Source of the DNA: Escherichia coli
Lineage (GTDB): Bacteria > Pseudomonadota > Gammaproteobacteria > Enterobacterales > Enterobacteriaceae
DNA length: 64,000 nt
Direction: 5' to 3' (one strand)
Assembly (NCBI RefSeq): GCF_011045215.1
Contig: NZ_CP049201.1
Notes under the pieces: model-generated
Databases searched by the model: none
The model's input: the letters and a program-made list of their open reading frames with translations, nothing else
Told to the model about the DNA's origin: nothing
Position numbers and translations under genes: made by a program
Shown here: in pieces, positions 1 through 64,000 of the stretch
Numbering within the stretch: position 1 is the stretch's first letter
How the letters are laid out: every line of letters begins with the position of its first letter

Positions 1-21
1 CAACCAAAAAAGAAGGTCGTT

Positions 22-2001
22 ATGAATCGTTTTATTATGGCCAACAGTCAGCAATGTCTGGGTTGTCATGCTTGTGAAATCGCTTGTGTCATGGCTCACA
101 ATGATGAGCAACATGTCCTGAGCCAACATCATTTTCATCCCCGAATTACGGTTATCAAACATCAGCAGCAACGTAGTGCAGTGACCTGTCACCATTGTGA
201 AGATGCGCCCTGCGCCCGTAGCTGCCCTAATGGCGCAATCAGCCACGTTGATGACAGCATTCAGGTCAATCAGCAAAAGTGTATTGGCTGTAAATCCTGC
301 GTGGTGGCCTGTCCGTTTGGTACGATGCAAATCGTCCTGACACCCGTCGCAGCGGGCAAAGTTAAAGCCACGGCGCATAAATGCGACCTTTGTGCAGGGC
401 GCGAAAACGGTCCTGCCTGTGTCGAGAATTGCCCGGCGGACGCGCTGCAACTGGTCACTGATGCCGCACTCTCCGGCATGGCGAAATCCCGCCGCTTGCG
501 CACCGCACGTCAGGAACATCAACCGTGGCATGCCAGTACCGCTGCACAAGAAATGCCGGTAATGAGTAAAGTCGAACAAATGCAGGCAACGCCCGCGCGT
601 GGCGAGCCGGATAAACTGGCGATTGAAGTGCGCAAAACCGGTTTTGATGAAATTTATCTGCCATTCCGTGCCGATCAGGCACAACGGGAAGCCTCGCGCT
701 GCCTTAAATGCGGCGAGCACAGCGTTTGTGAATGGACCTGCCCGCTGCATAACCATATACCGCAGTGGATTGAACTGGTGAAAGCCGGAAACATCGACGC
801 CGCCGTCGAGCTTTCTCACCTGACCAACACCCTGCCGGAAATTACCGGACGCGTTTGTCCGCAAGACCGTTTGTGTGAAGGTGCCTGTACTATTCGCGAT
901 GAGCACGGTGCGGTAACTATCGGCAACATTGAACGCTACATTTCAGATCAGGCGTTGGCGAAAGGTTGGCGTCCTGACTTAAGCCATGTCACCAAAGTGG
1001 ACAAGCGGGTGGCGATTATCGGTGCTGGTCCGGCAGGGCTGGCCTGTGCGGATGTTCTGACCCGCAATGGCATGGCGGTGACGGTGTACGATCGCCATCC
1101 AGAAATCGGTGGCTTGCTCACTTTCGGCATTCCTTCTTTCAAACTGGATAAATCCCTGCTGGCACGCCGTCGGGAAATCTTCAGCGCGATGGGGATTCAC
1201 TTCGAACTCAATTGTGAAGTGGGTAAAGATGTCTCTTTGGATTCGCTTTTGGAACAATACGACGCGGTCTTCGTTGGCGTAGGCACTTACCGTTCCATGA
1301 AAGCGGGTTTACCCAATGAAGATGCGCCGGGCGTTTATGACGCGCTGCCGTTCCTCATCGCCAACACTAAACAGGTGATGGGGCTCGAAGAGCTACCGGA
1401 AGAGCCGTTTATCAATACCGCCGGACTTAACGTCGTGGTACTGGGCGGCGGCGACACCGCGATGGACTGTGTGCGTACTGCGCTGCGCCACGGCGCGAGT
1501 AACGTCACCTGCGCTTATCGTCGTGATGAAGCTAACATGCCAGGCTCGAAGAAAGAGGTGAAGAACGCCCGCGAAGAGGGGGCCAACTTCGAATTTAACG
1601 TCCAGCCGGTGGCGCTTGAGCTGAATGAACAAGGTCACGTTTGCGGGATTCGTTTCCTGCGTACGCGTCTTGGCGAGCCGGATGCCCAGGGGCGTCGGCG
1701 TCCAGTACCGGTGGAAGGCAGTGAATTTGTCATGCCAGCCGACGCGGTGATTATGGCGTTTGGCTTCAATCCGCACGGGATGCCGTGGCTGGAGTCGCAC
1801 GGTGTAACGGTAGACAAATGGGGCCGCATCATCGCGGATGTGGAAAGCCAGTACCGTTACCAGACCACCAATCCGAAAATCTTCGCCGGTGGCGACGCCG
1901 TGCGTGGTGCGGATCTGGTGGTTACCGCAATGGCAGAAGGACGTCATGCGGCACAGGGGATTATTGACTGGCTGGGGGTAAAATCAGTCAAATCTCACTG
2001 A
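22..2001 (+). CDS. aegA: Putative Fe-S oxidoreductase AegA (ferredoxin-like N-terminus fused to GltD-like NAD(P)H-binding domain)
   Basis: 659-aa ORF; repeated Cys-rich 4Fe-4S motifs (CxxCxxCxxxCP) followed by GAGPAG dinucleotide-binding motif; position upstream of nudK matches E. coli. Confidence 0.8.
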   Translation: MNRFIMANSQQCLGCHACEIACVMAHNDEQHVLSQHHFHPRITVIKHQQQRSAVTCHHCEDAPCARSCPNGAISHVDDSIQVNQQKCIGCKSCVVACPFGTMQIVLTPVAAGKVKATAHKCDLCAGRENGPACVENCPADALQLVTDAALSGMAKSRRLRTARQEHQPWHASTAAQEMPVMSKVEQMQATPARGEPDKLAIEVRKTGFDEIYLPFRADQAQREASRCLKCGEHSVCEWTCPLHNHIPQWIELVKAGNIDAAVELSHLTNTLPEITGRVCPQDRLCEGACTIRDEHGAVTIGNIERYISDQALAKGWRPDLSHVTKVDKRVAIIGAGPAGLACADVLTRNGMAVTVYDRHPEIGGLLTFGIPSFKLDKSLLARRREIFSAMGIHFELNCEVGKDVSLDSLLEQYDAVFVGVGTYRSMKAGLPNEDAPGVYDALPFLIANTKQVMGLEELPEEPFINTAGLNVVVLGGGDTAMDCVRTALRHGASNVTCAYRRDEANMPGSKKEVKNAREEGANFEFNVQPVALELNEQGHVCGIRFLRTRLGEPDAQGRRRPVPVEGSEFVMPADAVIMAFGFNPHGMPWLESHGVTVDKWGRIIADVESQYRYQTTNPKIFAGGDAVRGADLVVTAMAEGRHAAQGIIDWLGVKSVKSH

Positions 2002-2068
2002 TAGCCTGCGCAGACAAACCCGACTTCACAGCGTAAGATAATTGTTCATTTCGCGCTGTGGAGTCGGT

Positions 2069-2644
2069 ATGACGCAACAAATCACCCTCATTAAAGACAA
2101 AATTCTCTCCGATAACTATTTCACCCTGCACAACATTACTTACGATCTCACGCGCAAAGATGGCGAAGTTATCCGCCATAAACGTGAAGTTTACGATCGC
2201 GGTAATGGTGCGACGATCCTCCTGTACAACGCGAAGAAAAAGACCGTGGTTCTGATTCGTCAGTTCCGTGTCGCTACCTGGGTTAATGGCAATGAAAGCG
2301 GGCAGCTGATTGAAACCTGCGCCGGGCTGCTGGATAACGACGAACCGGAAGTGTGTATTCGCAAAGAAGCGATTGAAGAGACGGGCTATGAAGTGGGCGA
2401 AGTGCGCAAATTATTTGAACTGTATATGTCGCCAGGCGGTGTGACTGAGCTAATCCACTTTTTTATCGCCGAATACAGTGACAATCAGCGCGCTAACGCC
2501 GGTGGCGGTGTCGAAGATGAAGATATTGAAGTGCTCGAGCTGCCGTTCAGCCAGGCGCTGGAGATGATCAAAACCGGCGAGATACGTGACGGTAAGACGG
2601 TGTTATTGCTTAACTATTTGCAAACGTCACATTTAATGGACTGA
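2069..2644 (+). CDS. nudK: GDP-mannose pyrophosphatase (Nudix hydrolase)
   Basis: 191-aa product from internal ATG at 2069 (track ORF starts 2042); Nudix box region [11 protein letters not shown]; synteny aegA-nudK-ypfG. Confidence 0.85.
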
Positions 2645-2769
2645 AAAATAACAATAATATTTCGTTGTTTATTGTTGGCTCAATCCGACAAATCCGATTG
2701 AGCCGCGCTACCTGCGCAACGAAGATACGACTTGTGCTGTTTGTTTGAACTTCTGGGGTCGTACCGTCC

Positions 2770-3813
2770 ATGCGCTATCGCATTTTCCTTCTCTTTTTTT
2801 TCGCTTTGTTGCCGACGTCTTTGGTGTGGGCGGCACCAGCGCAACGGGCGTTTTCCGACTGGCAGGTCACCTGTAATAACCAAAACTTCTGCGTGGCGCG
2901 TAATACGGGCGATCATAATGGACTGGTGATGACCCTGAGCCGCAGCGCCGGGGCGCATACCGATGCCGTTTTACGTATTGAGCGCGGCGGGTTGAAGTCG
3001 CCGGATGCGTCTGAAGGGGAGATAGCGCCACGGCTGCTGTTAGATGGTGAGCCGTTGGCGTTAAGTGGTGACAAGTGGCGGATTTCACCATGGTTATTAG
3101 TAACCGATGATACGGCAACCATCACCGAGTTTTTGCAGATGATTCAGGAAGGGAAGGCGATCACCTTACGCGACGGCAATCAGACCATTTCTCTGAGTGG
3201 CTTAAAAGCGGCGTTGTTGTTTATTGATGCTCAGCAAAAGCGCGTTGGCAGTGAAACCGCCTGGATAAAGAAAGGGGACGAACCGCCGCTCAGCGTACCG
3301 CCAGCGCCTGCGTTGAAAGAGGTCGCGGTGGTTAACCCAACGCCGACGCCACTCTCACTCGAAGAACGTAACGATTTGCTGGATTATGGAAACTGGCGGA
3401 TGAATGGTCTGCGCTGCTCGCTTGATCCGTTACGTCGTGAGGTGAATGTCACTGCGCTGACTGATGATAAAGCGCTGATGATGATTAGCTGTGAGGCAGG
3501 GGCCTATAACACCATTGATTTGGCATGGATTGTGTCGCGTAAAAAGCCACTAGCCTCGCGCCCGGTTCGGTTGCGTTTGCCGTTCAACAACGGTCAGGAG
3601 ACGAATGAACTGGAACTGATGAACGCAACATTTGATGAGAAATCGCGTGAACTGGTGACCTTAGCGAAAGGGCGCGGATTAAGCGATTGTGGCATTCAGG
3701 CGCGCTGGCGCTTTGACGGTCAGCGTTTTCGCCTAGTGCGTTACGCCGCAGAACCGACCTGCGATAACTGGCATGGGCCAGATGCCTGGCCCACGTTGTG
3801 GATCACCCGTTAA
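2770..3813 (+). CDS. ypfG: Periplasmic protein YpfG (signal peptide, DUF-type)
   Basis: 347-aa ORF with N-terminal hydrophobic signal sequence; synteny between nudK and tktB. Confidence 0.7.
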   Translation: MRYRIFLLFFFALLPTSLVWAAPAQRAFSDWQVTCNNQNFCVARNTGDHNGLVMTLSRSAGAHTDAVLRIERGGLKSPDASEGEIAPRLLLDGEPLALSGDKWRISPWLLVTDDTATITEFLQMIQEGKAITLRDGNQTISLSGLKAALLFIDAQQKRVGSETAWIKKGDEPPLSVPPAPALKEVAVVNPTPTPLSLEERNDLLDYGNWRMNGLRCSLDPLRREVNVTALTDDKALMMISCEAGAYNTIDLAWIVSRKKPLASRPVRLRLPFNNGQETNELELMNATFDEKSRELVTLAKGRGLSDCGIQARWRFDGQRFRLVRYAAEPTCDNWHGPDAWPTLWITR

Positions 3814-3825
3814 ACAAAATAGCGG

Positions 3826-3905
3826 GACATGTAGGCCGGATAAGACGCTGTAGGCCGGATAAGACGCGTCAGCGTCGCATCCGGCAATCAGCGTCCGGCA
3901 ATCAG
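3826..3905. repeat. REP (repetitive extragenic palindromic) elements, at least two copies
   Basis: Repeated gtaggccggataagacgc units and gcatccggcaatcag units between convergent ypfG and tktB. Confidence 0.6.
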
Positions 3906-3921
3906 CATCTGCCGGTCAGTA

Positions 3922-5925
3922 TCAGGCATCTTTCACTCCCAGCACCTTATGCGCTTTTGCCACAATATTCTCGGCGGTAAAGCCAAAGAACGGGAACAGC
4001 TTATCCGCCGGAGCAGATTCCCCGTAACCCGTCATCCCGACAATTGCCCCTTTCAGACCAACATACTTGTACCAGTAATCGGCAATACCTGCTTCCACCG
4101 CCACGCGAGCCGCAACGTTAGAAGGCAACACCGACTCCCGATATTCCTCATCCTGGGCGTCGAAAATATCGGTCGAGGGCAGGGAAACTACGCGAACATT
4201 GCGACCTTCTCCCGCTAATTTCTCTGCCGCTTGCAGGGTGATTTCCATCTCTGAACCGGTGGCAATCAAAATAATATCTGGCTTACCGCCGCTGTCTTTC
4301 AGCACATAACCGCCACGAGCAATCTCTTTAACCTGATCCGGCGTACGTTCCACCTGGGCCAGATTCTGCCTGGAGAGAATCAGTGCCGTCGGTCCGTTGT
4401 GGCGCTCAACCGCCAGCTTCCAGCCCACCGCCGCTTCCACCTGATCGCACGGTCGCCAGGTGCTGAAATTTGGCGTTAAGCGCAGGCTGGCCAGTTGCTC
4501 AACAGCCTGGTGCGTCGGACCATCTTCGCCCAGGCCAATTGAGTCGTGGGTATAAACCATAATCTGCCGCGCTTTCATCAGTGCCGCCATCCGCGCGGCG
4601 TTACGGGCGTATTCAACAAACATCAGGAACGTCGCGGTATACGGCACAAAGCCACCGTGGTGCGCAATGCCATTGGCGATAGCGGTCATGCCAAATTCAC
4701 GCACCCCGTAGTGAATGTAGTTGCCCGCCGGATCTTCCTTCAGCGAAACAGAACCTTTCCAGATGGTCAGGTTGCTGGGAGCCAGATCCGCCGAACCGCC
4801 GAGCAGCTCCGGTAGTATCGGCCCGTAAGCGTTAAGCGTATTTTGCGAAGCCTTACGGGTAGCGATTTTCGCCGGATTCGCCTGCAACTCATTGATATAT
4901 TTCTGAGTCGTTTTCTCCCAGTCCTTCGGTAAACCACCGCTCATCCGACGGGTAAACTCTTCTGCCAGTTGCGGATGAGCCTTTTTATAGGCGGCAAACT
5001 TCTCATTCCAGCTCTGCTGCGCTTTTTCGCCTTTTTCGCGGGCATCCCAGGCGTGATAAATCTCTTTAGGGATCTCAAATGGCGGATGGTGCCAGCCCAG
5101 TTTTTGCCGTGCCAGCGCCACTTCTTCTTCCCCCAGCGGTGCGCCGTGCGCCTCTTCCTTACCTGCTTTATTCGGCGAACCAAAACCAATCACCGTACGG
5201 CAGATAATCAGCGACGGCTTATCTTTCACGCTTTGCGCTTCAAGGATCGCTTCCTTCACCGCCTGCGGATCGTGACCGTCGATTTCATGGATCACATGCC
5301 AGTGATAGGCTTCAAAACGTTTTGCCGTATCGTCGGTAAACCAGCCTTCGGTTTCTCCATCAATCGAAATACCGTTGTGATCGTAAAAACCAATCAGCTT
5401 GCCCAGTCCCAGCGTGCCCGCCAGCGAACAGACTTCGTGGGAAATACCTTCCATCAGGCAGCCGTCGCCCATAAACACATAGGTGAAGTGATCGACGATC
5501 TCATGGTCTGGCTGGTTAAACTGTGCAGCCAGCGTACGTTCCGCTATCGCCAGCCCGACGGCGTTCGCCAAACCTTGTCCAAGAGGACCGGTGGTGGTTT
5601 CAACTCCGGGCGTATAGCCGATTTCCGGGTGGCCAGGGGTTTTCGAATGCAGTTGACGAAAGTTCTTCAGCTCTTCCAGCGGCAGGTCGTAACCGGTCAG
5701 ATGCAGCAAACTGTAGAGCAGCATCGATGCGTGACCGTTGGAAAGAATAAAGCGGTCGCGATCATACCAGGTTGGGTCGGTAGGGTTATGTTTAAGAAAA
5801 TCGTTCCACAGCACTTCAGCAATATCAGCCATGCCCATCGGCGCGCCGGGATGACCAGAATTGGCTTTTTGTACCGCATCCATACTGAGTGCGCGAATCG
5901 CATTGGCAAGGTCTTTTCGGGACAT
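3922..5925 (-). CDS. tktB: Transketolase 2
   Basis: 667-aa product from ATG at 5925 ([14 protein letters not shown]...); TPP-binding transketolase motifs; co-located with talA as in the E. coli talA-tktB operon. Confidence 0.9.
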
Positions 5926-5944
5926 ATAACACTCCGTGGCTGGT

Positions 5945-6895
5945 TTATAGTTTGGCGGCAAGAAGATCTTCCAGTTTGCGTTGATCAACGGCGAACAGAC
6001 GAATGCCTTCAGACAGTTTTTCTACCGCCATCGCATCCTGATTGTGCTCCCAACGGAACTCCGCTTCGCTCATGGGAGCTGGGCGTGGGAACGTCTGAGA
6101 AGGTGGGATTAATTTACGTACCACTGGCGAAACTTTTTCCTGCAGCTCCTTCAGCAAATTCGGTGCGATAGTCAGTCGATCGCAGCCGGTTAAGGCGAGG
6201 ATTTGTTCGGTGCGACGGAAGCTCGCGCCCATCACAATGGTTTCATAGTGGTGTTGCTTATAGTAGTCGTAGATATTGCGCACCGATTTAACGCCCGGAT
6301 CTTCTTCCACCACATATGGGTCCATCGGCTTGCGTGCCTGATACCAGTCATAAATACGCCCGACAAACGGCGAAATCAGAAAAACGCCCGCTTCTGCACA
6401 GGCCCGCGCCTGTGCAAAAGAAAACAGCAGCGTCAGGTTGCAGTTAATACCTTCTTTTTCCAGCTCTTCTGCCGCGCGAATTCCTTCCCAGGTCGAAGCC
6501 AGTTTGATCAGAATGCGTGATTTCTCAACGCCTTGTTGCTGATACAAGTCCACCAGATGGCGCGCCTTCTCAATACTCTTTTCTTTATCAAAAGAGAGGC
6601 GTGCATCAACTTCTGTTGACACGCGACCGGGTACGATTTTGAGAATTTCAGCACCGAAATTGACCGCCAGTTTGTCACACGCTGCGACCACCTGTTGTTC
6701 CTGGGTCTTGCCATTTTTTTTACCCCAGGCGATAGCATCGTCTATTAAATGCTCATATTGTGATAATCCGGCAGCCTTGAGTAACAGCGAAGGATTGGTG
6801 GTGGCATCCTGGGGATGATAATGGCGAATGGACTCAATATCGCCGCTGTCTGCCACGACAGTGGTGAACTGTTTGATGCCGTCTAACTCGTTCAT
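5945..6895 (-). CDS. talA: Transaldolase A
   Basis: 316-aa ORF immediately upstream of tktB on the same strand; transaldolase family sequence. Confidence 0.9.
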
Positions 6896-7183
6896 AGGAA
6901 ATACTCCTTGAAAAGTAAAGTGTTAGATGAGTGCGTTAATTCACACTTCTGAGAAATTTCGCTAAACGCATCAAAAAAGCATAGCAGACAGGCATGGTAT
7001 TGCTGGATTAAGCAGGTAACATCAGTGTTATAGGATTATTACCAAAACATTATATTAATGGTGAGAGTTTGGACTTGCTCAAAGTCTGTAGACTCCGGCA
7101 AGGTAATAATGTGCGCCACGTTGTGGGCAGGGGCTGTTGCCCACACACTTTATTTGTGAACGTTACGTGAAAGGAACAACCAA

Positions 7184-9463
7184 ATGGATGACCAGTTAAA
7201 ACAAAGTGCACTTGATTTCCATGAATTTCCAGTTCCAGGGAAAATCCAGGTTTCTCCAACCAAGCCTCTGGCAACGCAGCGCGATCTGGCGCTGGCCTAC
7301 TCACCAGGCGTTGCCGCACCTTGTCTTGAAATCGAAAAAGACCCGTTAAAAGCCTACAAATATACCGCGCGCGGTAACCTGGTGGCGGTGATCTCTAACG
7401 GTACGGCGGTGCTGGGGTTAGGCAACATTGGCGCGCTGGCAGGCAAACCGGTGATGGAAGGCAAGGGCGTTCTGTTTAAGAAATTCGCCGGGATTGATGT
7501 ATTTGACATTGAAGTTGATGAACTCGACCCGGACAAATTTATTGAAGTCGTCGCTGCGCTCGAACCGACCTTCGGCGGAATCAACCTCGAAGACATTAAA
7601 GCGCCAGAATGTTTCTATATTGAACAGAAACTGCGCGAGCGGATGAATATTCCGGTATTCCACGACGATCAGCACGGCACGGCAATTATCAGCACTGCCG
7701 CCATCCTCAACGGCTTGCGCGTGGTGGAGAAAAACATCTCTGACGTGCGGATGGTGGTTTCCGGCGCGGGCGCCGCAGCAATCGCCTGTATGAACCTGCT
7801 GGTAGCGCTGGGTCTGCAAAAACATAACATCGTGGTTTGCGATTCAAAAGGCGTTATCTATCAGGGCCGTGAGCCAAACATGGCGGAAACCAAAGCCGCA
7901 TATGCGGTGGTGGATGACGGCAAACGTACCCTCGATGATGTAATTGAAGGCGCGGATATTTTCCTCGGCTGTTCCGGCCCGAAAGTGCTGACCCAGGAAA
8001 TGGTGAAGAAAATGGCTCGGGCACCAATGATCCTGGCGCTGGCGAACCCGGAACCGGAAATTCTGCCGCCGCTGGCGAAAGAAGTGCGTCCGGATGCCAT
8101 CATCTGTACCGGCCGTTCCGACTACCCGAACCAGGTGAACAACGTCCTTTGCTTCCCGTTCATCTTCCGTGGCGCGCTGGACGTTGGCGCAACCGCCATC
8201 AACGAAGAGATGAAACTGGCGGCGGTACGCGCGATTGCAGAACTGGCCCATGCGGAACAGAGTGAAGTGGTGGCTTCAGCGTATGGCGATCAGGATCTGA
8301 GCTTTGGTCCGGAATACATCATTCCAAAACCGTTTGATCCGCGCTTGATCGTTAAGATCGCTCCTGCGGTCGCGAAAGCGGCGATGGAGTCGGGCGTGGC
8401 GACGCGTCCGATTGCTGATTTCGACGTATACATCGACAAGCTGACTGAGTTCGTTTACAAAACCAACCTGTTTATGAAGCCGATTTTCTCCCAGGCTCGC
8501 AAAGCGCCGAAGCGCGTAGTTCTGCCGGAAGGGGAAGAGGCGCGCGTTCTGCATGCCACTCAGGAACTGGTAACGCTGGGACTGGCGAAACCGATCCTTA
8601 TCGGTCGTCCGAACGTGATCGAAATGCGCATTCAGAAACTGGGCTTGCAGATCAAAGCGGGCGTTGATTTTGAGATCGTCAATAACGAATCCGATCCGCG
8701 CTTTAAAGAGTACTGGACCGAATACTTCCAGATCATGAAGCGTCGCGGCGTCACTCAGGAACAGGCGCAGCGGGCGTTGATCAGTAACCCGACAGTGATC
8801 GGCGCGATCATGGTTCAGCGTGGCGAAGCCGATGCAATGATTTGCGGTACGGTGGGTGATTATCATGAACATTTTAGCGTGGTGAAAAATGTCTTTGGTT
8901 ATCGCGATGGCGTTCACACCGCAGGTGCCATGAACGCGCTGCTGCTGCCGAGTGGTAACACCTTTATTGCCGATACATATGTTAATGATGAACCGGATGC
9001 AGAAGAGCTGGCGGAGATCACCTTGATGGCGGCAGAAACTGTCCGTCGTTTTGGTATTGAGCCGCGCGTTGCTTTGTTGTCGCACTCCAACTTTGGTTCT
9101 TCTGACTGCCCGTCGTCGAGCAAAATGCGTCAGGCGCTGGAACTGGTCAGGGAACGTGCACCAGAACTGATGATTGATGGTGAAATGCACGGCGATGCAG
9201 CGCTGGTGGAAGCGATTCGCAACGACCGTATGCCGGACAGCTCTTTGAAAGGTTCCGCCAATATTCTGGTGATGCCGAACATGGAAGCTGCCCGCATTAG
9301 TTACAACTTACTGCGTGTTTCCAGCTCGGAAGGTGTGACTGTCGGCCCGGTGCTGATGGGTGTGGCGAAACCGGTTCACGTGTTAACGCCGATCGCATCG
9401 GTGCGTCGTATCGTCAACATGGTGGCGCTGGCCGTGGTAGAAGCGCAAACCCAACCGCTGTAA
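7184..9463 (+). CDS. maeB: NADP-dependent malic enzyme (malic enzyme domain fused to PTA-like domain)
   Basis: 759-aa ORF; N-terminal malic enzyme domain and C-terminal phosphotransacetylase-like domain; divergent from talA. Confidence 0.9.
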
Positions 9464-9755
9464 TTTTTTTTAACTCTCACGCTTACCCTGAATATTCAGG
9501 GTAAGCAGTTTAGCTGCAATATATTAGTAAAGCTTATTACTGAGTTTGCGAATAATAAAAAAAAGCAGTCTATATAATATCTCGATATTATTTTATTTAT
9601 ATTCATGCGTTGCATATGAAAGTTTATGCACCACAGCGAATATCTCTCCATTCTTAGTGATCTACCTCACCTTTTAAACGCGCTTGCCGAATTTTGTTAT
9701 TTACTCTGACGAAAAATTGTCACGATACACGCAAGTTTTTCACAGGCGGCGACTC
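9464..9755 (+). promoter_or_regulatory. AT-rich eut operon upstream control region (expected EutR-dependent promoter)
   Basis: 292-bp AT-rich non-coding stretch directly upstream of eutS; contains 26-bp perfect palindrome at 9481-9506; promoter assignment is from established knowledge of eut regulation, not a mapped site. Confidence 0.4.
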
Positions 9756-10091
9756 ATGGATAAAGAACGCATCATTCAGGAATTTGTGCCCGGCAAACAG
9801 GTCACGCTGGCGCATCTCATCGCGCATCCCGGCGAGGAACTGGCGAAGAAAATCGGCGTTCCGGATGCTGGCGCAATCGGCATTATGACGCTAACTCCTG
9901 GCGAAACGGCGATGATCGCCGGTGATTTAGCATTGAAAGCCGCCGATGTGCATATCGGTTTTCTCGACCGTTTTAGCGGCGCGCTGGTGATTTATGGCTC
10001 GGTGGGTGCAGTAGAAGAAGCGTTATCACAAACCGTCAGTGGTTTAGGTCGCTTATTAAATTATACGCTTTGTGAAATGACCAAAAGTTAA
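9756..10091 (+). CDS. eutS: Ethanolamine utilisation microcompartment shell protein EutS
   Basis: 111-aa product from internal ATG ([10 protein letters not shown]...); BMC-domain protein; first gene of eut cluster. Confidence 0.85.
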
Positions 10092-10103
10092 TACGAGGCA
10101 TTC

Positions 10104-10583
10104 ATGAAACGAATTGCGTTTGTGGGTACCGTCGGGGCAGGGAAAACAACGTTATTTAATGCGTTGCAGGGGAATTATACCCTCGCCAGAAAAACACAGG
10201 CCGTGGAATTTAATGATAAGGGCGATATTGATACGCCGGGTGAATATTTTAGCCATCCCCGCTGGTATCACGCCTTAATTACCACGCTACAGGATGTGGA
10301 CATGCTGATCTATGTCCACGGCGCGAATGACCCGGAAAGTCGGTTGCCTGCCGGGTTGCTGGATATTGGCGTCAGCAAACGGCAAATCGCCGTCATCAGT
10401 AAAACGGACATGCCAGATGCTGACGTCGCCGCAACGCGAAAGTTATTGCTTGAGACTGGCTTCGAAGAGCCGATTTTCGAGCTAAACAGCCACGACCCGC
10501 AAAGCGTGCAGCAACTGGTGGATTATCTGGCATCTCTCACCAAACAGGAGGAAGCAGGTGAAAAAACTCATCACAGCGAATGA
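10104..10583 (+). CDS. eutP: Ethanolamine utilisation GTPase/acetate kinase-like protein EutP
   Basis: 159-aa ORF with P-loop GTVGAGKTT; eut operon synteny. Confidence 0.85.
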   Translation: MKRIAFVGTVGAGKTTLFNALQGNYTLARKTQAVEFNDKGDIDTPGEYFSHPRWYHALITTLQDVDMLIYVHGANDPESRLPAGLLDIGVSKRQIAVISKTDMPDADVAATRKLLLETGFEEPIFELNSHDPQSVQQLVDYLASLTKQEEAGEKTHHSE

Positions 10584-11259
10584 TATTCGTGAAGCACACG
10601 CGCGCGGCGAACAGGCAATGTCCGTGGTTCTGCGCGCCAGCATTATTACCCCGGAAGCCCGTGAAGTGGCGGATCTACTGGGTTTTACCATCACCGAATG
10701 TGATGAATCGTCCCCGGTAACGGCGTCCGTTCCCGCCAGCGTGCCAGCCGATAAAACCGAAAGCCAGCGCATCCGCGAAACCATTATCGCCCAACTGCCG
10801 GAAGGCCAGTTTACCGAAAGCCTGGTCGCGCAGCTGATGGAAAAAGTGATGAGGGAAAAACAGTCGCTGGAGCAGGGTGCAATGCAGTCGAGCTTTAAAT
10901 CGGTGACCGGCAAAGGCGGCATCAAAGTGATTGATGGCAGCAGCGTCAAGTTTGGTCGTTTCGATGGCGCAGAGCCGCATTGCGTGGGCTTAACTGATCT
11001 TGTGACCGGAGACGACGGCAGCAGCATGGCCGCTGGTTTTATGCAGTGGGACAACGCATTCTTCCCGTGGACCCTGAACTACGACGAAATCGATATGGTG
11101 CTGGAAGGGGAGCTGCATGTTCGCCACGCAGGAGAAACCATGATCGCCAAAGCGGGCGATGTGATGTTTATCCCGAAAGGCTCCAGCATCGAATTTGGTA
11201 CGACATCCAGCGTGAAATTCCTGTATGTCGCCTGGCCGGCTAACTGGCAATCCCTATGA
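10558..11259 (+). CDS. eutQ: Ethanolamine utilisation protein EutQ (cupin-fold)
   Basis: 233-aa ORF overlapping eutP end; eut operon synteny. Confidence 0.85.
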   Translation: MKKLITANDIREAHARGEQAMSVVLRASIITPEAREVADLLGFTITECDESSPVTASVPASVPADKTESQRIRETIIAQLPEGQFTESLVAQLMEKVMREKQSLEQGAMQSSFKSVTGKGGIKVIDGSSVKFGRFDGAEPHCVGLTDLVTGDDGSSMAAGFMQWDNAFFPWTLNYDEIDMVLEGELHVRHAGETMIAKAGDVMFIPKGSSIEFGTTSSVKFLYVAWPANWQSL

Positions 11260-12059
11260 AAGATTTCATCACCGAAGCATGGCTAAGAGCGAACCATACG
11301 CTCAGCGAAGGCGCAGAGATCCATCTCCCTGCGGACAGTCGCCTGACGCCCTCTGCCCGGGAGTTACTGGAAAGCCGCCATCTGCGCATCAAGTTTATTG
11401 ACGAGCAGGGCCGCCTGTTTGTTGACGATGAGCAGCAGCAGCCACAGCCCGTTCACGGGCTGACCAGTAGCGATGAACATCCGCAGGCGTGCTGCGAACT
11501 GTGCCGCCAGCCGGTGGCAAAAAAGCCGGATACGCTGACTCATCTGTCGGCGGAAAAAATGGTTGCCAAAAGCGATCCGCGTCTGGGTTTTCGCGCGGTT
11601 CTCGACAGCACCATTGCGCTGGCTGTGTGGCTGCAAATTGAACTGGCGGAACCGTGGCAGCCGTGGCTGGCGGATATCCGTTCGCGTCTTGGCAACATTA
11701 TGCGTGCCGATGCGCTGGGGGAACCGCTGGGCGATCAAGCGATTGTCGGGCTTTCTGACGAAGATCTGCATCGGCTTTCTCACCAGCCGCTGCGCTATCT
11801 CGACCACGATCATCTGGTGCCGGAAGCCAGCCACGGGCGCGATGCTGCGTTGCTCAATCTGCTACGCACCAAAGTGCGGGAAACCGAAACCGTAGCGGCG
11901 CAGGTGTTTATCACCCGCAGCTTTGAAGTATTACGCCCGGACATCTTGCAGGCGCTGAACCGCCTTTCGAGCACGGTCTACGTGATGATGATCCTGAGCG
12001 TAACGAAGCAGCCGCTAACGGTGAAGCAGATCCAACAACGACTGGGGGAAACGCAATGA
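11256..12059 (+). CDS. eutT: Ethanolamine utilisation cobalamin adenosyltransferase EutT
   Basis: 267-aa ORF, 4-nt overlap with eutQ; eut operon synteny. Confidence 0.85.
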
Positions 12060-13072
12060 TTATTGAACGTTGTCGTGAACTGGCGTTGCGAGCGCCCGCC
12101 AGAGTGGTTTTTCCGGATGCGTTAGATCAACGTGTGCTGAAAGCTGCGCAATATTTACATCAACAAGGTCTGGCAACGCCCATTCTGGTCGCCAATCCGT
12201 TTGAACTTCGTCAGTTTGCGCTCAGTCATGGCGTAGCGATGGACGGGCTACAGGTTATTGATCCGCATGGCAACCTCGCAATGCGGGAAGAATTTGCTCA
12301 TCGCTGGCTGGCCCGCGCGGGCGAAAAAACGCCGCCGGATGCGCTGGAAAAACTTACCGATCCGCTGATGTTCGCCGCCGCAATGGTCAGCGCCGGTAAA
12401 GCGGATGTCTGTATCGCGGGCAACCTCTCTTCCACGGCGAATGTGCTGCGTGCCGGATTACGCATTATCGGCTTGCAGCCAGGCTGTAAAACGCTCTCAT
12501 CCATTTTCCTGATGCTGCCACAGTACAGCGGTCCGGCGTTGGGCTTTGCCGATTGCAGCGTGGTACCACAGCCGACGGCGGCGCAGCTGGCGGATATCGC
12601 GCTTGCCAGCGCCGAAACCTGGCGCGCCATCACCGGAGAAGAGCCGCGCGTGGCGATGCTGTCGTTTTCCAGTAACGGTAGCGCCCGTCACCCCTGCGTT
12701 GCCAATGTCCAGCAGGCGACAGAAATCGTCCGTGAGCGCGCACCAAAGCTGGTAGTCGATGGCGAGTTGCAGTTTGACGCCGCCTTCGTGCCGGAAGTGG
12801 CGGCGCAAAAAGCGCCTGCCAGCCCGCTACAGGGCAAGGCCAATGTGATGGTTTTTCCGTCGCTGGAAGCCGGAAATATTGGCTACAAAATCGCACAACG
12901 ACTCGGCGGATATCGTGCCGTCGGGCCATTGATACAAGGACTTGCCGCGCCGATGCACGATCTCTCTCGTGGTTGTAGCGTGCAGGAAATTATCGAGCTG
13001 GCGCTGGTGGCAGCTGTGCCGCGTCAGACAGAAGTAAACCGTGAAAGCAGTTTACAAACACTGGTTGAATGA
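12056..13072 (+). CDS. eutD: Phosphotransacetylase EutD
   Basis: 338-aa PTA-family ORF, 4-nt overlap with eutT; eut operon synteny. Confidence 0.85.
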
Positions 13073-13110
13073 ACGGTCCCGTTCTGGACCCTGATAAAGA
13101 GGAAAGCACA

Positions 13111-13404
13111 ATGGAAGCATTAGGAATGATCGAAACCCGGGGCCTGGTTGCACTGATTGAGGCTTCTGACGCGATGGTGAAAGCTGCGCGCGTCAAGCTG
13201 GTTGGTGTTAAGCAGATTGGCGGCGGCCTGTGTACTGCCATGGTTCGTGGTGATGTTGCAGCCTGTAAAGCGGCGACCGATGCCGGTGCCGCAGCGGCAC
13301 AGCGTATCGGCGAGCTGGTATCTGTACACGTTATCCCGCGTCCGCACGGCGACCTGGAAGAAGTGTTCCCGATCGGCCTGAAAGGCGATAGCAGCAACCT
13401 GTAA
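13111..13404 (+). CDS. eutM: Major BMC shell protein EutM
   Basis: 97-aa product from internal ATG ([26 protein letters not shown]...); canonical BMC-H domain. Confidence 0.9.
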
Positions 13405-13510
13405 TCACCCTGTGTGACGTCGATTCGGGCGTCACGCTCTCTCATTTTTCATTTTACCTTCCGCGGAGGGTAGGGGGAGCTTTTACCTGAAATACGCCAC
13501 GGAGGCGGGT

Positions 13511-13798
13511 ATGAAACTGGCAGTCGTCACTGGACAAATTGTTTGTACCGTACGCCATCACGGACTGGCGCATGACAAATTGCTGATGGTGGAAATGATT
13601 GATCCACAAGGTAATCCTGACGGGCAATGCGCCGTCGCCATCGACAATATTGGCGCGGGAACCGGGGAGTGGGTGTTACTGGTGAGTGGCAGTTCCGCCC
13701 GCCAGGCGCATAAAAGCGAAACGTCACCGGTCGATCTGTGCGTGATTGGCATTGTCGATGAGGTGGTGTCTGGCGGTCAGGTAATTTTCCACAAATAA
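13511..13798 (+). CDS. eutN: BMC vertex (pentamer) protein EutN
   Basis: 95-aa ORF MKLAVVTGQIVCTVRH...; EutN/CcmL family. Confidence 0.9.
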   Translation: MKLAVVTGQIVCTVRHHGLAHDKLLMVEMIDPQGNPDGQCAVAIDNIGAGTGEWVLLVSGSSARQAHKSETSPVDLCVIGIVDEVVSGGQVIFHK

Positions 13799-13809
13799 GG
13801 CAGAACATC

Positions 13810-15213
13810 ATGAATCAACAGGATATTGAACAGGTGGTGAAAGCGGTACTGCTGAAAATGCAAAGCAGTGACACGCCGCCCGCCGCCGTTCATGAGATGG
13901 GCGTTTTCGCGTCCCTGGATGACGCTGTTGCGGCAGCCAAAATTGCCCAGCAAGGGTTAAAGAGCGTGGCAATGCGCCAGTTAGCCATTGCTGCCATTCG
14001 TGAAGCAGGCGAAAAACACGCCAGAGATTTAGCGGAACTTGCCGTCAGTGAAACCGGCATGGGTCGCGTTGAAGATAAATTTGCCAAAAACGTCGCTCAG
14101 GCACGCGGCACGCCAGGCGTTGAGTGTCTCTCTCCGCAAGTGCTGACGGGCGACAACGGCCTGACTTTAATTGAAAACGCGCCATGGGGCGTGGTGGCTT
14201 CGGTGACGCCGTCCACTAACCCGGCGGCAACCGTAATTAATAACGCCATCAGCCTGATTGCCGCGGGCAACAGCGTCATTTTTGCCCCGCATCCGGCGGC
14301 GAAAAAAGTCTCCCAGCGGGCGATCACGCTGCTCAACCAGGCGATTGTTGCCGCAGGCGGGCCGGAAAACTTACTGGTTACTGTGGCAAATCCGGATATC
14401 GAAACCGCGCAACGCTTGTTCAAGTTTCCGGGTATCGGCATGCTGGTGGTGACCGGCGGCGAAGCGGTAGTAGAAGCGGCGCGTAAACACACCAATAAAC
14501 GTCTGATTGCCGCAGGCGCTGGCAACCCGCCGGTAGTGGTGGATGAAACCGCTGACCTCGCCCGTGCTGCTCAGTCCATCGTCAAAGGCGCGTCTTTCGA
14601 TAACAACATCATTTGTGCCGACGAAAAGGTACTGATTGTTGTTGATAGCGTAGCCGATGAACTGATGCGTCTGATGGAAGGCCAGCACGCGGTGAAACTG
14701 ACCGCAGAACAGGCGCAGCAGCTGCAACCGGTGTTGCTGAAAAATATCGACGAGCGCGGAAAAGGCACCGTCAGCCGTGACTGGGTTGGTCGCGACGCAG
14801 GCAAAATCGCGGCGGCAATCGGCCTTAAAGTTCCGCAAGAAACGCGCCTGCTGTTTGTGGAAACCACCGCAGAACATCCGTTTGCCGTGACTGAACTGAT
14901 GATGCCGGTGTTGCCCGTCGTGCGCGTCGCCAACGTGGCGGATGCCATTGCGCTAGCGGTGAAACTGGAAGGCGGTTGCCACCACACGGCGGCAATGCAC
15001 TCGCGCAACATCGAAAACATGAACCAGATGGCGAATGCTATTGATACCAGCATTTTCGTTAAGAACGGACCGTGCATTGCCGGGCTGGGGCTGGGCGGGG
15101 AAGGCTGGACCACCATGACCATCACCACGCCAACCGGTGAAGGGGTAACCAGCGCGCGTACGTTTGTCCGTCTGCGTCGCTGTGTATTAGTCGATGCGTT
15201 TCGCATTGTTTAA
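13810..15213 (+). CDS. eutE: Acetaldehyde dehydrogenase (CoA-acylating) EutE
   Basis: 467-aa aldehyde dehydrogenase family ORF in eut operon. Confidence 0.9.
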   Translation: MNQQDIEQVVKAVLLKMQSSDTPPAAVHEMGVFASLDDAVAAAKIAQQGLKSVAMRQLAIAAIREAGEKHARDLAELAVSETGMGRVEDKFAKNVAQARGTPGVECLSPQVLTGDNGLTLIENAPWGVVASVTPSTNPAATVINNAISLIAAGNSVIFAPHPAAKKVSQRAITLLNQAIVAAGGPENLLVTVANPDIETAQRLFKFPGIGMLVVTGGEAVVEAARKHTNKRLIAAGAGNPPVVVDETADLARAAQSIVKGASFDNNIICADEKVLIVVDSVADELMRLMEGQHAVKLTAEQAQQLQPVLLKNIDERGKGTVSRDWVGRDAGKIAAAIGLKVPQETRLLFVETTAEHPFAVTELMMPVLPVVRVANVADAIALAVKLEGGCHHTAAMHSRNIENMNQMANAIDTSIFVKNGPCIAGLGLGGEGWTTMTITTPTGEGVTSARTFVRLRRCVLVDAFRIV

Positions 15214-15223
15214 GGAGTAACAG

Positions 15224-16060
15224 ATGGCGCACGACGAACAATGGCTCACCCCACGTCTGCAAACGGCGGCAACGCTGTGTAACCAGACGCCCGCCGCGAC
15301 GGAATCTCCGCTGTGGCTGGGGGTGGATCTGGGCACCTGCGATGTGGTGTCGATGGTTGTCGACCGCGACGGTCAGCCAGTGGCGGTATGCCTCGACTGG
15401 GCCGATGTGGTTCGCGACGGCATCGTCTGGGATTTCTTCGGCGCTGTCACCATTGTTCGTCGCCATCTCGACACGCTCGAGCAGCAATTCGGTCGTCGTT
15501 TTAGCCATGCGGCGACTTCATTTCCTCCAGGTACGGACCCGCGTATTTCCATCAACGTGCTGGAATCTGCCGGACTGGAAGTGAGCCATGTGCTGGATGA
15601 GCCAACCGCAGTTGCGGATCTGCTGCAACTGGACAACGCCGGTGTAGTGGATATCGGCGGCGGCACTACCGGCATTGCCATCGTGAAAAAGGGCAAGGTG
15701 ACGTACTCGGCGGATGAAGCCACCGGCGGACATCACATCTCTCTGACTCTCGCCGGAAATCGCCGTATTTCGCTGGAAGAGGCGGAGCAGTACAAGCGCG
15801 GTCACGGTGACGAGATTTGGCCTGCGGTGAAACCGGTGTACGAAAAAATGGCGGACATTGTCGCCCGGCATATTGAAGGGCAGGGCATTACTGATTTATG
15901 GCTGGCGGGCGGCTCTTGTATGCAACCGGGCGTGGCGGAACTGTTTCGCAAACAATTCCCGGCGTTACAGGTGCATTTACCGCAGCACAGTTTGTTTATG
16001 ACCCCGCTGGCGATCGCCAGTAGTGGGCGAGAGAAAGCGGAGGGGCTATATGCAAAATGA
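15224..16060 (+). CDS. eutJ: Ethanolamine utilisation chaperone-like protein EutJ (actin/Hsp70-like ATPase fold)
   Basis: 278-aa ORF with DIGGGTTG motif; eut operon synteny. Confidence 0.85.
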   Translation: MAHDEQWLTPRLQTAATLCNQTPAATESPLWLGVDLGTCDVVSMVVDRDGQPVAVCLDWADVVRDGIVWDFFGAVTIVRRHLDTLEQQFGRRFSHAATSFPPGTDPRISINVLESAGLEVSHVLDEPTAVADLLQLDNAGVVDIGGGTTGIAIVKKGKVTYSADEATGGHHISLTLAGNRRISLEEAEQYKRGHGDEIWPAVKPVYEKMADIVARHIEGQGITDLWLAGGSCMQPGVAELFRKQFPALQVHLPQHSLFMTPLAIASSGREKAEGLYAK

Positions 16061-17237
16061 ATTGCAGACCGCGCTCTTTCAGGCGTTCGATACCCTGAAT
16101 CTGCAACGGGTAAAAACATTTAGCGTTCCACCGGTGACGCTTTGCGGTCCGGGCTCGGTGAGCAGTTGCGGACAGCAAGCGCAAACGCGTGGGCTGAAAC
16201 ATCTGTTCGTGATGGCAGACAGCTTTTTGCATCAGGCAGGGATGACCGCCGGGCTGACGCGTAGCCTGGCCGTTAAAGGTATCGCCATGACGCTCTGGCC
16301 ATGTCCGGTGGGCGAACCGTGCATTACCGACGTGTGTGCAGCCGTGGCGCAGTTGCGTGAGTCAGGTTGTGACGGGGTGATCGCATTTGGCGGCGGCTCG
16401 GTGCTGGATGCGGCGAAAGCCGTGGCGTTGCTGGTGACGAACCCGGATAGCACGCTGGCAGAGATGTCAGAAACCAGCGTTCTGCAACCGCGCTTGCCGC
16501 TGATTGCCATTCCAACTACCGCCGGAACCGGCTCTGAAACCACCAATGTAACGGTGATTATCGACGCGGTGAGCGGGCGCAAGCAGGTGTTAGCCCATGC
16601 CTCGCTGATGCCGGATGTGGCGATCCTCGACGCCGCATTGACCGAAGGTGTGCCGTCGCATGTCACGGCGATGACCGGCATTGATGCGTTAACCCATGCC
16701 ATTGAAGCATACAGCGCCCTGAACGCTACACCGTTTACCGACAGTCTGGCGATTGGTGCCATTGCGATGATTGGCAAATCGCTGCCGAAAGCGGTGGGCT
16801 ACGGTCACGACCTTGCCGCGCGCGAGAGCATGTTGCTGGCTTCATGTATGGCGGGAATGGCGTTTTCCAGTGCGGGTCTTGGGTTGTGCCACGCGATGGC
16901 GCATCAGCCGGGCGCGGCGCTGCATATTCCGCACGGTCTCGCGAACGCTATGTTGCTGCCAACGGTGATGGAGTTTAACCGGATGGTTTGTCGTGAACGC
17001 TTTAGTCAGATTGGTCGGGCACTGCGAACTAAAAAATCCGACGATCGTGACGCTATTAACGCGGTAAGTGAGCTGATTGCGGAAGTTGGGATTGGTAAAC
17101 GACTGGGCGATGTTGGCGCGACATCTGCGCATTACGGTGCATGGGCGCAGGCCGCGCAGGAAGATATTTGTCTGCGCAGCAACCCGCGTACCGCCAGCCT
17201 GGAGCAGATTGTCGGCCTGTACGCAGCGGCGCAATAA
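16050..17237 (+). CDS. eutG: Alcohol dehydrogenase EutG (iron-containing ADH family)
   Basis: 395-aa product from ATG at 16050 (MQNELQTALF...); Fe-ADH motifs; overlaps eutJ end. Confidence 0.85.
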   Translation: MQNELQTALFQAFDTLNLQRVKTFSVPPVTLCGPGSVSSCGQQAQTRGLKHLFVMADSFLHQAGMTAGLTRSLAVKGIAMTLWPCPVGEPCITDVCAAVAQLRESGCDGVIAFGGGSVLDAAKAVALLVTNPDSTLAEMSETSVLQPRLPLIAIPTTAGTGSETTNVTVIIDAVSGRKQVLAHASLMPDVAILDAALTEGVPSHVTAMTGIDALTHAIEAYSALNATPFTDSLAIGAIAMIGKSLPKAVGYGHDLAARESMLLASCMAGMAFSSAGLGLCHAMAHQPGAALHIPHGLANAMLLPTVMEFNRMVCRERFSQIGRALRTKKSDDRDAINAVSELIAEVGIGKRLGDVGATSAHYGAWAQAAQEDICLRSNPRTASLEQIVGLYAAAQ

Positions 17238-17420
17238 ATGCCGGATGCGACGCTTGCCGCGTCTTATCCGGCCTACGGGATTGCACATGTAGAGCGGATA
17301 AAGCGTTCACGCCGCATCCGCCAGTGGCGCGGTGCAATTGCCGGATGCGACGCTTGCCGCGTCTTATCCGGCCTACGGGATTGCACATGTAGTGCGGATA
17401 AGGCTTCACGCCGCATCCGC
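17238..17420. repeat. BIME/REP cluster (two near-identical ~85-bp units)
   Basis: Unit gccggatgcgacgcttgccgcgtcttatccggcctacgggattgcacatgtag...gcggataa..cacgccgcatccgc present twice between eutG and eutH. Confidence 0.7.
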
Positions 17421-17452
17421 TAATAAATAACAACTAACAGGGAGTAAAGGCG

Positions 17453-18679
17453 ATGGGAATTAACGAAATCATCATGTACATCATGATGTTCTTTATGCTG
17501 ATAGCTGCCGTAGACAGGATCCTGTCGCAGTTCGGCGGTTCTGCTCGTTTCCTCGGTAAGTTCGGTAAAAGTATCGAAGGATCAGGCGGTCAGTTCGAAG
17601 AAGGCTTTATGGCAATGGGCGCACTGGGCCTGGCGATGGTCGGTATGACCGCGCTGGCACCGGTACTGGCTCACGTACTCGGGCCGGTAATTATCCCGGT
17701 TTACGAAATGCTCGGCGCAAACCCGTCAATGTTCGCCGGAACGCTGCTGGCGTGCGATATGGGCGGCTTCTTCCTCGCCAAAGAGCTGGCGGGCGGCGAC
17801 GTAGCAGCGTGGCTATACTCTGGGTTAATTCTCGGGTCGATGATGGGGCCAACGATTGTGTTTTCCATTCCGGTGGCGCTCGGCATTATCGAACCTTCTG
17901 ACCGTCGTTATCTGGCGCTCGGCGTGCTGGCGGGCATTGTGACCATTCCGATTGGTTGTATCGCTGGTGGTCTGGTAGCTATGTACTCCGGTGTGCAGAT
18001 CAACGGCCAGCCGGTGGAATTCACTTTCGCCCTGATCCTGATGAACATGATCCCGGTGATCATTGTTGCGATTCTGGTGGCGCTGGGGCTGAAATTCATC
18101 CCGGAAAAAATGATCAACGGCTTCCAGATCTTCGCCAAATTCCTCGTTGCATTGATCACCCTCGGTCTTGCCGCTGCGGTAGTGAAATTCCTGCTTGGCT
18201 GGGAACTGATCCCCGGTCTGGATCCTATCTTTATGGCCCCTGGCGATAAACCCGGTGAGGTGATGCGCGCCATTGAAGTTATCGGTTCTATCTCCTGCGT
18301 TCTGTTAGGGGCGTATCCGATGGTGCTGCTGCTGACCCGCTGGTTTGAAAAACCGCTGATGAGCGTCGGTAAAGTGCTGAATATGAACAACATCGCGGCA
18401 GCCGGCATGGTGGCAACGCTTGCCAACAACATCCCGATGTTCGGCATGATGAAGCAGATGGATACCCGCGGCAAAGTCATCAACTGCGCCTTCGCCGTTT
18501 CTGCTGCTTTCGCCCTGGGCGACCACTTAGGGTTCGCCGCTGCCAACATGAATGCCATGATCTTCCCGATGATTGTCGGCAAGTTGATCGGCGGCGTAAC
18601 GGCGATTGGCGTGGCGATGATGCTGGTGCCAAAAGACGACGCGACCGCAGCTAAAACCGAAGCGGAGGCACAATCGTGA
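17453..18679 (+). CDS. eutH: Ethanolamine permease EutH
   Basis: 408-aa highly hydrophobic multi-pass membrane ORF in eut operon. Confidence 0.9.
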   Translation: MGINEIIMYIMMFFMLIAAVDRILSQFGGSARFLGKFGKSIEGSGGQFEEGFMAMGALGLAMVGMTALAPVLAHVLGPVIIPVYEMLGANPSMFAGTLLACDMGGFFLAKELAGGDVAAWLYSGLILGSMMGPTIVFSIPVALGIIEPSDRRYLALGVLAGIVTIPIGCIAGGLVAMYSGVQINGQPVEFTFALILMNMIPVIIVAILVALGLKFIPEKMINGFQIFAKFLVALITLGLAAAVVKFLLGWELIPGLDPIFMAPGDKPGEVMRAIEVIGSISCVLLGAYPMVLLLTRWFEKPLMSVGKVLNMNNIAAAGMVATLANNIPMFGMMKQMDTRGKVINCAFAVSAAFALGDHLGFAAANMNAMIFPMIVGKLIGGVTAIGVAMMLVPKDDATAAKTEAEAQS

Positions 18680-20079
18680 ACACTCGCCAGCTACTGAGCG
18701 TCGGTATCGATATCGGCACTACCACCACCCAGGTGATTTTCTCCCACCTGGAACTGGTTAACCGTGCGGCGGTGTCGCAGGTGCCGCGCTACGAATTCAT
18801 CAAACGCGAAATTAGCTGGCAAAGCCCGGTGTTCTTTACCCCTGTCGATAAACAGGGTGATTTAAAAGAAGCGGAACTGAAATCGCTGATTTTAGAGCAA
18901 TATCAGGCTGCGGGCATTGCACCGGAAAGCGTTGATTCTGGTGCCATCATCATCACCGGTGAAAGCGCGAAAACCCGCAATGCTCGCCCGGCGGTGATGG
19001 CGCTCTCTCAGTCGCTGGGCGATTTTGTCGTTGCCAGCGCCGGGCCGCACCTCGAATCCGTGATCGCCGGTCACGGAGCCGGGGCACAAACCCTTTCTGA
19101 ACAACGGCTGTGTCGGGTACTGAATATCGACATCGGCGGTGGCACCGCGAACTACGCCCTGTTCGATGCCGGAAAAATCAGCGGCACTGCCTGCCTCAAC
19201 GTCGGTGGTCGCCTGCTGGAAACCGACAGCCAGGGGCGCGTGGTTTACGCTCATAAACCGGGGCAGATGATTGTGGATGAGTGCTTCGGCGCAGGCACCG
19301 ACGCCCGTTCGCTGACCGGCGCGCAGCTGGTGCAGGTTACCCGGCGGATGGCAGAGCTGATTGTCGAAGTGATTGACGGAACGCTCTCGCCGCTCGCGCA
19401 GGCATTGATGCAAACCGGTTTGCTGCCCGCAGGTGTTACGCCCGAAATCATTACGCTTTCTGGCGGCGTGGGCGAATGTTATCGCCACCAGCCCGCCGAC
19501 CCGTTCTGTTTTGCCGATATTGGCCCGCTTCTGGCAACGGCGCTGCATGACCATCCGCGCCTGCGTGAGATGAACGTGCAGTTTCCGGCGCAAACCGTGC
19601 GTGCCACGGTGATTGGCGCGGGGGCACATACCCTTTCGCTCTCTGGCAGCACAATCTGGCTTGAGGGCGTACAACTGCCGCTGCGCAATTTGCCGGTGGC
19701 GATCCCGATTGATGAAACGGATCTGGTGAGTGCCTGGCAACAGGCGCTGATTCAACTGGATCTTGATCCCAAAACTGACGCGTACGTGCTGGCGCTTCCC
19801 GCCTCGCTGCCTGTGCGTTACGCCGCGGTACTGACGGTCATCAACGCGTTGGTCGATTTCGTCGCGCGTTTTCCGAATCCGCATCCCCTGCTGGTGGTGG
19901 CCGGGCAGGACTTTGGTAAAGCTCTGGGCATGTTGTTGCGCCCACAGCTACAACAACTCCCGTTGGCAGTCATTGACGAAGTGATTGTCCGCGCGGGGGA
20001 CTATATCGACATTGGTACGCCTCTTTTTGGCGGATCGGTTGTGCCGGTGACGGTGAAATCACTCGCATTTCCTTCCTGA
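18676..20079 (+). CDS. eutA: Ethanolamine ammonia-lyase reactivase EutA
   Basis: 467-aa ORF, 4-nt overlap with eutH; eut operon synteny; followed by the inserted element. Confidence 0.9.
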   Translation: MNTRQLLSVGIDIGTTTTQVIFSHLELVNRAAVSQVPRYEFIKREISWQSPVFFTPVDKQGDLKEAELKSLILEQYQAAGIAPESVDSGAIIITGESAKTRNARPAVMALSQSLGDFVVASAGPHLESVIAGHGAGAQTLSEQRLCRVLNIDIGGGTANYALFDAGKISGTACLNVGGRLLETDSQGRVVYAHKPGQMIVDECFGAGTDARSLTGAQLVQVTRRMAELIVEVIDGTLSPLAQALMQTGLLPAGVTPEIITLSGGVGECYRHQPADPFCFADIGPLLATALHDHPRLREMNVQFPAQTVRATVIGAGAHTLSLSGSTIWLEGVQLPLRNLPVAIPIDETDLVSAWQQALIQLDLDPKTDAYVLALPASLPVRYAAVLTVINALVDFVARFPNPHPLLVVAGQDFGKALGMLLRPQLQQLPLAVIDEVIVRAGDYIDIGTPLFGGSVVPVTVKSLAFPS

Positions 20080-20172
20080 ATACTGTAGTTATCAGGCGTG
20101 GCGCTGGGTTGCGGGGTGTTAGTGGGATTATATCCGGCTGTGTATCCGGTCGGGGTGATTGGTCTGTATAGC

Positions 20173-20194
20173 AAAACCCGGCGCGGGGCCGGGT
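20173..20194 (-). terminator. Intrinsic terminator (minus-strand orientation)
   Basis: On minus strand reads ACCCGGCCCCGCGCCGGGTTTT: GC stem CCCGGC/GCCGGG followed by U-run, 7 nt after stop of the 20201-20761 gene; identical copy at 21822-21843. Confidence 0.6.
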
Positions 20195-20200
20195 GAACTA

Positions 20201-20761
20201 TCATTCAGGGAACAAGTTGATTTGAAGCAAACTGCCAATGTATTTACCAGTGCTTTTAATTTTTCGCTTTGATGGCTTACACGAATTCAGGTTGACACCA
20301 GCCTGGCTAGATATTGGCTTGTATTGCCGCTCCGCCAGTACGATCAGGTCTGCCGCGTCTTTTAGCTTTCCATCGTTAGCCAGTTCCAATGCTCGATCCG
20401 CCATTTGCCCGCATTGTTGAATCAGCTTAAGTTGCGATACCTCCAGTCGCAATTGCTGGATTCGTTCTACCACTTTCGCCCTAATGCGCTTAGTTTCACG
20501 CATTCCCATTCTTAATGCCTGGTTGCCAGTAAGTGAGTAAACCTCTTTTTCTTTCCTGAAGTTTGCGGCTTTACCGTCAGCTTGGACGCGCATTTTATGC
20601 GCTTCCAAGAATTCGCCCTCCAATTCATCCCTGATCTTCGCGTTGAATCTGTCGTTCTTGAGTTCATTTAACCCTTCCGCCTTGCGGATCTGGTTGATTA
20701 ACTCCAACAATTCATCACTGCGGATACGCCACTCGCTATCAACCTGTACCAAGTCAAACAT
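20201..20761 (-). CDS. Hypothetical phage protein (186 aa from ATG with GGGAG RBS; coiled-coil, possibly regulatory)
   Basis: ORF with good RBS upstream of internal ATG at 20761 (track start 20854 is TTG); no confidently recognised domain. Confidence 0.55.
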   Translation of the reverse strand: MFDLVQVDSEWRIRSDELLELINQIRKAEGLNELKNDRFNAKIRDELEGEFLEAHKMRVQADGKAANFRKEKEVYSLTGNQALRMGMRETKRIRAKVVERIQQLRLEVSQLKLIQQCGQMADRALELANDGKLKDAADLIVLAERQYKPISSQAGVNLNSCKPSKRKIKSTGKYIGSLLQINLFPE

Positions 20762-20924
20762 GTTGTTGCTCCCGTTTTGCTGCCATAGGGCAACGGCTCG
20801 CCAGCCTTTATCACCTCCTTTAGTTGTTGCGATTCTTAACTGAATGGTTATCAAAACGCTGCGTTAATATCATTGATATGTATCAAATTTGTTTTGTGAC
20901 GCGACAATGCCTTGTGAATATCAA

Positions 20925-20949
20925 TAAAAAACCCAGCGCTATGGCTGGG
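20925..20949 (-). terminator. Intrinsic terminator (minus-strand orientation)
   Basis: Minus strand CCCAGCcatagcGCTGGG followed by UUUUUU, 45 nt downstream of stop of 20995-21723 gene. Confidence 0.5.
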
Positions 20950-20994
20950 CTTCTCTTGATGGCTGGTTTTGTAGCTAATCGTTGGCTTTAAGGG

Positions 20995-21723
20995 TTAAGC
21001 AACAATATTAATCCCGCTCCTTGTCGCTGCCTCTTTGGCAATTTTCCCCTCGTCCTCCAGTTTAGCTAACGCCTTGTACATCCAGTGGCGGCCCGGTGCG
21101 CCATGCAGCTTGCCATCTTTGCCGATCTTACCGAACGCATGTAACGCCAAATCGTCGATAGTCCCCTTGTATCCGCCTTGCTCCTTAAGCCATTGCTCAA
21201 GCTGTTCTACTTTGAATTTTGCCGGACGTCCGCCAGCCGCTTTTTGTTGTTTAGCTGGTTCTTCTGCAATATCGCTTTTGTTGTTTAAGTCCGTCATGAC
21301 TGGTTCTCCTACAATAGCGTCGCCCTTGGTCTCGATTTGTTGATTAACTGGTTTGTCTACAATATCGATTTTGTTGTTTAGCTGGTTTTTCAACATATCA
21401 ATCTCAGCCTTTAGCGCCTCGTTTTCTCTGGCTAGTTCTTCGCAACGCTTGATAAATTTTTGTTCCATGCCGTCCGGGCTATCAACGTGCGCCGTACCCA
21501 TTACGATCTTCCCGTTGCTATCGAAGATGACAGCTTGCCAACCGACTGCGGCGAGCATTTTAAACACATCATCAGCGGTCTTGTTTGTTGTATCGCGACG
21601 CCCTTTAAACTTGTGGCTAGCAGCGCCTTTGCCTTTGAAGCCCATTGCCTCAGCGACATCTTGCCGCGTCATCTTGCGAGCGCGCTTGTTCATGCCTAAC
21701 TCAACCCAATCCATGTATTCCAT
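20995..21723 (-). CDS. Hypothetical phage protein with internal tandem peptide repeats (242 aa)
   Basis: ORF with GAGGT RBS; DNA and protein contain imperfect tandem repeats (LNNKIDIVDKPVNQQ / LNNKSDIAEEPAKQQ); basic N-terminal region possibly DNA-binding. Confidence 0.6.
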   Translation of the reverse strand: MEYMDWVELGMNKRARKMTRQDVAEAMGFKGKGAASHKFKGRRDTTNKTADDVFKMLAAVGWQAVIFDSNGKIVMGTAHVDSPDGMEQKFIKRCEELARENEALKAEIDMLKNQLNNKIDIVDKPVNQQIETKGDAIVGEPVMTDLNNKSDIAEEPAKQQKAAGGRPAKFKVEQLEQWLKEQGGYKGTIDDLALHAFGKIGKDGKLHGAPGRHWMYKALAKLEDEGKIAKEAATRSGINIVA

Positions 21724-21821
21724 ACATTACCTCATTTTGTCGCTAAACGTTTTGCTTTCTAATTTATCAACAAAAAAGCGGGTGATGGTAGCCGCTTTGA
21801 TGGGGAAGTTGACAGGGATCA

Positions 21822-21843
21822 AAAACCCGGCGCGGGGCCGGGT
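21822..21843 (-). terminator. Intrinsic terminator (minus-strand orientation), identical copy of 20173-20194
   Basis: Same 22-bp sequence aaaacccggcgcggggccgggt; 18 nt downstream of stop of AlpA-like gene 21861-22091. Confidence 0.6.
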
Positions 21844-21860
21844 ATTAGCAAGTTAGATGA

Positions 21861-22091
21861 TTACTGGGTATCGCTGTCAGAAAGTAGTCCAATTGATTTA
21901 AAGAATTTCATCACATCCTGATAGCGATACATGACGCCCCGCCCGGTTCCCAGCACATCAACAGGGTCGGGGAATGGAGTTCCGTTCTGTTCCCATTTCT
22001 TACGCCACGAATAAAACGTTCCCCTGCTAATTCCGCCCAGCATCCGGCAGATGGCAGGGCGGCTAAGAAGGATTACTTCATTTTTATCCAT
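21861..22091 (-). CDS. AlpA-family phage transcriptional regulator / excisionase-like HTH protein (76 aa)
   Basis: Motif LSRPAICRMLGGISRGTFYSWRKK...FPDPV typical of AlpA/Xis-type HTH; GGGAGA RBS. Confidence 0.6.
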   Translation of the reverse strand: MDKNEVILLSRPAICRMLGGISRGTFYSWRKKWEQNGTPFPDPVDVLGTGRGVMYRYQDVMKFFKSIGLLSDSDTQ

Positions 22092-22110
22092 TGTTTAATC
22101 TCCCGTGTGT

Positions 22111-22299
22111 TTATTTTGCGTAGATTAAGGCAAATGCTCTTTTGGCTTTGCTTAGTTCGTATTCGCGTTTTTCTATGATTGCCATCAGTTCTTGTGCGGT
22201 GGCTGGCACGCCCGCTCTTATCAGCGCAATCTTAGTATCCATAGCGCACACTCTTTCACGCACCATATCGAAGATAATTTCCGCTCTATCGTGTTTCAT
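22111..22299 (-). CDS. Small hypothetical protein (62 aa)
   Basis: ORF with strong GAGGTGA RBS 5 nt upstream of ATG; 19 bp upstream of AlpA-like gene, likely co-transcribed. Confidence 0.5.
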   Translation of the reverse strand: MKHDRAEIIFDMVRERVCAMDTKIALIRAGVPATAQELMAIIEKREYELSKAKRAFALIYAK

Positions 22300-22648
22300 G
22301 ATTTCACCTCATATTTGTTGCTAAACCTTGTAAACCCTTGTTTGACTACAAAATACACCTGGTTAAGCGACTGATAAAATGATTTAGGTCAATTTATTGG
22401 TTGATGATTTATGTCTGATTGGATTTGTCTACAAATGGCAGGTTAGTCAACAAATGATGAAACCAGGGAATGGCGGTTATAATGTCAGCGGGGATTGTGA
22501 GAAAGGCCCGGGTAGGTTGCTAACTGCCTGGGCCTTTATTTTTGGCGCGTGTACGTGAAATCTGGAAAATTTGCAGGGTAGTTGTTGAGGGATTTTTCGC
22601 GTAGGAGCGTGAAGGGTCCGCCAGTCATCGCCCTGACGTAGCGGTGAA

Positions 22649-23050
22649 TTACTTGCGAGGCTCACCCATCGGCCAGGCACCTTCATTGCGACGATAACCA
22701 ATCCGGTACTCTTCCGGCAGCGGCAAGCCCTGCTCACGATATGGACGCAGATCGAAGCCAAAAACAGGATCGTCGTCGTAGGCGAGGAATAGCCCGGCAG
22801 GCTCTGCCACGCGTTCGATAATCAGTTCCCCATCTTCAACGAAGAAGATCAGATTATCGCGAAAGTCCGTTACCTCACTGACGTGATAACATTCGGCATG
22901 TGCGTCCAGCCAGGCTTCTCGGTATTCCTGAATCTCGGCTTCTGACCATGTTGAAACAGGACGCTCCCAAATTCCCAGGCTGGATTTGCCCTGGCGGGAG
23001 AATAATTTTGCCTCTTTGCTCTGCTCTGGTTTTCTGTTTAAAAAGCTCAT
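22649..23050 (-). CDS. Hypothetical protein (133 aa)
   Basis: ORF with AAGGAGAA RBS; no recognised domain. Confidence 0.55.
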   Translation of the reverse strand: MSFLNRKPEQSKEAKLFSRQGKSSLGIWERPVSTWSEAEIQEYREAWLDAHAECYHVSEVTDFRDNLIFFVEDGELIIERVAEPAGLFLAYDDDPVFGFDLRPYREQGLPLPEEYRIGYRRNEGAWPMGEPRK

Positions 23051-23186
23051 TATTCTTCTCCTTTGAACGGATTGTTCTTGCTCTCTAATAACTTAGCGCG
23101 ACCCAGTAACGTCCGGGCAAGCGCCTCCGCCTTCCTTAGCCTAAGCCCTGCGTCTTCTGCGTCCAGATCTACATTCCTGATAGCCT

Positions 23187-23450
23187 CTACAGCCTGCTCC
23201 GCTGCGTCCGGGCGTGAATCCACTTAAATATGCCGATATGCTCACGAAAGTCTGGATGCTCATATTGCCAGCGGCAGATTGTTCTGAAGCTCGGCATGTC
23301 AGGCATGTTGCCAATCTCTCTGAGACTATGGCCTTCAGCTACCAGCAAGCAGATTTCTTCAGCGATAGCGACCCCATACTTAGCGCTTTTTCTGCTTAAA
23401 CTTGTGACATCAACAGGTAAGTTATTGATTTCTTTATCATCACCCTTCAT
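23187..23450 (-). CDS. Small HTH protein resembling the DNA-binding domain of phage terminase small subunits (87 aa)
   Basis: Motif AEGHSLREIGNMPDMPSFRTICRWQYEHPDFRE resembles TerS-type HTH; GGGGGTAA RBS; family assignment is from memory and tentative. Confidence 0.4.
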   Translation of the reverse strand: MKGDDKEINNLPVDVTSLSRKSAKYGVAIAEEICLLVAEGHSLREIGNMPDMPSFRTICRWQYEHPDFREHIGIFKWIHARTQRSRL

Positions 23451-23525
23451 AATTACCCCCGAATTGATAGCGAATTGATAGCGAATTACCCCGAATTACC
23501 CCCGAATTACCCCCGAATCACCATC
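23451..23525. repeat. Tandem array of about 6.5 copies of an 11-bp unit (AATTACCCC(C)G x4 and AATTGATAGCG x2)
   Basis: Directly visible: aattaccccc g aattgatagc g aattgatagc g aattacccc g aattaccccc g aattaccccc g aatcaccatc, exactly filling the gap between the 93-aa gene stop and the 87-aa gene start. Confidence 0.85.
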
Positions 23526-23527
23526 AT

Positions 23528-23809
23528 TTAACCCTCGCCTACGTCTGCGTCGATGCTTGCTAACTGGCTGTGTAGATCGCGTTCAATCATTTTTACCTTT
23601 TTCACAAAATCCCTTTCCTCGGCGGTGGCGGGCGCGCCCTGGGCTATGTTTTTCGTGAGGTCGTGGAAAGTGCCGAAAACATAAAGGGAGAACAGCCTTA
23701 ATTGTTGCCGCTTCATTGGCAAATCACTGTTGCTATGTTTGATCTCAGCGACGCCTTTCGAAATAACACGGGCCATCCCATGACAAATTCTTAACGTAAG
23801 CGCAGACAT
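23528..23809 (-). CDS. Hypothetical protein (93 aa)
   Basis: ORF with GGGGAG RBS; no recognised domain. Confidence 0.5.
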   Translation of the reverse strand: MSALTLRICHGMARVISKGVAEIKHSNSDLPMKRQQLRLFSLYVFGTFHDLTKNIAQGAPATAEERDFVKKVKMIERDLHSQLASIDADVGEG

Positions 23810-23930
23810 GATATTTACTCCCCGACTGGTATAATGAACGTGGTTTTAAACGTTGCTATTTGCTAACCATTTAATCTGTTAACTCAATTTCGCATTGTTG
23901 GCCCGGCACGAACACCGGGCTTTTCTTTAC

Positions 23931-24272
23931 CTATTCGAAATAGCTTCCAATATCCGGTGTCCGGGTATCAGTTTTCCGGGTCGGCTCGAAGTACGATTCC
24001 AGATCCGGCGTTTTCGGCCCACGCTGGGCGTTGGCGGCGGGTTGCTTTTCTTCTGGCTGTTCCGGCTGTTTACTACCAAATCGGCGCTCCAGTTGGTCCA
24101 TCAGCACTACCATCATTTCCTGGACCAGCTTTTCATCGGCTTTATCAAGGTTCTCCAATACCATCGCCATCCCTTTGCGGAATTTAAGCTCAGCGTCGTC
24201 CGGTTCCGGTGCTGATTCGTTTGCTTTAACTGCCAGGGCGATCCGGCGTTTTGCTTCATCCAAAAAATTCAT
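23931..24272 (-). CDS. Hypothetical acidic protein ending in repeated SYFE motif (113 aa)
   Basis: ORF with GGGGGAA RBS overlapping stop of upstream gene; C-terminus ...DLESYFEPTRKTDTRTPDIGSYFE. Confidence 0.5.
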   Translation of the reverse strand: MNFLDEAKRRIALAVKANESAPEPDDAELKFRKGMAMVLENLDKADEKLVQEMMVVLMDQLERRFGSKQPEQPEEKQPAANAQRGPKTPDLESYFEPTRKTDTRTPDIGSYFE

Positions 24273-24277
24273 TTTGT

Positions 24278-24721
24278 TTATTCCCCCATGTGGAAATAGT
24301 CATCTAAGCGGCGATTAAACTCGTCGCTGCCATCGAAATATTCACGGATACTTTTATTGACCAGATCATCACCGTCGAAATACTGGCGCGTGAAATCGTC
24401 CAATTCCCCATCGAAGTATTGACGTGTGAAATCGTCTAATTCCCCTTCAAAATATTGACGCGCATCAGGCGCTCTGTTTGGCGCTGTAGCAATCTCAGAT
24501 TGATTGCCCTGTAACTTATCGACGTTTGCTAAATACACGCCCAGTGAGCTGTTTGTTCCCATTACCGCAAGCATTTTCCGGCGATCTGCCATGTTCGGCG
24601 CGAGCGATGATAATTGAGCTTTAATTTTGTCCACTTCCTGATTAACAATACGGTCAATCAGTGGTTGATTCGTGCGAATAATTTCCTGTGCCAACTGGCG
24701 AATATATTCTTTGCGTGTCAT
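24278..24721 (-). CDS. Hypothetical protein with C-terminal tandem RQYF(D/E)GELDDFT repeats (147 aa)
   Basis: ORF with GGAGAT RBS; encoded by about 3.5 tandem 36-bp DNA repeats near 24330-24465. Confidence 0.55.
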   Translation of the reverse strand: MTRKEYIRQLAQEIIRTNQPLIDRIVNQEVDKIKAQLSSLAPNMADRRKMLAVMGTNSSLGVYLANVDKLQGNQSEIATAPNRAPDARQYFEGELDDFTRQYFDGELDDFTRQYFDGDDLVNKSIREYFDGSDEFNRRLDDYFHMGE

Positions 24722-24739
24722 TTCTTATCTCCGTTCATC

Positions 24740-25123
24740 TCATTTCTGTAAAAAACCCATACCGTGGCCCAGGCGATTTGAAATTTTCCCGGCAAGCATC
24801 CGGCGAATATGTTTTTCGTTGATGATGTCGTGAGTGACCGGATCTTCACCTTTCATACATTCCGGCATCTGGTCAAACAATACGGAAGCGCCTTCATCAA
24901 TAATCTCAGTTAAGACTGCTGGCAGCATATTAATGATGCGTTCTGCTTCGTCGTTCATTGCTTTATCGAACGCTTTTTTATCCATTGCTTCGGCGGATGG
25001 TTTGTAATTGTCGCCAGTCAGGTTAAGGTAAGTGTTGTTTGGGTGATACATGGCATTCACTCCTTTTACTTTGATTGTTGCGATTTCTTTGTTTTTGTTA
25101 ATTGTGGTGCCTTTGACTTTCAT
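24740..25123 (-). CDS. Hypothetical protein (127 aa)
   Basis: ATG overlaps stop of HNH gene (ATGA), suggesting translational coupling; no recognised domain. Confidence 0.5.
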   Translation of the reverse strand: MKVKGTTINKNKEIATIKVKGVNAMYHPNNTYLNLTGDNYKPSAEAMDKKAFDKAMNDEAERIINMLPAVLTEIIDEGASVLFDQMPECMKGEDPVTHDIINEKHIRRMLAGKISNRLGHGMGFLQK

Positions 25124-25539
25124 GCTGCTTCTTCCTTCAATAATTGTGGCAATTTGCCTGTTAGTTCGATTTCTTCATTAATAGATGCAAGTAACTGTCT
25201 CAGTTTGCGATGTAATAGCTGGTGACGCTCTCTCGGCATTTTTACCAGGTTGCTTAAGCGGTTATTCTGCGGATCGTAGTCCCGGTGATGGATATCATAT
25301 TTTCGCTCATCGTAAACACCGTAGCACCATAACCAGGCAGCCTTTTCTATTGTCATGCAGGTACGTTTTCCGTTGCTTAAACAAATGGTTATACTCAGGT
25401 GACCGCGATGTTTTTCGTTTAAGCTGCCTTTAATTACCTGGCCTGTGCTGCGGTTGTGAAATAAACCAGTTTCAGGGTCGTAGTGATATTTCTGTCGTAA
25501 TATATCAACTGATAACCGTAGTCTTGTAAGATTGTCCAT
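25120..25539 (-). CDS. HNH homing-type endonuclease (139 aa)
   Basis: Motif YDIHHRDYDPQNNRLSNLVKMPRERHQ (HH...N...N...H) typical of phage HNH nucleases; GAGGTAG RBS. Confidence 0.7.
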   Translation of the reverse strand: MDNLTRLRLSVDILRQKYHYDPETGLFHNRSTGQVIKGSLNEKHRGHLSITICLSNGKRTCMTIEKAAWLWCYGVYDERKYDIHHRDYDPQNNRLSNLVKMPRERHQLLHRKLRQLLASINEEIELTGKLPQLLKEEAA

Positions 25540-25571
25540 GATGTTCTACCTCAATGTGATTGCTGTGTTAA

Positions 25572-25757
25572 TTATCTTTCTTCTTGTGGCCTATTCAGCC
25601 AGGCCTCGATCTCGCTACGCCAGAATAATAAACGACAATTTCGCGGCGTAAATGGTTGGGGTATTGTCTTATCTTTTAATAGCCATCTTCGAATCGTTCT
25701 TGTTGATACCCCCGCTATTAATGCGAAAGCTCGCAGATCTATAACTTCATCTCTCAT
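25572..25757 (-). CDS. AlpA-like HTH regulator (61 aa from ATG with GAGGT RBS)
   Basis: Sequence LIAGVSTRTIRRWLLKDKTIPQPF...WRSEIEAWL matches AlpA/Xis-type HTH pattern; track ORF start 25862 is a TTG extension. Confidence 0.55.
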   Translation of the reverse strand: MRDEVIDLRAFALIAGVSTRTIRRWLLKDKTIPQPFTPRNCRLLFWRSEIEAWLNRPQEER

Positions 25758-26537
25758 GTTCTTACCTCGATTAAAAAGGACCGCCCCCAGGGAAAGAAGA
25801 AAGAGGAAAGAGGAAAGAGGAAAAACTTCCTGGAGGCGGGTAATTCGGATTCCTTGAATCAATATCCCATGTGATACTTAATATTATAAAGGGCGGCGGG
25901 CTATGTCGCTATTTTTGCCATAGTGTGACACCATTAATTTATTAACAAAAAGTGCTATTTATTAAATCTTTTTTCGGCAGGTGCAAGAAAAATAATTGCG
26001 ACACGGTAGGGTAGCGGGCGATAATAATCATGTAAGGAGTAGCCACCTTACGCCTCCAAATGTGATCGATAAAAATAATAGTCTCAATTCTTTCTCCCGC
26101 TTCTCGGCGGTTTTTTTGCCTGCAATCACACATCAAAAAAACACATCGAATTGATATGCCTTTAAAACGCAATATAACGCATTTTGACGGCCTTAATTTT
26201 TGCCTATCCACTCGGAAGCGTAAGCCTGTTTTGATTCGTCTGGCGTGGAATGGTGCGGCGGTAATATCAGATCTCAGCGTTCTGTGTGGTGGGATGGAAT
26301 AGCCTGGCAGGATCTGCGTGTGATTTCATTCATCCAACCTTGGATGAATGGTCCGATCTGGTCAGTAGTCCGGCACAAATAAAAAGCGCCTGCGGGCGTA
26401 GCAGACGCTTTGTGTACAGGCTTATCAGTACGGGATGTGCACGAATGATTATACCACCCTCAGAAAAACGTTTGCTTTTGCACTTAAACGGATAAGTGGT
26501 ATTTCTTGGTCTTCATTGGTTTTAGCTCACCATAGGC

Positions 26538-26765
26538 TCATTTAGGTGCGCCCCTGTCGATAATTCGGTACATGTTCTCGGTATATCTCCCGTTAATCAC
26601 CGTTCTGGTAACAACAATCACACCGTTTTCCTCCAGAAAGGCAATGGCCCGCTTCACTCCCTGGCGGCTTACACCGGATAGCTGCGCCAGCCTGTCAATG
26701 GAGATGTTGTATTTGTCCGGCTGGCTTGTCAGGATCTGGAATACCGCTCGTGCTGTTTTCGTCAT
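26538..26765 (-). CDS. Small winged-helix DNA-binding protein (75 aa), candidate regulator
   Basis: Sequence ISIDRLAQLSGVSRQGVKRAIAFLEENGVIV has HTH character; divergent from the plus-strand cassette; RBS weak. Confidence 0.45.
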   Translation of the reverse strand: MTKTARAVFQILTSQPDKYNISIDRLAQLSGVSRQGVKRAIAFLEENGVIVVTRTVINGRYTENMYRIIDRGAPK

Positions 26766-27037
26766 GGCAAAAACTCATTGAAATTGGATACCCTTAGAAC
26801 GCTCTCAAACGCTCCGTAATGCGATGAGAATTTTACCTAAGCAAGTGTAGCTCTTTATTAGTTTTATGATGCCGTAGGCCGATAGAAGGTGCGCTCTCTG
26901 AAGTTTCATTGTCTATCAGTGGTGGGTAATGCTGCCTTTACTATTGGCGTCAAGAAAATCACTGGTGTAGATTGGGCGAATAGTTTACTATTCAAACAAG
27001 GCACAATGGCCTTAGCGGATTGATGTCAGGAGATACC

Positions 27038-27385
27038 ATGTCAAAAATAGTTACTTTGTTTGCGACTAAGCGAGAAGGGAAATCCCTTTCTGTGCGCACT
27101 CGTAAGCCAAAAGCTATGACTGGCTTGCGTAAAACAAATCGTCTGACGCATCTTGACGCGTTAGCGTATCGACTAGGATACCAGTTGGTGCGCGGTAAAA
27201 GTGTCATGTTTCGCTACACTGCTACTCTCGATCACGAAGAAAACAAAGTGATGAATGCGGCCTCGCCTATGGCTGTACCACGAGTAAAAAAAATGACGTT
27301 CACACAAGCGTGTGATTTATCAAAAGATTTATTCGATTCACGAGAAGAACGCTTAAAGAGTGTAAGCTTTGATGGTCCAGAATGA
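27038..27385 (+). CDS. Basic 115-aa protein, candidate partner (antitoxin or regulator) of downstream YafO-like gene
   Basis: ATG at 27038 preceded by AGGAGA RBS; stop overlaps start of next gene by 14 nt; basic N-terminus and acidic C-terminus; no recognised family. Confidence 0.5.
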   Translation: MSKIVTLFATKREGKSLSVRTRKPKAMTGLRKTNRLTHLDALAYRLGYQLVRGKSVMFRYTATLDHEENKVMNAASPMAVPRVKKMTFTQACDLSKDLFDSREERLKSVSFDGPE

Positions 27386-27887
27386 ATTTATTGGTAAGGT
27401 CTACAGTGATAACAAGTTTAAAACAAACGATGAATTAAAGAGCTTTAAGGATTCGTTTATTTATCATTGGAGATATGGACATCATCCTGATTTTGGAAAG
27501 GATACTCTTTTCCATAAACCCCCGTGTGTATATCCTATCCATTTACGTAAAGTCCATGTAAATATTGGTCTTTATACCAATCAGTACGGCTATAGCGGGA
27601 CAGAACAATGCTGGGATGACTGGTCTACTGGTCGTTATGGTCCCGGTGGTTTCGAAAAAGTTACCCCTACATCTGATGCTTATCTTATATACGCTGTATG
27701 TAAAAATAGAAATGCTGGCGTGTTAGACTTCTGGTTTCCTCCCGCACACAAAAACGCTGAGTTCGAATCCTCTGTACAGTTTGTGGCTGAGATGGCTGAT
27801 AAGTTTTATGAGTCTATCAAGGCGGACCCGATGCCGCGCGATCAGAATCCTTGGCATACGGGGTATATAGTTAAAAAACCAGCCTGA
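27372..27887 (+). CDS. YafO-family toxin-like protein (171 aa)
   Basis: Motifs F-I-Y-H-W-R-Y-G...PDFGKDTLF, YPIHLRKVHVN and SDAYLIYAV line up with recalled YafO motifs (FISYKRDG...PDIFGRDALY, ERVAHIHLAN, DEAHLVYCQG); similarity judged from memory, not computed. Confidence 0.45.
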   Translation: MVQNEFIGKVYSDNKFKTNDELKSFKDSFIYHWRYGHHPDFGKDTLFHKPPCVYPIHLRKVHVNIGLYTNQYGYSGTEQCWDDWSTGRYGPGGFEKVTPTSDAYLIYAVCKNRNAGVLDFWFPPAHKNAEFESSVQFVAEMADKFYESIKADPMPRDQNPWHTGYIVKKPA

Positions 27888-28438
27888 TCCACGCAATACT
27901 GATTGTTTTTGGCCTTGTATGGTGTGGTCTGATTTGAGGCAAAATTATTTAATCCCTTAAAAAACTAACTTCAAAAGACTAAAACCAGGGGGATGGTCCC
28001 TCTCGCTCCGCTCCAGGTACCATCCCTGTCGGGATGGGTTTATTGTAGAGTTAAAATTAATTACTCACATCGTCACACCTTGCGAAAGTTTTGCTCAATT
28101 ATCATTCAAACATAGCACAAAAAATATTCGATTTAGTTAGTGTGCACTGACTTTTTTATCAATTTACTTTCATTCGAAAGTCATGGGTTAAATATTAATC
28201 ATCTGGCTGTGGCACGCATGGATTCACCGAGGGTATTTTGGACCATTTGGTCAAAATTCATAAGTACATGATTTCATGGTGATTTATTTTTCTGTATCTT
28301 GCTTTCATTCGAAAGTGGAAACGAAGAATTGGCAATTTATTGATTCAGATCATTGACATTGCATATTTGTGGCGGTTGTCACGGTTGTTTTTTGAGCGCT
28401 TCAACCGTCGATATTGAGTATAAACCCGGCCTTATAGT

Positions 28439-29644
28439 TCACGGTTCAAGTGGATTACCGTCACCAGCCAATATTGAATCAATAGCGTCGGCGTAATCCT
28501 GCATCATTGCTCGCCGTTGCTTCAGGTAGGCCGCCTGGTTATAAACGCCGCGCACACCTTTCGGGACGTGGGCCAATTGGATTTCGATCCAGTCTGGTGA
28601 GTATCTGCCAGACTCATTAAGCGCCGTTGAAAAGGTGGTCCGCCAGCCATGACCAGTGGCAATGGATTTATAGCCGATCCTCTCAAGCGCCTTCAGTATC
28701 GCGCTGGCTGAAAGTGGCTTATCCATGAATCGACCAGGGAAGACGAAAGCACTGTATCCGCTCCTTGTAAACTGGTCCTGTAATAGCTCCACCGCCTGCC
28801 GTGATAGCGGGACCACATGCGGGCGGCGGGCCTTCATGACTTCAGCGGGCAATGTGATTGTTGCGTCCTCCAGGTTTATCCATTCCCAACGGCACAAACG
28901 CAGTTCTGCGGTCCTTAATGCCGTTAATATAAGCAAACGTATTGCCGTCTGAATCTGGACGCTCCCGGCCCTCTCAAGGGCTTTGTAGAAGGCCGGAATT
29001 TCACTAATCGGTATCCACGCGTTGTGACCAGGTCGGCGGGCCTTCAGTGCCGTATCAAGATCTGCAACCGGATTCCTCGTTACCAGTTCGGTGATAACGG
29101 CAAACTTGAAGATCTCACCGATGCGCTGGCGTAGCTTGCGGGCCTGCTCCGGTGCGGTACGTTCTTTCTTCTGGAGTAATGCCAGCACGTCACGGGCGGT
29201 TATATCGACAATCGACCGCTTGCCAAGTACCGGATAGACGTCTTTTTCTAGGGCCGATCTGACCTGTTTTGCATAGGATTCCGACCACCCTCCAACCCTA
29301 GTAGCAAACCAGTCTTCCGCCACCTTCTTAAATCCTGCCGCCATGTTGAGCGCATCAATGGCTTTTTCCTTGCGGGCTTGTTCCACTGGGTTAATTCCAT
29401 TGGCAATAAGGGATCTGCTCTCCGTGGCGCGCCTGCGTGCTTCTTTGAGTGTGATTAGCGGGTAAACACCAATAGCCTGCAAAAACTCTCGTTTATTCAA
29501 CCAATACCTGAATCGCCAGTATTTCGAACCGTTGGGATGCACCAGCAAAAACAGCCCCGGCGTCAGTGAATCGGTGAGTTTATAGGGCTTGTCCTGCGGC
29601 TGTGCGGCGTCTATGGCCTTTGCTGTGAGTGGTGTCTTGCTCAA
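28439..29644 (-). CDS. intZ: Tyrosine-type site-specific integrase (prophage integrase)
   Basis: 401-aa ORF with phage integrase features (N-terminal arm-binding domain, C-terminal catalytic region with ...HGWRTT...); sits at the element end beside eutB as intZ does in E. coli K-12; start appears to be TTG. Confidence 0.8.
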   Translation of the reverse strand: MSKTPLTAKAIDAAQPQDKPYKLTDSLTPGLFLLVHPNGSKYWRFRYWLNKREFLQAIGVYPLITLKEARRRATESRSLIANGINPVEQARKEKAIDALNMAAGFKKVAEDWFATRVGGWSESYAKQVRSALEKDVYPVLGKRSIVDITARDVLALLQKKERTAPEQARKLRQRIGEIFKFAVITELVTRNPVADLDTALKARRPGHNAWIPISEIPAFYKALERAGSVQIQTAIRLLILTALRTAELRLCRWEWINLEDATITLPAEVMKARRPHVVPLSRQAVELLQDQFTRSGYSAFVFPGRFMDKPLSASAILKALERIGYKSIATGHGWRTTFSTALNESGRYSPDWIEIQLAHVPKGVRGVYNQAAYLKQRRAMMQDYADAIDSILAGDGNPLEP

Positions 29645-29832
29645 AACCGGATACCTTGATTTAACGACTGGATAACCCCGATCATGTATCCGGCGCGTTC
29701 GGTTGCGTTCGGCAGGATAAGTAACGGGCGTATTAAGTGGAACACCTTACAGGACAAGGGCTAACGATGAAATAGAATTGTTTGCAGGCTGTGAGAAATG
29801 TTAATCGTCACTTCTTCCTGAGGGAACGACTT

Positions 29833-31194
29833 ATGAAACTAAAGACCACATTGTTCGGCAATGTATATCAGTTTAAGGATGTAAAAGAGGTGCTGGCTAA
29901 AGCCAACGAACTGCGTTCGGGGGATGTGCTGGCGGGCGTCGCAGCGGCAAGCTCACAGGAGCGCGTGGCGGCAAAGCAGGTGTTGTCGGAAATGACCGTA
30001 GCGGACATCCGCAATAATCCGGTGATTGCCTATGAAGATGACTGCGTGACGCGGCTGATTCAGGACGATGTTAACGAAACGGCCTACAACCAGATTAAAA
30101 ACTGGAGCATCAGCGAACTGCGTGAGTATGTGCTGAGCGATGAAACCAGCGTGGACGACATTGCCTTTACCCGCAAAGGGCTGACCTCGGAAGTGGTCGC
30201 GGCGGTAGCGAAGATTTGCTCCAACGCGGACCTGATCTACGGCGCGAAGAAAATGCCGGTAATCAAAAAGGCCAATACCACCATCGGTATTCCGGGCACC
30301 TTCAGCGCCCGTTTGCAGCCAAATGACACTCGTGACGACGTGCAAAGTATCGCCGCGCAAATCTACGAAGGGCTTTCCTTCGGGGTGGGCGATGCGGTGA
30401 TCGGCGTTAACCCGGTGACTGACGACGTGGAAAACTTAAGCCGCGTGCTGGATACCATTTATGGCGTGATCGACAAATTCAACATCCCAACTCAGGGCTG
30501 CGTACTGGCGCACGTCACCACTCAGATCGAAGCGATTCGTCGTGGCGCACCAGGCGGGCTGATTTTCCAGAGTATCTGTGGCAGTGAAAAAGGGCTGAAA
30601 GAGTTTGGCGTGGAACTTGCGATGCTCGACGAAGCGCGCGCAGTGGGTGCAGAGTTCAACCGTATCGCCGGGGAAAACTGCCTCTACTTCGAAACCGGAC
30701 AAGGTTCAGCGCTATCCGCTGGCGCTAACTTCGGCGCAGACCAGGTGACGATGGAAGCACGTAACTATGGGCTGGCGCGTCATTACGATCCGTTTATCGT
30801 CAACACCGTGGTCGGCTTTATTGGGCCGGAGTATCTCTACAACGACCGCCAGATTATCCGTGCGGGCTTAGAAGATCACTTTATGGGCAAGCTGAGCGGC
30901 ATCTCTATGGGCTGTGACTGCTGTTACACCAACCACGCTGACGCTGACCAGAACCTCAACGAAAACCTGATGATCCTGCTCGCCACCGCAGGCTGCAACT
31001 ACATCATGGGGATGCCGTTGGGCGATGACATCATGCTCAACTACCAGACCACGGCCTTCCACGACACTGCCACTGTGCGTCAGTTACTCAACCTGCGCCC
31101 GTCACCGGAGTTTGAACGCTGGCTGGAAAGCATGGGCATTATGGCAAACGGTCGCTTGACCAAACGGGCGGGCGATCCGTCACTGTTCTTCTGA
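29833..31194 (+). CDS. eutB: Ethanolamine ammonia-lyase large subunit
   Basis: 453-aa product from ATG at 29833 (MKLKTTLFGNVYQFKDVKEV...); EutB family. Confidence 0.9.
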   Translation: MKLKTTLFGNVYQFKDVKEVLAKANELRSGDVLAGVAAASSQERVAAKQVLSEMTVADIRNNPVIAYEDDCVTRLIQDDVNETAYNQIKNWSISELREYVLSDETSVDDIAFTRKGLTSEVVAAVAKICSNADLIYGAKKMPVIKKANTTIGIPGTFSARLQPNDTRDDVQSIAAQIYEGLSFGVGDAVIGVNPVTDDVENLSRVLDTIYGVIDKFNIPTQGCVLAHVTTQIEAIRRGAPGGLIFQSICGSEKGLKEFGVELAMLDEARAVGAEFNRIAGENCLYFETGQGSALSAGANFGADQVTMEARNYGLARHYDPFIVNTVVGFIGPEYLYNDRQIIRAGLEDHFMGKLSGISMGCDCCYTNHADADQNLNENLMILLATAGCNYIMGMPLGDDIMLNYQTTAFHDTATVRQLLNLRPSPEFERWLESMGIMANGRLTKRAGDPSLFF

Positions 31195-31214
31195 TGACGC
31201 GGAGATAACACATC

Positions 31215-32102
31215 ATGGATCAAAAACAGATTGAAGAAATTGTACGCAGCGTGATGGCGTCAATGGGACAAACGGCCACCGCGCCGTCAGAAGCAAAGTG
31301 CACCACCACCACCTGTGCGGCACCGGTGACCTCGGAAAGCTGCGCGCTGGATTTAGGTTCTGCGGAAGCAAAAGCGTGGATTGGTGTTGAAAACCCACAT
31401 CGTGCGGATGTGTTAACAGAACTGCGTCGCAGCACCGTGGCCCGCGTTTGTACCGGTCGTGCCGGTCCGCGTCCGCGTACCCAGGCGTTGCTGCGTTTCC
31501 TGGCCGATCACTCTCGTTCGAAAGATACCGTACTTAAAGAAGTGCCGGAAGAGTGGGTGAAAGCGCAGGGCTTGCTGGAAGTACGCTCTGAAATTAGCGA
31601 CAAAAATCTCTACCTGACTCGCCCGGATATGGGCCGCCGCCTGTGTGCAGAAGCTGTTGAAGCGCTGAAAGCACAGTGTGTTGCTAATCCGGACGTACAG
31701 GTCGTTATTTCTGATGGCCTGTCAACTGATGCCATCACTGTGAACTACGAAGAGATCCTGCCGCCGCTGATGGCGGGCCTGAAACAGGCCGGGCTGAAAG
31801 TCGGCACGCCATTCTTTGTTCGTTATGGTCGCGTGAAGATTGAAGATCAGATCGGTGAGATCCTCGGCGCGAAAGTGGTGATCCTGCTGGTGGGGGAACG
31901 TCCGGGGTTAGGGCAGTCAGAAAGCCTCTCCTGCTACGCCGTTTACTCGCCGCGTATGGCGACCACCGTTGAGGCCGATCGCACCTGTATCTCTAACATT
32001 CACCAGGGCGGCACGCCGCCGGTTGAAGCCGCAGCCGTCATTGTGGATTTGGCGAAACGTATGCTGGAGCAGAAAGCATCCGGCATCAACATGACCCGAT
32101 AA
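31215..32102 (+). CDS. eutC: Ethanolamine ammonia-lyase small subunit
   Basis: 295-aa ORF immediately downstream of eutB. Confidence 0.9.
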
Positions 32103-32111
32103 GGAGGCATC

Positions 32112-32771
32112 ATGCCAGCTTTAGATTTGATTCGACCGTCTGTCACCGCTATGCGGGTGATTGCCTCCGTTAACGCCGATTTTGCGCGTGAACTGAAATT
32201 GCCGCCGCATATTCGTAGCCTCGGTCTGATTTCTGCCGACTCCGATGACGTCACCTACATTGCCGCTGATGAAGCGACCAAGCAGGCGATGGTGGAAGTG
32301 GTGTATGGCCGCTCGCTGTATGCGGGCGCTGCACACGGCCCGTCACCGACTGCCGGTGAAGTGCTGATTATGCTTGGTGGGCCAAACCCGGCGGAAGTGC
32401 GTGCAGGTCTGGATGCGATGGTTGCGCATATTGAAAATGGCGCAGCTTTCCAGTGGGCTAATGACGCGCAAGATACGGCATTCCTGGCACATGTAGTTTC
32501 GCGTACCGGTTCTTATCTCTCATCAACCGCCGGGATCACGCTTGGCGATCCGATGGCGTATCTGGTGGCACCGCCGCTGGAAGCGACCTATGGCATTGAT
32601 GCAGCCCTGAAGTCTGCCGACGTACAGCTGGTGACCTATGTCCCGCCACCGTCTGAAACCAACTACTCGGCAGCATTTTTAACCGGTAGCCAGGCAGCGT
32701 GTAAAGCAGCCTGTAACGCCTTTACCGATGCAGTGCTGGAAATCGCGCGTAATCCAATCCAGCGTGCGTAA
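32112..32771 (+). CDS. eutL: BMC shell protein EutL (tandem BMC domain)
   Basis: 219-aa ORF; eut operon synteny. Confidence 0.9.
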
Positions 32772-32783
32772 CGGAGGTTGCCG

Positions 32784-33284
32784 ATGATCAATGCACTGGG
32801 ATTGCTGGAAGTGGACGGCATGGTCGCTGCGATAGATGCAGCGGATGCCATGCTCAAAGCAGCTAACGTTCGTCTGCTCAGTCACGAAGTGCTTGACCCT
32901 GGTCGCTTAACGCTGGTGGTGGAAGGCGATCTGGCGGCGTGTCGTGCGGCGCTGGACGCAGGTTGTGCTGCCGCGATGCGTACCGGGCGTGTCATCAGCC
33001 GTAAGGAGATCGGTCGGCCAGACGATGACACCCAGTGGCTGGTTACTGGCTTTAACCGCCAGCCGAAGCAACCCGTAAAGGAACCCGACGCGCCAGTTAT
33101 CGTCGCGGAATCTGCTGACGAGTTGTTGGCGCTGTTAACATCAGTACGTCAGGGAATGACGGCAGGAGAAGTGGCTGCCCACTTTGGCTGGCCGCTGGAA
33201 AAAGCCAGAAATGTGCTCGAACAGCTCTTTTCTGCCGGGACGTTACGTAAACGCAGTAGTCGTTATCGTCTCAAGCCCCATTAA
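32784..33284 (+). CDS. eutK: BMC shell protein EutK
   Basis: 166-aa product from ATG at 32784 (MINALGLLEVDGMVAA...); BMC domain plus C-terminal extension. Confidence 0.85.
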   Translation: MINALGLLEVDGMVAAIDAADAMLKAANVRLLSHEVLDPGRLTLVVEGDLAACRAALDAGCAAAMRTGRVISRKEIGRPDDDTQWLVTGFNRQPKQPVKEPDAPVIVAESADELLALLTSVRQGMTAGEVAAHFGWPLEKARNVLEQLFSAGTLRKRSSRYRLKPH

Positions 33285-33329
33285 CCTGTCGGAGGTGCCG
33301 GGTGTCCTACAACACCCGGCATTAACATC

Positions 33330-34382
33330 ATGAAAAAGACCCGTACAGCCAATTTGCACCATCTTTATCATGAACCCTTACCCGAAAACCTGAAGCTCAC
33401 GCCGAAGGTCGAAGTGGATAATGTTCATCAACGACAGACAACGGATGTCTATGAACATGCTTTGACGATTACCGCCTGGCAGCAGATTTACGATCAGCTG
33501 CATCCGGGCAAGTTTCATGGTGAATTTACGGAAATTCTACTCGATGATATTCAGGTTTTTCGTGAATACACCGGTCTGGCGCTGCGTCAGTCGTGTCTGG
33601 TCTGGCCGAACTCGTTCTGGTTTGGCATTCCGGCGACGCGCGGTGAGCAGGGATTTATCGGTTCGCAATGTCTGGGAAGCGCAGAAATAGCGACGCGCCC
33701 TGGTGGAACCGAGTTTGAATTAAGTACGCCGGACGATTACACGATCCTGGGCGTAGTGCTTTCTGAAGATGTCATCACCCGTCAGGCTAACTTTTTGCAT
33801 AATCCGGATCGGGTATTACATATGTTGCGTAGCCAGTCGGCGCTGGAAGTGAAAGAGCAGCATAAAGCCGCGCTGTGGGGCTTTGTCCAACAGGCGCTGG
33901 CGACGTTTTGCGAGAACCCGGAAAATCTTCATCAGCCTGCAGTGCGAAAAGTGCTGGGGGATAATTTGCTAATGGCGATGGGGGCGATGCTGGAAGAAGC
34001 GCAACCAATGGTGACGGCGGAAAGCATCAGTCATCAGAGTTACCGTAGATTACTTTCCCGCGCCCGTGAATATGTGCTGGAAAACATGTCCGAACCGGTG
34101 ACGGTGCTGGATTTGTGTAATCAACTGCATGTCAGCCGCCGCACGCTACAAAACGCGTTTCACGCTATTTTAGGCATTGGCCCAAACGCGTGGCTGAAAC
34201 GCATTCACCTGAACGCCGTACGCCGCGAACTGATAAGCCCGTGGTCGCAAAGCACAACGGTAAAAGACGCCGCCATGCAGTGGGGATTCTGGCATCTGGG
34301 GCAATTTGCCACGGATTACCAGCAGCTGTTTGCCGAGAAGCCGTCGTTGACGTTGCATCAGCGGATGCGGGAATGGGGGTGA
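33330..34382 (+). CDS. eutR: AraC-family transcriptional activator of the eut operon
   Basis: 350-aa ORF with C-terminal AraC-type HTH; last gene of eut cluster. Confidence 0.85.
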
Positions 34383-34387
34383 GGGAG

Positions 34388-35290
<903 letters not shown>

Positions 35291-36160
35291 TTATCGCTTT
35301 TTCGAATGTGCTTTCTGGTTGTCGAACCAGTGGAAATAACTGATCACGCCTTCAGCAATCGCTGTGGCGATTTTCTGACGAAACGCCGCCGTGCCTAACA
35401 GTCGCTCTTCTTCCGGGTTGGTGATAAACGAGGTTTCCACCAGCACCGAAGGAACCGACGGCGATTTCAACACCACAAACGCGGCTTGTTCGGTGTTGCG
35501 GCTGTGCAGTTTATGCACCGGCTTAATCTTTTTCAGAATATGCGAGCCGAGCGTCAGGCTGTTTTTAATAGTATCGGTTTGCACCAGATCAAACAGCACT
35601 TGCTGCAATAGATGATCCTTGTCAGTCGCCTTTTTACCGGCAACTTCATCGGCGCGGTTTTCGCGTTCAGACAGGTATTTCGCCATTGCGCTACTTGCCC
35701 CACGGTTAGAGAGGGCAAATACCGAAGCACCGGCAGCTTTCGGGTTGGTAAAGCCATCGGCATGAATTGACATAAACAGATCTGCGCCATGTTTATGGGC
35801 GATTTCAACGCGATCGTAAAGTGGGATAAACGTATCGCCAGAACGCGTTAAACGCGCATCAATCCCATGATTACGCAAAATGGAACGGACGTTTTTAGCA
35901 ATCGCCAGCACCACATGTTTTTCTTTCGAACCGTTGCGCCCGATCGCTCCAGTATCAATCCCGCCGTGGCCTGGATCGAGAACAACGACACGTTTGCCGC
36001 CAGATTTTTTAGCTTTCGGCTTGCTGTGTCCGTTGCTGGTTTTTAAAGGTTCGTCTTTGGCGATGGCTTGCGACATTCCTGACAACGTCAGGGCAGCCAA
36101 ACCGGCTTTCAGCACCTGGCGGCGCGAAGTGAGTGTTTTTAGTGGTTTAAAAGTGCTCAT
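35291..36160 (-). CDS. amiA: N-acetylmuramoyl-L-alanine amidase AmiA
   Basis: 289-aa ORF with Tat-type signal (SRRQVLKAGLAAL) and amidase_3 domain; upstream of hemF on same strand. Confidence 0.9.
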   Translation of the reverse strand: MSTFKPLKTLTSRRQVLKAGLAALTLSGMSQAIAKDEPLKTSNGHSKPKAKKSGGKRVVVLDPGHGGIDTGAIGRNGSKEKHVVLAIAKNVRSILRNHGIDARLTRSGDTFIPLYDRVEIAHKHGADLFMSIHADGFTNPKAAGASVFALSNRGASSAMAKYLSERENRADEVAGKKATDKDHLLQQVLFDLVQTDTIKNSLTLGSHILKKIKPVHKLHSRNTEQAAFVVLKSPSVPSVLVETSFITNPEEERLLGTAAFRQKIATAIAEGVISYFHWFDNQKAHSKKR

Positions 36161-36373
36161 ACGGCCTGAGTTGTAATAATAAAGTTCCAGATGTTATATC
36201 GTATCGCGTAATCCGTTACGACCGTTTGCTGTTGAGAATTGTTTTACTTTTCATTTCAATAGTTGACAACTCCCCATTATGCCACTTTTTCAACCGATTT
36301 TCGTCAGATATTGGCTAATTCGACCGTTCACGCCATAATCAGCCTTTTAACCCGCAAAAAGGTAACGAATACC

Positions 36374-36799
36374 ATGGAGATACGCGTATTTCGCCAGGAA
36401 GATTTCGAAGAGGTCATCACCCTTTGGGAGCGTTGCGACTTGCTGCGTCCGTGGAACGATCCGGAAATGGACATCGAGCGTAAGATGAACCATGACGTCA
36501 GTTTGTTTCTGGTCGCTGAGGTAAACGGTGAAGTGGTCGGAACGGTGATGGGCGGTTATGACGGGCATCGCGGGTCTGCTTATTATCTTGGCGTGCATCC
36601 AGAGTTTCGTGGGCGTGGGATTGCCAATGCGTTGCTTAATCGGCTGGAGAAAAAGCTGATTGCTCGTGGCTGCCCGAAAATTCAGATCAATGTGCCGGAA
36701 GATAACGACATGGTGCTCGGAATGTATGAACGCCTGGGATATGAACACGCCGACGTGCTGAGTCTGGGTAAGCGTTTGATTGAAGATGAAGAGTACTGA
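36374..36799 (+). CDS. ypeA: GNAT-family acetyltransferase
   Basis: 141-aa product from ATG at 36374 ([14 protein letters not shown]...); GNAT motif [10 protein letters not shown]. Confidence 0.8.
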
Positions 36800-37235
36800 G
36801 TTCCATCCTGTCCATTATGATGCGCACGGACGCCTGCGTTTACCCTTGCTCTTCTGGCTTGTGCTATTGCTTCAGGCGCGAACCTGGGTGCTGTTTGTCA
36901 TTGCCGGTGCGTCGCGTGAGCAGGGTACTGCGCTGCTAAATCTGTTTTATCCCGATCACGATAATTTCTGGCTGGGGCTGATTCCTGGCATTCCGGCGGT
37001 GCTGGCGTTTTTGTTGAGCGGTCGGCGGGCTACGTTTCCTCGCACCTGGCGTGTACTCTATTTTCTGTTGCTGTTGGCGCAGGTGGTTTTACTTTGCTGG
37101 CAACCGTGGCTGTGGCTGAACGGTGAATCCGTTAGCGGTATCGGTCTGGCGCTGGTAGTGGCGGATATTGTGGCGTTAATCTGGCTGCTGACCAATCGAC
37201 GTTTACGCGCTTGTTTTAATGAAGTAAAAGAATAA
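36786..37235 (+). CDS. yfeZ: Inner membrane protein YfeZ
   Basis: 149-aa hydrophobic ORF from ATG at 36786 overlapping ypeA stop; synteny. Confidence 0.7.
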
Positions 37236-37295
37236 CGGCACTTTTTGGTGAATTTGCACTCCAAGCAACGTTATTGAATAACCAAAGGAAGTGAG

Positions 37296-37871
37296 ATGAA
37301 ATCGCTGCGTTTAATGTTATGCGCTATGCCATTGATGCTGACCGGCTGTTCCACGATGTCGTCAGTTAACTGGTCTGCCGCTAACCCGTGGAACTGGTTT
37401 GGGTCGTCCACCAAAGTGAGCGAGCAGGGCGTTGGTGAATTAACGGCGTCCACACCACTGCAAGAACAAGCCATTGCCGATGCGCTTGATGGCGATTATC
37501 GCCTGCGCAGCGGAATGAAAACCGCGAACGGCAACGTGGTGCGCTTTTTTGAAGTGATGAAGGGCGACAACGTGGCGATGGTGATTAACGGCGATCAAGG
37601 CACGATTAGTCGCATTGACGTGCTGGATAGCGATATTCCTGCTGACACCGGTGTTAAAATCGGTACACCGTTTAGCGACCTTTACAGCAAAGCATTTGGC
37701 AATTGCCAAAAAGCTGATGGTGATGATAATCGTGCCGTCGAATGTAAAGCCGAAGGCAGTCAACATATTAGCTACCAGTTCAGCGGGGAATGGCGTGGTC
37801 CTGAAGGGTTAATGCCTTCGGACGATACCCTGAAAAACTGGAAAGTCAGTAAAATTATCTGGCGGCGTTAA
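37296..37871 (+). CDS. yfeY: Lipoprotein YfeY
   Basis: 191-aa ORF with lipoprotein signal (LMLTGCSTMS); synteny. Confidence 0.75.
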   Translation: MKSLRLMLCAMPLMLTGCSTMSSVNWSAANPWNWFGSSTKVSEQGVGELTASTPLQEQAIADALDGDYRLRSGMKTANGNVVRFFEVMKGDNVAMVINGDQGTISRIDVLDSDIPADTGVKIGTPFSDLYSKAFGNCQKADGDDNRAVECKAEGSQHISYQFSGEWRGPEGLMPSDDTLKNWKVSKIIWRR

Positions 37872-37882
37872 TTTGCGTCTGA

Positions 37883-38866
<984 letters not shown>

Positions 38867-38889
38867 GCGTTTCTGATTCATTGATTAAA

Positions 38890-38917
38890 GGCCAGGCAGT
38901 AACATTACTGACTGGCC
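38890..38917. terminator. Bidirectional intrinsic terminator between convergent yfeX and yfeW
   Basis: GGCCAG-loop-CTGGCC hairpin flanked by AAA on one side and TTTTT on the other. Confidence 0.5.
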
Positions 38918-38923
38918 TTTTTA

Positions 38924-40228
38924 TTACTTTTGCTTTAACGCCGCATACACCTGATCAACTACCCAACCATACGTTGCAATCGGCAGCTGACCGCTTTCGA
39001 ACATATTGGGATTCTTTTGCGGATCGGCAACCGGCGAATGTGGCTTGTTGCTTAACATCACAATCGCCATATGATTCACCGGATCGATAACGGTCACCGT
39101 TCCGGTCCAGCCAGTGTGACCGTAGGTTTGCGGGCTTGCCAGCGTGCCAAACGTCGGCGTCATGGTGGCATTACCATTCACGCGCCAGCCGAGGCCAAAA
39201 GTGGCATCTTCCTTAGAGCTGGTGGTGAACATCTTCACCGTTTCCGCACTGAACAGCTGCACATCGCCATAGCCCCCGCCGTTCAGCATCGTTTGCATTA
39301 ACACCGCAATATCGCCGGTATTGGAAAACAAACCTGCGTGCCCGGAAACGCCGCCCATCGAATAAAAGGCTTTTTCATCGTGCACCTGACCCCAGAGAGT
39401 GGAGGTGCGGATATTCGGGAAGTGGATCACGCCATCGCGGGTATTGCCGTTCAATTCCGTGGCGGCAATTTGCTGCGGTTTAAAGCCTTTCAGCAGCGGG
39501 TTAAATACCGTATGTGTCAGGCCGAGCGGGCGATAAATCGACTCTTCAACATAGCGGTCAAGCGGCTGACCGGTGACCGACTCGACGATAAATCCAAGCA
39601 GCATATAATCGACATCACTGTAAATATGCTTGCTGCCGGGCTGATACTCCAGCGGCGTGCGCTTGATCATCTCCAGCGTCTGGCCTTTATCCTGGGAATA
39701 TAACGCGCCCGCGACCGCTTTATTCGGATATTGTGGGTCCGCCGGGAAACCGCCGCTGTGATGCAGCAGGTCAGAAATCCGCAGCGTGTTTTTGCCTTTG
39801 ATGGTGTCATTTGGACTATCGGCAAATCCCGGAATATATTTCGCAATCCGATTGTCAGGATGCAGCTTACCTTCGCTCATCAGCTTTTGCAGAGCAAAGT
39901 TAGTGGCGTACATCTTGGTATTGGAAGCCAGGTCATACAGCGTCCCGGTGGTGGCTTTGACAGGCTGTTCCATCAATACGCTGCCATCGTACTTTTTCGC
40001 CGCTCCCCAGGCTTTGCGATACACAATCTGATTATCTTTTATAATCAGCAGGTTTACGCCGGGATAACCGGCGTCCACTTGCTGGCTAATCCAGCGATCC
40101 ATCTGGTTAAGCCGTTCGACGTTGAACCCTGCTTTCTCTGGCGAACTTTCTGTCAGAACAGGGTATTTTGCGGCGCTGACGCTACAACTAACAGCCAGCA
40201 GAGAAAGATAGAGCATTGTCCGTTTCAT
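38924..40228 (-). CDS. yfeW: Penicillin-binding protein 4B-like serine beta-lactamase-fold protein
   Basis: 434-aa product from ATG at 40228 (MKRTMLYLSLLAVSCSVSA signal); beta-lactamase/PBP fold. Confidence 0.8.
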   Translation of the reverse strand: MKRTMLYLSLLAVSCSVSAAKYPVLTESSPEKAGFNVERLNQMDRWISQQVDAGYPGVNLLIIKDNQIVYRKAWGAAKKYDGSVLMEQPVKATTGTLYDLASNTKMYATNFALQKLMSEGKLHPDNRIAKYIPGFADSPNDTIKGKNTLRISDLLHHSGGFPADPQYPNKAVAGALYSQDKGQTLEMIKRTPLEYQPGSKHIYSDVDYMLLGFIVESVTGQPLDRYVEESIYRPLGLTHTVFNPLLKGFKPQQIAATELNGNTRDGVIHFPNIRTSTLWGQVHDEKAFYSMGGVSGHAGLFSNTGDIAVLMQTMLNGGGYGDVQLFSAETVKMFTTSSKEDATFGLGWRVNGNATMTPTFGTLASPQTYGHTGWTGTVTVIDPVNHMAIVMLSNKPHSPVADPQKNPNMFESGQLPIATYGWVVDQVYAALKQK

Positions 40229-40232
40229 GATA

Positions 40233-41657
<1,425 letters not shown>

Positions 41658-41660
41658 GAG

Positions 41661-42557
41661 TTATTCCTTGTCTAAAACCTTGCGAATAAAGCCGCCGTGT
41701 TGATCCAGGCGTTTTTTAGCTTCTGCGGCATCGAGATTTTTCAGCACCATCACAATGGCCGTTTTACAGTTGCGCTCGCAGGCAATTAACGCCGCTTCCG
41801 CTTGCTCTGCGCTACATCCGGTAGCGTTTTTGACGATATTGACCTGGCGCACGTGCAGTTTTTCGTTGGTGGCGACCACATCGACCATCAGGTTGCCGAA
41901 CACTTTGCCGGATTTAATCATCAGCCCGGTGGAGAGCATATTGAGCACCAGTTTCTGCGCTGTGCCTGCTTTCATTCGCGAAGAACCAGTGACCACTTCG
42001 GCACCTACAATCGGTGTAATGGCAAACTCGGCGGTGGTTGAAACGGCACTCCCCGGATTACAGGAAATTCCCACTGTACGGCAGCCGAGCTGGCGTGCAT
42101 ATTCCAGTCCGGCAATTACATACGGCGTGCGACCACTGGCCGCAATACCAACCACCACATCCTGCGCGGTTAAGTCGATGTTTTTCAAATCATTAACACC
42201 GCCTTCCCGGCTATCTTCAGCGCCTTCCACCGCGTGCTGAATGGCATATTCGCCGCCAGCAATTAATCCAACTACCAGACCCGGTTTCACGCCGTAGGTG
42301 GGCGGACATTCGCTGGCATCCAGAATCCCCAGACGACCGGATGTTCCCGCACCGAGATAAATCAGACGACCGCCGCCGCTTACCTGGGCGTGGATAACAT
42401 CGATCGCCGCGGCGATATCCGGCAGTACGCGCTCAACGGCAAGCGGTACGGTTTTATCTTCATCGTTGATAATCCGGCACATTTCCAGCGTCGATACGCG
42501 GTCAATTTCAGCCGAGGCGGCGTTGGAGCCTTCAGTAATCATCTTTTCAAGTTGCAT
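41661..42557 (-). CDS. murQ: N-acetylmuramic acid 6-phosphate etherase
   Basis: 298-aa SIS-domain ORF; murQP operon synteny. Confidence 0.9.
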
Positions 42558-42720
42558 CGGTGGTGACCTTACTATTTACGATCAAATAATTGCAGATGTA
42601 TGGAATCATATATCCCGAATTGACAGACTTAAAGGAATCATTGAGTCTACACTCGCAGAGTGTGAAGAGCGTCATAAGAACTTAAGCGGAATTTTTGCTG
42701 CCAGCCCAGGAGAGTGGAAG

Positions 42721-43578
42721 ATGTTGTACCTGACGAAAATACGCAATGCGGAAAGTGAATTTACCGAGAACGAGCAAAAAATTGCTGACTTTCTGCGGGC
42801 CAACGTGAGTGAGCTGAAATCCGTCTCTTCGCGCAAGATGGCGAAACAGCTCGGCATCAGCCAGTCGAGTATTGTGAAGTTTGCCCAGAAGCTCGGCGCA
42901 CAAGGATTTACTGAATTGCGTATGGCGTTAATAGGCGAATACAGTGCCAGCCGGGAGAAAACGAATGCCACGGCGCTGCACCTGCACAGTTCGATTACCA
43001 GTGATGATTCGCTGGAAGTGATCGCCCGTAAACTGAATCGCGAAAAAGTGCTGGCGCTGGAGCAAACCTGCGCGTTGTTTGACTTCGCGCGGCTGCAAAA
43101 AATCATTGAGGTCATCAGTAAAGCACCGTTTATCCAGATAACGGGCCTGGGCGGATCGGCGCTGGTGGGGCGCGATCTGTCGTTCAAACTGATGAAAATT
43201 GGCTATCGCGTGGCCTGCGAAGCCGACACGCACGTACAAGCCACCGTTTCCCAGGCGTTGAAAAAAGGTGATGTACAAATCGCTATCTCTTACAGCGGCA
43301 GTAAAAAAGAGATTGTCTTGTGCGCAGAAGCGGCACGAAAGCAGGGGGCAACGGTGATTGCCATTACTTCTCTGGCTGACTCTCCGCTGCGGCGGCTGGC
43401 GCATTTCACGCTCGATACCGTTTCTGGCGAAACCGAATGGCGTAGCTCGTCGATGTCTACCCGCACGGCGCAAAATTCTGTTACCGATTTACTGTTTGTT
43501 GGCCTTGTGCAACTCAATGATGTGGAGTCATTGAAAATGATTGAGCGCAGCAGTGAGCTAACACAACGCCTGAAATGA
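42721..43578 (+). CDS. murR: RpiR/MurR-family transcriptional regulator of murQP
   Basis: 285-aa product from ATG at 42721 ([14 protein letters not shown]...); HTH plus SIS domain; divergent from murQ. Confidence 0.85.
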
Positions 43579-43706
43579 TGCATAAAGCAGCGACTGGATT
43601 GAGATTTTCCTGAATTAGTGAGCTGATCCGCAGCAATATTTTGTTTATCCTGTATTTTCAGAGGGAATGGAGTGTAACGCTCTGTATTAACAAGGAGAGC
43701 ATTAAA

Positions 43707-44498
43707 ATGGGTAAACTCACGGGCAAGACAGCACTGATTACGGGCGCATTGCAGGGAATTGGCGAAGGAATTGCCAGAACTTTTGCGCGTCATGGCGCAA
43801 ACCTAATCTTGCTGGATATCTCCCCTGAGATCGAAAAGCTGGCGGACGAACTGTGTGGTCGTGGTCATCGCTGTACGGCGGTTGTCGCCGATGTGCGTGA
43901 CCCGGCGTCGGTAGCCGCAGCTATCAAACGCGCGAAGGAAAAAGAAGGGCGCATTGATATCCTGGTGAATAACGCAGGCGTTTGTCGTCTGGGCAGTTTC
44001 CTCGATATGAGCGATGACGATCGCGATTTCCATATTGACATCAATATTAAAGGCGTATGGAACGTCACGAAGGCGGTGCTGCCGGAGATGATTGCCCGCA
44101 AAGATGGTCGCATTGTGATGATGTCTTCGGTCACTGGCGATATGGTGGCCGATCCGGGTGAAACGGCGTACGCCTTAACGAAAGCGGCGATTGTTGGCCT
44201 GACAAAATCGCTGGCGGTGGAGTATGCGCAGTCTGGTATTCGCGTTAACGCCATATGCCCTGGATACGTTCGCACACCAATGGCGGAAAGCATTGCCCGC
44301 CAGTCGAACCCGGAAGATCCAGAGTCGGTGCTGACTGAAATGGCAAAAGCAATCCCGCTGCGTCGCCTCGCCGATCCGCTGGAAGTCGGCGAACTGGCGG
44401 CCTTCCTCGCATCGGATGAATCCAGCTATTTAACCGGTACACAGAATGTGATTGATGGCGGCAGCACACTGCCGGAGACGGTTAGCGTCGGTATCTGA
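43707..44498 (+). CDS. ucpA: Short-chain dehydrogenase/reductase
   Basis: 263-aa product from ATG at 43707 with AAGGAGAG RBS; SDR motifs TGALQGIG and YxxxK. Confidence 0.85.
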   Translation: MGKLTGKTALITGALQGIGEGIARTFARHGANLILLDISPEIEKLADELCGRGHRCTAVVADVRDPASVAAAIKRAKEKEGRIDILVNNAGVCRLGSFLDMSDDDRDFHIDINIKGVWNVTKAVLPEMIARKDGRIVMMSSVTGDMVADPGETAYALTKAAIVGLTKSLAVEYAQSGIRVNAICPGYVRTPMAESIARQSNPEDPESVLTEMAKAIPLRRLADPLEVGELAAFLASDESSYLTGTQNVIDGGSTLPETVSVGI

Positions 44499-44655
44499 TT
44501 CACCTCTGTTTCCTCCCTGCATGTGTGGGGAGGATTTCGTCTTATTCCCTTTTCAACTTCCAAATCACCAAACGGTATATAAAACCGTTACTCCTTTCAC
44601 GTCCGTTATAAATATGATGGCTATTAGAAAGTCATTAAATTTATAAGGGTGCGCA

Positions 44656-45672
44656 ATGGCCGTTAACTTACTGAAAAAGAACTCACTCGCGCTGGTCGCT
44701 TCTCTGCTGCTGGCGGGCCATGTACAGGCAACGGAACTGCTGAACAGTTCTTATGACGTCTCCCGCGAGCTGTTTGCCGCCCTGAACCCGCCGTTTGAAC
44801 AGCAATGGGCCAAAGATAACGGCGGCGACAAACTGACGATAAAACAATCTCATGCCGGGTCATCAAAACAGGCGCTGGCAATTTTGCAGGGCTTAAAAGC
44901 CGACGTTGTCACTTATAACCAGGTGACCGACGTACAAATTCTGCACGATAAAGGCAAGCTTATCCCGGCGGACTGGCAGTCGCGCCTGCCGAATAATAGC
45001 TCGCCGTTCTACTCCACCATGGGCTTCCTGGTGCGTAAGGGCAACCCGAAGAATATCCACGACTGGAACGACCTGGTGCGCTCCGACGTGAAACTGATTT
45101 TCCCGAACCCGAAAACGTCCGGTAACGCGCGTTATACCTACTTGGCAGCATGGGGCGCAGCGGATAAAGCTGACGGTGGCGACAAAGCCAAAACCGAACA
45201 GTTTATGACCCAGTTCCTGAAAAACGTTGAAGTGTTCGATACCGGCGGTCGTGGCGCGACCACCACCTTTGCCGAGCGCGGCCTGGGCGATGTGCTGATC
45301 AGCTTCGAGTCGGAAGTGAACAACATCCGCAAACAGTATGAAGCGCAGGGCTTTGAAGTGGTGATTCCGAAAACCAACATTCTGGCGGAATTCCCGGTGG
45401 CGTGGGTTGATAAAAACGTGCAGGCCAACGGTACGGAAAAAGCCGCCAAAGCCTACCTGAACTGGCTCTACAGCCCGCAGGCGCAAACCATCATCACCGA
45501 CTATTACTACCGCGTGAATAACCCGGAAGTCATGGACAAACTGAAAGATAAATTCCCTCAGACCGAGCTGTTCCGCGTGGAAGACAAATTTGGCTCCTGG
45601 CCGGAAGTGATGAAAACCCACTTCACCAGCGGCGGCGAGTTAGACAAGCTGTTAGCGGCGGGGCGTAATTAA
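44656..45672 (+). CDS. cysP: Thiosulfate/sulfate ABC transporter periplasmic binding protein
   Basis: 338-aa ORF with signal peptide; first gene of cysPUWAM. Confidence 0.9.
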
Positions 45673-46505
45673 TGTTTGCAGTTTCTTCAAGACGCGTGCT
45701 GCCGGGCTTTACCTTAAGCCTCGGCACCAGTCTGCTGTTTGTGTGCCTGATATTGCTGCTGCCGCTTTCCGCGCTGGTGATGCAGCTTTCTGAGATGAGC
45801 TGGGCGCAGTACTGGGAAGTGATCACCAACCCGCAGGTGGTCGCGGCCTACAAAGTGACGCTGCTGTCGGCGTTTGTGGCATCAATTTTTAACGGCGTTT
45901 TCGGCCTGCTGATGGCGTGGATTTTAACCCGTTATCGCTTTCCGGGCCGCACGCTGCTTGATGCGCTGATGGATTTACCCTTTGCGCTGCCAACGGCAGT
46001 CGCCGGTTTAACGCTGGCCTCGCTCTTTTCCGTGAACGGTTTTTACGGTGAATGGCTGGCGAAGTTTGATATCAAAGTCACCTACACCTGGCTTGGGATT
46101 GCGGTGGCGATGGCCTTTACCAGCATTCCGTTTGTGGTGCGTACCGTGCAGCCGGTGCTGGAAGAGTTAGGCCCGGAATATGAAGAAGCGGCAGAAACGC
46201 TTGGCGCAACGCGCTGGCAGAGTTTCTGCAAAGTGGTGCTGCCGGAACTTTCTCCGGCGCTGGTGGCGGGCGTGGCGTTGTCGTTTACCCGTAGTCTTGG
46301 TGAGTTTGGCGCGGTGATATTTATCGCCGGGAACATCGCCTGGAAGACGGAAGTGACGTCGCTGATGATTTTTGTGCGCTTGCAGGAGTTTGATTACCCG
46401 GCGGCGAGCGCGATTGCTTCGGTGATCCTCGCGGCATCTCTGCTGCTGCTGTTCTCAATTAACACTCTGCAAAGTCGCTTTGGTCGGCGTGTGGTAGGTC
46501 ATTAA
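45672..46505 (+). CDS. cysU: Sulfate/thiosulfate ABC transporter permease
   Basis: 277-aa membrane ORF overlapping cysP stop. Confidence 0.9.
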   Translation: MFAVSSRRVLPGFTLSLGTSLLFVCLILLLPLSALVMQLSEMSWAQYWEVITNPQVVAAYKVTLLSAFVASIFNGVFGLLMAWILTRYRFPGRTLLDALMDLPFALPTAVAGLTLASLFSVNGFYGEWLAKFDIKVTYTWLGIAVAMAFTSIPFVVRTVQPVLEELGPEYEEAAETLGATRWQSFCKVVLPELSPALVAGVALSFTRSLGEFGAVIFIAGNIAWKTEVTSLMIFVRLQEFDYPAASAIASVILAASLLLLFSINTLQSRFGRRVVGH

Positions 46506-47380
46506 TGGCGGAAGTTACCCAATTGAAGCGTTATGACGCGCGCCCGATTAACTGGGGCAAATGGTTTCTAATTGGCATCGGGATGCTGGTATCGGCGTTC
46601 ATTCTGCTGGTGCCGATGATTTATATCTTCGTACAGGCGTTCAGCAAAGGGCTGATGCCTGTTTTACAGAATCTGGCCGATCCGGATATGCTGCACGCCA
46701 TCTGGCTGACGGTGATGATCGCGCTGATTGCCGTACCGGTAAACTTGGTGTTCGGCATTCTGCTGGCCTGGCTGGTGACGCGCTTTAACTTCCCTGGACG
46801 CCAGTTACTGCTGACGCTACTGGACATTCCGTTTGCCGTATCGCCGGTGGTTGCCGGTCTGGTGTATCTGCTGTTCTACGGCTCTAACGGCCCGCTGGGC
46901 GGCTGGCTGGATGAACATAATCTGCAAATTATGTTCTCCTGGCCGGGAATGGTGCTGGTCACCATCTTTGTGACGTGTCCGTTTGTGGTGCGCGAGCTGG
47001 TACCGGTGATGTTAAGCCAGGGCAGCCAGGAAGACGAAGCGGCGATTTTGCTTGGCGCGTCTGGCTGGCAGATGTTTCGCCGCGTCACATTGCCGAACAT
47101 TCGCTGGGCGCTGCTTTATGGCGTGGTGTTGACCAACGCCCGCGCAATTGGCGAGTTTGGCGCGGTGTCGGTGGTTTCCGGCTCGATTCGCGGCGAAACC
47201 CTGTCGCTGCCGTTACAGATTGAATTGCTGGAGCAGGACTACAACACCGTCGGCTCCTTTACCGCCGCCGCGCTGTTGACGCTGATGGCGATTATCACCC
47301 TGTTTTTAAAAAGTATGTTGCAGTGGCGCCTGGAGAATCAGGAAAAACGCGCACAGCAGGAGGAACATCATGAGCATTGA
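46505..47380 (+). CDS. cysW: Sulfate/thiosulfate ABC transporter permease
   Basis: 291-aa membrane ORF overlapping cysU stop. Confidence 0.9.
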
Positions 47381-48467
47381 GATTGCCAATATTAAGAAGT
47401 CGTTTGGTCGCACCCAGGTGCTGAACGATATCTCACTGGATATTCCTTCAGGTCAGATGGTCGCGTTGCTGGGGCCGTCCGGTTCCGGGAAAACCACGCT
47501 GCTGCGCATTATCGCTGGGCTGGAGCATCAAACCAGCGGGCATATTCGCTTCCACGGCACCGACGTGAGCCGCCTGCACGCACGTGATCGTAAAGTCGGT
47601 TTCGTGTTCCAGCATTACGCGCTGTTCCGCCATATGACGGTGTTCGACAATATCGCTTTTGGCCTGACGGTGCTGCCACGTCGCGAGCGCCCGAATGCCG
47701 CGGCGATCAAAGCGAAAGTGACAAAATTGCTGGAGATGGTGCAGCTTGCTCATCTGGCGGATCGTTATCCGGCACAGCTTTCCGGCGGCCAGAAACAGCG
47801 CGTGGCGCTGGCGCGCGCGCTGGCTGTGGAACCGCAAATTCTGCTGCTTGATGAACCGTTTGGCGCGCTGGATGCGCAGGTGCGTAAAGAGCTGCGTCGC
47901 TGGCTGCGTCAACTGCATGAAGAGCTGAAATTCACCAGCGTGTTCGTGACCCACGACCAGGAAGAAGCGACCGAAGTAGCTGATCGTGTAGTGGTGATGA
48001 GCCAGGGCAATATCGAGCAGGCTGATGCGCCGGACCAGGTATGGCGCGAACCAGCGACCCGTTTTGTGCTCGAGTTTATGGGCGAAGTGAACCGCCTGCA
48101 GGGAACCATTCGCGGCGGGCAGTTCCATGTTGGCGCACATCGCTGGCCGCTGGGCTACACACCTGCGTATCAGGGGCCGGTGGATCTCTTCCTGCGCCCG
48201 TGGGAAGTGGATATCAGCCGCCGTACCAGTCTCGATTCGCCGCTGCCGGTACAGGTACTGGAAGCCAGCCCGAAAGGTCACTACACCCAATTAGTGGTGC
48301 AGCCGCTGGGGTGGTACAACGAACCGCTGACGGTCGTGATGCATGGCGACGATGCCCCGCAGCGTGGCGAGCGTTTATTCGTTGGTCTGCAACATGCGCG
48401 GCTGTATAACGGCGACGAGCGTATCGAAACCCGCGATGAGGAACTTGCTCTCGCACAAAGCGCCTGA
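47370..48467 (+). CDS. cysA: Sulfate/thiosulfate ABC transporter ATP-binding protein
   Basis: 365-aa ORF with Walker [10 protein letters not shown] and LSGGQ signature. Confidence 0.9.
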
Positions 48468-48541
48468 TAGGTTGAGTGAATGTTAAACGCCCGGAGGCGC
48501 TTCCCGCGATCCGGGTTTTTTAATGGCAAGGTTTGTAACCT

Positions 48542-48577
48542 GTAGGCCTAATAAGACGCGCAAGCGTCGCATCAGGC
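48542..48577. repeat. REP element
   Basis: gtaggcctaataagacgcgcaagcgtcgcatcaggc between cysA and cysM, preceded by terminator-like hairpin CCCGGA...TCCGGG-TTTTTT near 48490-48521. Confidence 0.5.
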
Positions 48578-48600
48578 AACACCACGTATGGACAGAGATC

Positions 48601-49512
48601 GTGAGTACATTAGAACAAACAATAGGCAATACGCCTCTGGTGAAGTTGCAGCGAATGGGGCCGAATAACGGCAGTGAAGTGTGGTTAAAACTGGAAGGCA
48701 ATAACCCGGCAGGTTCGGTGAAAGATCGTGCGGCGCTTTCGATGATCGTCGAGGCGGAAAAGCGCGGGGAAATTAAACCGGGTGATGTGTTAATCGAAGC
48801 CACCAGTGGTAACACCGGCATTGCGCTGGCAATGATTGCCGCGCTTAAAGGCTATCGCATGAAATTGCTGATGCCCGACAACATGAGTCAGGAACGCCGT
48901 GCGGCAATGCTGGCATACGGTGCGGAACTGATTCTTGTCACCAAAGAGCAGGGCATGGAAGGTGCGCGCGATCTGGCGCTGGAGATGGCGAATCGTGGTG
49001 AAGGAAAGCTGCTCGATCAGTTCAATAATCCCGATAACCCTTACGCCCATTACACCACTACCGGGCCGGAAATCTGGCAGCAGACTGGCGGGCGCATTAC
49101 CCATTTTGTCTCCAGCATGGGAACAACCGGCACTATCACCGGCGTTTCACGCTTTATGCGCGAACAATCCAAACCGGTGACCATTGTTGGCCTGCAGCCG
49201 GAAGAGGGCAGTAGCATTCCCGGCATTCGCCGCTGGCCTGCGGAATATCTGCCGGGGATTTTCAACGCTTCTCTGGTGGATGAGGTGCTGGATATTCATC
49301 AGCGCGATGCGGAAAACACCATGCGCGAACTGGCGGTGCGGGAAGGAATATTCTGTGGCGTCAGCTCCGGCGGCGCGGTTGCCGGAGCACTGCGGGTGGC
49401 AAAAGCTAACCCTGGCGCGGTGGTGGTGGCGATCATCTGCGATCGTGGCGATCGCTACCTTTCCACCGGGGTGTTTGGGGAAGAGCATTTTAGTCAGGGG
49501 GCGGGGATTTAA
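48601..49512 (+). CDS. cysM: Cysteine synthase B (O-acetylserine sulfhydrylase B)
   Basis: 303-aa product from GTG at 48601 (VSTLEQTIGNTPLVK...); PLP-dependent enzyme family. Confidence 0.9.
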   Translation: MSTLEQTIGNTPLVKLQRMGPNNGSEVWLKLEGNNPAGSVKDRAALSMIVEAEKRGEIKPGDVLIEATSGNTGIALAMIAALKGYRMKLLMPDNMSQERRAAMLAYGAELILVTKEQGMEGARDLALEMANRGEGKLLDQFNNPDNPYAHYTTTGPEIWQQTGGRITHFVSSMGTTGTITGVSRFMREQSKPVTIVGLQPEEGSSIPGIRRWPAEYLPGIFNASLVDEVLDIHQRDAENTMRELAVREGIFCGVSSGGAVAGALRVAKANPGAVVVAIICDRGDRYLSTGVFGEEHFSQGAGI

Positions 49513-49514
49513 GA

Positions 49515-49883
49515 TTATTGCGCAGGCACCGTTTTATCCGTCTGCGCAATTAACGCATGTAAAAAAGGCTGTGCGTTCTCATCGCTCTTACCGGGCATCT
49601 TCACAATATACGGCTTCCCGGTAATCGATGACGACGAAGCAACCTTATCAATAAACTGCTCGGCAGTGTCAATGCGGTTTCGGGTGTTGCCCAGCTTCAG
49701 ACGCAGATGAGAAACCGCTTCATCGCAGCTATGTTCATCACCGTTGCGCACAAATATCAAATCCTTTTTCTGTGCTAATCCCTCCAGCATGGCGTTGATG
49801 CGGGCTTCTTCATGGGCAGTTAACTTCGCGTAAGCGGGGAGTGTCATTAGTAGTGTAATGACCAGACAAATGATTTTCTTCAT
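49515..49883 (-). CDS. yfeK: Small secreted protein (signal peptide)
   Basis: 122-aa ORF with N-terminal signal [19 protein letters not shown]; position between cysM and pdxK; symbol from remembered synteny and less certain. Confidence 0.5.
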
Positions 49884-49974
<91 letters not shown>

Positions 49975-49987
49975 GAGAAAAAATTAA

Positions 49988-50839
49988 ATGAGTAGTTTGT
50001 TGTTGTTTAACGATAAGAGCAGGGCGCTGCAGGCGGATATCGTCGCCGTGCAGTCGCAGGTGGTTTACGGCAGCGTGGGCAACAGCATTGCCGTGCCTGC
50101 TATCAAACAGAACGGCCTGAATGTCTTTGCCGTGCCGACGGTATTGCTGAGCAATACGCCGCATTATGACACTTTCTACGGTGGTGCGATTCCGGACGAA
50201 TGGTTTAGCGGCTATTTGCGTGCGCTTCAGGAGCGTGATGCGCTGCGCCAACTTCGTGCTGTAACCACGGGCTATATGGGAACGGCATCGCAAATCAAAA
50301 TCCTTGCCGAGTGGCTGACTGCGCTACGCAAAGACCATCCTGACCTATTGATCATGGTCGATCCGGTGATTGGCGATATTGATAGCGGAATTTATGTCAA
50401 ACCTGACCTTCCCGAGGCGTATCGACAATATTTACTGCCGCTGGCGCAGGGAATTACCCCCAATATCTTTGAGCTGGAAATCCTGACCGGTAAAAATTGC
50501 CGCGATCTCGACAGTGCCATTGCTGCCGCAAAAAGTCTGCTTTCAGACACATTAAAATGGGTGGTGATTACCAGCGCCTCCGGTAATGAAGAAAATCAGG
50601 AGATGCAGGTGGTGGTGGTCACTGCCGACAGCGTGAATGTCATTTCCCATTCACGGGTAAAAACCGACCTGAAAGGGACTGGCGACCTGTTTTGTGCTCA
50701 GCTTATCAGTGGTTTGCTGAAAGGAAAGGCGTTAACCGATGCAGTGCACCGAGCGGGGTTGCGCGTACTGGAAGTGATGCGCTACACCCAGCAGCATGAG
50801 AGCGATGAATTGATTTTGCCGCCGCTGGCGGAAGCATAA
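49988..50839 (+). CDS. pdxK: Pyridoxal/pyridoxine/pyridoxamine kinase
   Basis: 283-aa [35 protein letters not shown]...; ribokinase-like PdxK family. Confidence 0.85.
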
Positions 50840-50867
50840 AAAAATGGCGCCGATGGGCGCCATTTTT
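50838..50867. terminator. Bidirectional intrinsic terminator between convergent pdxK and crr
   Basis: AAAAA-ATGGCGCC-gatg-GGCGCCAT-TTTTT perfect hairpin flanked by A and T runs. Confidence 0.6.
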
Positions 50868-50881
50868 CACTGCGGCAAGAA

Positions 50882-51391
50882 TTACTTCTTGATGCGGATA
50901 ACCGGGGTTTCACCCACGGTTACGCTACCGGACAGTTTGATCAGTTCTTTGATTTCGTCCATGTTGGAGATAACAACCGGAGTCAGGGTAGACTTGGCTT
51001 TCTCTTCCAGCAGCGGCAGATCAAATTCAATGACAGTATCGCCAACTTTCACGCGCTGACCTTCTTCAGCAATACGCTTGAAGCCTTCGCCTTTCAGTTC
51101 AACGGTGTCGATACCGAAGTGGACGAACAGTTCAACGCCGCTATCAGATTCGATAGAGAATGCGTGGTTGGTTTCAAAGATTTTACCAATGGTGCCGTCT
51201 ACAGGCGCGACCATTTTGTTACCCGTTGGTTTGATAGCAATACCATCACCAACGATTTTTTCCGCAAAAACGACATCCGGCACGTCTTCGATATTGACGA
51301 TCTCGCCAGAGAGCGGAGCAATGATCTCAATAGTTCCGGTATCCTTCTTGTCGTCGGAAACCAGAGATTTCAGTTTATCGAACAAACCCAT
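50882..51391 (-). CDS. crr: PTS glucose-specific EIIA component
   Basis: 169-aa [42 protein letters not shown]...; matches Crr. Confidence 0.95.
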
Positions 51392-51431
51392 GATCTTCTC
51401 CTAAGCAGTAAATTGGGCCGCATCTCGTGGA

Positions 51432-53159
51432 TTAGCAGATTGTTTTTTCTTCAATGAACTTGTTAACCAGCGTCATTAACTCGTCCGTTGTCGGTTGAGC
51501 AAGAGCCTGCTCTGCTAACACCTTCGCATCTTCGAAGTTCGTGTTACGGATAATCTTCTTAATGCGCGGGATAGAAATGGCGCTCATAGAGAATTCGTCC
51601 AGACCCATCCCCAGCAACAGAAGTGTAGCACGTTCATCGCCAGCAAGCTCACCACACATGCCAGTCCATTTGCCTTCAGCATGAGAAGCATCAATAACTT
51701 GCTTGATCAAGTTCAGCACGGACGGTGACATTGGCTGGTAAAGGTGTGAAATCATATCATTACCACGGTCAACTGCCAGAGTGTACTGCGTTAAATCATT
51801 GGTGCCGATACTAAAGAAATCAACTTCTTTGGCTAAATGACGTGCAATTGTTGCGGCAGCCGGTGTTTCCACCATTACGCCGATTTCAATTGACTCGTCA
51901 AACGCTTTACCTTCGTCGCGCAGTTCCTGTTTGTAGATTTCGATCTCTTTGCGCAGTGCACGCACTTCTTCAACAGAGATGATCATCGGGAACATAATGC
52001 GCAATTTACCGAAAGCCGAGGCACGCAGGATAGCGCGGAGCTGATCGCGCAGGATCTCTTTACGATCCATCGCGATACGGATAGCGCGCCAGCCGAGGAA
52101 CGGGTTCTCTTCTTTCGGGAAGTTCATGTATGGCAGCTCTTTGTCGCCGCCGATGTCCATGGTACGAACGATAACCGCCTGCGAGCCACACGCTTCAGCC
52201 ACTGCTTTGTAAGCAGCAAACTGTTCTTCTTCAGTGGGCAGCGCGTCGCGGTCCATGAACAGGAACTCAGTACGATACAGACCAACGCCTTCAGCGCCGT
52301 TACGCTCAGCACCTTCAACGTCACGAACCGTACCAATGTTAGCGCACACTTCTACCTGGTGACCGTCCAGCGTAATAGCTGGCAGATCTTTCAGTTTAGC
52401 AAGCTCTGCTTTTTCAGAAGCCACTTGCTCCTGAACAGCGCGCATTTTATCAATAACTTCGTTGGTTGGATTGACGTAAACCTGATTATTTACGGCATCC
52501 AGAATCAGATAGTCGTCATTTTTCACCTGAGAGGTGACGCTACCGGTACCCACGATAGCAGGCAGTTCCAGAGAACGCGCCATGATAGAGGTGTGGGAAG
52601 TACGGCCACCCGCGTCGGTGATGAAACCCAGCACCTTCTTCAGGTTCAGCTGTGCGGTTTCGGACGGCGTCAGGTCAGCGGCAACCAGAATGACTTCATC
52701 CTGAATGGCGCTCAGGTCGATAATCTTCAGGCCCAGGATGTTGCGCAGCAGGCGCTTACCGATATCACGTACGTCAGCCGCACGTTCTTTCAGGTATTCA
52801 TCATCCAGCTCTTCCAGGGCAGAAGCCTGACCTTCGATAACTTCATGAGCAGCTGCGTCAGCTGTCATGTGCTTATCTTTAATCAGGGCTATGATTTCCT
52901 GCTCCAGCTCCTCATCTTCGAGCAGCATAATATGCCCTTCAAAGATGGCTTCTTTTTCTTCACCGAACGTTTCACCAGCTTTCGTTTTGATCGTTTCCAG
53001 CTGGGCTGATGCCTTGGCACGACCGCTCAGAAAACGTTCAACTTCCTGATCAACCTGGTCGGCAGAAATTTTTTTCCGGTCAATGACAATTTCGTCTTCT
53101 TTCAGAAGCAGAGCTTTACCGAAAGCGATACCCGGGGATGCTAAAATGCCTGAAATCAT
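51432..53159 (-). CDS. ptsI: PTS enzyme I
   Basis: 575-aa [22 protein letters not shown]...; PEP-utilising enzyme family; ptsHI-crr synteny. Confidence 0.95.
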
Positions 53160-53203
53160 AACCCTACCTTACTTGTGACTGATTTTTAAAAGAACCCGGG
53201 AAA

Positions 53204-53461
53204 TTACTCGAGTTCCGCCATCAGTTTAACCAGATGTTCAACCGCTTTCTGCTCGTCTTCGCCTTCTGCGGAGATAGTCACAACGGTACCTTGAGTCAGG
53301 CCCAGAGTCTGCAGTTTAAACAGGCTTTTCGCGCTGGCGCTTTTGCCGTTGGAAGTCACAGTAATTTCAGAAGTGAAGCCCTTAGCTTCTTTTACAAACT
53401 GGGCAGCAGGGCGGGTGTGCAGACCGTTCGGAGCGGTAATGGTAACTTCTTGCTGGAACAT
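53204..53461 (-). CDS. ptsH: PTS phosphocarrier protein HPr
   Basis: 85-aa [32 protein letters not shown]...; active-site His15 context. Confidence 0.95.
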
Positions 53462-53794
53462 TGTATTTCCCCAACTTATAGGTTTAGTGTTGTGGAACTA
53501 AAGTCTAGCCTGGCGGTTCGACTTTAGCCTGTATTGTTAGCGCCAGTTTTTAACAGACGCGACGCACGAAGAGCGCAATACAGTCCATTGCTGGCGGGTG
53601 TTGACCGCTGACGTTTCGTACGTCATTAAACATTATGCCGCTAAAGGAAGAATTGAACCAAATCATAAAATCGATTCAGCTTTGGCTTTTCCTGTAACGA
53701 TTAATTTCGCGCATCAAAATAATTAGTCTGGTTAAATACCAGTTCCGACAGGCTGAATCAATGCCAGGAGGGGCGAAAGTTTGAAGCAGGCCAC

Positions 53795-53822
53795 AAAAAA
53801 GCACCTAAAAAGGTGCTTTTTT
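53795..53822. terminator. Intrinsic terminator downstream of cysK
   Basis: AAAAAA-GCACCT-aaaa-AGGTGC-TTTTTT hairpin about 25 nt after cysK stop. Confidence 0.5.
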
Positions 53823-53844
53823 ACGCATTTTTAACAAGCTGGCA

Positions 53845-54816
53845 TTACTGTTGCAATTCTTTCTCAGTGAAGAGATCGGCAAACAATGCGGTGCTTAAAT
53901 AACGCTCACCCGATGATGGTAGAATAACCACAATATTCTTGTTGGTAAAGCTTTCATCTTCTTGTAGTTTCAACGCCGCGGCAACAGCTGCTCCAGAAGA
54001 GATACCTGCAAGAATACCTTCTTCTTCCATTAGACGACGGGCGGTAGAAATGGCTTCTTCATTGGTGATGCCAATGACTTTATCGACCAGCTTGAGATCG
54101 AGGTTAGCCGGGATAAAACCAGCGCCAATACCCTGAATTTTATGCGGGCCAGGTTTAATCTCTTCACCTGCCAGCGCCTGGGCGATAACTGGAGAATCGG
54201 TTGGCTCAACGGCGACAGAGATAAGATCGGTCTTTCCTTTGGTGCCTTTAATGTAGCGGCTGACGCCAGTCAGCGTACCGCCAGTCCCAACGCCAGCAAT
54301 AAATACATCAACCTGACCGTCGGTATCTTCCCAGATCTCCGGACCGGTGGTCTTTTCGTGAATTTCAGGGTTTGCCGGATTGCTGAATTGTTGCAGCAGC
54401 AGGTATTTCTCTGGATTGCTGGCGACAATTTCTTCTGCTTTTTGGATTGCGCCTTTCATGCCTTTAGCACCTTCGGTCAGCACCAGGTTTGCACCTAACG
54501 CTTTCAGCAGCTTGCGGCGTTCAATACTCATGGTTTCTGGCATGGTCAGGGTGAGTTTGTAACCGCGAGCGGCAGCTACATAGGCCAGTGCAATCCCGGT
54601 ATTACCGCTGGTCGGTTCAACCAGTTCAACGCCTGGTTTCAGCACGCCGCGCTTTTCGGCATCCCAAATCATGTTGGCACCGATACGGCACTTAACGCTG
54701 AAGCTGGGGTTACGAGATTCCACCTTCGCCAGAATGCGTCCGTTACCGATGCGATTCAGGCGAACCAGCGGCGTGTGACCGATAGTCAGCGAGTTATCTT
54801 CAAAAATCTTACTCAT
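53845..54816 (-). CDS. cysK: Cysteine synthase A (O-acetylserine sulfhydrylase A)
   Basis: 323-aa [47 protein letters not shown]...; matches CysK. Confidence 0.95.
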
Positions 54817-55000
54817 GGCCTGTCCTTAACTGTATGAAATTGGGATACAACAGGTAGCATACCCGCTCAGAGAATATGCGGAAGTAAGGATTTAGCATAT
54901 CTATATACAGAAGGGAAATAATGACATGCAAGATGGAATAAGGGGCGGCATAAGCCACCCCTGTTTCACACAAACGGTTTACAAAATAACCGGTAGATTG

Positions 55001-55762
55001 TTACCGCCACATCGCGTGTTTATCGCGATAGCAATCGACCCACATCGCCGTCGCGCCACAAACGGCAACGGGCATGATGAACAGATTAAGCAGCGGGATC
55101 ATCGTAAACAGGCTGGTTAAAGCACCAAACTGCATATTGGTGATTTTGCGTGTGCGCAGGGCGGTGCGCATCTCTTTAAACGGTACTTTGTGGTTATCGA
55201 AGGGGTAATCGCAATACTGGATGGCTAACATCCAGGCGCTAAACAGGAACCACAGTACCGGCGCGACGGTTTGCCCAATACCAGGGATGAAGTAAAGAAT
55301 TAGCAATACAATTGCGCGTGGCAGATACCAGGCAAATTTTTGCCATTCGCGTTTCATGATTCGCGGCACATCTTTCATGATACCGAAAATCCCGGTATCT
55401 GGCGGTGTAGCGCCAGTCAATCGTGCTTCCAGTTGTTCAGCCAATAAACCGTTGAACGGAGCGGCAATCCAGTTAGCAATCGTTGAGAAGAAATAGCCAA
55501 ACACTAACAGCACAGAGATGACAGCCAGAGGCCACAACAGATAGCTCAGCCATTGTAACCAGTCCGGAACATAACTCATGAGAGTCGGGATCCAGACATC
55601 GAGTTGCGTAAAGAGCCACCAGAATGCGCCCCCCATCAACAAAATATTGACCAGCAGCGGTAAAATAACGAAACGCCGAATCCCAGGTTGCGAGACGAGC
55701 TTCCAGCCTTGCGCAAAATAGTAAAAACCGCTGCGTGGGGCAGATGTGAATGATGAAACCAT
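55001..55762 (-). CDS. cysZ: Sulfate transporter CysZ
   Basis: 253-aa multi-pass membrane ORF; divergent from zipA; synteny. Confidence 0.85.
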
Positions 55763-55991
55763 AATCAGGATGAGCTCCTTTTGACCAATCCCAGGAAAAT
55801 TGTGCGTATTTTACCGGGTAATTGCGCAATGGACAGTTAGGATATGTTCGAAAAAACAGCAAAAAGCACGATTTCATCTATCTTTGTGCTGTGAAAGTTA
55901 ATAGTGCACTTGCACTTGAGGTAATCGGCAAATACTCTTAGTGAGTAAATGTTTGCCGTGGTGGCAAGGTGTTAGAACAACAGAGAATATA

Positions 55992-56990
55992 ATGATGCAG
56001 GATTTGCGTCTGATATTAATCATTGTTGGCGCGATCGCCATAATCGCTTTACTGGTACATGGTTTCTGGACCAGCCGTAAAGAACGATCTTCTATGTTCC
56101 GCGATCGGCCATTAAAACGAATGAAGTCAAAACGTGACGACGATTCTTATGACGAGGATGTCGAAGATGATGAGGGCGTTGGTGAGGTTCGTGTTCACCG
56201 CGTGAATCATGCCCCGGCTAACGCCCAGGAGCATGAGGCTGCTCGTCCGTCGCCGCAACACCAGTACCAACCGCCTTATGCGTCTGCGCAGCCGCGTCAA
56301 CCGGTCCAGCAGCCGCCTGAAGCGCAGGTACCGCCGCAACATGCTCCGCGTCCAGCGCAGCCGGTGCAGCAACCCGTGCTGCAGCCTGCCTATCAGCCGC
56401 AGCCTGAACAGCCGTTGCAGCAGCCAGTTTCGCCACAGGTCGCGCCAGCGCCGCAGCCAGTGCATTCAGCACCGCAACCGGCACAACAGGCTTTCCAGCC
56501 TGCAGAACCCGTAGCGGCACCACAGCCTGAGCCTGTAGCGGAACCGGCTCCAGTCATGGATAAACCGAAGCGCAAAGAAGCGGTGATTATCATGAACGTC
56601 GCGGCGCATCACGGTAGCGAGCTAAACGGTGAACTGCTTCTTAACAGCATTCAACAAGCGGGCTTCATTTTTGGCGATATGAATATTTACCATCGTCATC
56701 TTAGCCCGGATGGCAGCGGCCCGGCGTTATTCAGCCTGGCGAATATGGTGAAACCGGGAACCTTTGATCCTGAAATGAAGGATTTCACTACTCCGGGTGT
56801 CACTATCTTTATGCAGGTACCGTCTTACGGTGACGAGCTGCAGAACTTCAAGCTGATGCTGCAATCTGCGCAGCATATTGCCGATGAAGTGGGCGGTGTC
56901 GTGCTTGACGATCAGCGCCGTATGATGACTCCGCAGAAATTGCGCGAGTATCAGGACATCATCCGCGAAGTTAAAGACGCCAACGCCTGA
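55992..56990 (+). CDS. zipA: Cell division protein ZipA
   Basis: Product from ATG at 55992 ([26 protein letters not shown]...) with N-terminal TM helix, Pro/Gln-rich linker and C-terminal FtsZ-binding domain. Confidence 0.85.
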
Positions 56991-57021
56991 TACACTTAAG
57001 GCAAATTAACTCCTCTTCGAA

Positions 57022-57043
57022 CCCCCGCTTGTCGGGGGTTTTT
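57022..57043 (+). terminator. Intrinsic terminator-like hairpin between zipA and ligA
   Basis: CCCCCG-cttgt-CGGGGG followed by TTTTT, 18 nt before ligA ATG. Confidence 0.5.
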
Positions 57044-57051
57044 AGCATTGA

Positions 57052-59076
<2,025 letters not shown>

Positions 59077-59077
59077 G

Positions 59078-59296
59078 ATGGAAAAAGAGCAGCTGATTGA
59101 AATAGCCAATACGATAATGCCGTTTGGCAAATACAAAGGGCGTCGCTTAATCGACCTGCCGGAGGAGTATCTGCTGTGGTTTGCCCGCAAAGATGAGTTC
59201 CCGGTAGGGAAGCTCGGTGAGCTAATGCAAATCACGCTGCTGATTAAAACCGAGGGGCTGACGCAACTGGTCCAGCCCCTGAAGCGTCCGCTTTAA
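59078..59296 (+). CDS. ypeB: Small protein YpeB (DUF3820)
   Basis: 72-aa product from ATG 1 nt after ligA stop (MEKEQLIEIANTIMPFGKYKGRRLIDLPEEYLLWF...). Confidence 0.7.
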   Translation: MEKEQLIEIANTIMPFGKYKGRRLIDLPEEYLLWFARKDEFPVGKLGELMQITLLIKTEGLTQLVQPLKRPL

Positions 59297-60291
59297 GCTT
59301 TATCGGTGCTGCTTTCCTGCTGCGCCTGTAACTGTTCGGTCTGGCGTTTGTATCGACGCGCCAGCACCGCACAGACCATCAATTGGATCTGATGGAAAAT
59401 CATCAGGGGCAGCACCATCATACCGATCACCGATGTGGGGAACAGAATGTTTGCCATCGGGATGCCATTTGCCAGACTCTTTTTCGAACCACAAAAGACG
59501 ATAGTAATTTCATCTGCCTTATTGAAGCCCAGTCGGCGTGCCATAAAGACGTTAACTACAATCACGATAGCCAGAAGAACGCAGCTGACCACCACGATAA
59601 ACAGCAATGATCCCCAGCCAACTTTATGCCAGATACCATTAACGACGGCTTCGCTGAACGCTGTATAAACCACCAACAGAATGGACGTCTGGTCAGTTTT
59701 CGCAATCCATTTTTTATTGCGCGACACCCAGTCACCAATCCACGGCCGGGAAAGATGCCCCAACACAAACGGCAGCAGCAGTTGCAGCATAATTTTACCG
59801 ACCTGCTCAAGGCTGCCCCCTGCACCGTGAACATTCATCACCAGACCAACCAGCAATGGTGAAAGGAAAATCCCCAGCAGGCTGGATGCTGACGCAGAAC
59901 AAACCGCCGCCGCGACGTTACCGCCCGCCATTGACGTGAAGGCGATTGCAGACTGCACGGTAGCCGGGAGAATGCACAAGTAGAGAAAACCGGAGTAGAG
60001 CATCGGGTCGACATTTACCGGTTTCCACCAGGCAAACAGTACACCCAGAATCGGAAACAGCACGAAGGTGCTGCACATTACCCACAAATGCAGTCGCCAG
60101 TGACCACCGCCAGCAATAATCGCCTCACGCGACAACTTCGCGCCGTGCATAAAGAACAGCAGGGCAATAGCTGCGGTGGTCAGATTTTCAAAGAAGGGGA
60201 CGAAATCGCCTCTGGCCGGAAAGAAAGAGGCCAGCAACACCACCGTGATCAGGGTTAAGGTGAAAGGATCGAGGATACGAAAAAGTTTCAT
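59293..60291 (-). CDS. yfeH: Bile acid:sodium symporter-family membrane transporter
   Basis: 332-aa multi-pass membrane ORF; divergent from yfeR. Confidence 0.8.
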   Translation of the reverse strand: MKLFRILDPFTLTLITVVLLASFFPARGDFVPFFENLTTAAIALLFFMHGAKLSREAIIAGGGHWRLHLWVMCSTFVLFPILGVLFAWWKPVNVDPMLYSGFLYLCILPATVQSAIAFTSMAGGNVAAAVCSASASSLLGIFLSPLLVGLVMNVHGAGGSLEQVGKIMLQLLLPFVLGHLSRPWIGDWVSRNKKWIAKTDQTSILLVVYTAFSEAVVNGIWHKVGWGSLLFIVVVSCVLLAIVIVVNVFMARRLGFNKADEITIVFCGSKKSLANGIPMANILFPTSVIGMMVLPLMIFHQIQLMVCAVLARRYKRQTEQLQAQQESSTDKA

Positions 60292-60380
60292 AAAGACTCC
60301 AGATGATCGATGGTTCTATTGTGCTTCTTCCAGTTTGAGAAATAAAATTGATTTATTGCATCCATTCATGAAGAAAACAG

Positions 60381-61307
60381 ATGAATTATTCTTTAAAACA
60401 ATTAAAGGTTTTCGTCACAGTAGCGCAGGAGAAAAGTTTTAGTCGTGCAGGAGAGCGTATCGGCCTGAGCCAGTCGGCAGTAAGTCACAGTGTGAAGGAG
60501 CTGGAAAATCATACTGGTGTTCGCCTGCTGGACAGAACCACGCGTGAAGTGGTGCTTACAGATGCAGGGCAGCAGTTGGCTTTGCGTCTTGAGCGACTGC
60601 TGGATGAACTTAACAGCACGTTGCGCGATACCGGGCGTATGGGGCAACAACTGAGCGGAAAAGTTCGGGTCGCTGCCAGCCAGACCATTTCCGCGCATCT
60701 TATTCCGCAATGCATTGCTGAAAGCCATCGCCGCTATCCAGATATTCAGTTTGTCCTGCACGATCGTCCGCAGCAGTGGGTGATGGAAAGTATTCGCCAG
60801 GGAGATGTCGACTTTGGCATCGTCATCGATCCAGGCCCAGTGGGCGATCTGCAATGTGAAGCGATTCTTTCCGAGCCTTTCTTTCTGCTTTGCCATCGTG
60901 ATAGCGCTTTGGCCGTGGAAGATTATGTACCCTGGCAGGCATTACAGGGAGCGAAATTGGTGTTGCAGGATTACGCGTCAGGCAGCCGACCGCTGATTGA
61001 CGCAGCGCTGGCGCGCAATGGTATTCAGGCGAATATTGTGCAGGAGATTGGACATCCGGCGACGCTGTTCCCGATGGTAGCCGCAGGCATCGGCATCAGT
61101 ATTCTTCCCGCACTGGCGCTACCATTGCCTGAAGGTAGCCCACTGGTGGTAAAGCGCATTACGCCGGTTGTTGAACGCCAGTTGATGCTGGTGCGCAGGA
61201 AGAACCGTTCACTTTCCACCGCCGCTGAAGCGTTATGGGACGTGGTACGAGACCAGGGCAATGCGCTAATGGCTGGTCGGGAAGGGGATCCGTTGTATCA
61301 GATATAG
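60381..61307 (+). CDS. yfeR: LysR-family transcriptional regulator
   Basis: 308-aa ORF with N-terminal LysR HTH ([38 protein letters not shown]) and substrate-binding domain. Confidence 0.8.
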
Positions 61308-61639
61308 ATATCGATATGAGTCGTATTTTCAACAGGATTTAGAAGGGATACATTCAGAGACAAACGCTGCTCTTTCTCCTGCGCCTTTTCTGCCTGCTGT
61401 CTCTGCAACTGCGCCAGTTGTGTTTCCAGTAGGGTGATTTGCTGTTGAATCAATTCGGCCTGTTTTTGTTTGTCTTCAGCACTGCCGCCAGTGTCTACAA
61501 TCTCTTTAATTTGTTGAGTGAGTTTGATGATTTGCTGACTTATCCGCGCGATTTGTGAAGCAACATCGCTACCTTGTGATGCCCTGTTACTACTCTGTGT
61601 TTGTATGGAAGGAATTGAAGTTGAAGAGATAGTGGCCAT
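61298..61639 (-). CDS. FlxA-like coiled-coil protein (113 aa)
   Basis: Ser/Gln-rich N-terminus followed by Q/L-rich coiled coil ([25 protein letters not shown]), resembling FlxA-family proteins; overlaps yfeR stop by 10 nt; family call is from memory. Confidence 0.45.
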
Positions 61640-61715
61640 TGTTCAGTCCTCGTCACTGTACGAGGTAATATCGGTAGAAGAACAAGGAACTTGAGAAGAA
61701 AAATCAATCTTACAG

Positions 61716-61775
61716 ATCGCAGATAGCAAAAAAGCGCCTTTAGGGCGCTTTTTTACATTGGTGGGTCGTGCAGGA
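61716..61775. repeat. Duplicated copy of the lysV 3-prime end plus its terminator (60-bp direct repeat; second copy at 61872-61931 is the native one)
   Basis: atcgcagatagcaaaaaagcgcctttagggcgcttttttacattggtgggtcgtgcagga occurs twice 156 bp apart; the last 17 nt are the tRNA-Lys acceptor/T-arm end. Confidence 0.75.
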
Positions 61776-61914
61776 TGACTCGCTTCGCTCGCCCTTCGGG
61801 CCGTCGCCGCGAGCGGCTCCGTTGTTTCGCTACGCTCAACTCAAACCTGCTGCAGGTTCGAATCTTTGAGTATCGCAGATAGCAAAAAAGCGCCTTTAGG
61901 GCGCTTTTTTACAT

Positions 61915-61990
61915 TGGTGGGTCGTGCAGGATTCGAACCTGCGACCAATTGATTAAAAGTCAACTGCTCTACCAACTGAGCTAACGACCC
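61915..61990 (-). tRNA. lysV: tRNA-Lys (anticodon UUU)
   Basis: Reverse complement gives GGGTCGTTAGCTCAGTTGGTAGAGCAGTTGACTTTTAATCAATTGGTCGCAGGTTCGAATCCTGCACGACCCACCA, 76 nt with CCA; last gene of val-val-val-lys tRNA operon. Confidence 0.9.
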
Positions 61991-61994
61991 GAAG

Positions 61995-62070
61995 TGGTGG
62001 GTGATGACGGGATCGAACCGCCGACCCCCTCCTTGTAAGGGAGGTGCTCTCCCAGCTGAGCTAATCACCC
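61995..62070 (-). tRNA. valY: tRNA-Val (anticodon UAC)
   Basis: Reverse complement gives GGGTGATTAGCTCAGCTGGGAGAGCACCTCCCTTACAAGGAGGGGGTCGGCGGTTCGATCCCGTCATCACCCACCA; third of three identical copies in transcription order. Confidence 0.85.
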
Positions 62071-62116
62071 ACTTCGGTATTTCACATTTTTACAAGAAAT
62101 TTAGCTGGTGAGAAAG

Positions 62117-62192
62117 TGGTGGGTGATGACGGGATCGAACCGCCGACCCCCTCCTTGTAAGGGAGGTGCTCTCCCAGCTGAGCTAATCACCC
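62117..62192 (-). tRNA. valX: tRNA-Val (anticodon UAC)
   Basis: Identical 76-nt tRNA-Val sequence; middle copy. Confidence 0.85.
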
Positions 62193-62238
62193 ACTTCGGT
62201 ATTTCACATTTTTACAAGAAATTTAGCTGGTGAGAAAG

Positions 62239-62314
62239 TGGTGGGTGATGACGGGATCGAACCGCCGACCCCCTCCTTGTAAGGGAGGTGCTCTCCCAGC
62301 TGAGCTAATCACCC
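62239..62314 (-). tRNA. valU: tRNA-Val (anticodon UAC)
   Basis: Identical 76-nt tRNA-Val sequence; promoter-proximal copy, divergent from gltX. Confidence 0.85.
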
Positions 62315-62572
62315 CCGCTGTGTGGAGTCGCATTATAGGGAGAGTTCAAAATGAGTCAACGCATTTTCTAAAGAAATTGTTCGTTCGTCGTAAATTTAAG
62401 CAAGATGATCGCAAAACAGACCGTGTTGCGCAATTTGTCAACGAAAACAATAATGCGTAAGGTTGCAACCCGAACTACATTGAGGAATCAGGCGGGAGTG
62501 ATAGAATATCGCCCACTCAATTTTTCCAGGATTTGCCGGTTGTCGGCATCTTTCTAAACGTAAGGCCATTTC

Positions 62573-63988
62573 ATGAAAATCAAAACTCGCTTCGCGCCAA
62601 GCCCAACAGGCTATCTGCACGTTGGCGGCGCGCGTACTGCTCTTTACTCCTGGCTTTTTGCACGTAACCACGGCGGTGAGTTCGTGCTGCGTATTGAAGA
62701 CACCGATCTTGAGCGTTCCACGCCGGAAGCTATCGAAGCCATTATGGATGGCATGAACTGGCTGAGCCTGGAGTGGGATGAAGGTCCGTACTACCAGACC
62801 AAACGTTTTGATCGCTACAACGCGGTGATCGATCAGATGCTGGAAGAGGGCACAGCTTATAAATGTTATTGCTCTAAAGAGCGCCTGGAAGCGCTGCGCG
62901 AAGAGCAAATGGCGAAAGGTGAGAAGCCGCGTTATGACGGTCGCTGCCGCCACAGTCATGAGCATCACGCTGATGATGAGCCGTGTGTCGTACGTTTTGC
63001 TAACCCGCAGGAAGGTTCTGTTGTTTTTGACGATCAGATCCGTGGTCCGATCGAGTTCAGCAACCAGGAACTGGACGATCTTATTATCCGCCGTACCGAT
63101 GGTTCCCCAACCTATAACTTCTGTGTGGTTGTCGATGACTGGGATATGGAAATCACCCACGTTATCCGTGGCGAAGACCATATCAACAACACGCCACGCC
63201 AGATCAACATTCTTAAAGCCCTGAAAGCGCCGGTACCGGTTTACGCGCACGTTTCTATGATCAACGGCGATGACGGCAAAAAACTGTCCAAACGTCACGG
63301 GGCAGTCAGCGTAATGCAGTATCGTGATGACGGTTATTTGCCAGAAGCACTGCTGAACTATCTGGTGCGTCTGGGCTGGTCCCACGGCGATCAGGAAATC
63401 TTCACTCGTGAAGAGATGATCAAATACTTCACTTTGAATGCCGTCAGCAAATCTGCCAGTGCGTTCAACACCGACAAGCTGCTGTGGCTGAACCATCACT
63501 ACATTAACGCGCTGCCGCCGGAGTATGTTGCTACTCACTTACAGTGGCACATTGAGCAGGAAAATATCGATACCCGTAACGGCCCGCAGCTGGCTGATCT
63601 GGTGAAACTGCTGGGCGAACGCTGCAAGACGCTGAAAGAGATGGCACAGAGCTGCCGTTATTTCTACGAAGATTTTGCTGAGTTCGATGCCGACGCCGCG
63701 AAAAAACATCTGCGTCCGGTAGCGCGTCAGCCGCTGGAAGTGGTTCGTGACAAACTGGCCGCGATTACTGACTGGACCGCTGAAAACGTTCATCACGCTA
63801 TTCAGGCGACGGCGGATGAGCTGGAAGTGGGTATGGGTAAAGTTGGTATGCCGCTGCGTGTCGCCGTAACCGGTGCGGGGCAGTCTCCAGCACTGGATGT
63901 TACCGTTCACGCGATCGGTAAGACACGTAGCATTGAGCGTATCAACAAAGCGCTGGCCTTTATTGCTGAACGCGAAAACCAGCAGTAA
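62573..63988 (+). CDS. gltX: Glutamyl-tRNA synthetase
   Basis: 471-aa [52 protein letters not shown]... with HVGG (HIGH) and KLSKR (KMSKS) class I motifs. Confidence 0.95.
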
Positions 63989-64000
63989 TTAGCGTGTAAA

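Follow-up and report, generated by a model that had tools for sequence, protein, structure and literature searches.

A perfect palindrome between maeB and eutS of Escherichia coli as the probable DNA image of a maeB mRNA 3′ stem-loop

In Escherichia coli, maeB and the eut operon are transcribed in the same direction, and a long perfect palindrome stands in the short spacer that separates them. Does this palindrome serve the eut operon as a regulator-binding site, or does it belong to the transcript of maeB? We addressed this question in a K-12-like stretch of 64,000 nucleotides, hereafter referred to as ‘the window’, using sequence comparison, RNA folding, and published transcript data. Taken together, the evidence makes it probable that the palindrome encodes a stem-loop at the 3′ end of maeB mRNA. 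This stem-loop would terminate transcription intrinsically but leakily, with Rho as a backup, and would probably also block exonucleases.

The palindrome and its variation in E. coli

The maeB gene (759 amino acids; plus strand, 7184–9463, with a TAA stop codon at 9461–9463) was delimited from the list of open reading frames and the RefSeq annotation of matching E. coli regions, and eutS (plus strand, 9756–10091), the first gene of the eut operon, from its translation and annotation. The 292-nt spacer between them contains the palindrome GCTTACCCTGAAT|ATTCAGGGTAAGC at 9481–9506, recognized by sequence, folding, and conservation. It is a perfect dyad of 26 bp whose arms (9481–9493 and 9494–9506, 13 nt each) meet without a spacer. 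A preliminary description of this DNA had reported the palindrome at the right position, a claim that the sequence confirms, but it drew the symmetry axis between 14 and 12 nt instead of 13 and 13 and counted 18 nt from the maeB stop codon, where the distance is 17 nt (9464–9480). The palindrome lies 250 nt 5′ of the eutS ATG at 9756.

No palindrome in the window is longer, and the runner-up has arms of 8 nt; arms of at least 13 nt arose in one of 300 simulations with a composition-matched first-order Markov model. No second copy was found in the window when up to three mismatches were allowed. A scan of 9000–10200 against Rfam, at E-values up to 10, gave chance-level matches only and no mobile-element signature. 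In MG1655, the palindrome corresponds to 2576055–2576080 on the minus strand, and the spacer of the window differs from that of MG1655 by one base. The RefSeq annotation holds no feature under exact matches to the 28-mer described below, and no match to the palindrome sequence was found in the papers searched. A dispersed extragenic repeat (REP/BIME, ERIC, or MITEs) was considered and rejected, given one copy in the window, a median of one per genome, and no Rfam match.

The maeB–eutS spacer was found in 5423 of 5426 complete E. coli genomes, and an exact 28-mer (AC plus the palindrome) in 5243 of the 5426 (about 97%), at a median of one and a maximum of two places per genome. Of roughly 5281 genomes whose spacer is intact, about 38 at most are without this exact 28-mer. 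The preliminary description had named absence upstream of eut in other E. coli as evidence against a functional site; the palindrome is, on the contrary, present in nearly all of them, a distribution that could not discriminate between the two readings, operator and terminator hairpin. The rare genomes without an intact spacer include an IS1-mediated deletion. In E. coli 19AR0656 (NZ_CM132277.1; 3085–3850 of locus L008), IS1B lies directly after maeB, and the entire spacer with its hairpin is deleted together with eutS and a 5′ portion of eutP, so that the eut promoter is lost.

Variation was scored in 18 loci, comprising eight divergent lineages and ten further Escherichia loci. Within E. coli, none of the 26 stem columns varies, as against 27 of 166 (16%) in the flanks; at the flank rate, such invariance has a P of about 0.01. 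The flanking changes fall in the stop-to-hairpin spacer at 9464–9480 on the plus strand (3 of 18 columns) and at 9507–9654 (24 of 148), and the eut control block discussed below varies in 4% of its columns. The T8 run at 9464–9471, directly after the stop codon, is an allele of the K-12 lineage, derived by a 1-bp deletion from TTCTTTTTT; most other E. coli have TTCTTTTTT or TTCATTCTT. It was correctly noted earlier that a T-run precedes, rather than follows, the palindrome here, but as an argument on function this carries no weight because the run is strain-specific. A long-range pairing of T8 with A8 at 9556–9564 was rejected on the same ground. The K-12 lineage also has a derived A at 9507. 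Most strains have a G there, whose pairing with C9480 extends the palindrome to 28 bp; the G-to-A change drops the outermost C–G pair, so that 26 bp remain. Locus L095 carries both K-12-lineage changes.

The tail that follows the stem is equally diverse. Among E. coli, it reads GTTTAGC, GTTTGGC, GTTTTCC, GTTTTAC, or GTCCAGC, with GTTAAGT in locus L011. The tail alleles distinguished here are AGTTTAG in K-12 (A9507), GGTTTAG in common E. coli, GGTTTTCC, GGTCCAG in locus L092, where the U-tract is lost (GGTCCAGC), and GATTTTTAT in E. whittamii. The stem is invariant while flanks and tail drift, and we therefore place selection on the stem, not on the neighboring T-runs.

The maeB-sense hairpin, its tail, and Rho

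In the maeB sense, RNA of the palindrome folds into an 11-bp stem with six G–C pairs and an AUAU loop, at about −18 to −19.5 kcal/mol. Compared with shuffled sequences, the energy has z = −3.6 on the plus strand and −4.5 on the minus strand; either strand folds. A stable, G+C-containing sense stem-loop shortly after the stop codon is what a canonical terminator has, but the U-rich tract of ~7–8 nt is missing, since the tail AGTTTAGC has four T in its best 8-nt window. The plus-strand tail after the hairpin is AGUUUAGCUG, with a degenerate U-tract (AGTTTAGCTG) at 9507–9516, and a simple terminator scan made no call on either strand, in agreement with the preliminary view that this is not a canonical maeB terminator on this strand. 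A bidirectional or antisense terminator was rejected, given a minus-strand tail (GUGAGAGUUAAAAAAAA) without a U-tract, the negative scan, and the plus-strand orientation of both flanking genes. Tail T-scores, which are approximate and use a weighting scheme after d’Aubenton-Carafa, are 0.94 in the window, 1.56 in most E. coli, 2.0–2.65 in three Escherichia loci whose hairpin is called as a terminator, and 5.0–5.6 in canonical neighbors.

These neighbors emerged from a scan of genome contigs with the MaeB C-terminus, which yielded 80 loci, 22 of them with maeB followed by eutS. All 22 have a stable hairpin starting 14–20 nt past the maeB stop codon. A canonical T-tract follows it in 17 of the 22, and 15 of these are built on a different, GC-rich stem (GGCGCGGG...CCCGCGCC TTTTTATTT). 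In Citrobacter, K. oxytoca, Yokenella, and Pseudocitrobacter, a G+C-rich stem followed by TTTTTATTT makes a textbook intrinsic terminator; S. enterica subsp. arizonae has the same terminator type after maeB, with no eutS found within its locus. The hairpin of the window is like the canonical terminators of Citrobacter, K. oxytoca, Yokenella, and S. enterica subsp. arizonae in strand, 14–20 nt offset, and stability, but it has only four T in eight tail positions, is rejected by the scan, has G–C pairs at 6 of 11 stem positions, and has a stem unrelated to the GGCGCGGG type. By its position, the palindrome hairpin corresponds to the canonical intrinsic terminator that follows maeB in related genera.

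Closer to E. coli, three other Escherichia species retain the E. coli-type stem. The orthologous hairpin is called as a terminator, on the plus strand only, in E. whittamii (ATTTTTAT), Escherichia sp. MOD1-EC7003 (GTTTTATT), and E. coli 19AR0646 (GTTTTCCT); the terminator-called loci with an E. coli-type hairpin are L001, L009, and L010.

Published data from MG1655 describe what becomes of transcripts in the spacer. Adams et al. 2021 (PMC7815308, Supplementary file 2) reported a Rho termination region, classed as ‘orphan’, on the minus strand of MG1655 at 2575860, which maps to about position 9701 of the window, 55 nt 5′ of the eutS start codon. The region has a Rho score of 5.5 (p = 1.5e-13; PMC7815308). 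In MG1655 DirectRNA-seq, 161 reads were counted in the 800 nt upstream and 21 in the 800 nt downstream without bicyclomycin (BCM), and 195 and 140, respectively, with BCM (PMC7815308). From these counts, the downstream/upstream ratio rises from 0.13 to 0.72 with BCM, a coarse measure with its 800-nt windows. In K-12 grown in LB, Rho therefore keeps read-through into eut low. The additional downstream reads seen with BCM could start at a promoter in the AT-rich spacer rather than represent read-through from maeB. The curated Term-seq 3′-end table of the same study (LB at OD 0.4, LB at OD 2.0, and M63 glucose; PMC7815308) lists no end for maeB/eutS or for MG1655 2575800–2576199, and the TERMITe and SMRT-Cappable-seq supplements contain no maeB entry; maeB may be too weakly expressed in the Term-seq media to yield a 3′ end.

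A known class of mRNA ends offers a close parallel. Stable 3′ stem-loops without U-tracts were described as the steady-state ends of Rho-terminated mRNAs, where they act as exonuclease barriers (Dar & Sorek 2018, NAR, PMC6061677). The same authors suggested that poor U-tracts mark leaky intrinsic terminators with Rho backup, and proposed that intrinsic and Rho-dependent termination interchange in evolution via loss of U content (PMC6061677). The maeB hairpin shares with these stem-loops its place just past the stop codon, a terminator-like energy and geometry, reduced U content after the stem, and the lack of an upstream A-tract. The maeB spacer similarly shows BCM-sensitive read-through, as far as the coarse literature data tell, and a C>G skew further downstream. 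Two features are unlike the class: the maeB hairpin has no steady-state 3′ end in the Term-seq data examined, and its C>G skew starts about 100 nt past the stem, not at once. In 78-nt windows, the C/G ratio is 0.75 at 9507–9584 (0.75–0.9 just after the stem) and reaches 1.75–2.1 at 9607–9709, a plus-strand stretch that we consider, from its composition, a candidate Rho-loading region.

Could the hairpin terminate fully without Rho despite its poor U-tract, for example with the help of NusA/NusG, the Rho signal then belonging to another transcript that starts downstream? The long stable stem, with UUU one or two nt past its base, would suit such a terminator, one more U is enough to pass the canonical criteria in other lineages, and the AT-rich spacer, to which an RNAP-sigmaS genomic-SELEX peak is assigned, could hold the required promoter. 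The tail is nevertheless far from that of the canonical neighbors (T-score 0.94–1.56 versus 5.0–5.6) and is not conserved, being lost in L092; the rise of the read ratio with BCM and the lack of a Term-seq 3′ end at the hairpin likewise speak against termination by the hairpin alone, which we regard as improbable. A leaky hairpin backed by Rho is the explanation we prefer.

RNA stem versus DNA operator

A perfect dyad of 26–28 bp without a spacer, strongly conserved in E. coli relative to its flanks and located upstream of an inducible operon, also invites comparison with a DNA operator, i.e., the site of a dimeric transcription factor that regulates eut, or of a roadblock or insulator protein between maeB and eut. 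Such symmetry is more than an RNA hairpin requires, and the TGAAT/ATTCA-like half-sites resemble those of palindromic operators such as ARG boxes and the sites of the Cra/LacI family. The central spacing, however, is presumably 4 and 2 bp too short for an ARG box and a Cra site, respectively, and the ARG box, Cra, LexA, and IclR consensus sites were all rejected because their half-site spacing does not appear to fit. The palindrome further differs from these operators in that its symmetry is lost in sister species and that it has no link to the eut promoter block.

In the sister species, stem changes are one-sided (C–G to U–G, U–A to U–G, and A–U to G–U), leaving G–U pairs on the plus strand where the minus strand would have a C–A mismatch. 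Eight of the 12 stem pairs are invariant and three vary on one side (four cells), with 98.6% of cells paired. No compensatory double substitutions occur in the stem alignment, and covariation alone is no proof of structure. The sense hairpin is more stable than the antisense hairpin at L009 (−17.9 versus −8.5 kcal/mol) and L010 (−20.7 versus −16.3 kcal/mol). At both loci, the center of the palindrome is 1 nt longer, and loop length and sequence change freely. With three events all in one direction (roughly P = 0.125, or 1 in 8), the sense-strand bias is suggestive but statistically weak. In these alignments, the sister-species changes preserve the maeB-sense RNA stem yet spoil the symmetry of the DNA dyad: neither dyad symmetry nor half-site spacing is maintained in L009 and L010. 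A hairpin loop tolerates a change at the center, while an operator with fixed half-sites, which the extra nucleotide misaligns, would not; this counts for RNA over an operator.

The conserved control region of eut lies elsewhere. A whole-spacer alignment of ten taxa revealed a cross-genus conserved block at about 9652–9735 on the plus strand (TTAGTGATCTACCTCAC...TTGCCGAATTTTGTTATTTACTC...TTGTCACGAT) that is kept in all ten taxa, whereas the palindrome is found in Escherichia only. In Citrobacter, Klebsiella, Yokenella, and Pseudocitrobacter, the palindrome is absent, although the eut control block is conserved. The block starts about 150 bp 3′ of the palindrome and excludes it. At its head is a CRP-like site (AGTGATCTACCTCACC, 9656–9671), nearly invariant in the ten taxa, a predicted site that resembles the CRP consensus TGTGA-N6-TCACA. 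Our guess is that eut transcription starts near 9736 from a weak −10-like GATACA, which would put the CRP-like site near −72.5, in a class I position. By conservation, the head of the eut control region is the 9652–9735 block and not the palindrome, so that the earlier placement of the palindrome ‘at the eut promoter boundary’ was loose: it lies in the spacer, 250 nt from the eutS ATG and about 150 nt 5′ of the part shared across genera. The sole spacer difference from MG1655 falls within the block, at 9733, which is C in the window and A in MG1655 and seven other aligned E. coli (cacgCaag versus cacgAaag). The same column is C in three sister Escherichia loci, and the position is just 5′ of the eutS ribosome-binding region.

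EutR is reported to bind the eutS promoter in EHEC and Salmonella, with a putative site in Klebsiella (PMC4643982, PMC11101070). Genera with EutR at the eutS promoter lack the palindrome, which would therefore not be the shared EutR site. The palindrome is missing from every other genus that has the maeB–eutS order and the conserved eut block, the expected site of action of EutR and CRP, and it is not co-conserved with the eut promoter across species. It stands about 150 bp upstream of the block, has no related sites in the window, and has no counterpart in the literature searched. An operator, then, is very unlikely. The regulator-binding site offered in the preliminary description accordingly finds little favor: the palindrome is absent from genera with the eut block, its sister-species changes are asymmetric, and a canonical maeB terminator takes its place elsewhere. 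A stem-loop at the 3′ end of maeB mRNA remains our preferred explanation.

Between the palindrome and the control block lies an AT-rich, Escherichia-specific spacer (9507–9654), distinguished by composition and variability. These about 150 nt have 28% G+C, are the most variable part of the spacer in E. coli, and are 56 nt shorter in L011. They are absent in other genera, where the canonical maeB terminator abuts the eut block. Short open reading frames (9496–9651, minus strand; 9546–9677, plus strand) fall in this most variable, AT-rich part. Shimada et al. 2017 (PMC5493296) assigned an in vitro RNAP-sigmaS genomic-SELEX peak of intensity 11.3 to the eutS<maeB spacer. Its position, MG1655 2574144 in the numbering of that paper, converts to about 9439 of the window. 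The peak may reflect a promoter, or binding of RNAP to AT-rich DNA, close to the end of maeB or within the spacer. Elsewhere, the maeB–eutS spacer is also long in Citrobacter sp. MGH106 (L028) and C. amalonaticus S646 (L032), at 284 and 370 nt, respectively, versus about 160 nt. At about 1669–1700 of these two loci, extra DNA begins right after the GC hairpin and removes the T-tract, in parallel to the Escherichia layout.

A non-functional relic or DNA-level structure (an old insertion end, a cruciform site, or a decayed terminator without a present role) would fit the restriction to Escherichia of both the hairpin and the 150-nt AT-rich spacer next to it, as well as the extra DNA that likewise starts right after the hairpin in L028 and L032, but it is slightly less likely still than an operator, as the 0 of 26 variable columns against 16% in the flanks and the RNA stem retained across four Escherichia species point to ongoing selection, and nothing marks the palindrome as a dispersed repeat, an Rfam family, or a mobile element.

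Proposed organization of the maeB–eut boundary

The leaky maeB 3′ hairpin can be rationalized as follows. In Escherichia, the stem would be under selection, while the U-tract is short and drifts. In the K-12-type allele, with the tail AGUUUAGC and the closing C–G pair lost, the hairpin would be leaky at best. Transcripts that pass it would enter about 150 nt of untranslated AT-rich spacer and then the C>G stretch, where 9607–9709 is the candidate loading region from which Rho would stop read-through before or within the eutS start. The stem-loop itself would be a barrier that halts 3′–5′ exonucleases and thereby sets and stabilizes the 3′ end of maeB mRNA. Together, hairpin and Rho would shield the inducible eut promoter from transcripts that read through from maeB. 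The transcriptional insulator proposed in the preliminary description thus survives in spirit, as the palindrome sits where maeB transcription must be insulated from eut. Rho-sensitive read-through in the spacer is established by the published data; that the read-through RNA comes from maeB, that transcription ends partially at the hairpin, and that the stem protects the 3′ end are what we infer. Along the same lines, MaeB protein levels were unchanged on eut induction (PMC11334477), so maeB and eut are regulated separately.

What most limits this explanation is that the Term-seq table shows no 3′ end at the hairpin, and that the BCM signal is coarse and comes from transcripts of uncertain origin. 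The perfect, spacer-less symmetry also exceeds what an RNA hairpin needs and counts against our explanation. The hairpin is unannotated, yet it is an ordinary member of a well-described class.

A further, tentative idea, which we hold to be possible but on balance doubtful, is that the maeB hairpin is a terminator switching from intrinsic to Rho-dependent within one genus, with the stem kept and the U-tract decaying. The U-tract forms a gradient: E. whittamii has a strong one and some E. coli lineages an intermediate one, whereas that of K-12 is weak and L092 has lost it. If the switch is true, read-through from maeB, an acetate-induced gene, into eut may be conditional on Rho activity or translation state and may differ among E. 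coli lineages.

This assignment matters mainly for annotation, since the hairpin might otherwise be taken for an operator of the eut operon, which is of medical interest; with the palindrome filed as a maeB 3′ hairpin, the true eut control region would lie some 150 bp farther downstream. It would also account for the absence of cross-talk between two head-to-tail units on one strand, a gene that is constitutive or induced by acetate and an inducible operon of 17 genes. Finally, the series of tail alleles on an invariant stem may provide a natural test set for the interconversion of intrinsic and Rho-dependent termination via gain and loss of the U-tract.

Follow-up and report, generated by a model that had tools for sequence, protein, structure and literature searches.

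Conserved single-copy stem-loops between eutM and eutN in the Escherichia coli eut operon and their replacement by REP elements in other lineages

The 106-nt spacer between eutM and eutN in the eut operon of Escherichia coli, which is without annotation in genomes, contains two abutting RNA stem-loops (HP1 and HP2) followed by a 30-nt block. The hairpins form a conserved structure under purifying selection, occur once per genome, and are replaced in other lineages by REP repeats. The spacer module is tentatively interpreted here as a set of intercistronic protective or weakly attenuating stem-loops (probability about 0.42); for HP1-HP2 we infer activity both as an exonuclease barrier and in attenuation. 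This reading and the rivals discussed below are not mutually exclusive.

The eut microcompartment serves as a model organelle linked to virulence and as a chassis for synthetic biology, and how one 17-gene operon yields shell and vertex protein at ~100:1 is not settled. A conserved and selected RNA module lying exactly at the eutM/eutN boundary offers a concrete experimental handle on this question, and it is relevant to the cloning of eutSMNLK cassettes, whether native spacers are included or not. In addition, the exchange of unique hairpins for REP/BIME repeats at one site between sister genera provides a natural experiment on REP function, which bears on the long debate over whether REPs are stabilisers, attenuators, or both. 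No paper describing the eutM-eutN spacer was found in the literature searched, which did not cover the text of Kofoid 1999.

Structure and conservation of the eutM-eutN spacer

The window (the whole stretch of 64,000 nucleotides that was analysed) covers the eut operon of E. coli, with eutQ, eutT, eutD, eutM, eutN, eutE, and eutJ in this order (Table 1). The majority of the junctions in the operon overlap or measure at most 12 nt, the exceptions being eutD-eutM (38 nt), eutM-eutN, and eutG-eutH (99 nt in strain PE164 and 215 nt in the window). The eutG-eutH junction, the other long gap in the operon, is occupied by REP/BIME. In the window this gap (17238-17452) holds a BIME with four REP units that arose as a tandem duplication of a ~100-nt unit, PE164 having the 99-nt single version; the window has REP motifs at 17240-17420 as well as in other places. 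An island of ~9.7 kb (20080-29781) splits the operon between eutA and eutB, at the junction where K-12 has CPZ-55.

Table 1. Positions of genes, RNA features, and island proteins in the window
Feature	Position	Strand	Description
eutD	12056-13072		
Small hairpin, eutD-eutM spacer	13075-13090	+	GGUCC-CGUUCU-GGACC; 2 nt 3′ of the eutD stop, ~20 nt before the eutM AUG
eutM	13111-13404	+	97 aa, major hexameric shell protein (ORF list; RefSeq annotation of a 99.9% identical E. coli locus)
eutM stop codon	13402-13404		TAA
HP1	13412-13437	+	10-pair stem including G-U pairs, 6 of 10 G-C; 6-nt loop GAUUCG
HP2	13436-13480	+	Two-tier stem-loop, abuts HP1
HP2 lower stem	13436-13443 with 13473-13480		
HP2 internal loop	13444-13454		One-sided, 11 nt, AUUUUUCAUUU
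HP2 upper stem	13455-13461 with 13466-13472		
HP2 tetraloop	13462-13465		CGCG
3′ block	13481-13510	+	UUUUACCUGAAAUACGCCACGGAGGCGGGU; U4 run abutting HP2, A/U-rich stretch, eutN Shine-Dalgarno
eutN Shine-Dalgarno	13501-13505		GGAGG, 5 nt before AUG
eutN	13511-13798	+	95 aa, pentameric vertex protein
eutE	13810-15213		
Island HNH protein	25120-25539	-	
Island YafO-toxin-like ORF	27369-27887		Weak, below Pfam cutoff; annotated as YafO-family toxin in strain PE164
Island tyrosine integrase	28439-29644	-	

HP1 starts 7-9 nt 3′ of the eutM stop and is built on a core of 8 bp, GUGACGUC/GGCGUCAC (13414-13421 with 13428-13435), which is extended to 10 bp in Escherichia. Its inverted-repeat pattern matches once in the 64-kb window, versus 0.01 matches expected by chance. 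In HP2, the 5′ arm consists of CUCUCUC and ACCUUCC and is paired with GGAGGGUAGGGGGAGC; that is, GCUCUCUC (13436-13443) and ACCUUCC (13455-13461) pair with GGAGGGU-AGGGGGAGC (13466-13480). The segment 13437-13455 reads CTCTCTCATTTTTCATTTT, and HP2 is followed by UUUUACCU, with an invariant UUUUA abutting the hairpin. Folding energies are -17.4 kcal/mol for HP1 alone (z -3.5), -19.3 for HP2 (z -3.5), and -33.1 for the two together (z -4.2), and none of 200 shuffles matched the stability of the pair; the minimum-free-energy fold of the whole spacer reaches -41.9 kcal/mol (z -2.7). The hairpin arms GTGACG (13414-13419) and CGTCAC (13430-13435), a U-rich run, and CCGCGG (13461-13466), to which the first-pass annotation had drawn attention, are all present. 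The CCGCGG palindrome proved to be the apex of HP2 and, because K-12 differs at 13462, to be allele-specific, K-12 and most E. coli having CTGCGG there.

The pairing is well preserved among relatives. In an alignment of 17 sequences from Escherichia, Citrobacter, and Klebsiella spallanzanii, 97.5% of pair cells are paired, as compared with 48-65% for slid controls; for HP2 the value is 98%, with compensatory changes at 3 pairs. The covariation score was not reached by any shuffle, a control that overstates support for related sequences. Across 7 genera the HP1 core stem either is unchanged or carries compensating changes (one pair being U-G, C-G, or U-A and another going from G-C to A-U), and its loop ranges among genera from 4 to 22 nt without sequence conservation. 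This near-invariance of the HP1 stem over large distances suggests that something more specific than any stable hairpin may be maintained.

Purifying selection on HP1-HP2 is evident from comparison with four-fold-degenerate sites of eutM, eutN, and eutE. Between E. coli and Citrobacter the spacer is 78-84% identical, versus 52-57% at such sites, and between E. coli and other Escherichia species 98% versus 82-83%. For the HP1-HP2 block itself, 55 of 66 positions are identical to C. werkmanii, against 174 of 319 four-fold sites (p = 6e-6), and Fisher p values run from 6e-6 to 0.055 across comparisons. The stems are 83-93% identical to those of freundii-type Citrobacter (C. werkmanii, MGH106) and 73-89% identical to those of Citrobacter R56 and K. 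spallanzanii; the HP1 loop varies in length and is 25-50% identical in its alignable columns. Conservation of the spacer above four-fold sites indicates that the element is functional in the lineages that keep HP1-HP2.

Several other identities for the element were considered and rejected. A known RNA family was ruled out by a search of positions 12000-15000 with the Rfam 15 covariance models, which gave no match on either strand up to E = 10. A small ORF within the spacer (GTG at 13414, 19 codons) is without a Shine-Dalgarno sequence and is disrupted in relatives by loop indels whose length is not divisible by three. A DNA-binding palindrome is contradicted by half-site spacing of 4 to 22 nt between species, unlike a fixed dimer site.

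With regard to the origin of HP2, an 8-nt direct repeat, TTTTACCT, at 13452-13459 and 13481-13488 flanks 21 nt corresponding to the 3′ half of the hairpin, and in Buttiauxella sp. A111 HP1 is followed directly by CUUCUUUUACCUGA. Judging from these two arrangements, HP2 may have originated by a short insertion or duplication.

Distribution within E. coli and across genera

Of 5426 complete E. coli genomes, 5406 have a match to the eutM-eutN stretch (95-100% identity), and 5406 likewise carry the spacer, at one place per genome and with at least 90% identity. A repeated or mobile element is thereby ruled out, the spacer being single-copy per genome and in the window. It has neither the REP consensus (of the GCCGGATG...CTTATCCGGCCTAC type) nor the many dispersed copies per genome of REPs. 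The window carries the O157:H7-type allele; the sampled alleles of K-12 BW25113 and SCU-115 differ from it at 13444 and 13462 (for K-12, A/C and C/T, respectively), each of which is unpaired in the fold model. An IS911 flanked by a TTT target duplication interrupts the spacer of E. coli strain 90-1 (locus L052, 2501-3860) immediately 3′ of HP2 (equivalent to 13483/13484 of the window). This insertion parts the hairpins from the eutN initiation region and thus makes the strain a natural mutant.

A scan of species-representative genomes with EutN yielded 48 loci, and eutM directly precedes eutN in 42. The spacer of all 42 is 52-211 nt long and strongly folded, and its content falls into four types. 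Spacers with HP1 and HP2 occur at 18 loci (Escherichia, the C. freundii complex, and K. spallanzanii) and spacers with HP1 only at 6 (Yokenella, Buttiauxella, and Entomohabitans), so that 24 of 42 are of HP1 type. REP/BIME spacers occupy 14 of the 42 loci (Salmonella, the K. pneumoniae and K. oxytoca groups, C. koseri/amalonaticus/sedlakii, Pseudocitrobacter, and Pluralibacter), where the repeats begin at the same position, a few nt 3′ of the eutM stop. Other G+C-rich structures are found at 4 loci (Intestinirhabdus, Pseudomonas, and two Rhodocyclaceae). HP1 and REP are found together at no locus. K. spallanzanii, which belongs to the K. oxytoca complex, has the HP1-HP2 spacer, and its EutM shares 98% identity with the E. 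coli protein; REPs are found in its relatives. These sequence features hint at recombination or transfer of its eut region.

The annotations of S. Typhi CT18 and Ty2 fuse eutM and eutN into a single ORF of 690 bp that runs through the REP-bearing spacer, in which other Salmonella genomes have a stop codon (PMC3548604). The Salmonella loci compared here were L026 and L034. A joining of EutM to EutN by read-through or frameshifting was rejected, in-frame stops being present and the frame offset varying (0, 1, or 2) among species; in E. coli the two genes lie in different frames and such stops occur. A general rule of a hairpin after the major shell gene was likewise ruled out by the pdu operon, which has no structured gaps: pduA overlaps pduB, and pduJ-pduK and pduM-pduN are separated by 23 and 3 nt. 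Since there is no gap after pduA, the hairpin is not a general microcompartment feature.

It is hardly credible that the spacer is functionless filler, a relic hairpin in a gap that tolerates insertions, REP and IS elements among them. The spacer has indeed received REPs and an IS911, gap content turns over between genera, and a REP in the spacer could be a mere sign of a permissive gap. However, filler does not account for conservation far above that of four-fold-degenerate sites, for loops that drift while stems persist, or for the retention of the spacer throughout nearly all E. coli genomes.

A further conserved hairpin lies in the eutD-eutM spacer (Table 1). At -7.7 kcal/mol it is thermodynamically not unusual; it is near-invariant in Enterobacteriaceae loci, with the exception of Buttiauxella, and the same place is taken by GGUC-GUAA-GACC in Rhodocyclaceae and by CCC-GCAA-GGG in Pseudomonas. 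Together with the eutM-eutN hairpins, it provides eutM with conserved hairpins on either side, and it may be a 5′ partner of the eutM-eutN module.

RNA and protein levels across the eutM-eutN boundary

The only absolute RNA values located for the operon are from AIEC strain LF82, as gene-level RPKM with bile salts as inducer and modest induction (PMC6379400). Uninduced and induced values, respectively, are 108 and 357 for eutD, 55 and 177 for eutM, 5 and 62 for eutN, 14 and 149 for eutE, 13 and 147 for eutJ, 35 and 168 for eutG, and 106 and 514 for eutH; induced eutB is at 358 (PMC6379400). Accordingly, eutM exceeds eutN 3-11 fold, induced eutM is above neither the operon average nor eutD, eutH, and eutB, and the eutM/eutE ratio moves from 3.9, a value based on very low uninduced counts, to 1.2 on induction (PMC6379400). 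There is thus an RNA boundary at the spacer in LF82 that is strong without induction; with induction, eutN alone is depressed and the downstream genes recover. The first-pass annotation had expected eutM mRNA to be raised over the downstream genes and had named an RNA-seq step across the junction as a check. The published data bear this out for eutN, but eutE, eutJ, and eutG rebound when induced and the step is not sustained. It was also reported that fold-changes in EDL933 are uniform across the junction. Uninduced K-12 Term-seq, in which the operon is silent, lists no sense-strand 3′ end at the spacer.

The K-12 Term-seq data (Adams 2021 supplement) also contain a low-abundance antisense RNA 3′ end at ~13334-13393 on the - strand, opposite the 3′ part of eutM. 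It implies an antisense transcript over that part of the gene, which may originate within the spacer or past it; a convincing promoter for it was not found on the - strand.

The first-pass annotation had taken HP1 and the U-tract for a partial terminator. Partial intrinsic termination, with release after HP1 and a pyrimidine/U-rich tail or after HP2 and UUUU, would lower all downstream genes, and we regard it as a less likely rival that is still in contention. HP1 has the G+C-rich stem-loop of intrinsic terminators (about 5-14 bp) and ranks third among terminator-like matches within 19 kb, under a loose criterion that returned 38 sites versus 24 ± 5 in shuffles. The 8 nt directly 3′ of its stem (UCUCUCAU) contain no U run, and U5 starts only 8 nt downstream, so HP1 barely passes this permissive scan, and only at a window offset of 2. 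The U-tract therefore exists, but it is the internal loop of HP2 and does not adjoin HP1. Release after HP2 could use the invariant UUUUA directly 3′ of it, but a lateral loop of 11 nt is unusual in terminator hairpins. Among relatives, Buttiauxella HP1 carries a U-rich tail (UUUCUUUAAC or CUUCUUUUACC) immediately 3′, as in a true terminator, while Yokenella keeps HP1 without any U tail. A conserved RNA structure, this U-tailed form, and the excess of eutM over eutN RNA in LF82 are what stand of the terminator claim. The RNA levels divide in the same way: the uninduced fall from eutD and eutM to eutN, eutE, and eutJ would suit termination, but the induced levels of eutE, eutJ, and eutG come close to that of eutM, and downstream proteins are still abundant. 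The recovery downstream is a poor fit to simple termination and fits better with a locally unstable, poorly translated eutN segment that has a protective structure at its boundary.

We consider a Rho-dependent or ribosome-gated attenuator very improbable. In the Rho version, the G-poor, CU-rich run at 13437-13462 would be a short Rho loading site hidden by HP2; in the ribosome-gated version, a ribosome at the eutM stop would cover the 5′ arm of HP1, and only untranslated transcripts would be attenuated. Gating would agree with the start of HP1 5-9 nt past the stop in every HP1-type species in which it could be measured, and with the LF82 shift in eutM/eutE ratio, although that shift is based on very low uninduced counts. 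The invariant CUCUCUC...UUUU and the partial Rho dependence reported for REPs would agree with Rho, but the C-rich stretch measures only ~27 nt and is paired in the stable fold.

According to the favoured interpretation as protective stem-loops, endonucleases would attack the thinly translated eutN segment, and 3′-to-5′ exonucleases would then halt at HP2 and HP1, with the result that the eutS-to-eutM part of the polycistronic mRNA would outlive the eutN segment. HP1-HP2 may also slightly attenuate read-through, as REP325 does, and the REP/BIME repeats of Salmonella, Klebsiella, and several Citrobacter would do an equivalent job at the same spot. Points against this interpretation are the LF82 values, with induced eutM below eutD, eutH, and eutB and only 1.2 times eutE, the uneven stabilisation of mRNA by REPs, the permissive-gap account of REP presence, and the near-invariance of the HP1 stem sequence.

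At the protein level, proteomics of W3110 gave EutQ 100, EutM 96, EutL 39, EutB 37, EutE 27, EutC 24, EutS 11, EutD 10, and EutN 1, so that EutM:EutN is ~100:1 in protein versus ~3:1 in RNA under induction. The proposal in the first-pass annotation that the hairpin sets shell-to-enzyme stoichiometry is not supported, since proteins already differ ~10-fold upstream of it and EutE, EutB, and EutL, at 27-39, are encoded downstream. Stoichiometry of the Eut proteins is therefore set mostly by translation rather than by the hairpin. As noted in a Salmonella study, earlier transcriptomes had eut shell genes expressed above cargo genes and pdu genes expressed uniformly, which is in line with the favoured interpretation.

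The 30-nt block 3′ of HP2 is the eutN translation-initiation region and represents a separate constraint. Comparison of E. coli with Citrobacter or K. spallanzanii gives 93-97% identity for the block, versus 52-62% at four-fold-degenerate sites (Fisher p from 2e-7 to 2e-4), which makes it the most conserved part of the spacer, and its UACCUGAA is also found in the Buttiauxella and Entomohabitans spacers. Two candidate tertiary or long-range contacts of this region were set aside. A helix between ACCC and GGGU that would close the spacer over the eutN Shine-Dalgarno sequence is 69% paired, no better than slid controls. A 5-bp pseudoknot of UUUCA (13447-13451) with UGAAA (13488-13492) is always pairable, with one-sided transitions only and an invariant 3′ side, and is kept as an idea.

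A translational insulator or operator for eutN is a minority reading, about as doubtful as partial termination. On this account the spacer would uncouple eutN from the heavy ribosome traffic of eutM, and the 3′ block, perhaps with HP2, would set a very low rate of EutN synthesis, possibly via a trans-acting factor. The gap between the protein and RNA ratios speaks for it, as do the tightness of most other operon junctions, the conservation of the 3′ block, and two GGA-containing motifs, CGCGGAGGG and CACGGAGGC, 36 nt apart. The energy needed to open the eutN initiation region, 14.7 kcal/mol against 8.3 for eutM, points in the same direction, but it is no outlier beside eutJ (16.3) and eutG (13.9). 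Furthermore, the long-range occluding helix is not conserved, the loop-to-tail pseudoknot shows one-sided changes only, pduN follows pduM after just 3 nt, and no link of CsrA or an sRNA to eutN was found in the literature. Distance alone would be enough to uncouple translation, which leaves selection on the HP1 and HP2 stems unexplained.

A more far-reaching version, which appears quite unlikely, is that HP1, HP2, and the 30-nt block form a dedicated riboregulator of EutN supply. It would act either through a hairpin gated by the ribosome at the eutM stop or as an operator bound by a trans-acting protein or sRNA, the latter with the GGA motifs 36 nt apart and a possible loop-to-tail pseudoknot. 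If so, shell-facet synthesis would be coupled to shell closure, which would set the number or size of microcompartments, and the near-invariance of the HP1 stem would reflect sequence-specific recognition and not mere stability.

Comparison with known systems

HP1-HP2 resembles intrinsic terminators and leaky attenuators in that a pyrimidine/U-rich stretch comes after a G+C-rich stem-loop, with UUUU at HP2 and a canonical-looking form in Buttiauxella. It differs from them in the absence of a U run within 8 nt of E. coli HP1 and in the large lateral loop of HP2, and in the published gene-level RNA-seq, RNA of the downstream genes does not undergo a sustained fall.

With regard to REPs, it was reported that they shield upstream mRNA and partly terminate transcription, REP325 in yjdMN being a dual stabiliser and attenuator (bioRxiv 10.64898/2026.03.23.713779); mRNA stabilisation by REPs is not uniform, and their termination was reported to be partly Rho-dependent. 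REP/BIME repeats take the identical position 3′ of eutM in sister genera and also fill the eutG-eutH gap of the window. On the other hand, HP1 and HP2 are without the REP consensus, single-copy, and vertically conserved, not dispersed.

Selective RNA processing and stabilisation, or differential decay, is known from malE-malF (Dar & Sorek 2018, PMC5927463). Such decay widely reshapes E. coli operons, and the protective hairpins are stable, conserved, and without a U-tract (PMC5927463). The eutM-eutN element differs from the malE-malF type in comprising two abutting hairpins in a true spacer, most E. coli examples lying inside the downstream coding sequence. Both are found in polycistronic operons whose products are needed in unequal amounts, and HP1-HP2, like the malE-malF-type stem-loops, is a stable structure conserved in related species, located just 3′ of the more abundant cistron, at the boundary of the favoured gene, and without an adjacent canonical U-tract.

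What the first reader, a model, noticed from the sequence alone, without database searches (positions are those of the whole stretch)
20080..29780. Integrative element splitting the eut operon lacks replication and capsid genes but keeps regulators, nuclease and packaging-like parts
The element is inserted exactly between eutA and eutB, the site where E. coli K-12 carries the CPZ-55 cryptic prophage. Its content is a tyrosine integrase, two AlpA-family regulators, an HNH nuclease, a TerS-like HTH gene and many small unknown ORFs, all but the toxin cassette transcribed opposite to eut. There is no primase, helicase or structural gene. It looks more like a degenerate phage satellite or phage-inducible island than a decayed full prophage. 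It also separates eutBCLKR from the eut promoter by about 9.7 kb containing at least three minus-strand terminators, so downstream eut genes may need read-through or an internal promoter.
Basis: partly seen in the sequence, partly recalled or inferred. Interest (0 to 1): 0.55.

Follow-up and report, generated by a model that had tools for sequence, protein, structure and literature searches.

The report
CPZ-55-like island splitting eut operon
A 9.7-kb mobile element related to the E. coli K-12 "cryptic prophage" CPZ-55 sits between eutA and eutB; it is a worn copy from a small E. coli-only family that also occurs as 8-10 kb plasmids and looks built to ride in phage particles, though no helper phage is known.

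Summary
A 9,734-bp, low-GC insert (window 20080-29813) lies between eutA and eutB, flanked by the 8-bp repeat CTTCCTGA. Joining the flanks recreates an empty site that is 100% identical to real genomes and contiguous in 4,965 of 5,426 complete E. coli genomes.

The element is a mosaic member of the CPZ-55 (IntZ) family, found in 456 genomes. It has an intact integrase (99% identical to K-12 IntZ), two Xis/AlpA-like HTH genes, an HNH gene, a distant YafO-like toxin and orphan small genes. It has no replication, capsid or lysis gene.

This copy is degraded. Its Sf6-type small-terminase gene carries a 1-bp frameshift. It also lacks a 2.5-kb module that in most relatives I inspected encodes a genuine tail tape-measure protein.

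The family is not decaying junk: dN/dS is 0.05-0.17, no insert I inspected exceeds about 13 kb, and one relative sits in yghO with the same ends. Relatives also exist as circular 8-10 kb plasmids with a primase-helicase-type or Rep-like gene.

"Satellite-like rather than decayed prophage" is therefore plausible but unproven. No helper phage, no excised-circle junction and no virome copy was found. Published K-12 work already shows the polar inactivation of eutBC.

The parts
18676..20079 (+). eutA. Its stop codon TGA lies inside the left copy of the att core.
20072..20079 (.). Left copy of the 8-bp att core CTTCCTGA (attL).
   Evidence: the same 8 bp is reported for K-12 CPZ-55 in PMC6379469
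20080..29813 (.). The inserted element proper: 9,734 bp, GC 0.462.
   Evidence: Its ends map exactly onto the ends of the yghO-inserted relative L006. The empty site was reconstructed at 100% identity.
20131..20149 (+). Two TATCCGG motifs 12 bp apart. These are candidate arm-type integrase sites at the left end.
   Evidence: the same positions (+52, +64) occur in relatives L001, L003, L004, L006 and L007. The function is inferred.
20176..20194 (-). Terminator-like hairpin after the 217-aa gene. An identical 22-nt copy lies at 21822-21843.
   Evidence: (D4)
20201..20854 (-). 217-aa protein with weak similarity to anti-repressor (Ant) families.
   Evidence: PHROG 8235/1726, E about 1e-5; 100% identical in L006, L007, L008 and L011
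20995..21723 (-). 242-aa HTH protein of the YffS/XRE-like family. It is a core gene shared with the plasmid relatives.
   Evidence: dN/dS 0.12-0.17
21861..22091 (-). 76-aa Xis-like DNA-binding protein.
   Evidence: PHROG 4745 2.6e-11; 86% DNA identity to the gene beside int in phage mEp021; weak Xis_Gifsy_1 hit
22111..22299 (-). 62-aa protein of unknown function.
22502..22537 (+). Strong plus-strand intrinsic-terminator-like hairpin followed by a U-run, placed in the path of eut transcription.
   Evidence: -27.8 kcal/mol, z -4.1. The surrounding region is 92% conserved in K-12.
22617..22626 (.). Junction of the empty cargo slot. The 2.5-kb tape-measure module of relative L006 (L006 4611-7103) is absent here.
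   Evidence: the tape-measure identity comes
22649..23050 (-). 133-aa orphan protein whose start overlaps the stop of the TerS-like gene (TAATG). Homologues are found only in E. coli.
   Evidence: AlphaFold pLDDT 78 with no fold match
23050..23450 (-). Sf6-type small-terminase-like gene, a pseudogene here. A 1-bp deletion between 23210 and 23209 splits it into 87-aa and 57-aa ORFs.
23451..23522 (.). About six 11-bp phased direct repeats (AATTCGGGGGT / AATTCGCTATC on the coding strand) directly upstream of the TerS-like start. Candidate pac or protein-binding site.
   Evidence: Copy number varies between relatives, and other TerS alleles have different 11-bp-phased repeats. The function is inferred.
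23528..23809 (-). 93-aa protein of the YffM family. Family core gene, function unknown.
23931..24272 (-). 113-aa protein of unknown function.
24278..24721 (-). 147-aa protein of unknown function with an internal 36-bp tandem repeat (24375-24462).
24740..25123 (-). 127-aa (or 103-aa from 25051) helical protein. Family core gene with very few relatives anywhere.
   Evidence: (11 clusters in 1.84 billion proteins)
25120..25539 (-). 139-aa HNH_3 endonuclease, homing-endonuclease-like.
   Evidence: An HNH gene follows the AlpA-like gene in most plasmid relatives.
25572..25757 (-). 61-aa AlpA/Xis-like HTH regulator.
   Evidence: PHROG 66 3e-7; start codon placed; no Pfam Phage_AlpA hit
25758..26537 (.). 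Non-coding stretch containing a minus-strand terminator (26383-26411) and a 7-bp tandem repeat (25791-25823). It occupies the slot where plasmid relatives carry the replication gene.
26538..26765 (-). 75-aa winged-helix protein resembling only the DNA-binding domain of phage replication initiators.
   Evidence: PHROG 270/186/678, E 6e-8 to 1.5e-6; HTH_36/HTH_11
27020..27887 (+). Two overlapping plus-strand genes: an unknown 121-aa protein and a distant YafO-like 172-aa protein. Putative toxin-antitoxin pair.
   Evidence: PHROG 1651 9e-43; RefSeq name for the 100%-identical orthologue
28439..29644 (-). IntZ tyrosine integrase, intact.
   Evidence: 99% to K-12 IntZ; dN/dS 0.05-0.11
29647..29693 (.). 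Two TATCCGG motifs in opposite orientations. Candidate arm-type sites at the right end.
   Evidence: positions are conserved in relatives. The function is inferred.
29814..29821 (.). Right copy of the att core CTTCCTGA (attR).
29833..31194 (+). eutB, intact at 453 codons, now 9.7 kb away from eutA.

Best explanation
The insert is a degraded, mosaic member of the CPZ-55 (IntZ) family of small integrative elements. This family is the chromosomal branch of an E. coli-restricted family of 8-13 kb elements that also live as circular plasmids and that appear built to hitch-hike in phage particles (satellite-like).

Shown:
- It inserted by site-specific recombination at the 8-bp core CTTCCTGA that overlaps the eutA stop codon.
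- It keeps an intact IntZ, Xis/AlpA-like genes and conserved candidate arm sites. It is therefore probably still able to excise at low frequency, as measured for K-12 CPZ-55.
- It carries no replication gene.
- Its Sf6-type small-terminase gene is frameshifted.
- The cargo slot behind that gene, which holds a tape-measure gene in most relatives I inspected, is empty.

Inferred:
- In intact relatives, a helper phage would switch on the AlpA-like regulator. Int plus Xis would excise the circle. The TerS-like protein would bind the 11-bp phased repeats in front of its own gene and hand the DNA to the helper's large terminase.
- This copy can at best excise and reintegrate. It is otherwise inherited vertically, possibly stabilised by the YafO-like pair.

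Consequence for the host (shown experimentally for K-12 CPZ-55, inferred here): eutBCLKR are cut off from the eut promoter. The 9.7 kb between contains plus-strand terminator hairpins, so ethanolamine use is lost unless the element excises.
For: Insertion and ends.

Family membership and spread: 456 of 5,426 genomes; 99% IntZ identity; the TMP-less junction is shared with K-12.

Mobility: the closest relative (93.8% identity, 83% coverage) sits inside yghO with identical element ends. The rebuilt yghO is 100% identical to intact copies. K-12 CPZ-55 excises at below 1e-5 (PMC3105296).

Selection: dN/dS 0.05-0.17. Different modules are about 100% identical to different relatives, which makes this copy a mosaic.

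Packaging link: the TerS-like profile matches Sf6 gp1 over residues 17-109, E=5e-15. Allele-specific 11-bp phased repeats sit upstream of it.

Tail link in relatives: full-length tape-measure protein, PHROG 1538 1e-105, and a gp10-like neck protein.

Episomal relatives: six metagenome contigs with terminal overlaps (one a repeat-derived 28 bp), plus a permuted pair L017/L018; seven contigs in all. Closed E. coli plasmids of 8.0-9.7 kb typed non-mobilizable. They share the AlpA-like, o127, YffM/o93, TerS-like, o133/YffP and YffS/o242 genes. They carry a DUF5906 primase-helicase-type gene (PHROG 1156, 7e-30) or a Rep-like HTH_36 gene.

Degradation of this copy.

eut effect: PMC7617246, PMC11334477, plus-strand hairpins, and eutB/eutC deletions next to relatives L009, L013 and L015.
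Against: - No helper phage is identified. The tape-measure protein is at most 34-43% identical to any deposited phage protein, and the integrase at most 43%.
- The expected attP junction was absent from IMG/VR and from 241 million metagenome records.
- No family member was found in IMG/VR.
- The integrated members lack the primase that nearly all known satellites have.
- The core small proteins are orphans with no fold match, so no hijacking function is shown.
- The TerS-like protein could be only a DNA-binding regulator.
- The 1-bp frameshift could be a sequencing error.
Confidence: 0.6

Rival explanations
1. Classical cryptic prophage. The element is what remains of a full tailed temperate phage after large deletions. 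The TerS-like, neck and tape-measure genes in the family are leftovers of its morphogenesis operon.
For: - Relatives carry genuine tape-measure, gp10-like and TerS homologues in the phage-like order TerS ... neck ... TMP.
- The K-12 member is annotated as a cryptic prophage.
- This copy shows real decay: a terS frameshift and a missing module.
Against: - All inspected occupied sites hold 6.8-13 kb inserts, and none holds a full prophage.
- No TerL, portal, capsid, tail tube or lysis gene occurs in any of about 30 loci.
- Genes are under purifying selection.
- Plasmid relatives have the same size and synteny.
- There is no DNA similarity to 50,697 phage genomes beyond 210 bp.
- The element is mobile as a unit.
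Confidence: 0.13
2. Plasmid-derived integrative element with no phage dependence. A small plasmid lineage acquired IntZ and parks in the chromosome. The TerS-like protein is a transcription or partition-type DNA binder acting on the 11-bp repeats. The tape-measure, AIPR and toxin genes are defence or addiction cargo.
For: - Closed plasmid relatives exist with their own Rep-like or DUF5906 gene and a serine resolvase.
- The cargo slot holds unrelated genes in different members: tape-measure, resolvase, AIPR, or nothing.
- A YafO-like pair is present.
- There is no virome or attP evidence.
Against: - The plasmids are typed non-mobilizable and carry no relaxase, so a transfer route is missing.
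- TerS homology extends past the HTH into the oligomerisation region of Sf6 gp1.
- Neck and tape-measure genes are hard to explain without phage particles.
Confidence: 0.22
3. A functional PICI-type island that is induced, replicated and packaged by a resident helper phage in this strain.
For: Size, the position of int at one end, same-direction gene order with an AlpA-like gene, a TerS-like gene, and a site not used by full prophages.
Against: - There is no pri-rep gene and no capsid-morphogenesis gene.
- terS is frameshifted.
- At most 3 of the 5 SatelliteFinder PICI components are present, and 4 are required.
Confidence: 0.03

Closest known systems
CPZ-55 cryptic prophage of E. coli K-12 (intZ, yffL-yffS)
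   Same: - Same insertion site and the same 8-bp core.
- Integrase 99% identical.
- Same orientation.
- The same TMP-less junction after the TerS-like/partner gene pair.
- YffM, YffO and YffS homologues are present (PMC6379469).
   Different: - Only 16% of the element aligns to K-12 by megablast.
- The window copy is 9.7 kb against 6.8 kb.
- It carries HNH, a YafO-like pair, a 75-aa winged-helix gene instead of yffL, and a different TerS allele that is frameshifted.
Gram-negative PICIs (EcCICFT073 type; SatelliteFinder PICI model)
   Same: - About 10 kb.
- int at one end, with an AlpA-like regulator and a TerS gene in the same direction.
- A dedicated att site.
- No lysis genes.
   Different: - No pri-rep and no capsid-morphogenesis gene.
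- Relatives carry a tail gene, which is a forbidden component in the model.
- No demonstrated helper phage.
Satellite P4
   Same: - At family level there is a dual lifestyle, as integrated island or as plasmid.
- The plasmid members carry a primase-helicase-type replication gene.
- About 10 kb, restricted to enterobacteria.
   Different: - No sid, psu, delta, epsilon or alpha homologues were detected.
- It has its own TerS, which P4 lacks.
- The integrase is of a different lineage (at most 43% identity to any phage record).
PICMI (Vibrio minimalist satellites)
   Same: Small gene set; int plus an AlpA-type switch; no capsid-remodelling genes.
   Different: - PICMI requires a primase (DUF3987 or DUF5906) and integrates next to fis.
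- The window element has no primase, carries TerS, and uses the eut site.
TMP-encoding satellites (mycobacterial EPIPs; PLE11 proposal)
   Same: Relatives of the window element combine a small genome, TerS, a neck-type gene and a tape-measure gene without other tail genes (bioRxiv 10.64898/2025.12.02.691453).
   Different: - The window copy has lost the tape-measure module.
- EPIPs use a serine integrase and carry capsid and scaffold genes.
- There is no sequence relationship.

Membership tests
CPZ-55-type IntZ integrative element | Insertion between eutA and eutB at the 8-bp core, with one copy at each end | tested here: met
   PMC6379469
CPZ-55-type IntZ integrative element | IntZ-lineage tyrosine integrase at the eutB-proximal end, reading away from eutB | tested here: met
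   99% amino-acid identity to K-12 IntZ; Pfam domains
CPZ-55-type IntZ integrative element | Shared core genes (YffM/o93, YffO/TerS-like, YffS/o242 families) in the same order | tested here: met
   The TerS-like gene is present but frameshifted.
PICI (SatelliteFinder model: int, alpA, pri-rep, terS, capsid morphogenesis; at least 4 of 5; tail genes forbidden) | Integrase | tested here: met
PICI (SatelliteFinder model: int, alpA, pri-rep, terS, capsid morphogenesis; at least 4 of 5; tail genes forbidden) | AlpA regulator | tested here: inconclusive
   PHROG 66 3e-7 and a weak HTH_17 hit only; no Pfam Phage_AlpA hit at E<=0.1
PICI (SatelliteFinder model: int, alpA, pri-rep, terS, capsid morphogenesis; at least 4 of 5; tail genes forbidden) | Primase-replicase (pri-rep) and origin | tested here: not met
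   No hit in PHROGs, Pfam or NCBIfam. The DUF5906 protein of plasmid relatives has no tblastn match in the window.
PICI (SatelliteFinder model: int, alpA, pri-rep, terS, capsid morphogenesis; at least 4 of 5; tail genes forbidden) | Small terminase | tested here: inconclusive
   It is a homologue of Sf6 gp1, but the reading frame is broken in this copy.
PICI (SatelliteFinder model: int, alpA, pri-rep, terS, capsid morphogenesis; at least 4 of 5; tail genes forbidden) | Capsid-morphogenesis gene | tested here: not met
   No profile hit. The models of o133 and o127 have no fold match.
PICI (SatelliteFinder model: int, alpA, pri-rep, terS, capsid morphogenesis; at least 4 of 5; tail genes forbidden) | Helper-phage-induced excision, replication and packaging | not testable with these tools
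   Needs infection experiments. The attP junction was not found in public contigs.
PICMI | int + alpA + primase (DUF3987 or DUF5906) co-localised, usually next to fis | tested here: not met
   No primase, and the site is eut rather than fis
P4-like satellite | psu-delta-sid operon, epsilon, alpha primase-helicase | tested here: not met
   None detected by PHROGs or Pfam
cfPICI | Own capsid, portal, protease, head-tail connectors and TerL | tested here: not met
   None in the window. Only a gp10-like gene in one relative.
Defective tailed prophage (deletion remnant) | Collinear remnants of a phage genome and/or full-length relatives at the same site | tested here: not met
   No insert above about 13 kb among the relatives inspected. 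Only a 210-bp match to any deposited phage.
Type II toxin-antitoxin, YafO family | Toxin homologous to YafO, with an adjacent small antitoxin | tested here: inconclusive
   25% identity and E 3e-5 to K-12 YafO. No Pfam or NCBIfam hit. The upstream protein is unlike YafN. RefSeq names the orthologue as YafO family.

The most novel reading that the evidence does not exclude
CPZ-55, one of the nine "cryptic prophages" of E. coli K-12, and its relatives are not prophage remnants. They would be members of an unrecognised, E. coli-specific family of phage satellites ("hitchers") with the following traits:
- They switch between an IntZ-integrated state and an 8-10 kb plasmid state.
- They carry their own Sf6-type TerS with an allele-matched repeat array as pac site.
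- They often bring their own tail tape-measure protein, a component almost unknown in satellites.

The window copy would be a disabled member of that family.
Probability: 0.35. Interest if true: 0.8.

Novelty: new member of a known kind. Interest (0 to 1): 0.5.

Why it matters
For the host, this insertion is a reversible genetic switch on ethanolamine use. That trait matters in gut and urinary-tract colonisation. About 8% of complete E. coli genomes carry an element at this site.

For mobile-element biology, the comparison suggests a new reading of CPZ-55. It may belong to a compact, selected family with plasmid cousins, a dedicated small terminase and, in many members, a lone tape-measure gene. 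Current satellite finders would miss this family: it lacks a primase, and it carries a tail gene, which their models forbid.

If a helper phage exists, the family offers a tractable E. coli system. It could be used to study satellites that supply a tail component, and to ask how small "non-mobilizable" plasmids move.

Tried and rejected
1. Excised-circle junction. I built the expected attP sequence from the two ends and scanned IMG/VR and the JGI metagenome contigs. There were no matches, so there is no direct evidence of excised or packaged IntZ-type circles.
2. IMG/VR relatives. The o133 alignment found none. The TerS-like alignment found only distant phage TerS genes.
3. Remnant of a replication gene in the 25758-26537 gap. 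Proteins from that slot in relatives, and the DUF5906 protein of plasmid relatives, give no tblastn match there. The annotated "pseudogene" in L001 and L012 is simply absent from the window.
5. Rfam and tRNA scans of the element found nothing. The integrase therefore does not target a tRNA, and there is no P4-like regulatory RNA.
6. PADLOC found only a homing-endonuclease hit for the HNH gene, and no defence system in this copy.
7. NCBIfam gave nothing for 14 of 18 ORFs, plus only weak sub-threshold hits for two small HTH proteins.
8. PICMI as a model. I first recalled it as primase-less with terS. Reading the paper showed the opposite, so I rejected it.
9. A plus-strand promoter-like match at 29751-29778, just before eutB. 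Promoter-like hits in the region are no more frequent than in shuffled sequence (13 against 14.3), so I make no claim.

Full report
**What is there.**
ORF listing, composition and comparison with complete E. coli genomes show a low-GC insert between eutA (18676-20079) and eutB. GC is 0.462, against 0.579 and 0.551 in the flanks.

The 8-bp sequence CTTCCTGA occurs at 20072-20079, where it contains the eutA stop codon, and again at 29814-29821. Eleven bases later comes the true eutB ATG at 29833. The element proper is therefore 20080-29813 (9,734 bp). The same 8-bp duplication is published for K-12 CPZ-55 (PMC6379469).

Joining the window's flanks with one copy of the core gives a 601-bp sequence that is 100% identical to real genomes. 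That sequence is contiguous in 4,965 of 5,426 complete E. coli genomes. The region is therefore inserted, not ancestral, and the host is ordinary E. coli.

**Gene content.**
All genes are on the minus strand except the pair at 27020-27887. Reading from the eutB side:

| Coordinates | Product | Evidence |
|---|---|---|
| 28439-29644 | Intact IntZ integrase | Pfam Phage_integrase, Arm-DNA-bind_3, Phage_int_M; 99% identical to K-12 IntZ |
| 27020-27887 (+) | Unknown 121-aa protein plus a 172-aa protein distantly like YafO | 25% identity, pairwise E 3e-5; no Pfam or NCBIfam hit; partner unlike YafN |
| 26538-26765 | 75-aa winged-helix protein resembling only the DNA-binding domain of replication initiators | |
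| 25758-26537 | 780-bp non-coding stretch with a terminator | |
| 25572-25757 | 61-aa AlpA/Xis-like HTH | PHROG 66, 3e-7 |
| 25120-25539 | HNH_3 endonuclease | |
| 24740-25123, 24278-24721, 23931-24272, 23528-23809 | Four small orphan proteins | |
| 23451-23522 | About six 11-bp phased repeats | |
| 23050-23450 | Sf6-type small-terminase-like gene | |
| 22649-23050 | Translationally coupled 133-aa orphan | |
| 22111-22299 | 62-aa ORF | |
| 21861-22091 | 76-aa Xis-like protein, 86% identical in DNA to the gene beside int in phage mEp021 | |
| 20995-21723 | 242-aa XRE-like protein of the YffS family | |
| 20201-20854 | 217-aa protein with weak anti-repressor similarity | |

No primase, helicase, capsid, portal, large terminase, tail or lysis gene was detected with PHROGs, NCBIfam, PADLOC or Pfam. 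No tRNA or Rfam family is present.

Neither small HTH protein reaches Pfam's AlpA family. "Two AlpA-family regulators" is therefore better stated as two Xis/AlpA-like HTH proteins.

**This copy is degraded.**
Alignment with the closest relative shows a 1-bp deletion between 23210 and 23209. It splits the 133-codon TerS-like gene into 87- and 57-codon pieces.

The same comparison shows that a 2.5-kb module present in the relative (L006 4611-7103) is missing, with the junction at window 22617-22626. K-12 CPZ-55 shares this shorter configuration.

In the relatives that module encodes a 726-733-aa protein. It matches the tail-length tape-measure family PHROG 1538 end to end (E 1e-105) and weakly matches Pfam TMP_2. 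One relative also has an HK97-gp10-like neck/tail-completion gene.

So "no structural gene" is true of the window but not of the family.

**The family.**
Parts of the element are found in 456 of 5,426 genomes, never on plasmids at that stringency. Only one genome covers 80% or more of it. Many of the 456 are K-12 laboratory derivatives.

Fifteen annotated relatives hold inserts of 6.8-13 kb, or 9.3-13 kb apart from K-12 CPZ-55. They share the same skeleton: int, an int-proximal winged-helix gene, the AlpA-like gene, small genes, TerS-like plus partner, a variable cargo slot, and an XRE-like gene at the far end. The cargo slot holds a tape-measure gene, an AIPR abortive-infection-type gene, or nothing.

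Different modules of the window copy are about 100% identical to different relatives, so it is a recombinant mosaic.

Pairwise dN/dS values show purifying selection rather than decay:
- integrase 0.05-0.11, at dS 0.6-0.9;
- o127 0.10-0.21;
- o133 0.15;
- o242 0.12-0.17;
- the Xis-like gene 0.08.

The closest relative (93.8% identity) is not in eut at all. It interrupts yghO with exactly the same element ends. The yghO sequence rebuilt from its flanks is 100% identical to intact yghO in other genomes, with no target duplication. The unit therefore moves as a discrete element.

TATCCGG motifs occur at conserved positions near both ends: +52 and +64 from the left, -128 and -168 from the right. 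They are candidate arm-type sites for the integrase's arm-binding domain. This is an inference.

Experimentally, K-12 CPZ-55 excises at below 1 per 100,000 cells (PMC3105296).

**Link to phages.**
At DNA level, nothing except the 210-bp xis-like stretch matches 50,697 phage records. The tape-measure protein is at most 34-43% identical to proteins of Cronobacter phage ENT47670 and roughly 45-49-kb siphophages (tape-measure-encoding). The integrase is at most 43% identical to any phage integrase.

A profile of the TerS-like alleles matches the solved Sf6 gp1 small terminase over residues 17-109 (E 5e-15). That range covers the HTH domain and part of the oligomerisation region.

Each TerS allele group is preceded by its own array of 11-bp-phased repeats:
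- AATTCG-type in the window;
- TTAGCG/CAGAGA-type in others;
- phased A-tracts in a third group.

Copy number varies among close relatives. This co-variation fits a protein-binding site such as a pac site, but the function is inferred.

**Episomal relatives.**
This was the most informative unexpected result. Homologues of the 133-aa orphan are confined to E. coli, and several lie on 8-10 kb contigs.

Evidence that these contigs are circular:
- L016, L023, L024, L025 and L026 have terminal overlaps of 55, 141, 55, 30 and 30 bp.
- L017 and L018, from different samples, are circular permutations of one 9.0-kb sequence.

Closed E. coli plasmids of 8.0-9.7 kb belong to the same group and are typed non-mobilizable: pRHB29-C22_2, pRHB04-C06_4 and NZ_CP062904.

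These plasmids share the AlpA-like, HNH, o127, YffM/o93, TerS-like/YffO, o133 or YffP, and YffS/o242 genes in the same order. They have no tyrosine integrase. Instead they carry a serine resolvase together with one of two replication candidates: a 480-529-aa DUF5906 protein matching the C-terminal helicase part of phage primases (PHROG 1156, 7e-30), or a 196-aa HTH_36 Rep-like protein. The DUF5906 protein has no trace in the window or in 15 eut-site loci.

The family thus has an integrated, replicon-less branch and a plasmid branch built around one conserved module.

**Interpretation.**
The compact conserved architecture argues against a simple deletion remnant of a full prophage. So do the selection signal, the mobility as a unit, the absence of any large relative, the plasmid cousins, and the TerS/neck/tape-measure genes without any capsid, tail-tube or lysis genes. 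Together they favour a helper-dependent, satellite-like element.

This remains unproven:
- No helper phage is known.
- The predicted attP junction is absent from IMG/VR and from the metagenome contigs.
- No family member is in IMG/VR.
- The core small proteins are orphans. o127 has only 11 related clusters among 1.84 billion representatives. The AlphaFold models of o133 and o127 match nothing.

The element also fails published membership rules:
- PICI needs at least 4 of int, alpA, pri-rep, terS and capsid morphogenesis, and forbids tail genes (PMC10085698).
- PICMI requires a primase (PMC10803314).
- P4 markers are absent.

A serious rival is a plasmid-derived integrative element whose TerS-like protein is only a DNA binder.

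**Effect on eut.**
They do not act on plus-strand eut transcription.

The relevant features are plus-strand hairpins followed by U-runs. The main one is at 22502-22537 (-27.8 kcal/mol, z -4.1), in a stretch 92% conserved in K-12. A second lies at 23900-23921.

The consequence is already documented for K-12:
- eutB is not induced in BW25113 (PMC7617246).
- BW25113 cannot use ethanolamine as nitrogen source until the insert is scarlessly removed (PMC11334477).

In relatives L009, L013 and L015, deletions run from the element into eutB, eutC or eutA. That fits relaxed selection on a broken operon. In the window, eutB, eutC, eutL and eutK keep their full lengths.

**Verdict.**
The feature is real and correctly located. 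It is a new mosaic member of a known kind, the CPZ-55-type element at a known hot spot (PMC6652756), and its effect on eut is already explained. The added value is the family-level picture: plasmid cousins, a selected core, a dedicated TerS with matched repeats, and frequent tape-measure cargo. No paper in the searchable library connects CPZ-55 with satellites. A recent preprint states that tape-measure genes are almost unknown in satellites.

Noticed in passing
L006 4635-6824; L005 4732-6921; L010 1981-4179; L014 14358-16556 (relatives, not the window): Most relatives I inspected carry a lone, full-length tail tape-measure gene (726-733 aa) preceded by about 300 bp of non-coding DNA. It has no tail chaperone, tube or baseplate genes beside it. 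By megablast only the gene ends are conserved between alleles and the middle is highly divergent; about 95 genomes have a detectable copy.
   Followed up: partly
L016-L018, L023-L026 (metagenome contigs); L029-L031 (plasmids NZ_CP062904, CP057337, CP058022): Circular 7.8-9.9 kb contigs and closed, "non-mobilizable" E. coli plasmids share the CPZ-55-family core. They carry a serine resolvase and a DUF5906 or HTH_36 replication gene in place of the tyrosine integrase.
   Followed up: yes
L006 1993/2001 and 14503/14504 (NZ_CM143725): The closest relative is inserted in yghO without any target duplication. The yghO site reads CCTGA-ATATCAA-TCAGG, a 5-bp inverted repeat around 7 bp. This looks like secondary-site integration by the same integrase.
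   Followed up: partly
L009 10170-12090; L013 12326-13187; L015 6596-7996 and 16219-17250: In three relatives, deletions extend from the element into eutB, eutB-eutC or eutA, and into int. This suggests the interrupted operon decays after insertion.
   Followed up: no
L008 4164-5870: One relative carries an AIPR-family (abortive-infection-type) gene in the same slot that holds the tape-measure gene in others. The slot therefore behaves like a cargo or defence hot spot.
   Followed up: no
window 24375-24462 and 23931-24272: A 36-bp tandem repeat (2.4 copies) inside the 147-aa ORF encodes repeated acidic-aromatic motifs (DDFTRQYFDGEL). The neighbouring 113-aa ORF ends with repeated SYFE motifs. 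Their function is unknown.
   Followed up: no
window 20173-20194 and 21822-21843: Two perfectly identical 22-nt terminator hairpins (AAAACCCGGCGCGGGGCCGGGT) follow two different minus-strand genes 1.6 kb apart.
   Followed up: no
window 25791-25823: A 7-bp tandem repeat (GGAAAGA, 4.7 copies) lies just upstream of the AlpA-like start codon. It is a possible operator.
   Followed up: no
window 17240-17430 (between eutG and eutH): The overlapping ORF translations and TATCCGG hits at 17265 and 17365 look like REP/BIME-type repeats in the eutG-eutH intergenic region.
   Followed up: no
literature, PMC11334477: The W3110 stock used by Jallet et al. is eut+ with no insertion, while BW25113 and MG1655 carry CPZ-55. 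This suggests loss or excision of the element in some K-12 laboratory lineages.
   Followed up: no
L004 10570-11267; L008 8035-8732: IS1 copies are inserted inside the element in some relatives, at different positions.
   Followed up: no

Follow-up and report, generated by a model that had tools for sequence, protein, structure and literature searches.

Predicted intrinsic terminators of one sequence mark, and probably act as, module junctions in a CPZ-55-family element of Escherichia coli

The DNA analysed here is a stretch of 64,000 nucleotides from Escherichia coli (assembly GCF_011045215.1, contig NZ_CP049201.1), referred to below as the window. It carries an integrative element between the host genes eutA and eutB, and the eutA-proximal end of this element harbors three short hairpins, T1, T2 and T3, each of them behind a gene of the minus strand. 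The features of the locus are the following:

18676..20079, plus strand: eutA, host gene running toward the minus-strand genes of the island, with T1 in between
20080..29813: CPZ-55-family integrative element, a cryptic prophage with satellite-like gene content, 9.7 kb between eutA and eutB
20173..20194, minus strand: T1, predicted terminal terminator of the island; ACCCGGC-CCCGC-GCCGGGU (20194->20176), then UUU GCUAU
20201..20761, minus strand: cassette gene 1, an ORF of 186 aa with T1 as its predicted terminator; distantly related to the Ant1/Ant2 antirepressor of phage P1
20822..20925, minus strand: ultra-conserved regulatory spacer that directly follows T3 and precedes the 186-aa gene
20926..20955, minus strand: T3, third hairpin of the family, diverged in sequence; plus-strand sequence AAAAAACCCAGCGCTATGGCTGGGC
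20995..21723, minus strand: cassette gene 2, an ORF of 242 aa with T3 as its predicted terminator; HTH/XRE-family regulator according to the annotation of relatives
21822..21843, minus strand: T2, second copy of the same hairpin (21843->21825), then UUUU GAU
21861..22091, minus strand: gene of a 76-aa HTH (HTH_23) protein with T2 as its predicted terminator
22502-22537: predicted terminator with a 14-bp stem, called by the terminator scan; candidate stop on the plus strand
28439..29644, minus strand: IntZ-type tyrosine integrase (Arm-DNA-bind_3, Phage_int_M, Phage_integrase), intZ in annotated relatives

The element begins directly after the stop codon of eutA and its IntZ integrase adjoins eutB, which assigns it to the CPZ-55 family. 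It is bracketed by an 8-bp target duplication, CTTCCTGA (20072-20079 and 29814-29821), and an 8-bp duplication has also been described for the CPZ-55 of K-12 (PMC6379469). The G+C content drops just past the end of eutA (~20.0 kb) and stays low up to ~28.5 kb inside the element. The K-12 element (yffL-yffS, intZ) resembles the one in the window in its insertion site, the 8-bp duplication, the integrase family, the homologous ends and both hairpin positions. Contrastingly, its cargo is yffS instead of the Ant-like gene and the 242-aa regulator, and its length is 6.8 kb compared to 9.7 kb. The idea that the repeated 22-mer described below is the attachment repeat of the island was rejected, as the longest word common to the two island ends has 9 nt and the duplication is the 8-bp sequence given above. 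A literature search for papers linking CPZ-55 to phage satellites found none.

The cassette genes differ in how far their relatives can be traced. The 186-aa ORF matches the anti-repressor families of PHROG (E 8e-6) and shares 37% identity with P1 ant1 over 116 aa; related elements carry very divergent alleles of this gene between flanks that are conserved on either side. Relatives of the gene were sought in viral contigs, as the same cassette in another backbone, and none was confirmed. The 242-aa protein gave no match in the phage collection, and its gene is replaced by yffS in K-12 and in the related element L206. The gene of the 76-aa HTH protein shows 86% DNA identity to a gene located beside the integrase of phage mEp021. 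The PADLOC defence models and NCBIfam returned nothing useful for the cassette proteins.

The sequence AAAACCCGGCGCGGGGCCGGGT is present on the plus strand of the window in two exact copies (20173-20194 and 21822-21843), and no other copy is found even when three mismatches are tolerated. In 100 dinucleotide-preserving shuffles of the window the number of matches to the 22-mer was 0.00, and we estimate the chance that 64 kb contains some identical pair of 22-mers at ~1e-4. A repeat search recovers the same pair with a spacing of 1649 nt. When the surroundings of T1 and T2 are aligned (+/-80 nt), the homology stops at the edges of the repeat and the flanks are unrelated; the shared block grows by at most one C before the A-run, and this only if the A-run length is allowed to differ by 1 nt. 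The central observation of the preliminary description, namely an identical 22-mer behind two different minus-strand genes with differing flanks, is thus borne out. The same description had named a longer duplicated block including coding sequence as the finding that would speak against it, and such a block is ruled out by the lack of homology outside the repeat.

Both copies have the composition of an intrinsic terminator: a G+C-rich stem-loop and a U-run with a co-oriented gene just upstream, and compensatory changes in the stem when relatives are compared. The terminator scan calls T1 and T2 on the minus strand with 7 pairs (6 of them G-C), a loop of 5 nt and the tails TTTGCTATAC and TTTTGATCCC. 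The hairpin has a folding energy of about -12.8 kcal/mol, and the tails that follow the closing A-U pair are UUUGCUAU in T1 and UUUUGAU in T2. The hairpin of T1 begins 6 nt past the stop codon that ends the 186-aa ORF, and its distance to the stop codon of eutA is 94 nt; that of T2 begins 17 nt past the stop codon of the 76-aa HTH ORF. It is very probable that T1 and T2 serve as terminators. The U-run is UUU in T1 and UUUU in T2, with one more U in each when the closing A-U pair is included. In the window the U-run of T1 is one U shorter than in most relatives, and because it is so short (3-4 U) T1 may leak. There is no U-run behind the T1 and T2 hairpin on the plus strand, which agrees with the suggestion of the preliminary description that the two would hinder transcription arriving from eutA only weakly; on this strand T3 and the predicted 14-bp-stem terminator at 22502-22537 are the more likely stops. 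The Term-seq supplements of Adams et al. 2021 (PMC7815308) and of TERMITe (PMC12207403) contain no entries for yffS, yffR or the K-12 coordinates of the hairpins. An Rfam scan of positions 19500-30000 gave two chance-level matches only (E 0.6-0.7), none of them at T1 or T2.

The third hairpin, T3, was overlooked in the preliminary description. Compared to T1 and T2 it has one stem pair changed from G:C to A:U and a loop of 6 nt, and on the minus strand its stem is extended to 12 bp and followed by U6 (-20.7 kcal/mol, z -5.9). As T3 also has a U-rich tail on the plus strand, it may work in both directions. The spacer at 20822..20925 is never separated from T3; it contains the TTGATA motif several times, the palindrome TTGATAcaTATCAA included, and shows ~100% column identity in 11 elements, the coding sequence of which is 65-85% conserved. 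In the related element L208 the T3 hairpin directly occupies the T1 position and is joined to the island end. No minus-strand promoter-like site with at least 9 of 12 matches is present in the spacers beside T1, T2 and T3. Weak promoter candidates can be noticed in these spacers by eye only.

We compared the window element with 13 related E. coli elements including K-12 CPZ-55, which gives a set of 14. The T1 and T2 hairpins are found at the same positions in every one of them, and the consensus at the T1 position is the same 22-mer as the consensus at the T2 position. Across the elements the hairpin is ~95% identical, and the identity of the flanks is 46-72%. Among the 10 distinct variants in the 14 elements, a small set, 97% of the cells pair, compared to 31-56% in slid controls. 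Compensatory changes affect 3 of the 7 stem pairs (A-U to G-C, G-C to A-U and G-C to U-A), and only 3 of 500 shuffles match the observed stem covariation. The loop is CCCGC in most copies, with five loop variants and an indel tolerated, and a U-run is kept on the strand of the gene in every copy. The annotated relatives show the same arrangement of a hairpin behind a co-oriented gene; in K-12 the hairpins flank yffS (NC_000913.3, 2564404-2564426 and 2565364-2565387) and differ from those of the window by one substitution in T2 and by one insertion and one substitution in T1.

Since the two positions are occupied by the pair in each of the 14 elements and have a single consensus, the pair is ancestral to the family. 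To judge from these comparisons, the copies within the island family are related by descent and are old rather than recent. One would argue that T1 and T2 are identical due to ongoing gene conversion (concerted evolution) or to recent copying in this strain, as they agree at 22 of 22 positions in the window and in the elements L001, L198 and L207 despite a difference of ~10% in the flanking DNA. However, they differ at 3 positions in K-12 and at 1-3 positions in L195, L196, L197, L199, L200, L204, L205 and L206, and since the two often differ inside a single element, homogenisation is weak at best. The common consensus at both positions is accounted for by ancestry and selection, and the presence of the pair throughout the set excludes a recent event in this strain. 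We consider gene conversion or recent copying improbable. The preliminary description had offered modular assembly or recent recombination between cassettes as the meaning of the repeat; the second part of this proposal fails for the reason just given, and the first part is upheld by the ends of homology between islands, which are located at the hairpin edges as described below.

It could also be that the hairpin is not chiefly a terminator but a site for a protein or nuclease (attC-like, another structure-specific recombination site, a packaging site or an operator) or a REP/MITE-like repeat. Its location at cassette borders is the one known for attC, and its loop is fairly conserved. The attC sites of integrons are imperfect palindromes of 57-141 nt with R'', L'', L' and R' boxes (GTTRRRY) and an IntI integrase nearby. 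The hairpin studied here is a simple 19-nt stem-loop with neither the GTTRRRY box nor the other R and L boxes, and the sole recombinase of the element is IntZ, a phage-type integrase with a different and known target; an integron attC site was accordingly rejected. The class of REP/BIME or MITE-like dispersed repeats, which would call for tens to hundreds of copies per genome, was rejected as well, the hairpin being present in one to four. The tolerance of loop variants and of an indel, the lack of an Rfam match and the U-run that always lies on the strand of the gene also speak against such roles, and we regard them as highly unlikely.

The same sequence is found outside the islands. In phage mEp021 an exact 25-mer is annotated as 'terminator TERM_5' upstream of the holin gene, and in phage HK639 the exact 22-mer is the annotated terminator behind HK639_47. 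The mEp021 terminators t1, t2 and t5 are reported to have been demonstrated experimentally (PMC11893012), and we infer from the order of numbering that t5 is TERM_5. The phage terminators are identical to the island hairpins at 25 of 25 and 22 of 22 nt, have the same orientation to the genes and are followed by a U-run; they differ in that they have unrelated genes on their flanks, that only one copy occurs in each phage and that they are not known to mark module joints. The exact 22-mer is further found in the genomes of ~97 unrelated species and in 95 viral contigs, with unrelated flanks, and we estimate the expectation for a random 22-mer in that database at ~0.03. A sequence that recurs in ~100 unrelated species is a generic terminator sequence, so the identity of T1 and T2 taken alone is weaker evidence than the preliminary description had assumed.

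This frequency, far above the expectation, would agree with convergence or chance, in which two independent terminators arrived at the same sequence as a common solution. However, at ~1 match per 1000 species genomes the independent origin of two neighbouring copies is negligible. Among the matches listed, the viral-contig hairpins with the same stem number at least 126 and have at least 53 different loops, GCGGG being present in 4 of them (~3%). The shuffled windows contain no match and most E. coli terminators do not have this sequence, and we give convergence hardly any credence. Within the species, matches are confined to 578 of 5426 E. coli genomes, with a median of 1 and a maximum of 4 places in each of these genomes, and the few match sites whose context was inspected are all located in CPZ-55-type islands or prophages.

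The relation of the hairpins to the modules of the island becomes visible when related elements are aligned. Homology to K-12, L196 and L200 stops at 20193-20195, which is the edge of T1, and homology to L195, L199 and L200 stops at 21842, the edge of T2. The K-12 element is homologous at 19900-20193 (92.6%), a segment that takes in the terminal part of eutA as well as the island end with T1, and again at 22470-22639. When all elements were compared with one another, 160 of the 472 HSP ends and 40 of the 350 HSP starts were located at most 3 nt from a hairpin edge, where ~1.3% would be expected if they were uniform; as the elements are related, these pair counts are not independent events. The left flanks are conserved, and the right flanks (12 nt) comprise seven different sequences behind T1 and seven behind T2, or ~6 and ~5 classes, respectively, when near-identical flanks are merged. 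The element L196 is devoid of the Ant-like cassette. L001 is like the window up to 21844 and has another haplotype from 21868, the switch being located between these two positions. The repeats thus coincide with replacement and indel joints between related elements, and T1 and T2 are probably real intrinsic terminators that mark, and probably act as, module junctions.

A different explanation of these joints is that the hairpins, as ordinary terminators, are no more than passive landmarks: the joints would be illegitimate and random, selection would have kept those with an intact gene and terminator, and the likeness of the hairpins would be due to ancestry and purifying selection. In temperate phages, mosaic joints generally coincide with gene borders (Hendrix-type mosaicism). 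Selection clearly acts on the structure of the hairpin, and the islands and the hairpin-bearing phages have no cassette in common, which both agree with passive landmarks; a tblastx comparison of mEp021, HK639 and the L201 prophage with the 14 islands revealed no common cassette beside the hairpin and hence no evidence for exchange between islands and phages via the hairpin. However, the intergenic spacers are 120-230 nt long and selected random joints should be scattered across them, and instead dozens of pairwise homology ends recur 0-3 nt from the same hairpin edge. Moreover, ~5-6 different neighbouring genes adjoin the same base, and the joints of L208 and L196 resemble an exchange of hairpin by hairpin. 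We find it rather unlikely that the hairpins are passive landmarks.

The explanation that we favour, with moderate confidence in the account as a whole, is that the hairpins are Rho-independent terminators of leftward accessory genes which double as module joints by crossing-over. T1, T2 and T3 would all terminate transcripts of accessory genes that lie on the minus strand, at the end of the CPZ-55-family element nearest to eutA. T2 would stop the transcript that leaves the island core genes via the 76-aa HTH gene, T3 would stop the transcript of the 242-aa regulator gene, and T1 would stop that of the Ant-like gene and shield the converging eutA from antisense transcription out of the island. 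Since every module here finishes in the same short hairpin, the hairpins would also be the places where modules join; related islands are alike up to the gene-proximal edge of the hairpin and have a different gene beyond it. The most likely cause would be crossing-over within or beside the ~22-bp shared hairpin, after which selection would retain the terminator together with an intact gene. A length of 22 bp lies at the lower limit for RecA-dependent exchange. That the hairpins are themselves the substrate of the crossover, and not landmarks only, we hold to have an even chance or slightly better. Breakpoints at gene ends are also an expected outcome of illegitimate recombination with subsequent selection, the hairpin being uninvolved.

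Comparable arrangements are known from other mobile elements. Phage morons are accessory genes that have been placed between the blocks of a mobile-element genome and bring along regulatory signals and a terminator of their own. The island genes are similar in that they have their own terminator and are set between blocks of the element; unlike morons, which are defined gene by gene, they form successive units with one common terminator sequence, and their joints map to the terminator. Tn916 (PMC11658703) likewise has a terminator near one end of the integrated element that checks transcription across the border between element and host. The Tn916 terminator blocks incoming transcription, as was shown by experiment, whereas T1 would block outgoing transcription toward eutA. 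A further parallel is provided by the promoter-early stem-loop (PeSL) cassettes that T4-type phages carry (Arbiol et al., 2010, PMC2839356; Comeau et al., 2014, PMC4122927). The shuffling of modules is ascribed to recombination between these repeats. There too, short repeated motifs bearing a terminator stand between accessory genes of a plastic region, at the joints of insertions, deletions and replacements. However, a PeSL combines a strong sigma-70 consensus promoter with the stem-loop, and the hairpin of the island stands alone (~22 nt) with no adjoining consensus promoter. The PeSLs are present in ~50 copies per genome in virulent T4-type phages, and their mini-circles were demonstrated; the island hairpins have three copies in an integrative cryptic prophage or satellite. 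One could go further and regard the hairpin family as a minimal analogue of the T4 PeSLs that is made up of the terminator only and serves as an active, portable site of crossover. The CPZ-55-type satellites would then acquire, lose and trade cassettes such as alleles of the Ant-like antirepressor, yffS and regulators at this site, possibly with temperate coliphages bearing the identical hairpin (the mEpimmI group and HK639) as well and perhaps via excised circles. We consider this extension doubtful.

The present findings do not overturn current ideas, as both the placing of terminators at the borders of modules and the shuffling of modules via repeats are familiar from other phages, and the island hairpins are a useful yet fairly ordinary case of modular evolution in mobile elements. 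T1 bears on the extent of antisense transcription from the island into eutA, where the element splits the eut operon. If the hairpins are real crossover points, this would explain how cargo such as antirepressor-like genes is exchanged at the accessory end of the element, the regulatory frame remaining fixed. The island family concerned is widespread in E. coli and includes the CPZ-55 of laboratory K-12, and in that case the hairpins would provide a simple means of recognising the borders of cassettes in such islands from the sequence.

The 22-mer AAAACCCGGCGCGGGGCCGGGT occurs exactly at 20173-20194 (T1) and 21822-21843 (T2) and, with three mismatches allowed, at no other site in the window. 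A shuffled sequence gave no match to it, and a repeat finder recovered the same pair at a spacing of 1649 nt. The preliminary description had reported identical copies with unlike flanks, and both the exact search and an alignment of 80 nt on each side agree with it. Past the edges of T1 and T2 these aligned flanks show no further homology, thus the copies do not lie within a longer duplicated block. On the minus strand both read ACCCGGC-CCCGC-GCCGGGU followed by a U-run, and fold, at about -12.8 kcal/mol, into a 7-bp stem (six of the pairs G-C) closed by a 5-nt loop; on the plus strand neither has a U-run after the stem. A diverged third member, T3, was not picked up earlier. The hairpins of the window are:

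20173-20194, minus strand: T1, beginning 6 nt past the stop codon of the ORF at 20201-20761
20926-20955: T3, AAAAAACCCAGCGCTATGGCTGGGC, of the T1/T2 design, but with a 6-nt loop and with A:U in place of G:C at one stem pair
21822-21843, minus strand: T2, beginning 17 nt past the stop codon of the ORF at 21861-22091
22502-22537, plus strand: terminator-like site, a 14-bp stem then ATTTTTGG, the strongest in the region and opposed to the island genes

The hairpins lie between eutA and eutB, in a block of 9.7 kb whose G+C content is lower; landmarks in and around it are:

18676-20079: eutA, upstream of the block together with eutG and eutH
28439-29644: tyrosine integrase, inside the block
29833: start of eutB, on the far side

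In island-free E. coli genomes the homology to the window ends exactly at the eutA stop codon. The block is bounded by CTTCCTGA at 20072-20079 and 29814-29821, the same 8-bp duplication as described for the K-12 cryptic prophage CPZ-55 (PMC6379469); therefore the element is a CPZ-55-family island. The gene content of related elements is satellite-like: a small-terminase-like protein, an HNH nuclease, HTH regulators and a gene of roughly 2.2 kb, annotated variously as a hypothetical, coiled-coil or tape-measure protein. Because the latter, present in most relatives, is missing from the window (about 22610-22650, compared with 11612-14102 in the related element L197), the window copy is a deleted version and probably a defective one. 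The plus-strand ORF 27369-27887 matches a YafO toxin weakly (Pfam E 2.6e-4, which misses the curated cut-off), and a YafO-family type II toxin is annotated at the matching place in relatives. Short direct repeats cluster at 23451-23519 (three of AATTACCCCCGAATT plus CGAATTGATAG units), adjoining the small-terminase-like gene (23187-23450) on its upstream side, and resemble iterons, or a packaging or operator site. ORF 24278-24721 holds a 36-nt tandem duplication (24369-24440, 81% identical) encoding the repeated peptide YFDGELDDFTRQ. In the eutG-eutH spacer (17238-17433), the length of which differs between E. coli strains, overlapping ORFs on both strands have arginine-rich repeated translations (...CRMRRLPRLIRPTGLHM twice), a pattern typical of tandem REP/BIME-type palindromic repeats.

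Thirteen related E. coli elements (L001, L194-L200, L204-L208) were set against the window; one of these, L197, is inserted elsewhere in the chromosome, adjoining yghO. All elements have a hairpin at the T1 position, 94-96 nt from the island end, and another at the T2 position, 0.9-1.8 kb further inward; eleven have T3 between the two. In K-12 the two hairpins bracket yffS:

NC_000913.3 2564404-2564426: hairpin after yffR
NC_000913.3 2565364-2565387: hairpin after yffS

Across the 14 elements the mean identity of the hairpin is 95% at T1 and at T2, and that of the adjoining 20-60 nt is 46-72%. Ten distinct variants were found with 97% of the stem cells paired, and three of the seven stem pairs show compensatory two-sided changes (A-U to G-C, G-C to A-U, G-C to U-A); in a control with partner columns slid, stem pairing falls to 31-56%. 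The loop varies (CCCGC, CCAGC, CCTGC, CCTCG and one 6-nt form), and the U-run is kept in every variant. Such conservation, covariation, loop variation and U-run retention are what a working terminator hairpin would look like, whereas a site for a sequence-specific protein is argued against by the covariation, the varying loop and the constant U-run.

Annotation elsewhere points the same way. In coliphage mEp021 the exact 25-mer CAAAAACCCGGCGCGGGGCCGGGTA, also present in mEp010, mEp013 and mEp515, bears the annotation 'terminator TERM_5; score=100' and immediately precedes the holin gene, and in phage HK639 the exact 22-mer is the annotated terminator after HK639_47. A 2025 paper on the mEp group reports experimental demonstration of the mEp021 terminators t1, t2 and t5 (PMC11893012); since the five terminators in the GenBank record follow the same numbering order on the phage map, we infer that t5 is probably TERM_5. 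Two published Term-seq data sets gave no entry for yffS, yffR or their K-12 coordinates. The claim that the copies terminate minus-strand genes is thus supported by hairpin anatomy, covariation and the mEp021 and HK639 annotation. Exact copies of the 22-mer are also present in some 97 unrelated species, ranging from Pseudomonas to Nocardia, as well as in 95 viral contigs, where the flanks are unrelated. As this is far above random expectation, the 22-mer is a generic, recurrently evolved terminator, and therefore its identity between distant genomes says little. Viral hairpins with this stem carry 53 different loops among the 126 matches listed, and four of these 126 have the loop GCGGG. An unrelated viral contig (IMG/VR 3300047476_001544) has another identical pair with the same stem and loop GCGCG, at 88-109 and 891-912, 803 nt apart with unlike flanks.

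Within the family, the T1-position and T2-position consensus is the same 22-mer. As the 22-mer is rare (only about one species genome per thousand), its loop is uncommon among the listed viral hairpins with this stem, the copies are neighbours and the same two positions are occupied family-wide, T1 and T2 are related by descent. The duplication is old, as the pair is present in every one of the 14 elements and both positions share one consensus; the 'recent' recombination proposed before finds no sign here. Concerted evolution is weak at best, since T1 and T2 differ at 1-3 positions within several elements, K-12 included.

The hairpins coincide with the borders of the island mosaic. Homology of the window to K-12, L196 and L200 ends at 20193-20195, at T1, and homology to L195, L199 and L200 ends at 21842, at T2, restarting only at 22295. 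When the first 3.2 kb of the elements were compared all against all, 160/472 HSP ends and 40/350 HSP starts lay no more than 3 nt from the edge of a hairpin, where a uniform spread would put about 1.3%; the pair counts are non-independent. For this reason the diversity of neighbours is more telling: T1 is followed on its right by seven different 12-nt flank sequences (about six classes after merging near-identical ones), T2 likewise by seven (about five classes), and the left flanks are recognisably one family throughout. The first cassette is absent from L208, where the island end is fused directly to the T3 hairpin, and from L196, which keeps a T1-like hairpin; in L206 yffS sits between T3 and T2. 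Near T2, L001 follows the window haplotype to 21844, with isolated private differences only (the last at 21755), and from 21868 on has another, very different haplotype, which places a crossover in the 24 nt adjoining the hairpin. L197 switches at about 21735. The hairpin travels with the downstream spacer and the control region of the next gene, not with the gene it terminates. Modular assembly, as suggested earlier, is therefore borne out by homology ends at hairpin edges and by the varied neighbours in 14 elements. The shared sequence of roughly 22 bp may well be the exchange site itself. The chief alternative is that joints form at random places and only those sitting at gene ends survive selection; we consider this rather unlikely, because the joints cluster on a single base although the spacers measure 120-230 nt. 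A further reading, in which the hairpin acts as a portable crossover site in common with temperate coliphages, is also rather unlikely; no cassette next to the hairpin was found to be common to the islands and the hairpin-bearing phages mEp021 and HK639.

The 186-aa minus-strand ORF 20201-20761 is distantly related to the Ant1/Ant2 antirepressor of phage P1, with 37% identity over 116 aa, and matches PHROG anti-repressor families; same-length alleles in relatives are 27% identical (L207) or without detectable similarity (L200) within nearly identical flanks, which resembles the pattern of specificity (immunity-type) alleles. The spacer between T3 and this gene (20822-20950) is about 100% identical in 11 elements, with adjoining coding sequence at 65-85% per column. 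Several TTGATA repeats lie in it, the palindrome TTGATAcaTATCAA among them, and TTGATAA is found in the spacer below T2 too. The spacer at T3 matches nothing in Rfam and folds only slightly more stably than its shuffles; it probably serves as operator and promoter, possibly controlling the neighbouring HTH regulator. The 242-aa regulator ORF (20995-21723) contains three 45-nt direct repeat copies at 21243-21414 (87% and 60% identical to the reference copy), which encode a repeated peptide, and homology to several relatives breaks there (21297-21417). The 76-aa HTH gene upstream of T2 (21861-22091), with two very divergent alleles among islands, is 86% DNA-identical over 21900-22111 to mEp021 1379-1590, a gene adjoining the integrase, and is shared with mEp515 and mEp554; these phages carry the identical terminator too, elsewhere in the genome.

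Beyond the observed anatomy, position, conservation, covariation and coincidence with mosaic joints, the hairpins would act as stops for transcription on the minus strand: T2 for the transcript that leaves the island core via the HTH gene, T3 for that of the 242-aa regulator gene and T1 for that of the Ant-like 186-aa gene. T1 would also keep antisense transcription out of the converging eutA. This role resembles in principle the end-of-element insulator terminator of Tn916 (PMC11658703). For plus-strand transcription from eutA, T1 and T2 should be poor stops, the U-run being absent there, in line with the weak barrier proposed previously; T3, with its U-rich plus-strand tail, and the 22502-22537 site are more likely barriers. 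K-12 CPZ-55 is 92% identical over 22470-22639, spanning the latter site.

Among described systems the nearest is the PeSL cassette of T4-type phages: repeated promoter-plus-stem-loop motifs in plastic regions, through whose recombination accessory genes are shuffled (PMC2839356, PMC4122927). Despite their similar behaviour, the hairpins of the island are not PeSLs: the hairpin alone is repeated, without an adjoining consensus promoter, in three copies compared with about fifty, and in an integrative island. REP/BIME-type repeats were rejected (only 1-4 places per genome), as were attC sites (no boxes, no IntI integrase), and the hairpins match no Rfam family. The core reading of the preliminary description is right, save for 'recent' and the missed island context. 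The hairpins are best classed with the intrinsic terminators, here in a CPZ-55-family element, and double as module borders, and the T1/T2 pair is a tidy example rather than a surprise.

Follow-up and report, generated by a model that had tools for sequence, protein, structure and literature searches.

Within a small regulator-like gene of Escherichia coli a stretch of coding sequence is repeated, and the question this raises is whether the repeat varies in number between strains and, if it does, whether what varies is essentially a peptide or an element of the DNA. The gene lies in a window of 64,000 nucleotides, by which we mean the whole stretch of DNA that was analysed. The first-pass annotation of this DNA had described an intragenic tandem duplication and had placed the gene, the repeat and its peptides correctly, in an ORF at 20995-21723 on the minus strand that encodes 242 amino acids.

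The gene and the island that carries it

The 242-aa gene starts at an ATG with a GAGG Shine-Dalgarno sequence 7 nt on its 5' side, and it is entered in NCBI records either as "XRE family transcriptional regulator" or as "hypothetical protein". Terminator hairpins on both sides (21825-21843 and 20926-20955) indicate that it is a separate transcription unit, arranged as follows.

20995..21723, minus strand: gene for the 242-aa regulator-like protein, recognised from its ORF, homologues, Shine-Dalgarno sequence and pN/pS
21724..21843, minus strand: upstream region, with the terminator hairpin of the preceding gene followed by a leader and promoter segment
20926..20955, minus strand: intrinsic terminator of the 242-aa gene, a 12-pair stem followed by a T run

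The gene forms the eutA-proximal end of an island of about 9.6 kb (20080-29700) that separates eutA (18676-20079) from the ORF at 29782-31194, which we take to be eutB by its position in the eut operon alone. The island has a G+C content of 46% against 52% for the window, and its integrase gene (28439-29644) adjoins the presumed eutB. It also carries excisionase-like, HNH, small-terminase-like (23187-23450) and AlpA-like (21861-22091) genes, together with a 75-aa fragment resembling the N-terminus of a replication initiator (26538-26765). Capsid and tail genes were not seen, and the island has the appearance of a satellite or a degraded prophage. Two related loci at the same eutA/eutB site, L001 and L003, contain tape-measure and HK97 gp10-type genes, and in related strains the 242-aa gene terminates either small islands or larger tape-measure prophages, always beside eutA.

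A search of the literature for elements at the eutA/eutB site returned only the description of CPZ-55, a cryptic prophage of E. coli K-12 that is inserted directly 3' of the eutA stop codon and is present in 8% of 638 strains (PMC6379469). The window island shares with CPZ-55 the chromosomal site between eutA and eutB and the position of the integrase beside eutB, and the 8-bp target-site sequence of K-12, TCAGGAAG, is found as its complement CTTCCTGA at the eutA stop (PMC6379469). The cargo of the two elements, in contrast, is unlike. They also differ in frequency: against the 8% given for CPZ-55, the 242-aa gene is detected by blastn in only 39 of 5426 complete E. coli genomes.

The protein is predicted to consist of a divergent XRE-type helix-turn-helix (HTH), a four-heptad leucine zipper, a linker and a winged-helix-like C-terminal domain of about 80 residues. 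The three parts that surround the linker are:

21472..21723, minus strand: N-terminal domain, aa 1-84, a divergent XRE/Cro-type HTH (type A), assigned by alignment to type B
21379..21471, minus strand: coiled coil or leucine zipper, aa 85-115, with heptads read from the sequence
20998..21240, minus strand: C-terminal domain, aa 162-242

Homologues carry one of two N-terminal types, A in the window protein and B in other alleles. Type B scores 25.6 bits for the Pfam family HTH_3 against a cut-off of 23, whereas type A has no HTH_3 match and does not reach the gathering score of that family (PF01381). Residues 17-61 of type A are nevertheless 29% identical to the HTH_3 region of type B (E = 2e-6), by which the possibility that the two types are unrelated was rejected in favour of distant homology; the sequence comparison makes it likely that type A is homologous to HTH_3 proteins, although formal family membership is not reached. 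The heptads of the zipper place F90, L97, L104 and L111 at d positions and C94, N101, I108 and L115 at a positions, and they fall inside an AlphaFold helix that spans residues 83-121 with pLDDT up to 74. Matches of the coiled coil to Pfam bZIP, HALZ and TACC were all sub-threshold; those to the bZIP and leucine-zipper families (PF00170, PF02183) had E values of 0.019-0.025 and scores of about 15 bits, where the cut-offs are about 28, with only the heptad pattern shared.

The C-terminal domain has no relatives outside its own family in an HMMER search of 1.84 billion representatives, which returned its own cluster, two fragments and one spurious match to a repetitive 2108-aa protein. In the AlphaFold model it resembles a winged helix; a Foldseek comparison with the PDB was not significant, and single-sequence folding of the domain alone gave an unusable model (pLDDT 49). 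For the protein as a whole, sequence searches of Pfam, PHROGs, NCBIfam, PADLOC and the PDB yielded sub-threshold coiled-coil matches only, and neither a translated search of 50,697 phage genomes nor the defence-system and NCBIfam libraries gave a match.

Between the long helix and the folded C-terminal domain the AlphaFold model has an unstructured segment, residues 120-169, with pLDDT of 26-35, which agrees with the linker foreseen in the first-pass annotation, where structure prediction had been proposed as a check. The low pLDDT of this segment is nonetheless weak evidence of disorder, as the model has a low overall confidence (mean pLDDT 48), a consequence of a shallow and near-identical alignment. 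That annotation saw a linker between a basic N-terminal region and a C-terminal domain; the C-terminal side is borne out, and on the other side stands a leucine zipper that follows an HTH, not merely a basic region.

Repeat units and copy-number variation

Read codon by codon, residues 116-161 resolve into three units arranged head to tail, of 48, 45 and 45 nt, each length a multiple of three.

21331..21378, minus strand: repeat unit 1, NNKIDIVDKPVNQQIE, aa 116-131, 48 nt
21286..21330, minus strand: repeat unit 2, TKGDAIVGEPVMTDL, aa 132-146, 45 nt, the most diverged
21241..21285, minus strand: repeat unit 3, NNKSDIAEEPAKQQK, aa 147-161, 45 nt

At the DNA level a repeat search recovers units 1 and 3 as a pair of 45-nt copies (21243-21287 and 21336-21380) with 87% identity and a spacing of 93 nt, and it is this pair that gives rise to the peptide repeat at aa 116-129 and 147-160. 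Unit 2 is detected as 20-nt copies, 85% identical, at spacings of 45 and 48 nt, and a 13-nt core recurs at spacings of 34, 59 and 34 nt. The tandem duplication first described holds for units 1 and 3, while the diverged middle unit had been missed. The units share the polar consensus L-[NS]-N-K-x-D-I-[VA]-[DE]-[KE]-P-[VA]-x-Q-Q, of 15-16 residues. The peptide level alone gives a modest signal: without gaps, the best match covers 8 of 14 residues, a score also reached in 4 of 200 shuffled proteins. The 46-residue linker contains no aromatic residue, 15 charged residues, nine N or Q and three P, a composition that fits disorder. The repeat itself is real and far beyond chance.

Homologues of the protein numbered 213, and where a source is named it is E. 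coli or Shigella only. Two database searches supplied about 160 proteins, of which about 156 were full-length and were used to define linker classes. Three units, with a linker of 45-46 aa, are found in 134 of these homologues; two units (30-31 aa) occur in eight, which have two different structures, and a single unit (14-15 aa) in 14. Alleles with more than three units were absent from the full-length set, and the range of copy number is therefore narrow. The repeated form is the majority among distinct sequences and not an isolated exception, the outcome that the proposed alignment of homologues was meant to distinguish. Among complete E. coli genomes the gene is present in 39 of 5426 (blastn down to about 65-70% identity), with three units in 22, two in 11 and one in six. 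The most widespread single sequence is a one-unit form of 211 aa, found on 636 contigs. The suggestion that repeat number changes linker length is in this way supported in both collections, with alleles of one, two and three units.

Alignment of the DNA shows how these classes differ from each other. The L001 allele has lost 93 nt between copies of TAAACAACAAAA, and L012 has lost 45 nt between the second and third GATATTG..AACCAG segments. The other type of two-unit allele, represented by L004, begins with a very different first unit (TDTGDKQPITD), and within it L011 lacks one 45-nt unit relative to L004. Copy number thus differs by whole units, through indels of 93 or 45 nt, and the proposal of an in-frame duplication holds in that the indels are exact multiples of the unit and fall at repeated DNA segments. 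In one-unit alleles the roughly 195 flanking residues are identical to those of longer alleles: P0114 has the flanks of the window protein P0001, and P0132, also with one unit, those of the two-unit protein P0124. At least four backgrounds, with N-terminal domains of both types among them, contain such short alleles with identical flanks, from which it follows that unit-sized in-frame indels have recurred. The events are also recent relative to point substitution. Their presence in six complete genomes, and on 636 contigs for one sequence, shows that the short alleles are not assembly artefacts. The copy-number polymorphism is real, and is an ordinary kind of variation.

Variation within the linker is not confined to its length. 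Pairwise amino-acid diversity per site, calculated over 104 distinct 242-aa sequences, is 0.093 in the linker; the corresponding values are 0.010 for the N-terminal domain, 0.019 for the zipper and 0.040 for the C-terminal domain. In the eight three-unit alleles for which DNA was available, pN/pS is 0.55 for the linker vs 0.12 for the C-terminal domain, the latter value marking a constrained coding gene. At synonymous sites the linker has diverged about half as much as the C-terminal domain (0.105 vs 0.218). The pattern of substitution indicates relaxed constraint on the linker rather than positive selection.

Tether, docking motif or DNA element

The explanation that we favour, and consider probable, is that the array is an in-frame VNTR (variable-number tandem repeat) encoding a flexible, probably disordered tether within a regulator carried by a mobile element. 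The four-heptad zipper after the XRE-type HTH would probably act as a dimerisation element, and one to three polar units of 15-16 aa would tether the zipper-held HTH dimer to the winged-helix-like C-terminal domains. Copy number may change by slipped-strand mispairing or by unequal recombination between short internal direct repeats, for which there are two candidates: the 11-12-nt core TAA[A/G/T]CAACAAA(A), which extends to 19-22 nt in some alleles, and a segment of about 20 nt, CGATATTGyAGAnnAACCAG. Either process could leave in-frame indels of 45 or 93 nt, and as constraint on the linker is relaxed, the resulting length variants would be tolerated. The most likely effect of a change in length would be on the distance that the C-terminal domains can span from the N-terminal DNA-binding dimer held by the zipper.

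It is conceivable, but unlikely, that each 15-aa unit is instead a functional short linear motif to which a partner or a protease docks, with copy number setting the valency. The N-K-x-D-I, E/K-P and Q-Q positions are well kept across alleles, and a linker pN/pS below 1 leaves room for some remaining constraint, both of which speak for such a motif. However, the middle unit is strongly diverged, the first unit of the L004-type two-unit alleles is very different, one-unit alleles are common, as the 636 contigs for one sequence attest, and no known motif or family is matched.

One observation sits less comfortably with a tether. The exact repeat TTTTGTTGTTTAGCTGGTT was first given as 17 bp at a spacing of about 126 bp and was regarded as the source of the peptide units; it measures 19 bp, with copies 127 bp apart (21242-21260 and 21369-21387). 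As 127 is 3n+1, the copies lie in different codon phases and do not encode equivalent positions of the peptide units, one reading NQLNNK and the other EPAKQQ, so that the 45-nt pair described above takes over the role assigned to them. An 18-nt motif, AACCAGYTAAWCAACAAA, is present in three copies in the 64-kb window, all of them within the 242-aa gene, where 0.00 would be expected from 100 shuffles.

21369..21387, minus strand: copy 1 of the 19-bp exact repeat, sense AACCAGCTAAACAACAAAA, codon phase 0, N-Q-L-N-N-K, at the end of the coiled coil
21242..21260, minus strand: copy 2 of the 19-bp exact repeat, codon phase 1, (E)-P-A-K-Q-Q-(K), at the end of the linker
21336..21353, minus strand: third copy of the 18-nt motif, AACCAGTTAATCAACAAA, read as (K)-P-V-N-Q-Q

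Beneath the units of 45-48 nt there is a DNA periodicity of 34 nt, composed of the core TAA[A/G/T]CAACAAA and a segment of about 22 nt, which places the same motif in two reading frames. The out-of-frame recurrence of the 18-nt motif is not predicted by a repeat driven by its peptide, and it counts against the tether. Three causes are conceivable: conservation of the N-N-K and Q-Q-K residues, gene conversion, and selection that acts on the DNA itself.

The last of these leads to the proposal that the repeats are mainly a DNA element lying within coding sequence and that the peptide repeat is a by-product, which we regard as very unlikely. The element might comprise iteron- or operator-like direct-repeat sites, perhaps bound by the conserved winged-helix-like C-terminal domain, a form to which we attach little credence. 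By analogy, the array could be a cis element at which the protein's own C-terminal domain binds direct-repeat sites, or one at which the island recombines or replicates, and this too is very unlikely. A motif of 18-19 nt in two frames is the signature expected of selection at the DNA level. All 14 alleles examined as DNA, one-unit alleles included, retain the motif in two frames at 34-nt spacing, and L001 carries an exact 22-nt pair of copies 34 nt apart. Variation is lower in the motif cores (3 of 39 positions) than in the remainder of the linker (27 of 108; Fisher p = 0.02), which, together with the low synonymous divergence of the linker, could point to gene conversion or to a constraint on the DNA. 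The linker DNA and the C-terminal domain have also been retained together while the N-terminal domain was swapped.

Against this, the 18-nt motif is absent from the window outside the 242-aa gene and from the 12-kb flanks of related loci, and the same searches gave no dispersed copies that might act as operators. No inverted repeat was found within the array by the repeat search, and an inverted match between the end of the linker and the promoter region was taken as a chance match of A/T-rich sequence, since only TTTTGTTGAT is conserved across alleles. The motif does not co-vary with the type of N-terminal DNA-binding domain, and its conservation is explained equally well by the N-N-K and Q-Q-K residues or by gene conversion.

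A precedent for such an element is found in phage lambda, where ori-lambda lies inside gene O and lambdoid phages vary in iteron number between four and six (PMC6022878, PMC7466680). Gene O and the window gene each contain, in their central part, direct DNA repeats of about 19 bp, and each encodes a DNA-binding protein of two domains, predicted to be such in the case of the window; in both the repeat number varies among relatives and in-frame deletions in the array are viable, and in both a variable N-terminal part is joined to a conserved C-terminal part (PMC6022878, PMC7466680). The lambda iterons, however, are inverted repeats (PMC7466680), and the window motif is not. Nor does the window protein contain Phage_rep_O, DnaD or any other initiator domain (Pfam, PHROG), and its repeats lack co-variation with the N-terminal domain. 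Located at the att-proximal end of the element and isolated by a terminator on each side, the gene is not in a replication module, and the analogy serves only the DNA-element proposal; the reading of the array as an origin within a gene is largely rejected on this evidence.

That A-rich, low-complexity coding sequence produced the repeat by chance, or that the length differences are assembly artefacts, is already refuted: the linker is indeed 46% A with 38% G+C, and the score of the peptide match is equalled by 2% of shuffled proteins, but the threefold 18-nt motif, the 19-nt exact repeat and the unit-sized indels in complete genomes and in hundreds of contigs from independent sources deprive this idea of practically all credibility.

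Known systems and neighbouring features

The in-frame VNTR, our preferred explanation, leaves current understanding unchanged, and only the out-of-frame DNA motif hints at less ordinary biology; were the DNA-element proposal true, a change in copy number would act simultaneously on a protein tether and on a site for regulation or replication. Intragenic VNTRs that encode disordered inter-domain linkers form a general class in bacterial and phage proteins. The array resembles them in its in-frame head-to-tail units, in its unit-sized copy-number polymorphism between strains, in a polar, proline-containing composition free of aromatic residues, in relaxed constraint and in its predicted location between two folded parts. 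It differs in being very short (one to three units) with long units (45-48 nt), for which reason it is not a fast-switching contingency locus, and in its 34-nt out-of-frame DNA periodicity, which typical peptide-driven repeats lack. Phase-variable contingency loci have many copies of 1-9-nt units and switch frames or promoters, whereas every indel observed here is in frame. The protein family is uncharacterised and narrow in distribution, and an intragenic linker VNTR is as a kind already known.

Regulators of the XRE/Cro-C1 type (HTH_3, PF01381) combine an N-terminal HTH, a flexible linker and a C-terminal oligomerisation or effector domain. The window protein shares with them a predicted N-terminal HTH and carriage on an integrase-bearing element, and its very different allelic HTHs (29% identity) on a near-identical C-terminal part recall the mosaics of phage immunity regions. 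It departs from them in a type A domain that lies below the Pfam cut-off, in a zipper and a winged-helix-like domain that has no sequence relatives and is neither peptidase S24 nor a known oligomerisation domain, and in a promoter region that is common to both HTH types.

The alleles compared for the two HTH types are those of the window (21472-21723), L003 (2659-2960) and L004 (2587-2890). Identity between types A and B exceeds 90% both in the 140 nt upstream, with promoter and leader, and in everything that follows about residue 100, and the swap begins at the ribosome-binding site. The exchange resembles that of immunity-type modules, though the promoter is shared.

Across alleles at the eutA/eutB site, tethers of 15, 30 and 46 aa are found on otherwise identical regulator proteins. 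This natural allelic series could serve as an experiment on tether length in a putative two-domain DNA-binding protein, and linker length is a possible small marker for strain typing.

Within unit 2, at 21295-21312 on the minus strand, the sequence GGAGAACCAGTCATG contains GGAG, which resembles a Shine-Dalgarno sequence and lies 8 nt upstream of the in-frame codon for Met143. A putative start there would yield a protein of about 100 aa, made up of half the linker and the C-terminal domain. The signal is absent from one-unit alleles and reads GTAG in L008, and a few proteins have Ile in place of the Met.

Around the gene, a 22-nt terminator hairpin, AAAACCCGGCGCGGGGCCGGGT, occurs as exact copies at 20173-20194 and 21822-21843 and as a weaker copy at 20928-20949. 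The exact pair brackets a two-gene module formed by the 242-aa gene and a downstream ORF (20201-20854, minus strand), listed as 217 aa but probably starting at an internal ATG that would give about 186 aa. This ORF has weak PHROG matches to anti-repressor (Ant) families, with E values of 1e-5 to 2e-4. The downstream ORF is missing from L002, where the 242-aa gene runs directly into the AAAACCCGGCGCGGGGCCGGGT hairpin, and its position in L001 is occupied by a different ORF of 187 aa, so that what follows the regulator is an exchangeable cassette gene. In the metagenomic relative L013 (1468-2648) two ORFs, of 217 and 176 aa, follow the regulator as a further cassette variant. On the 5' side of the Ant-like ORF, at 20873-20886, lies a perfect 6-2-6 palindrome, TTGATATGTATCAA, which is plausible as a candidate operator for an HTH dimer.
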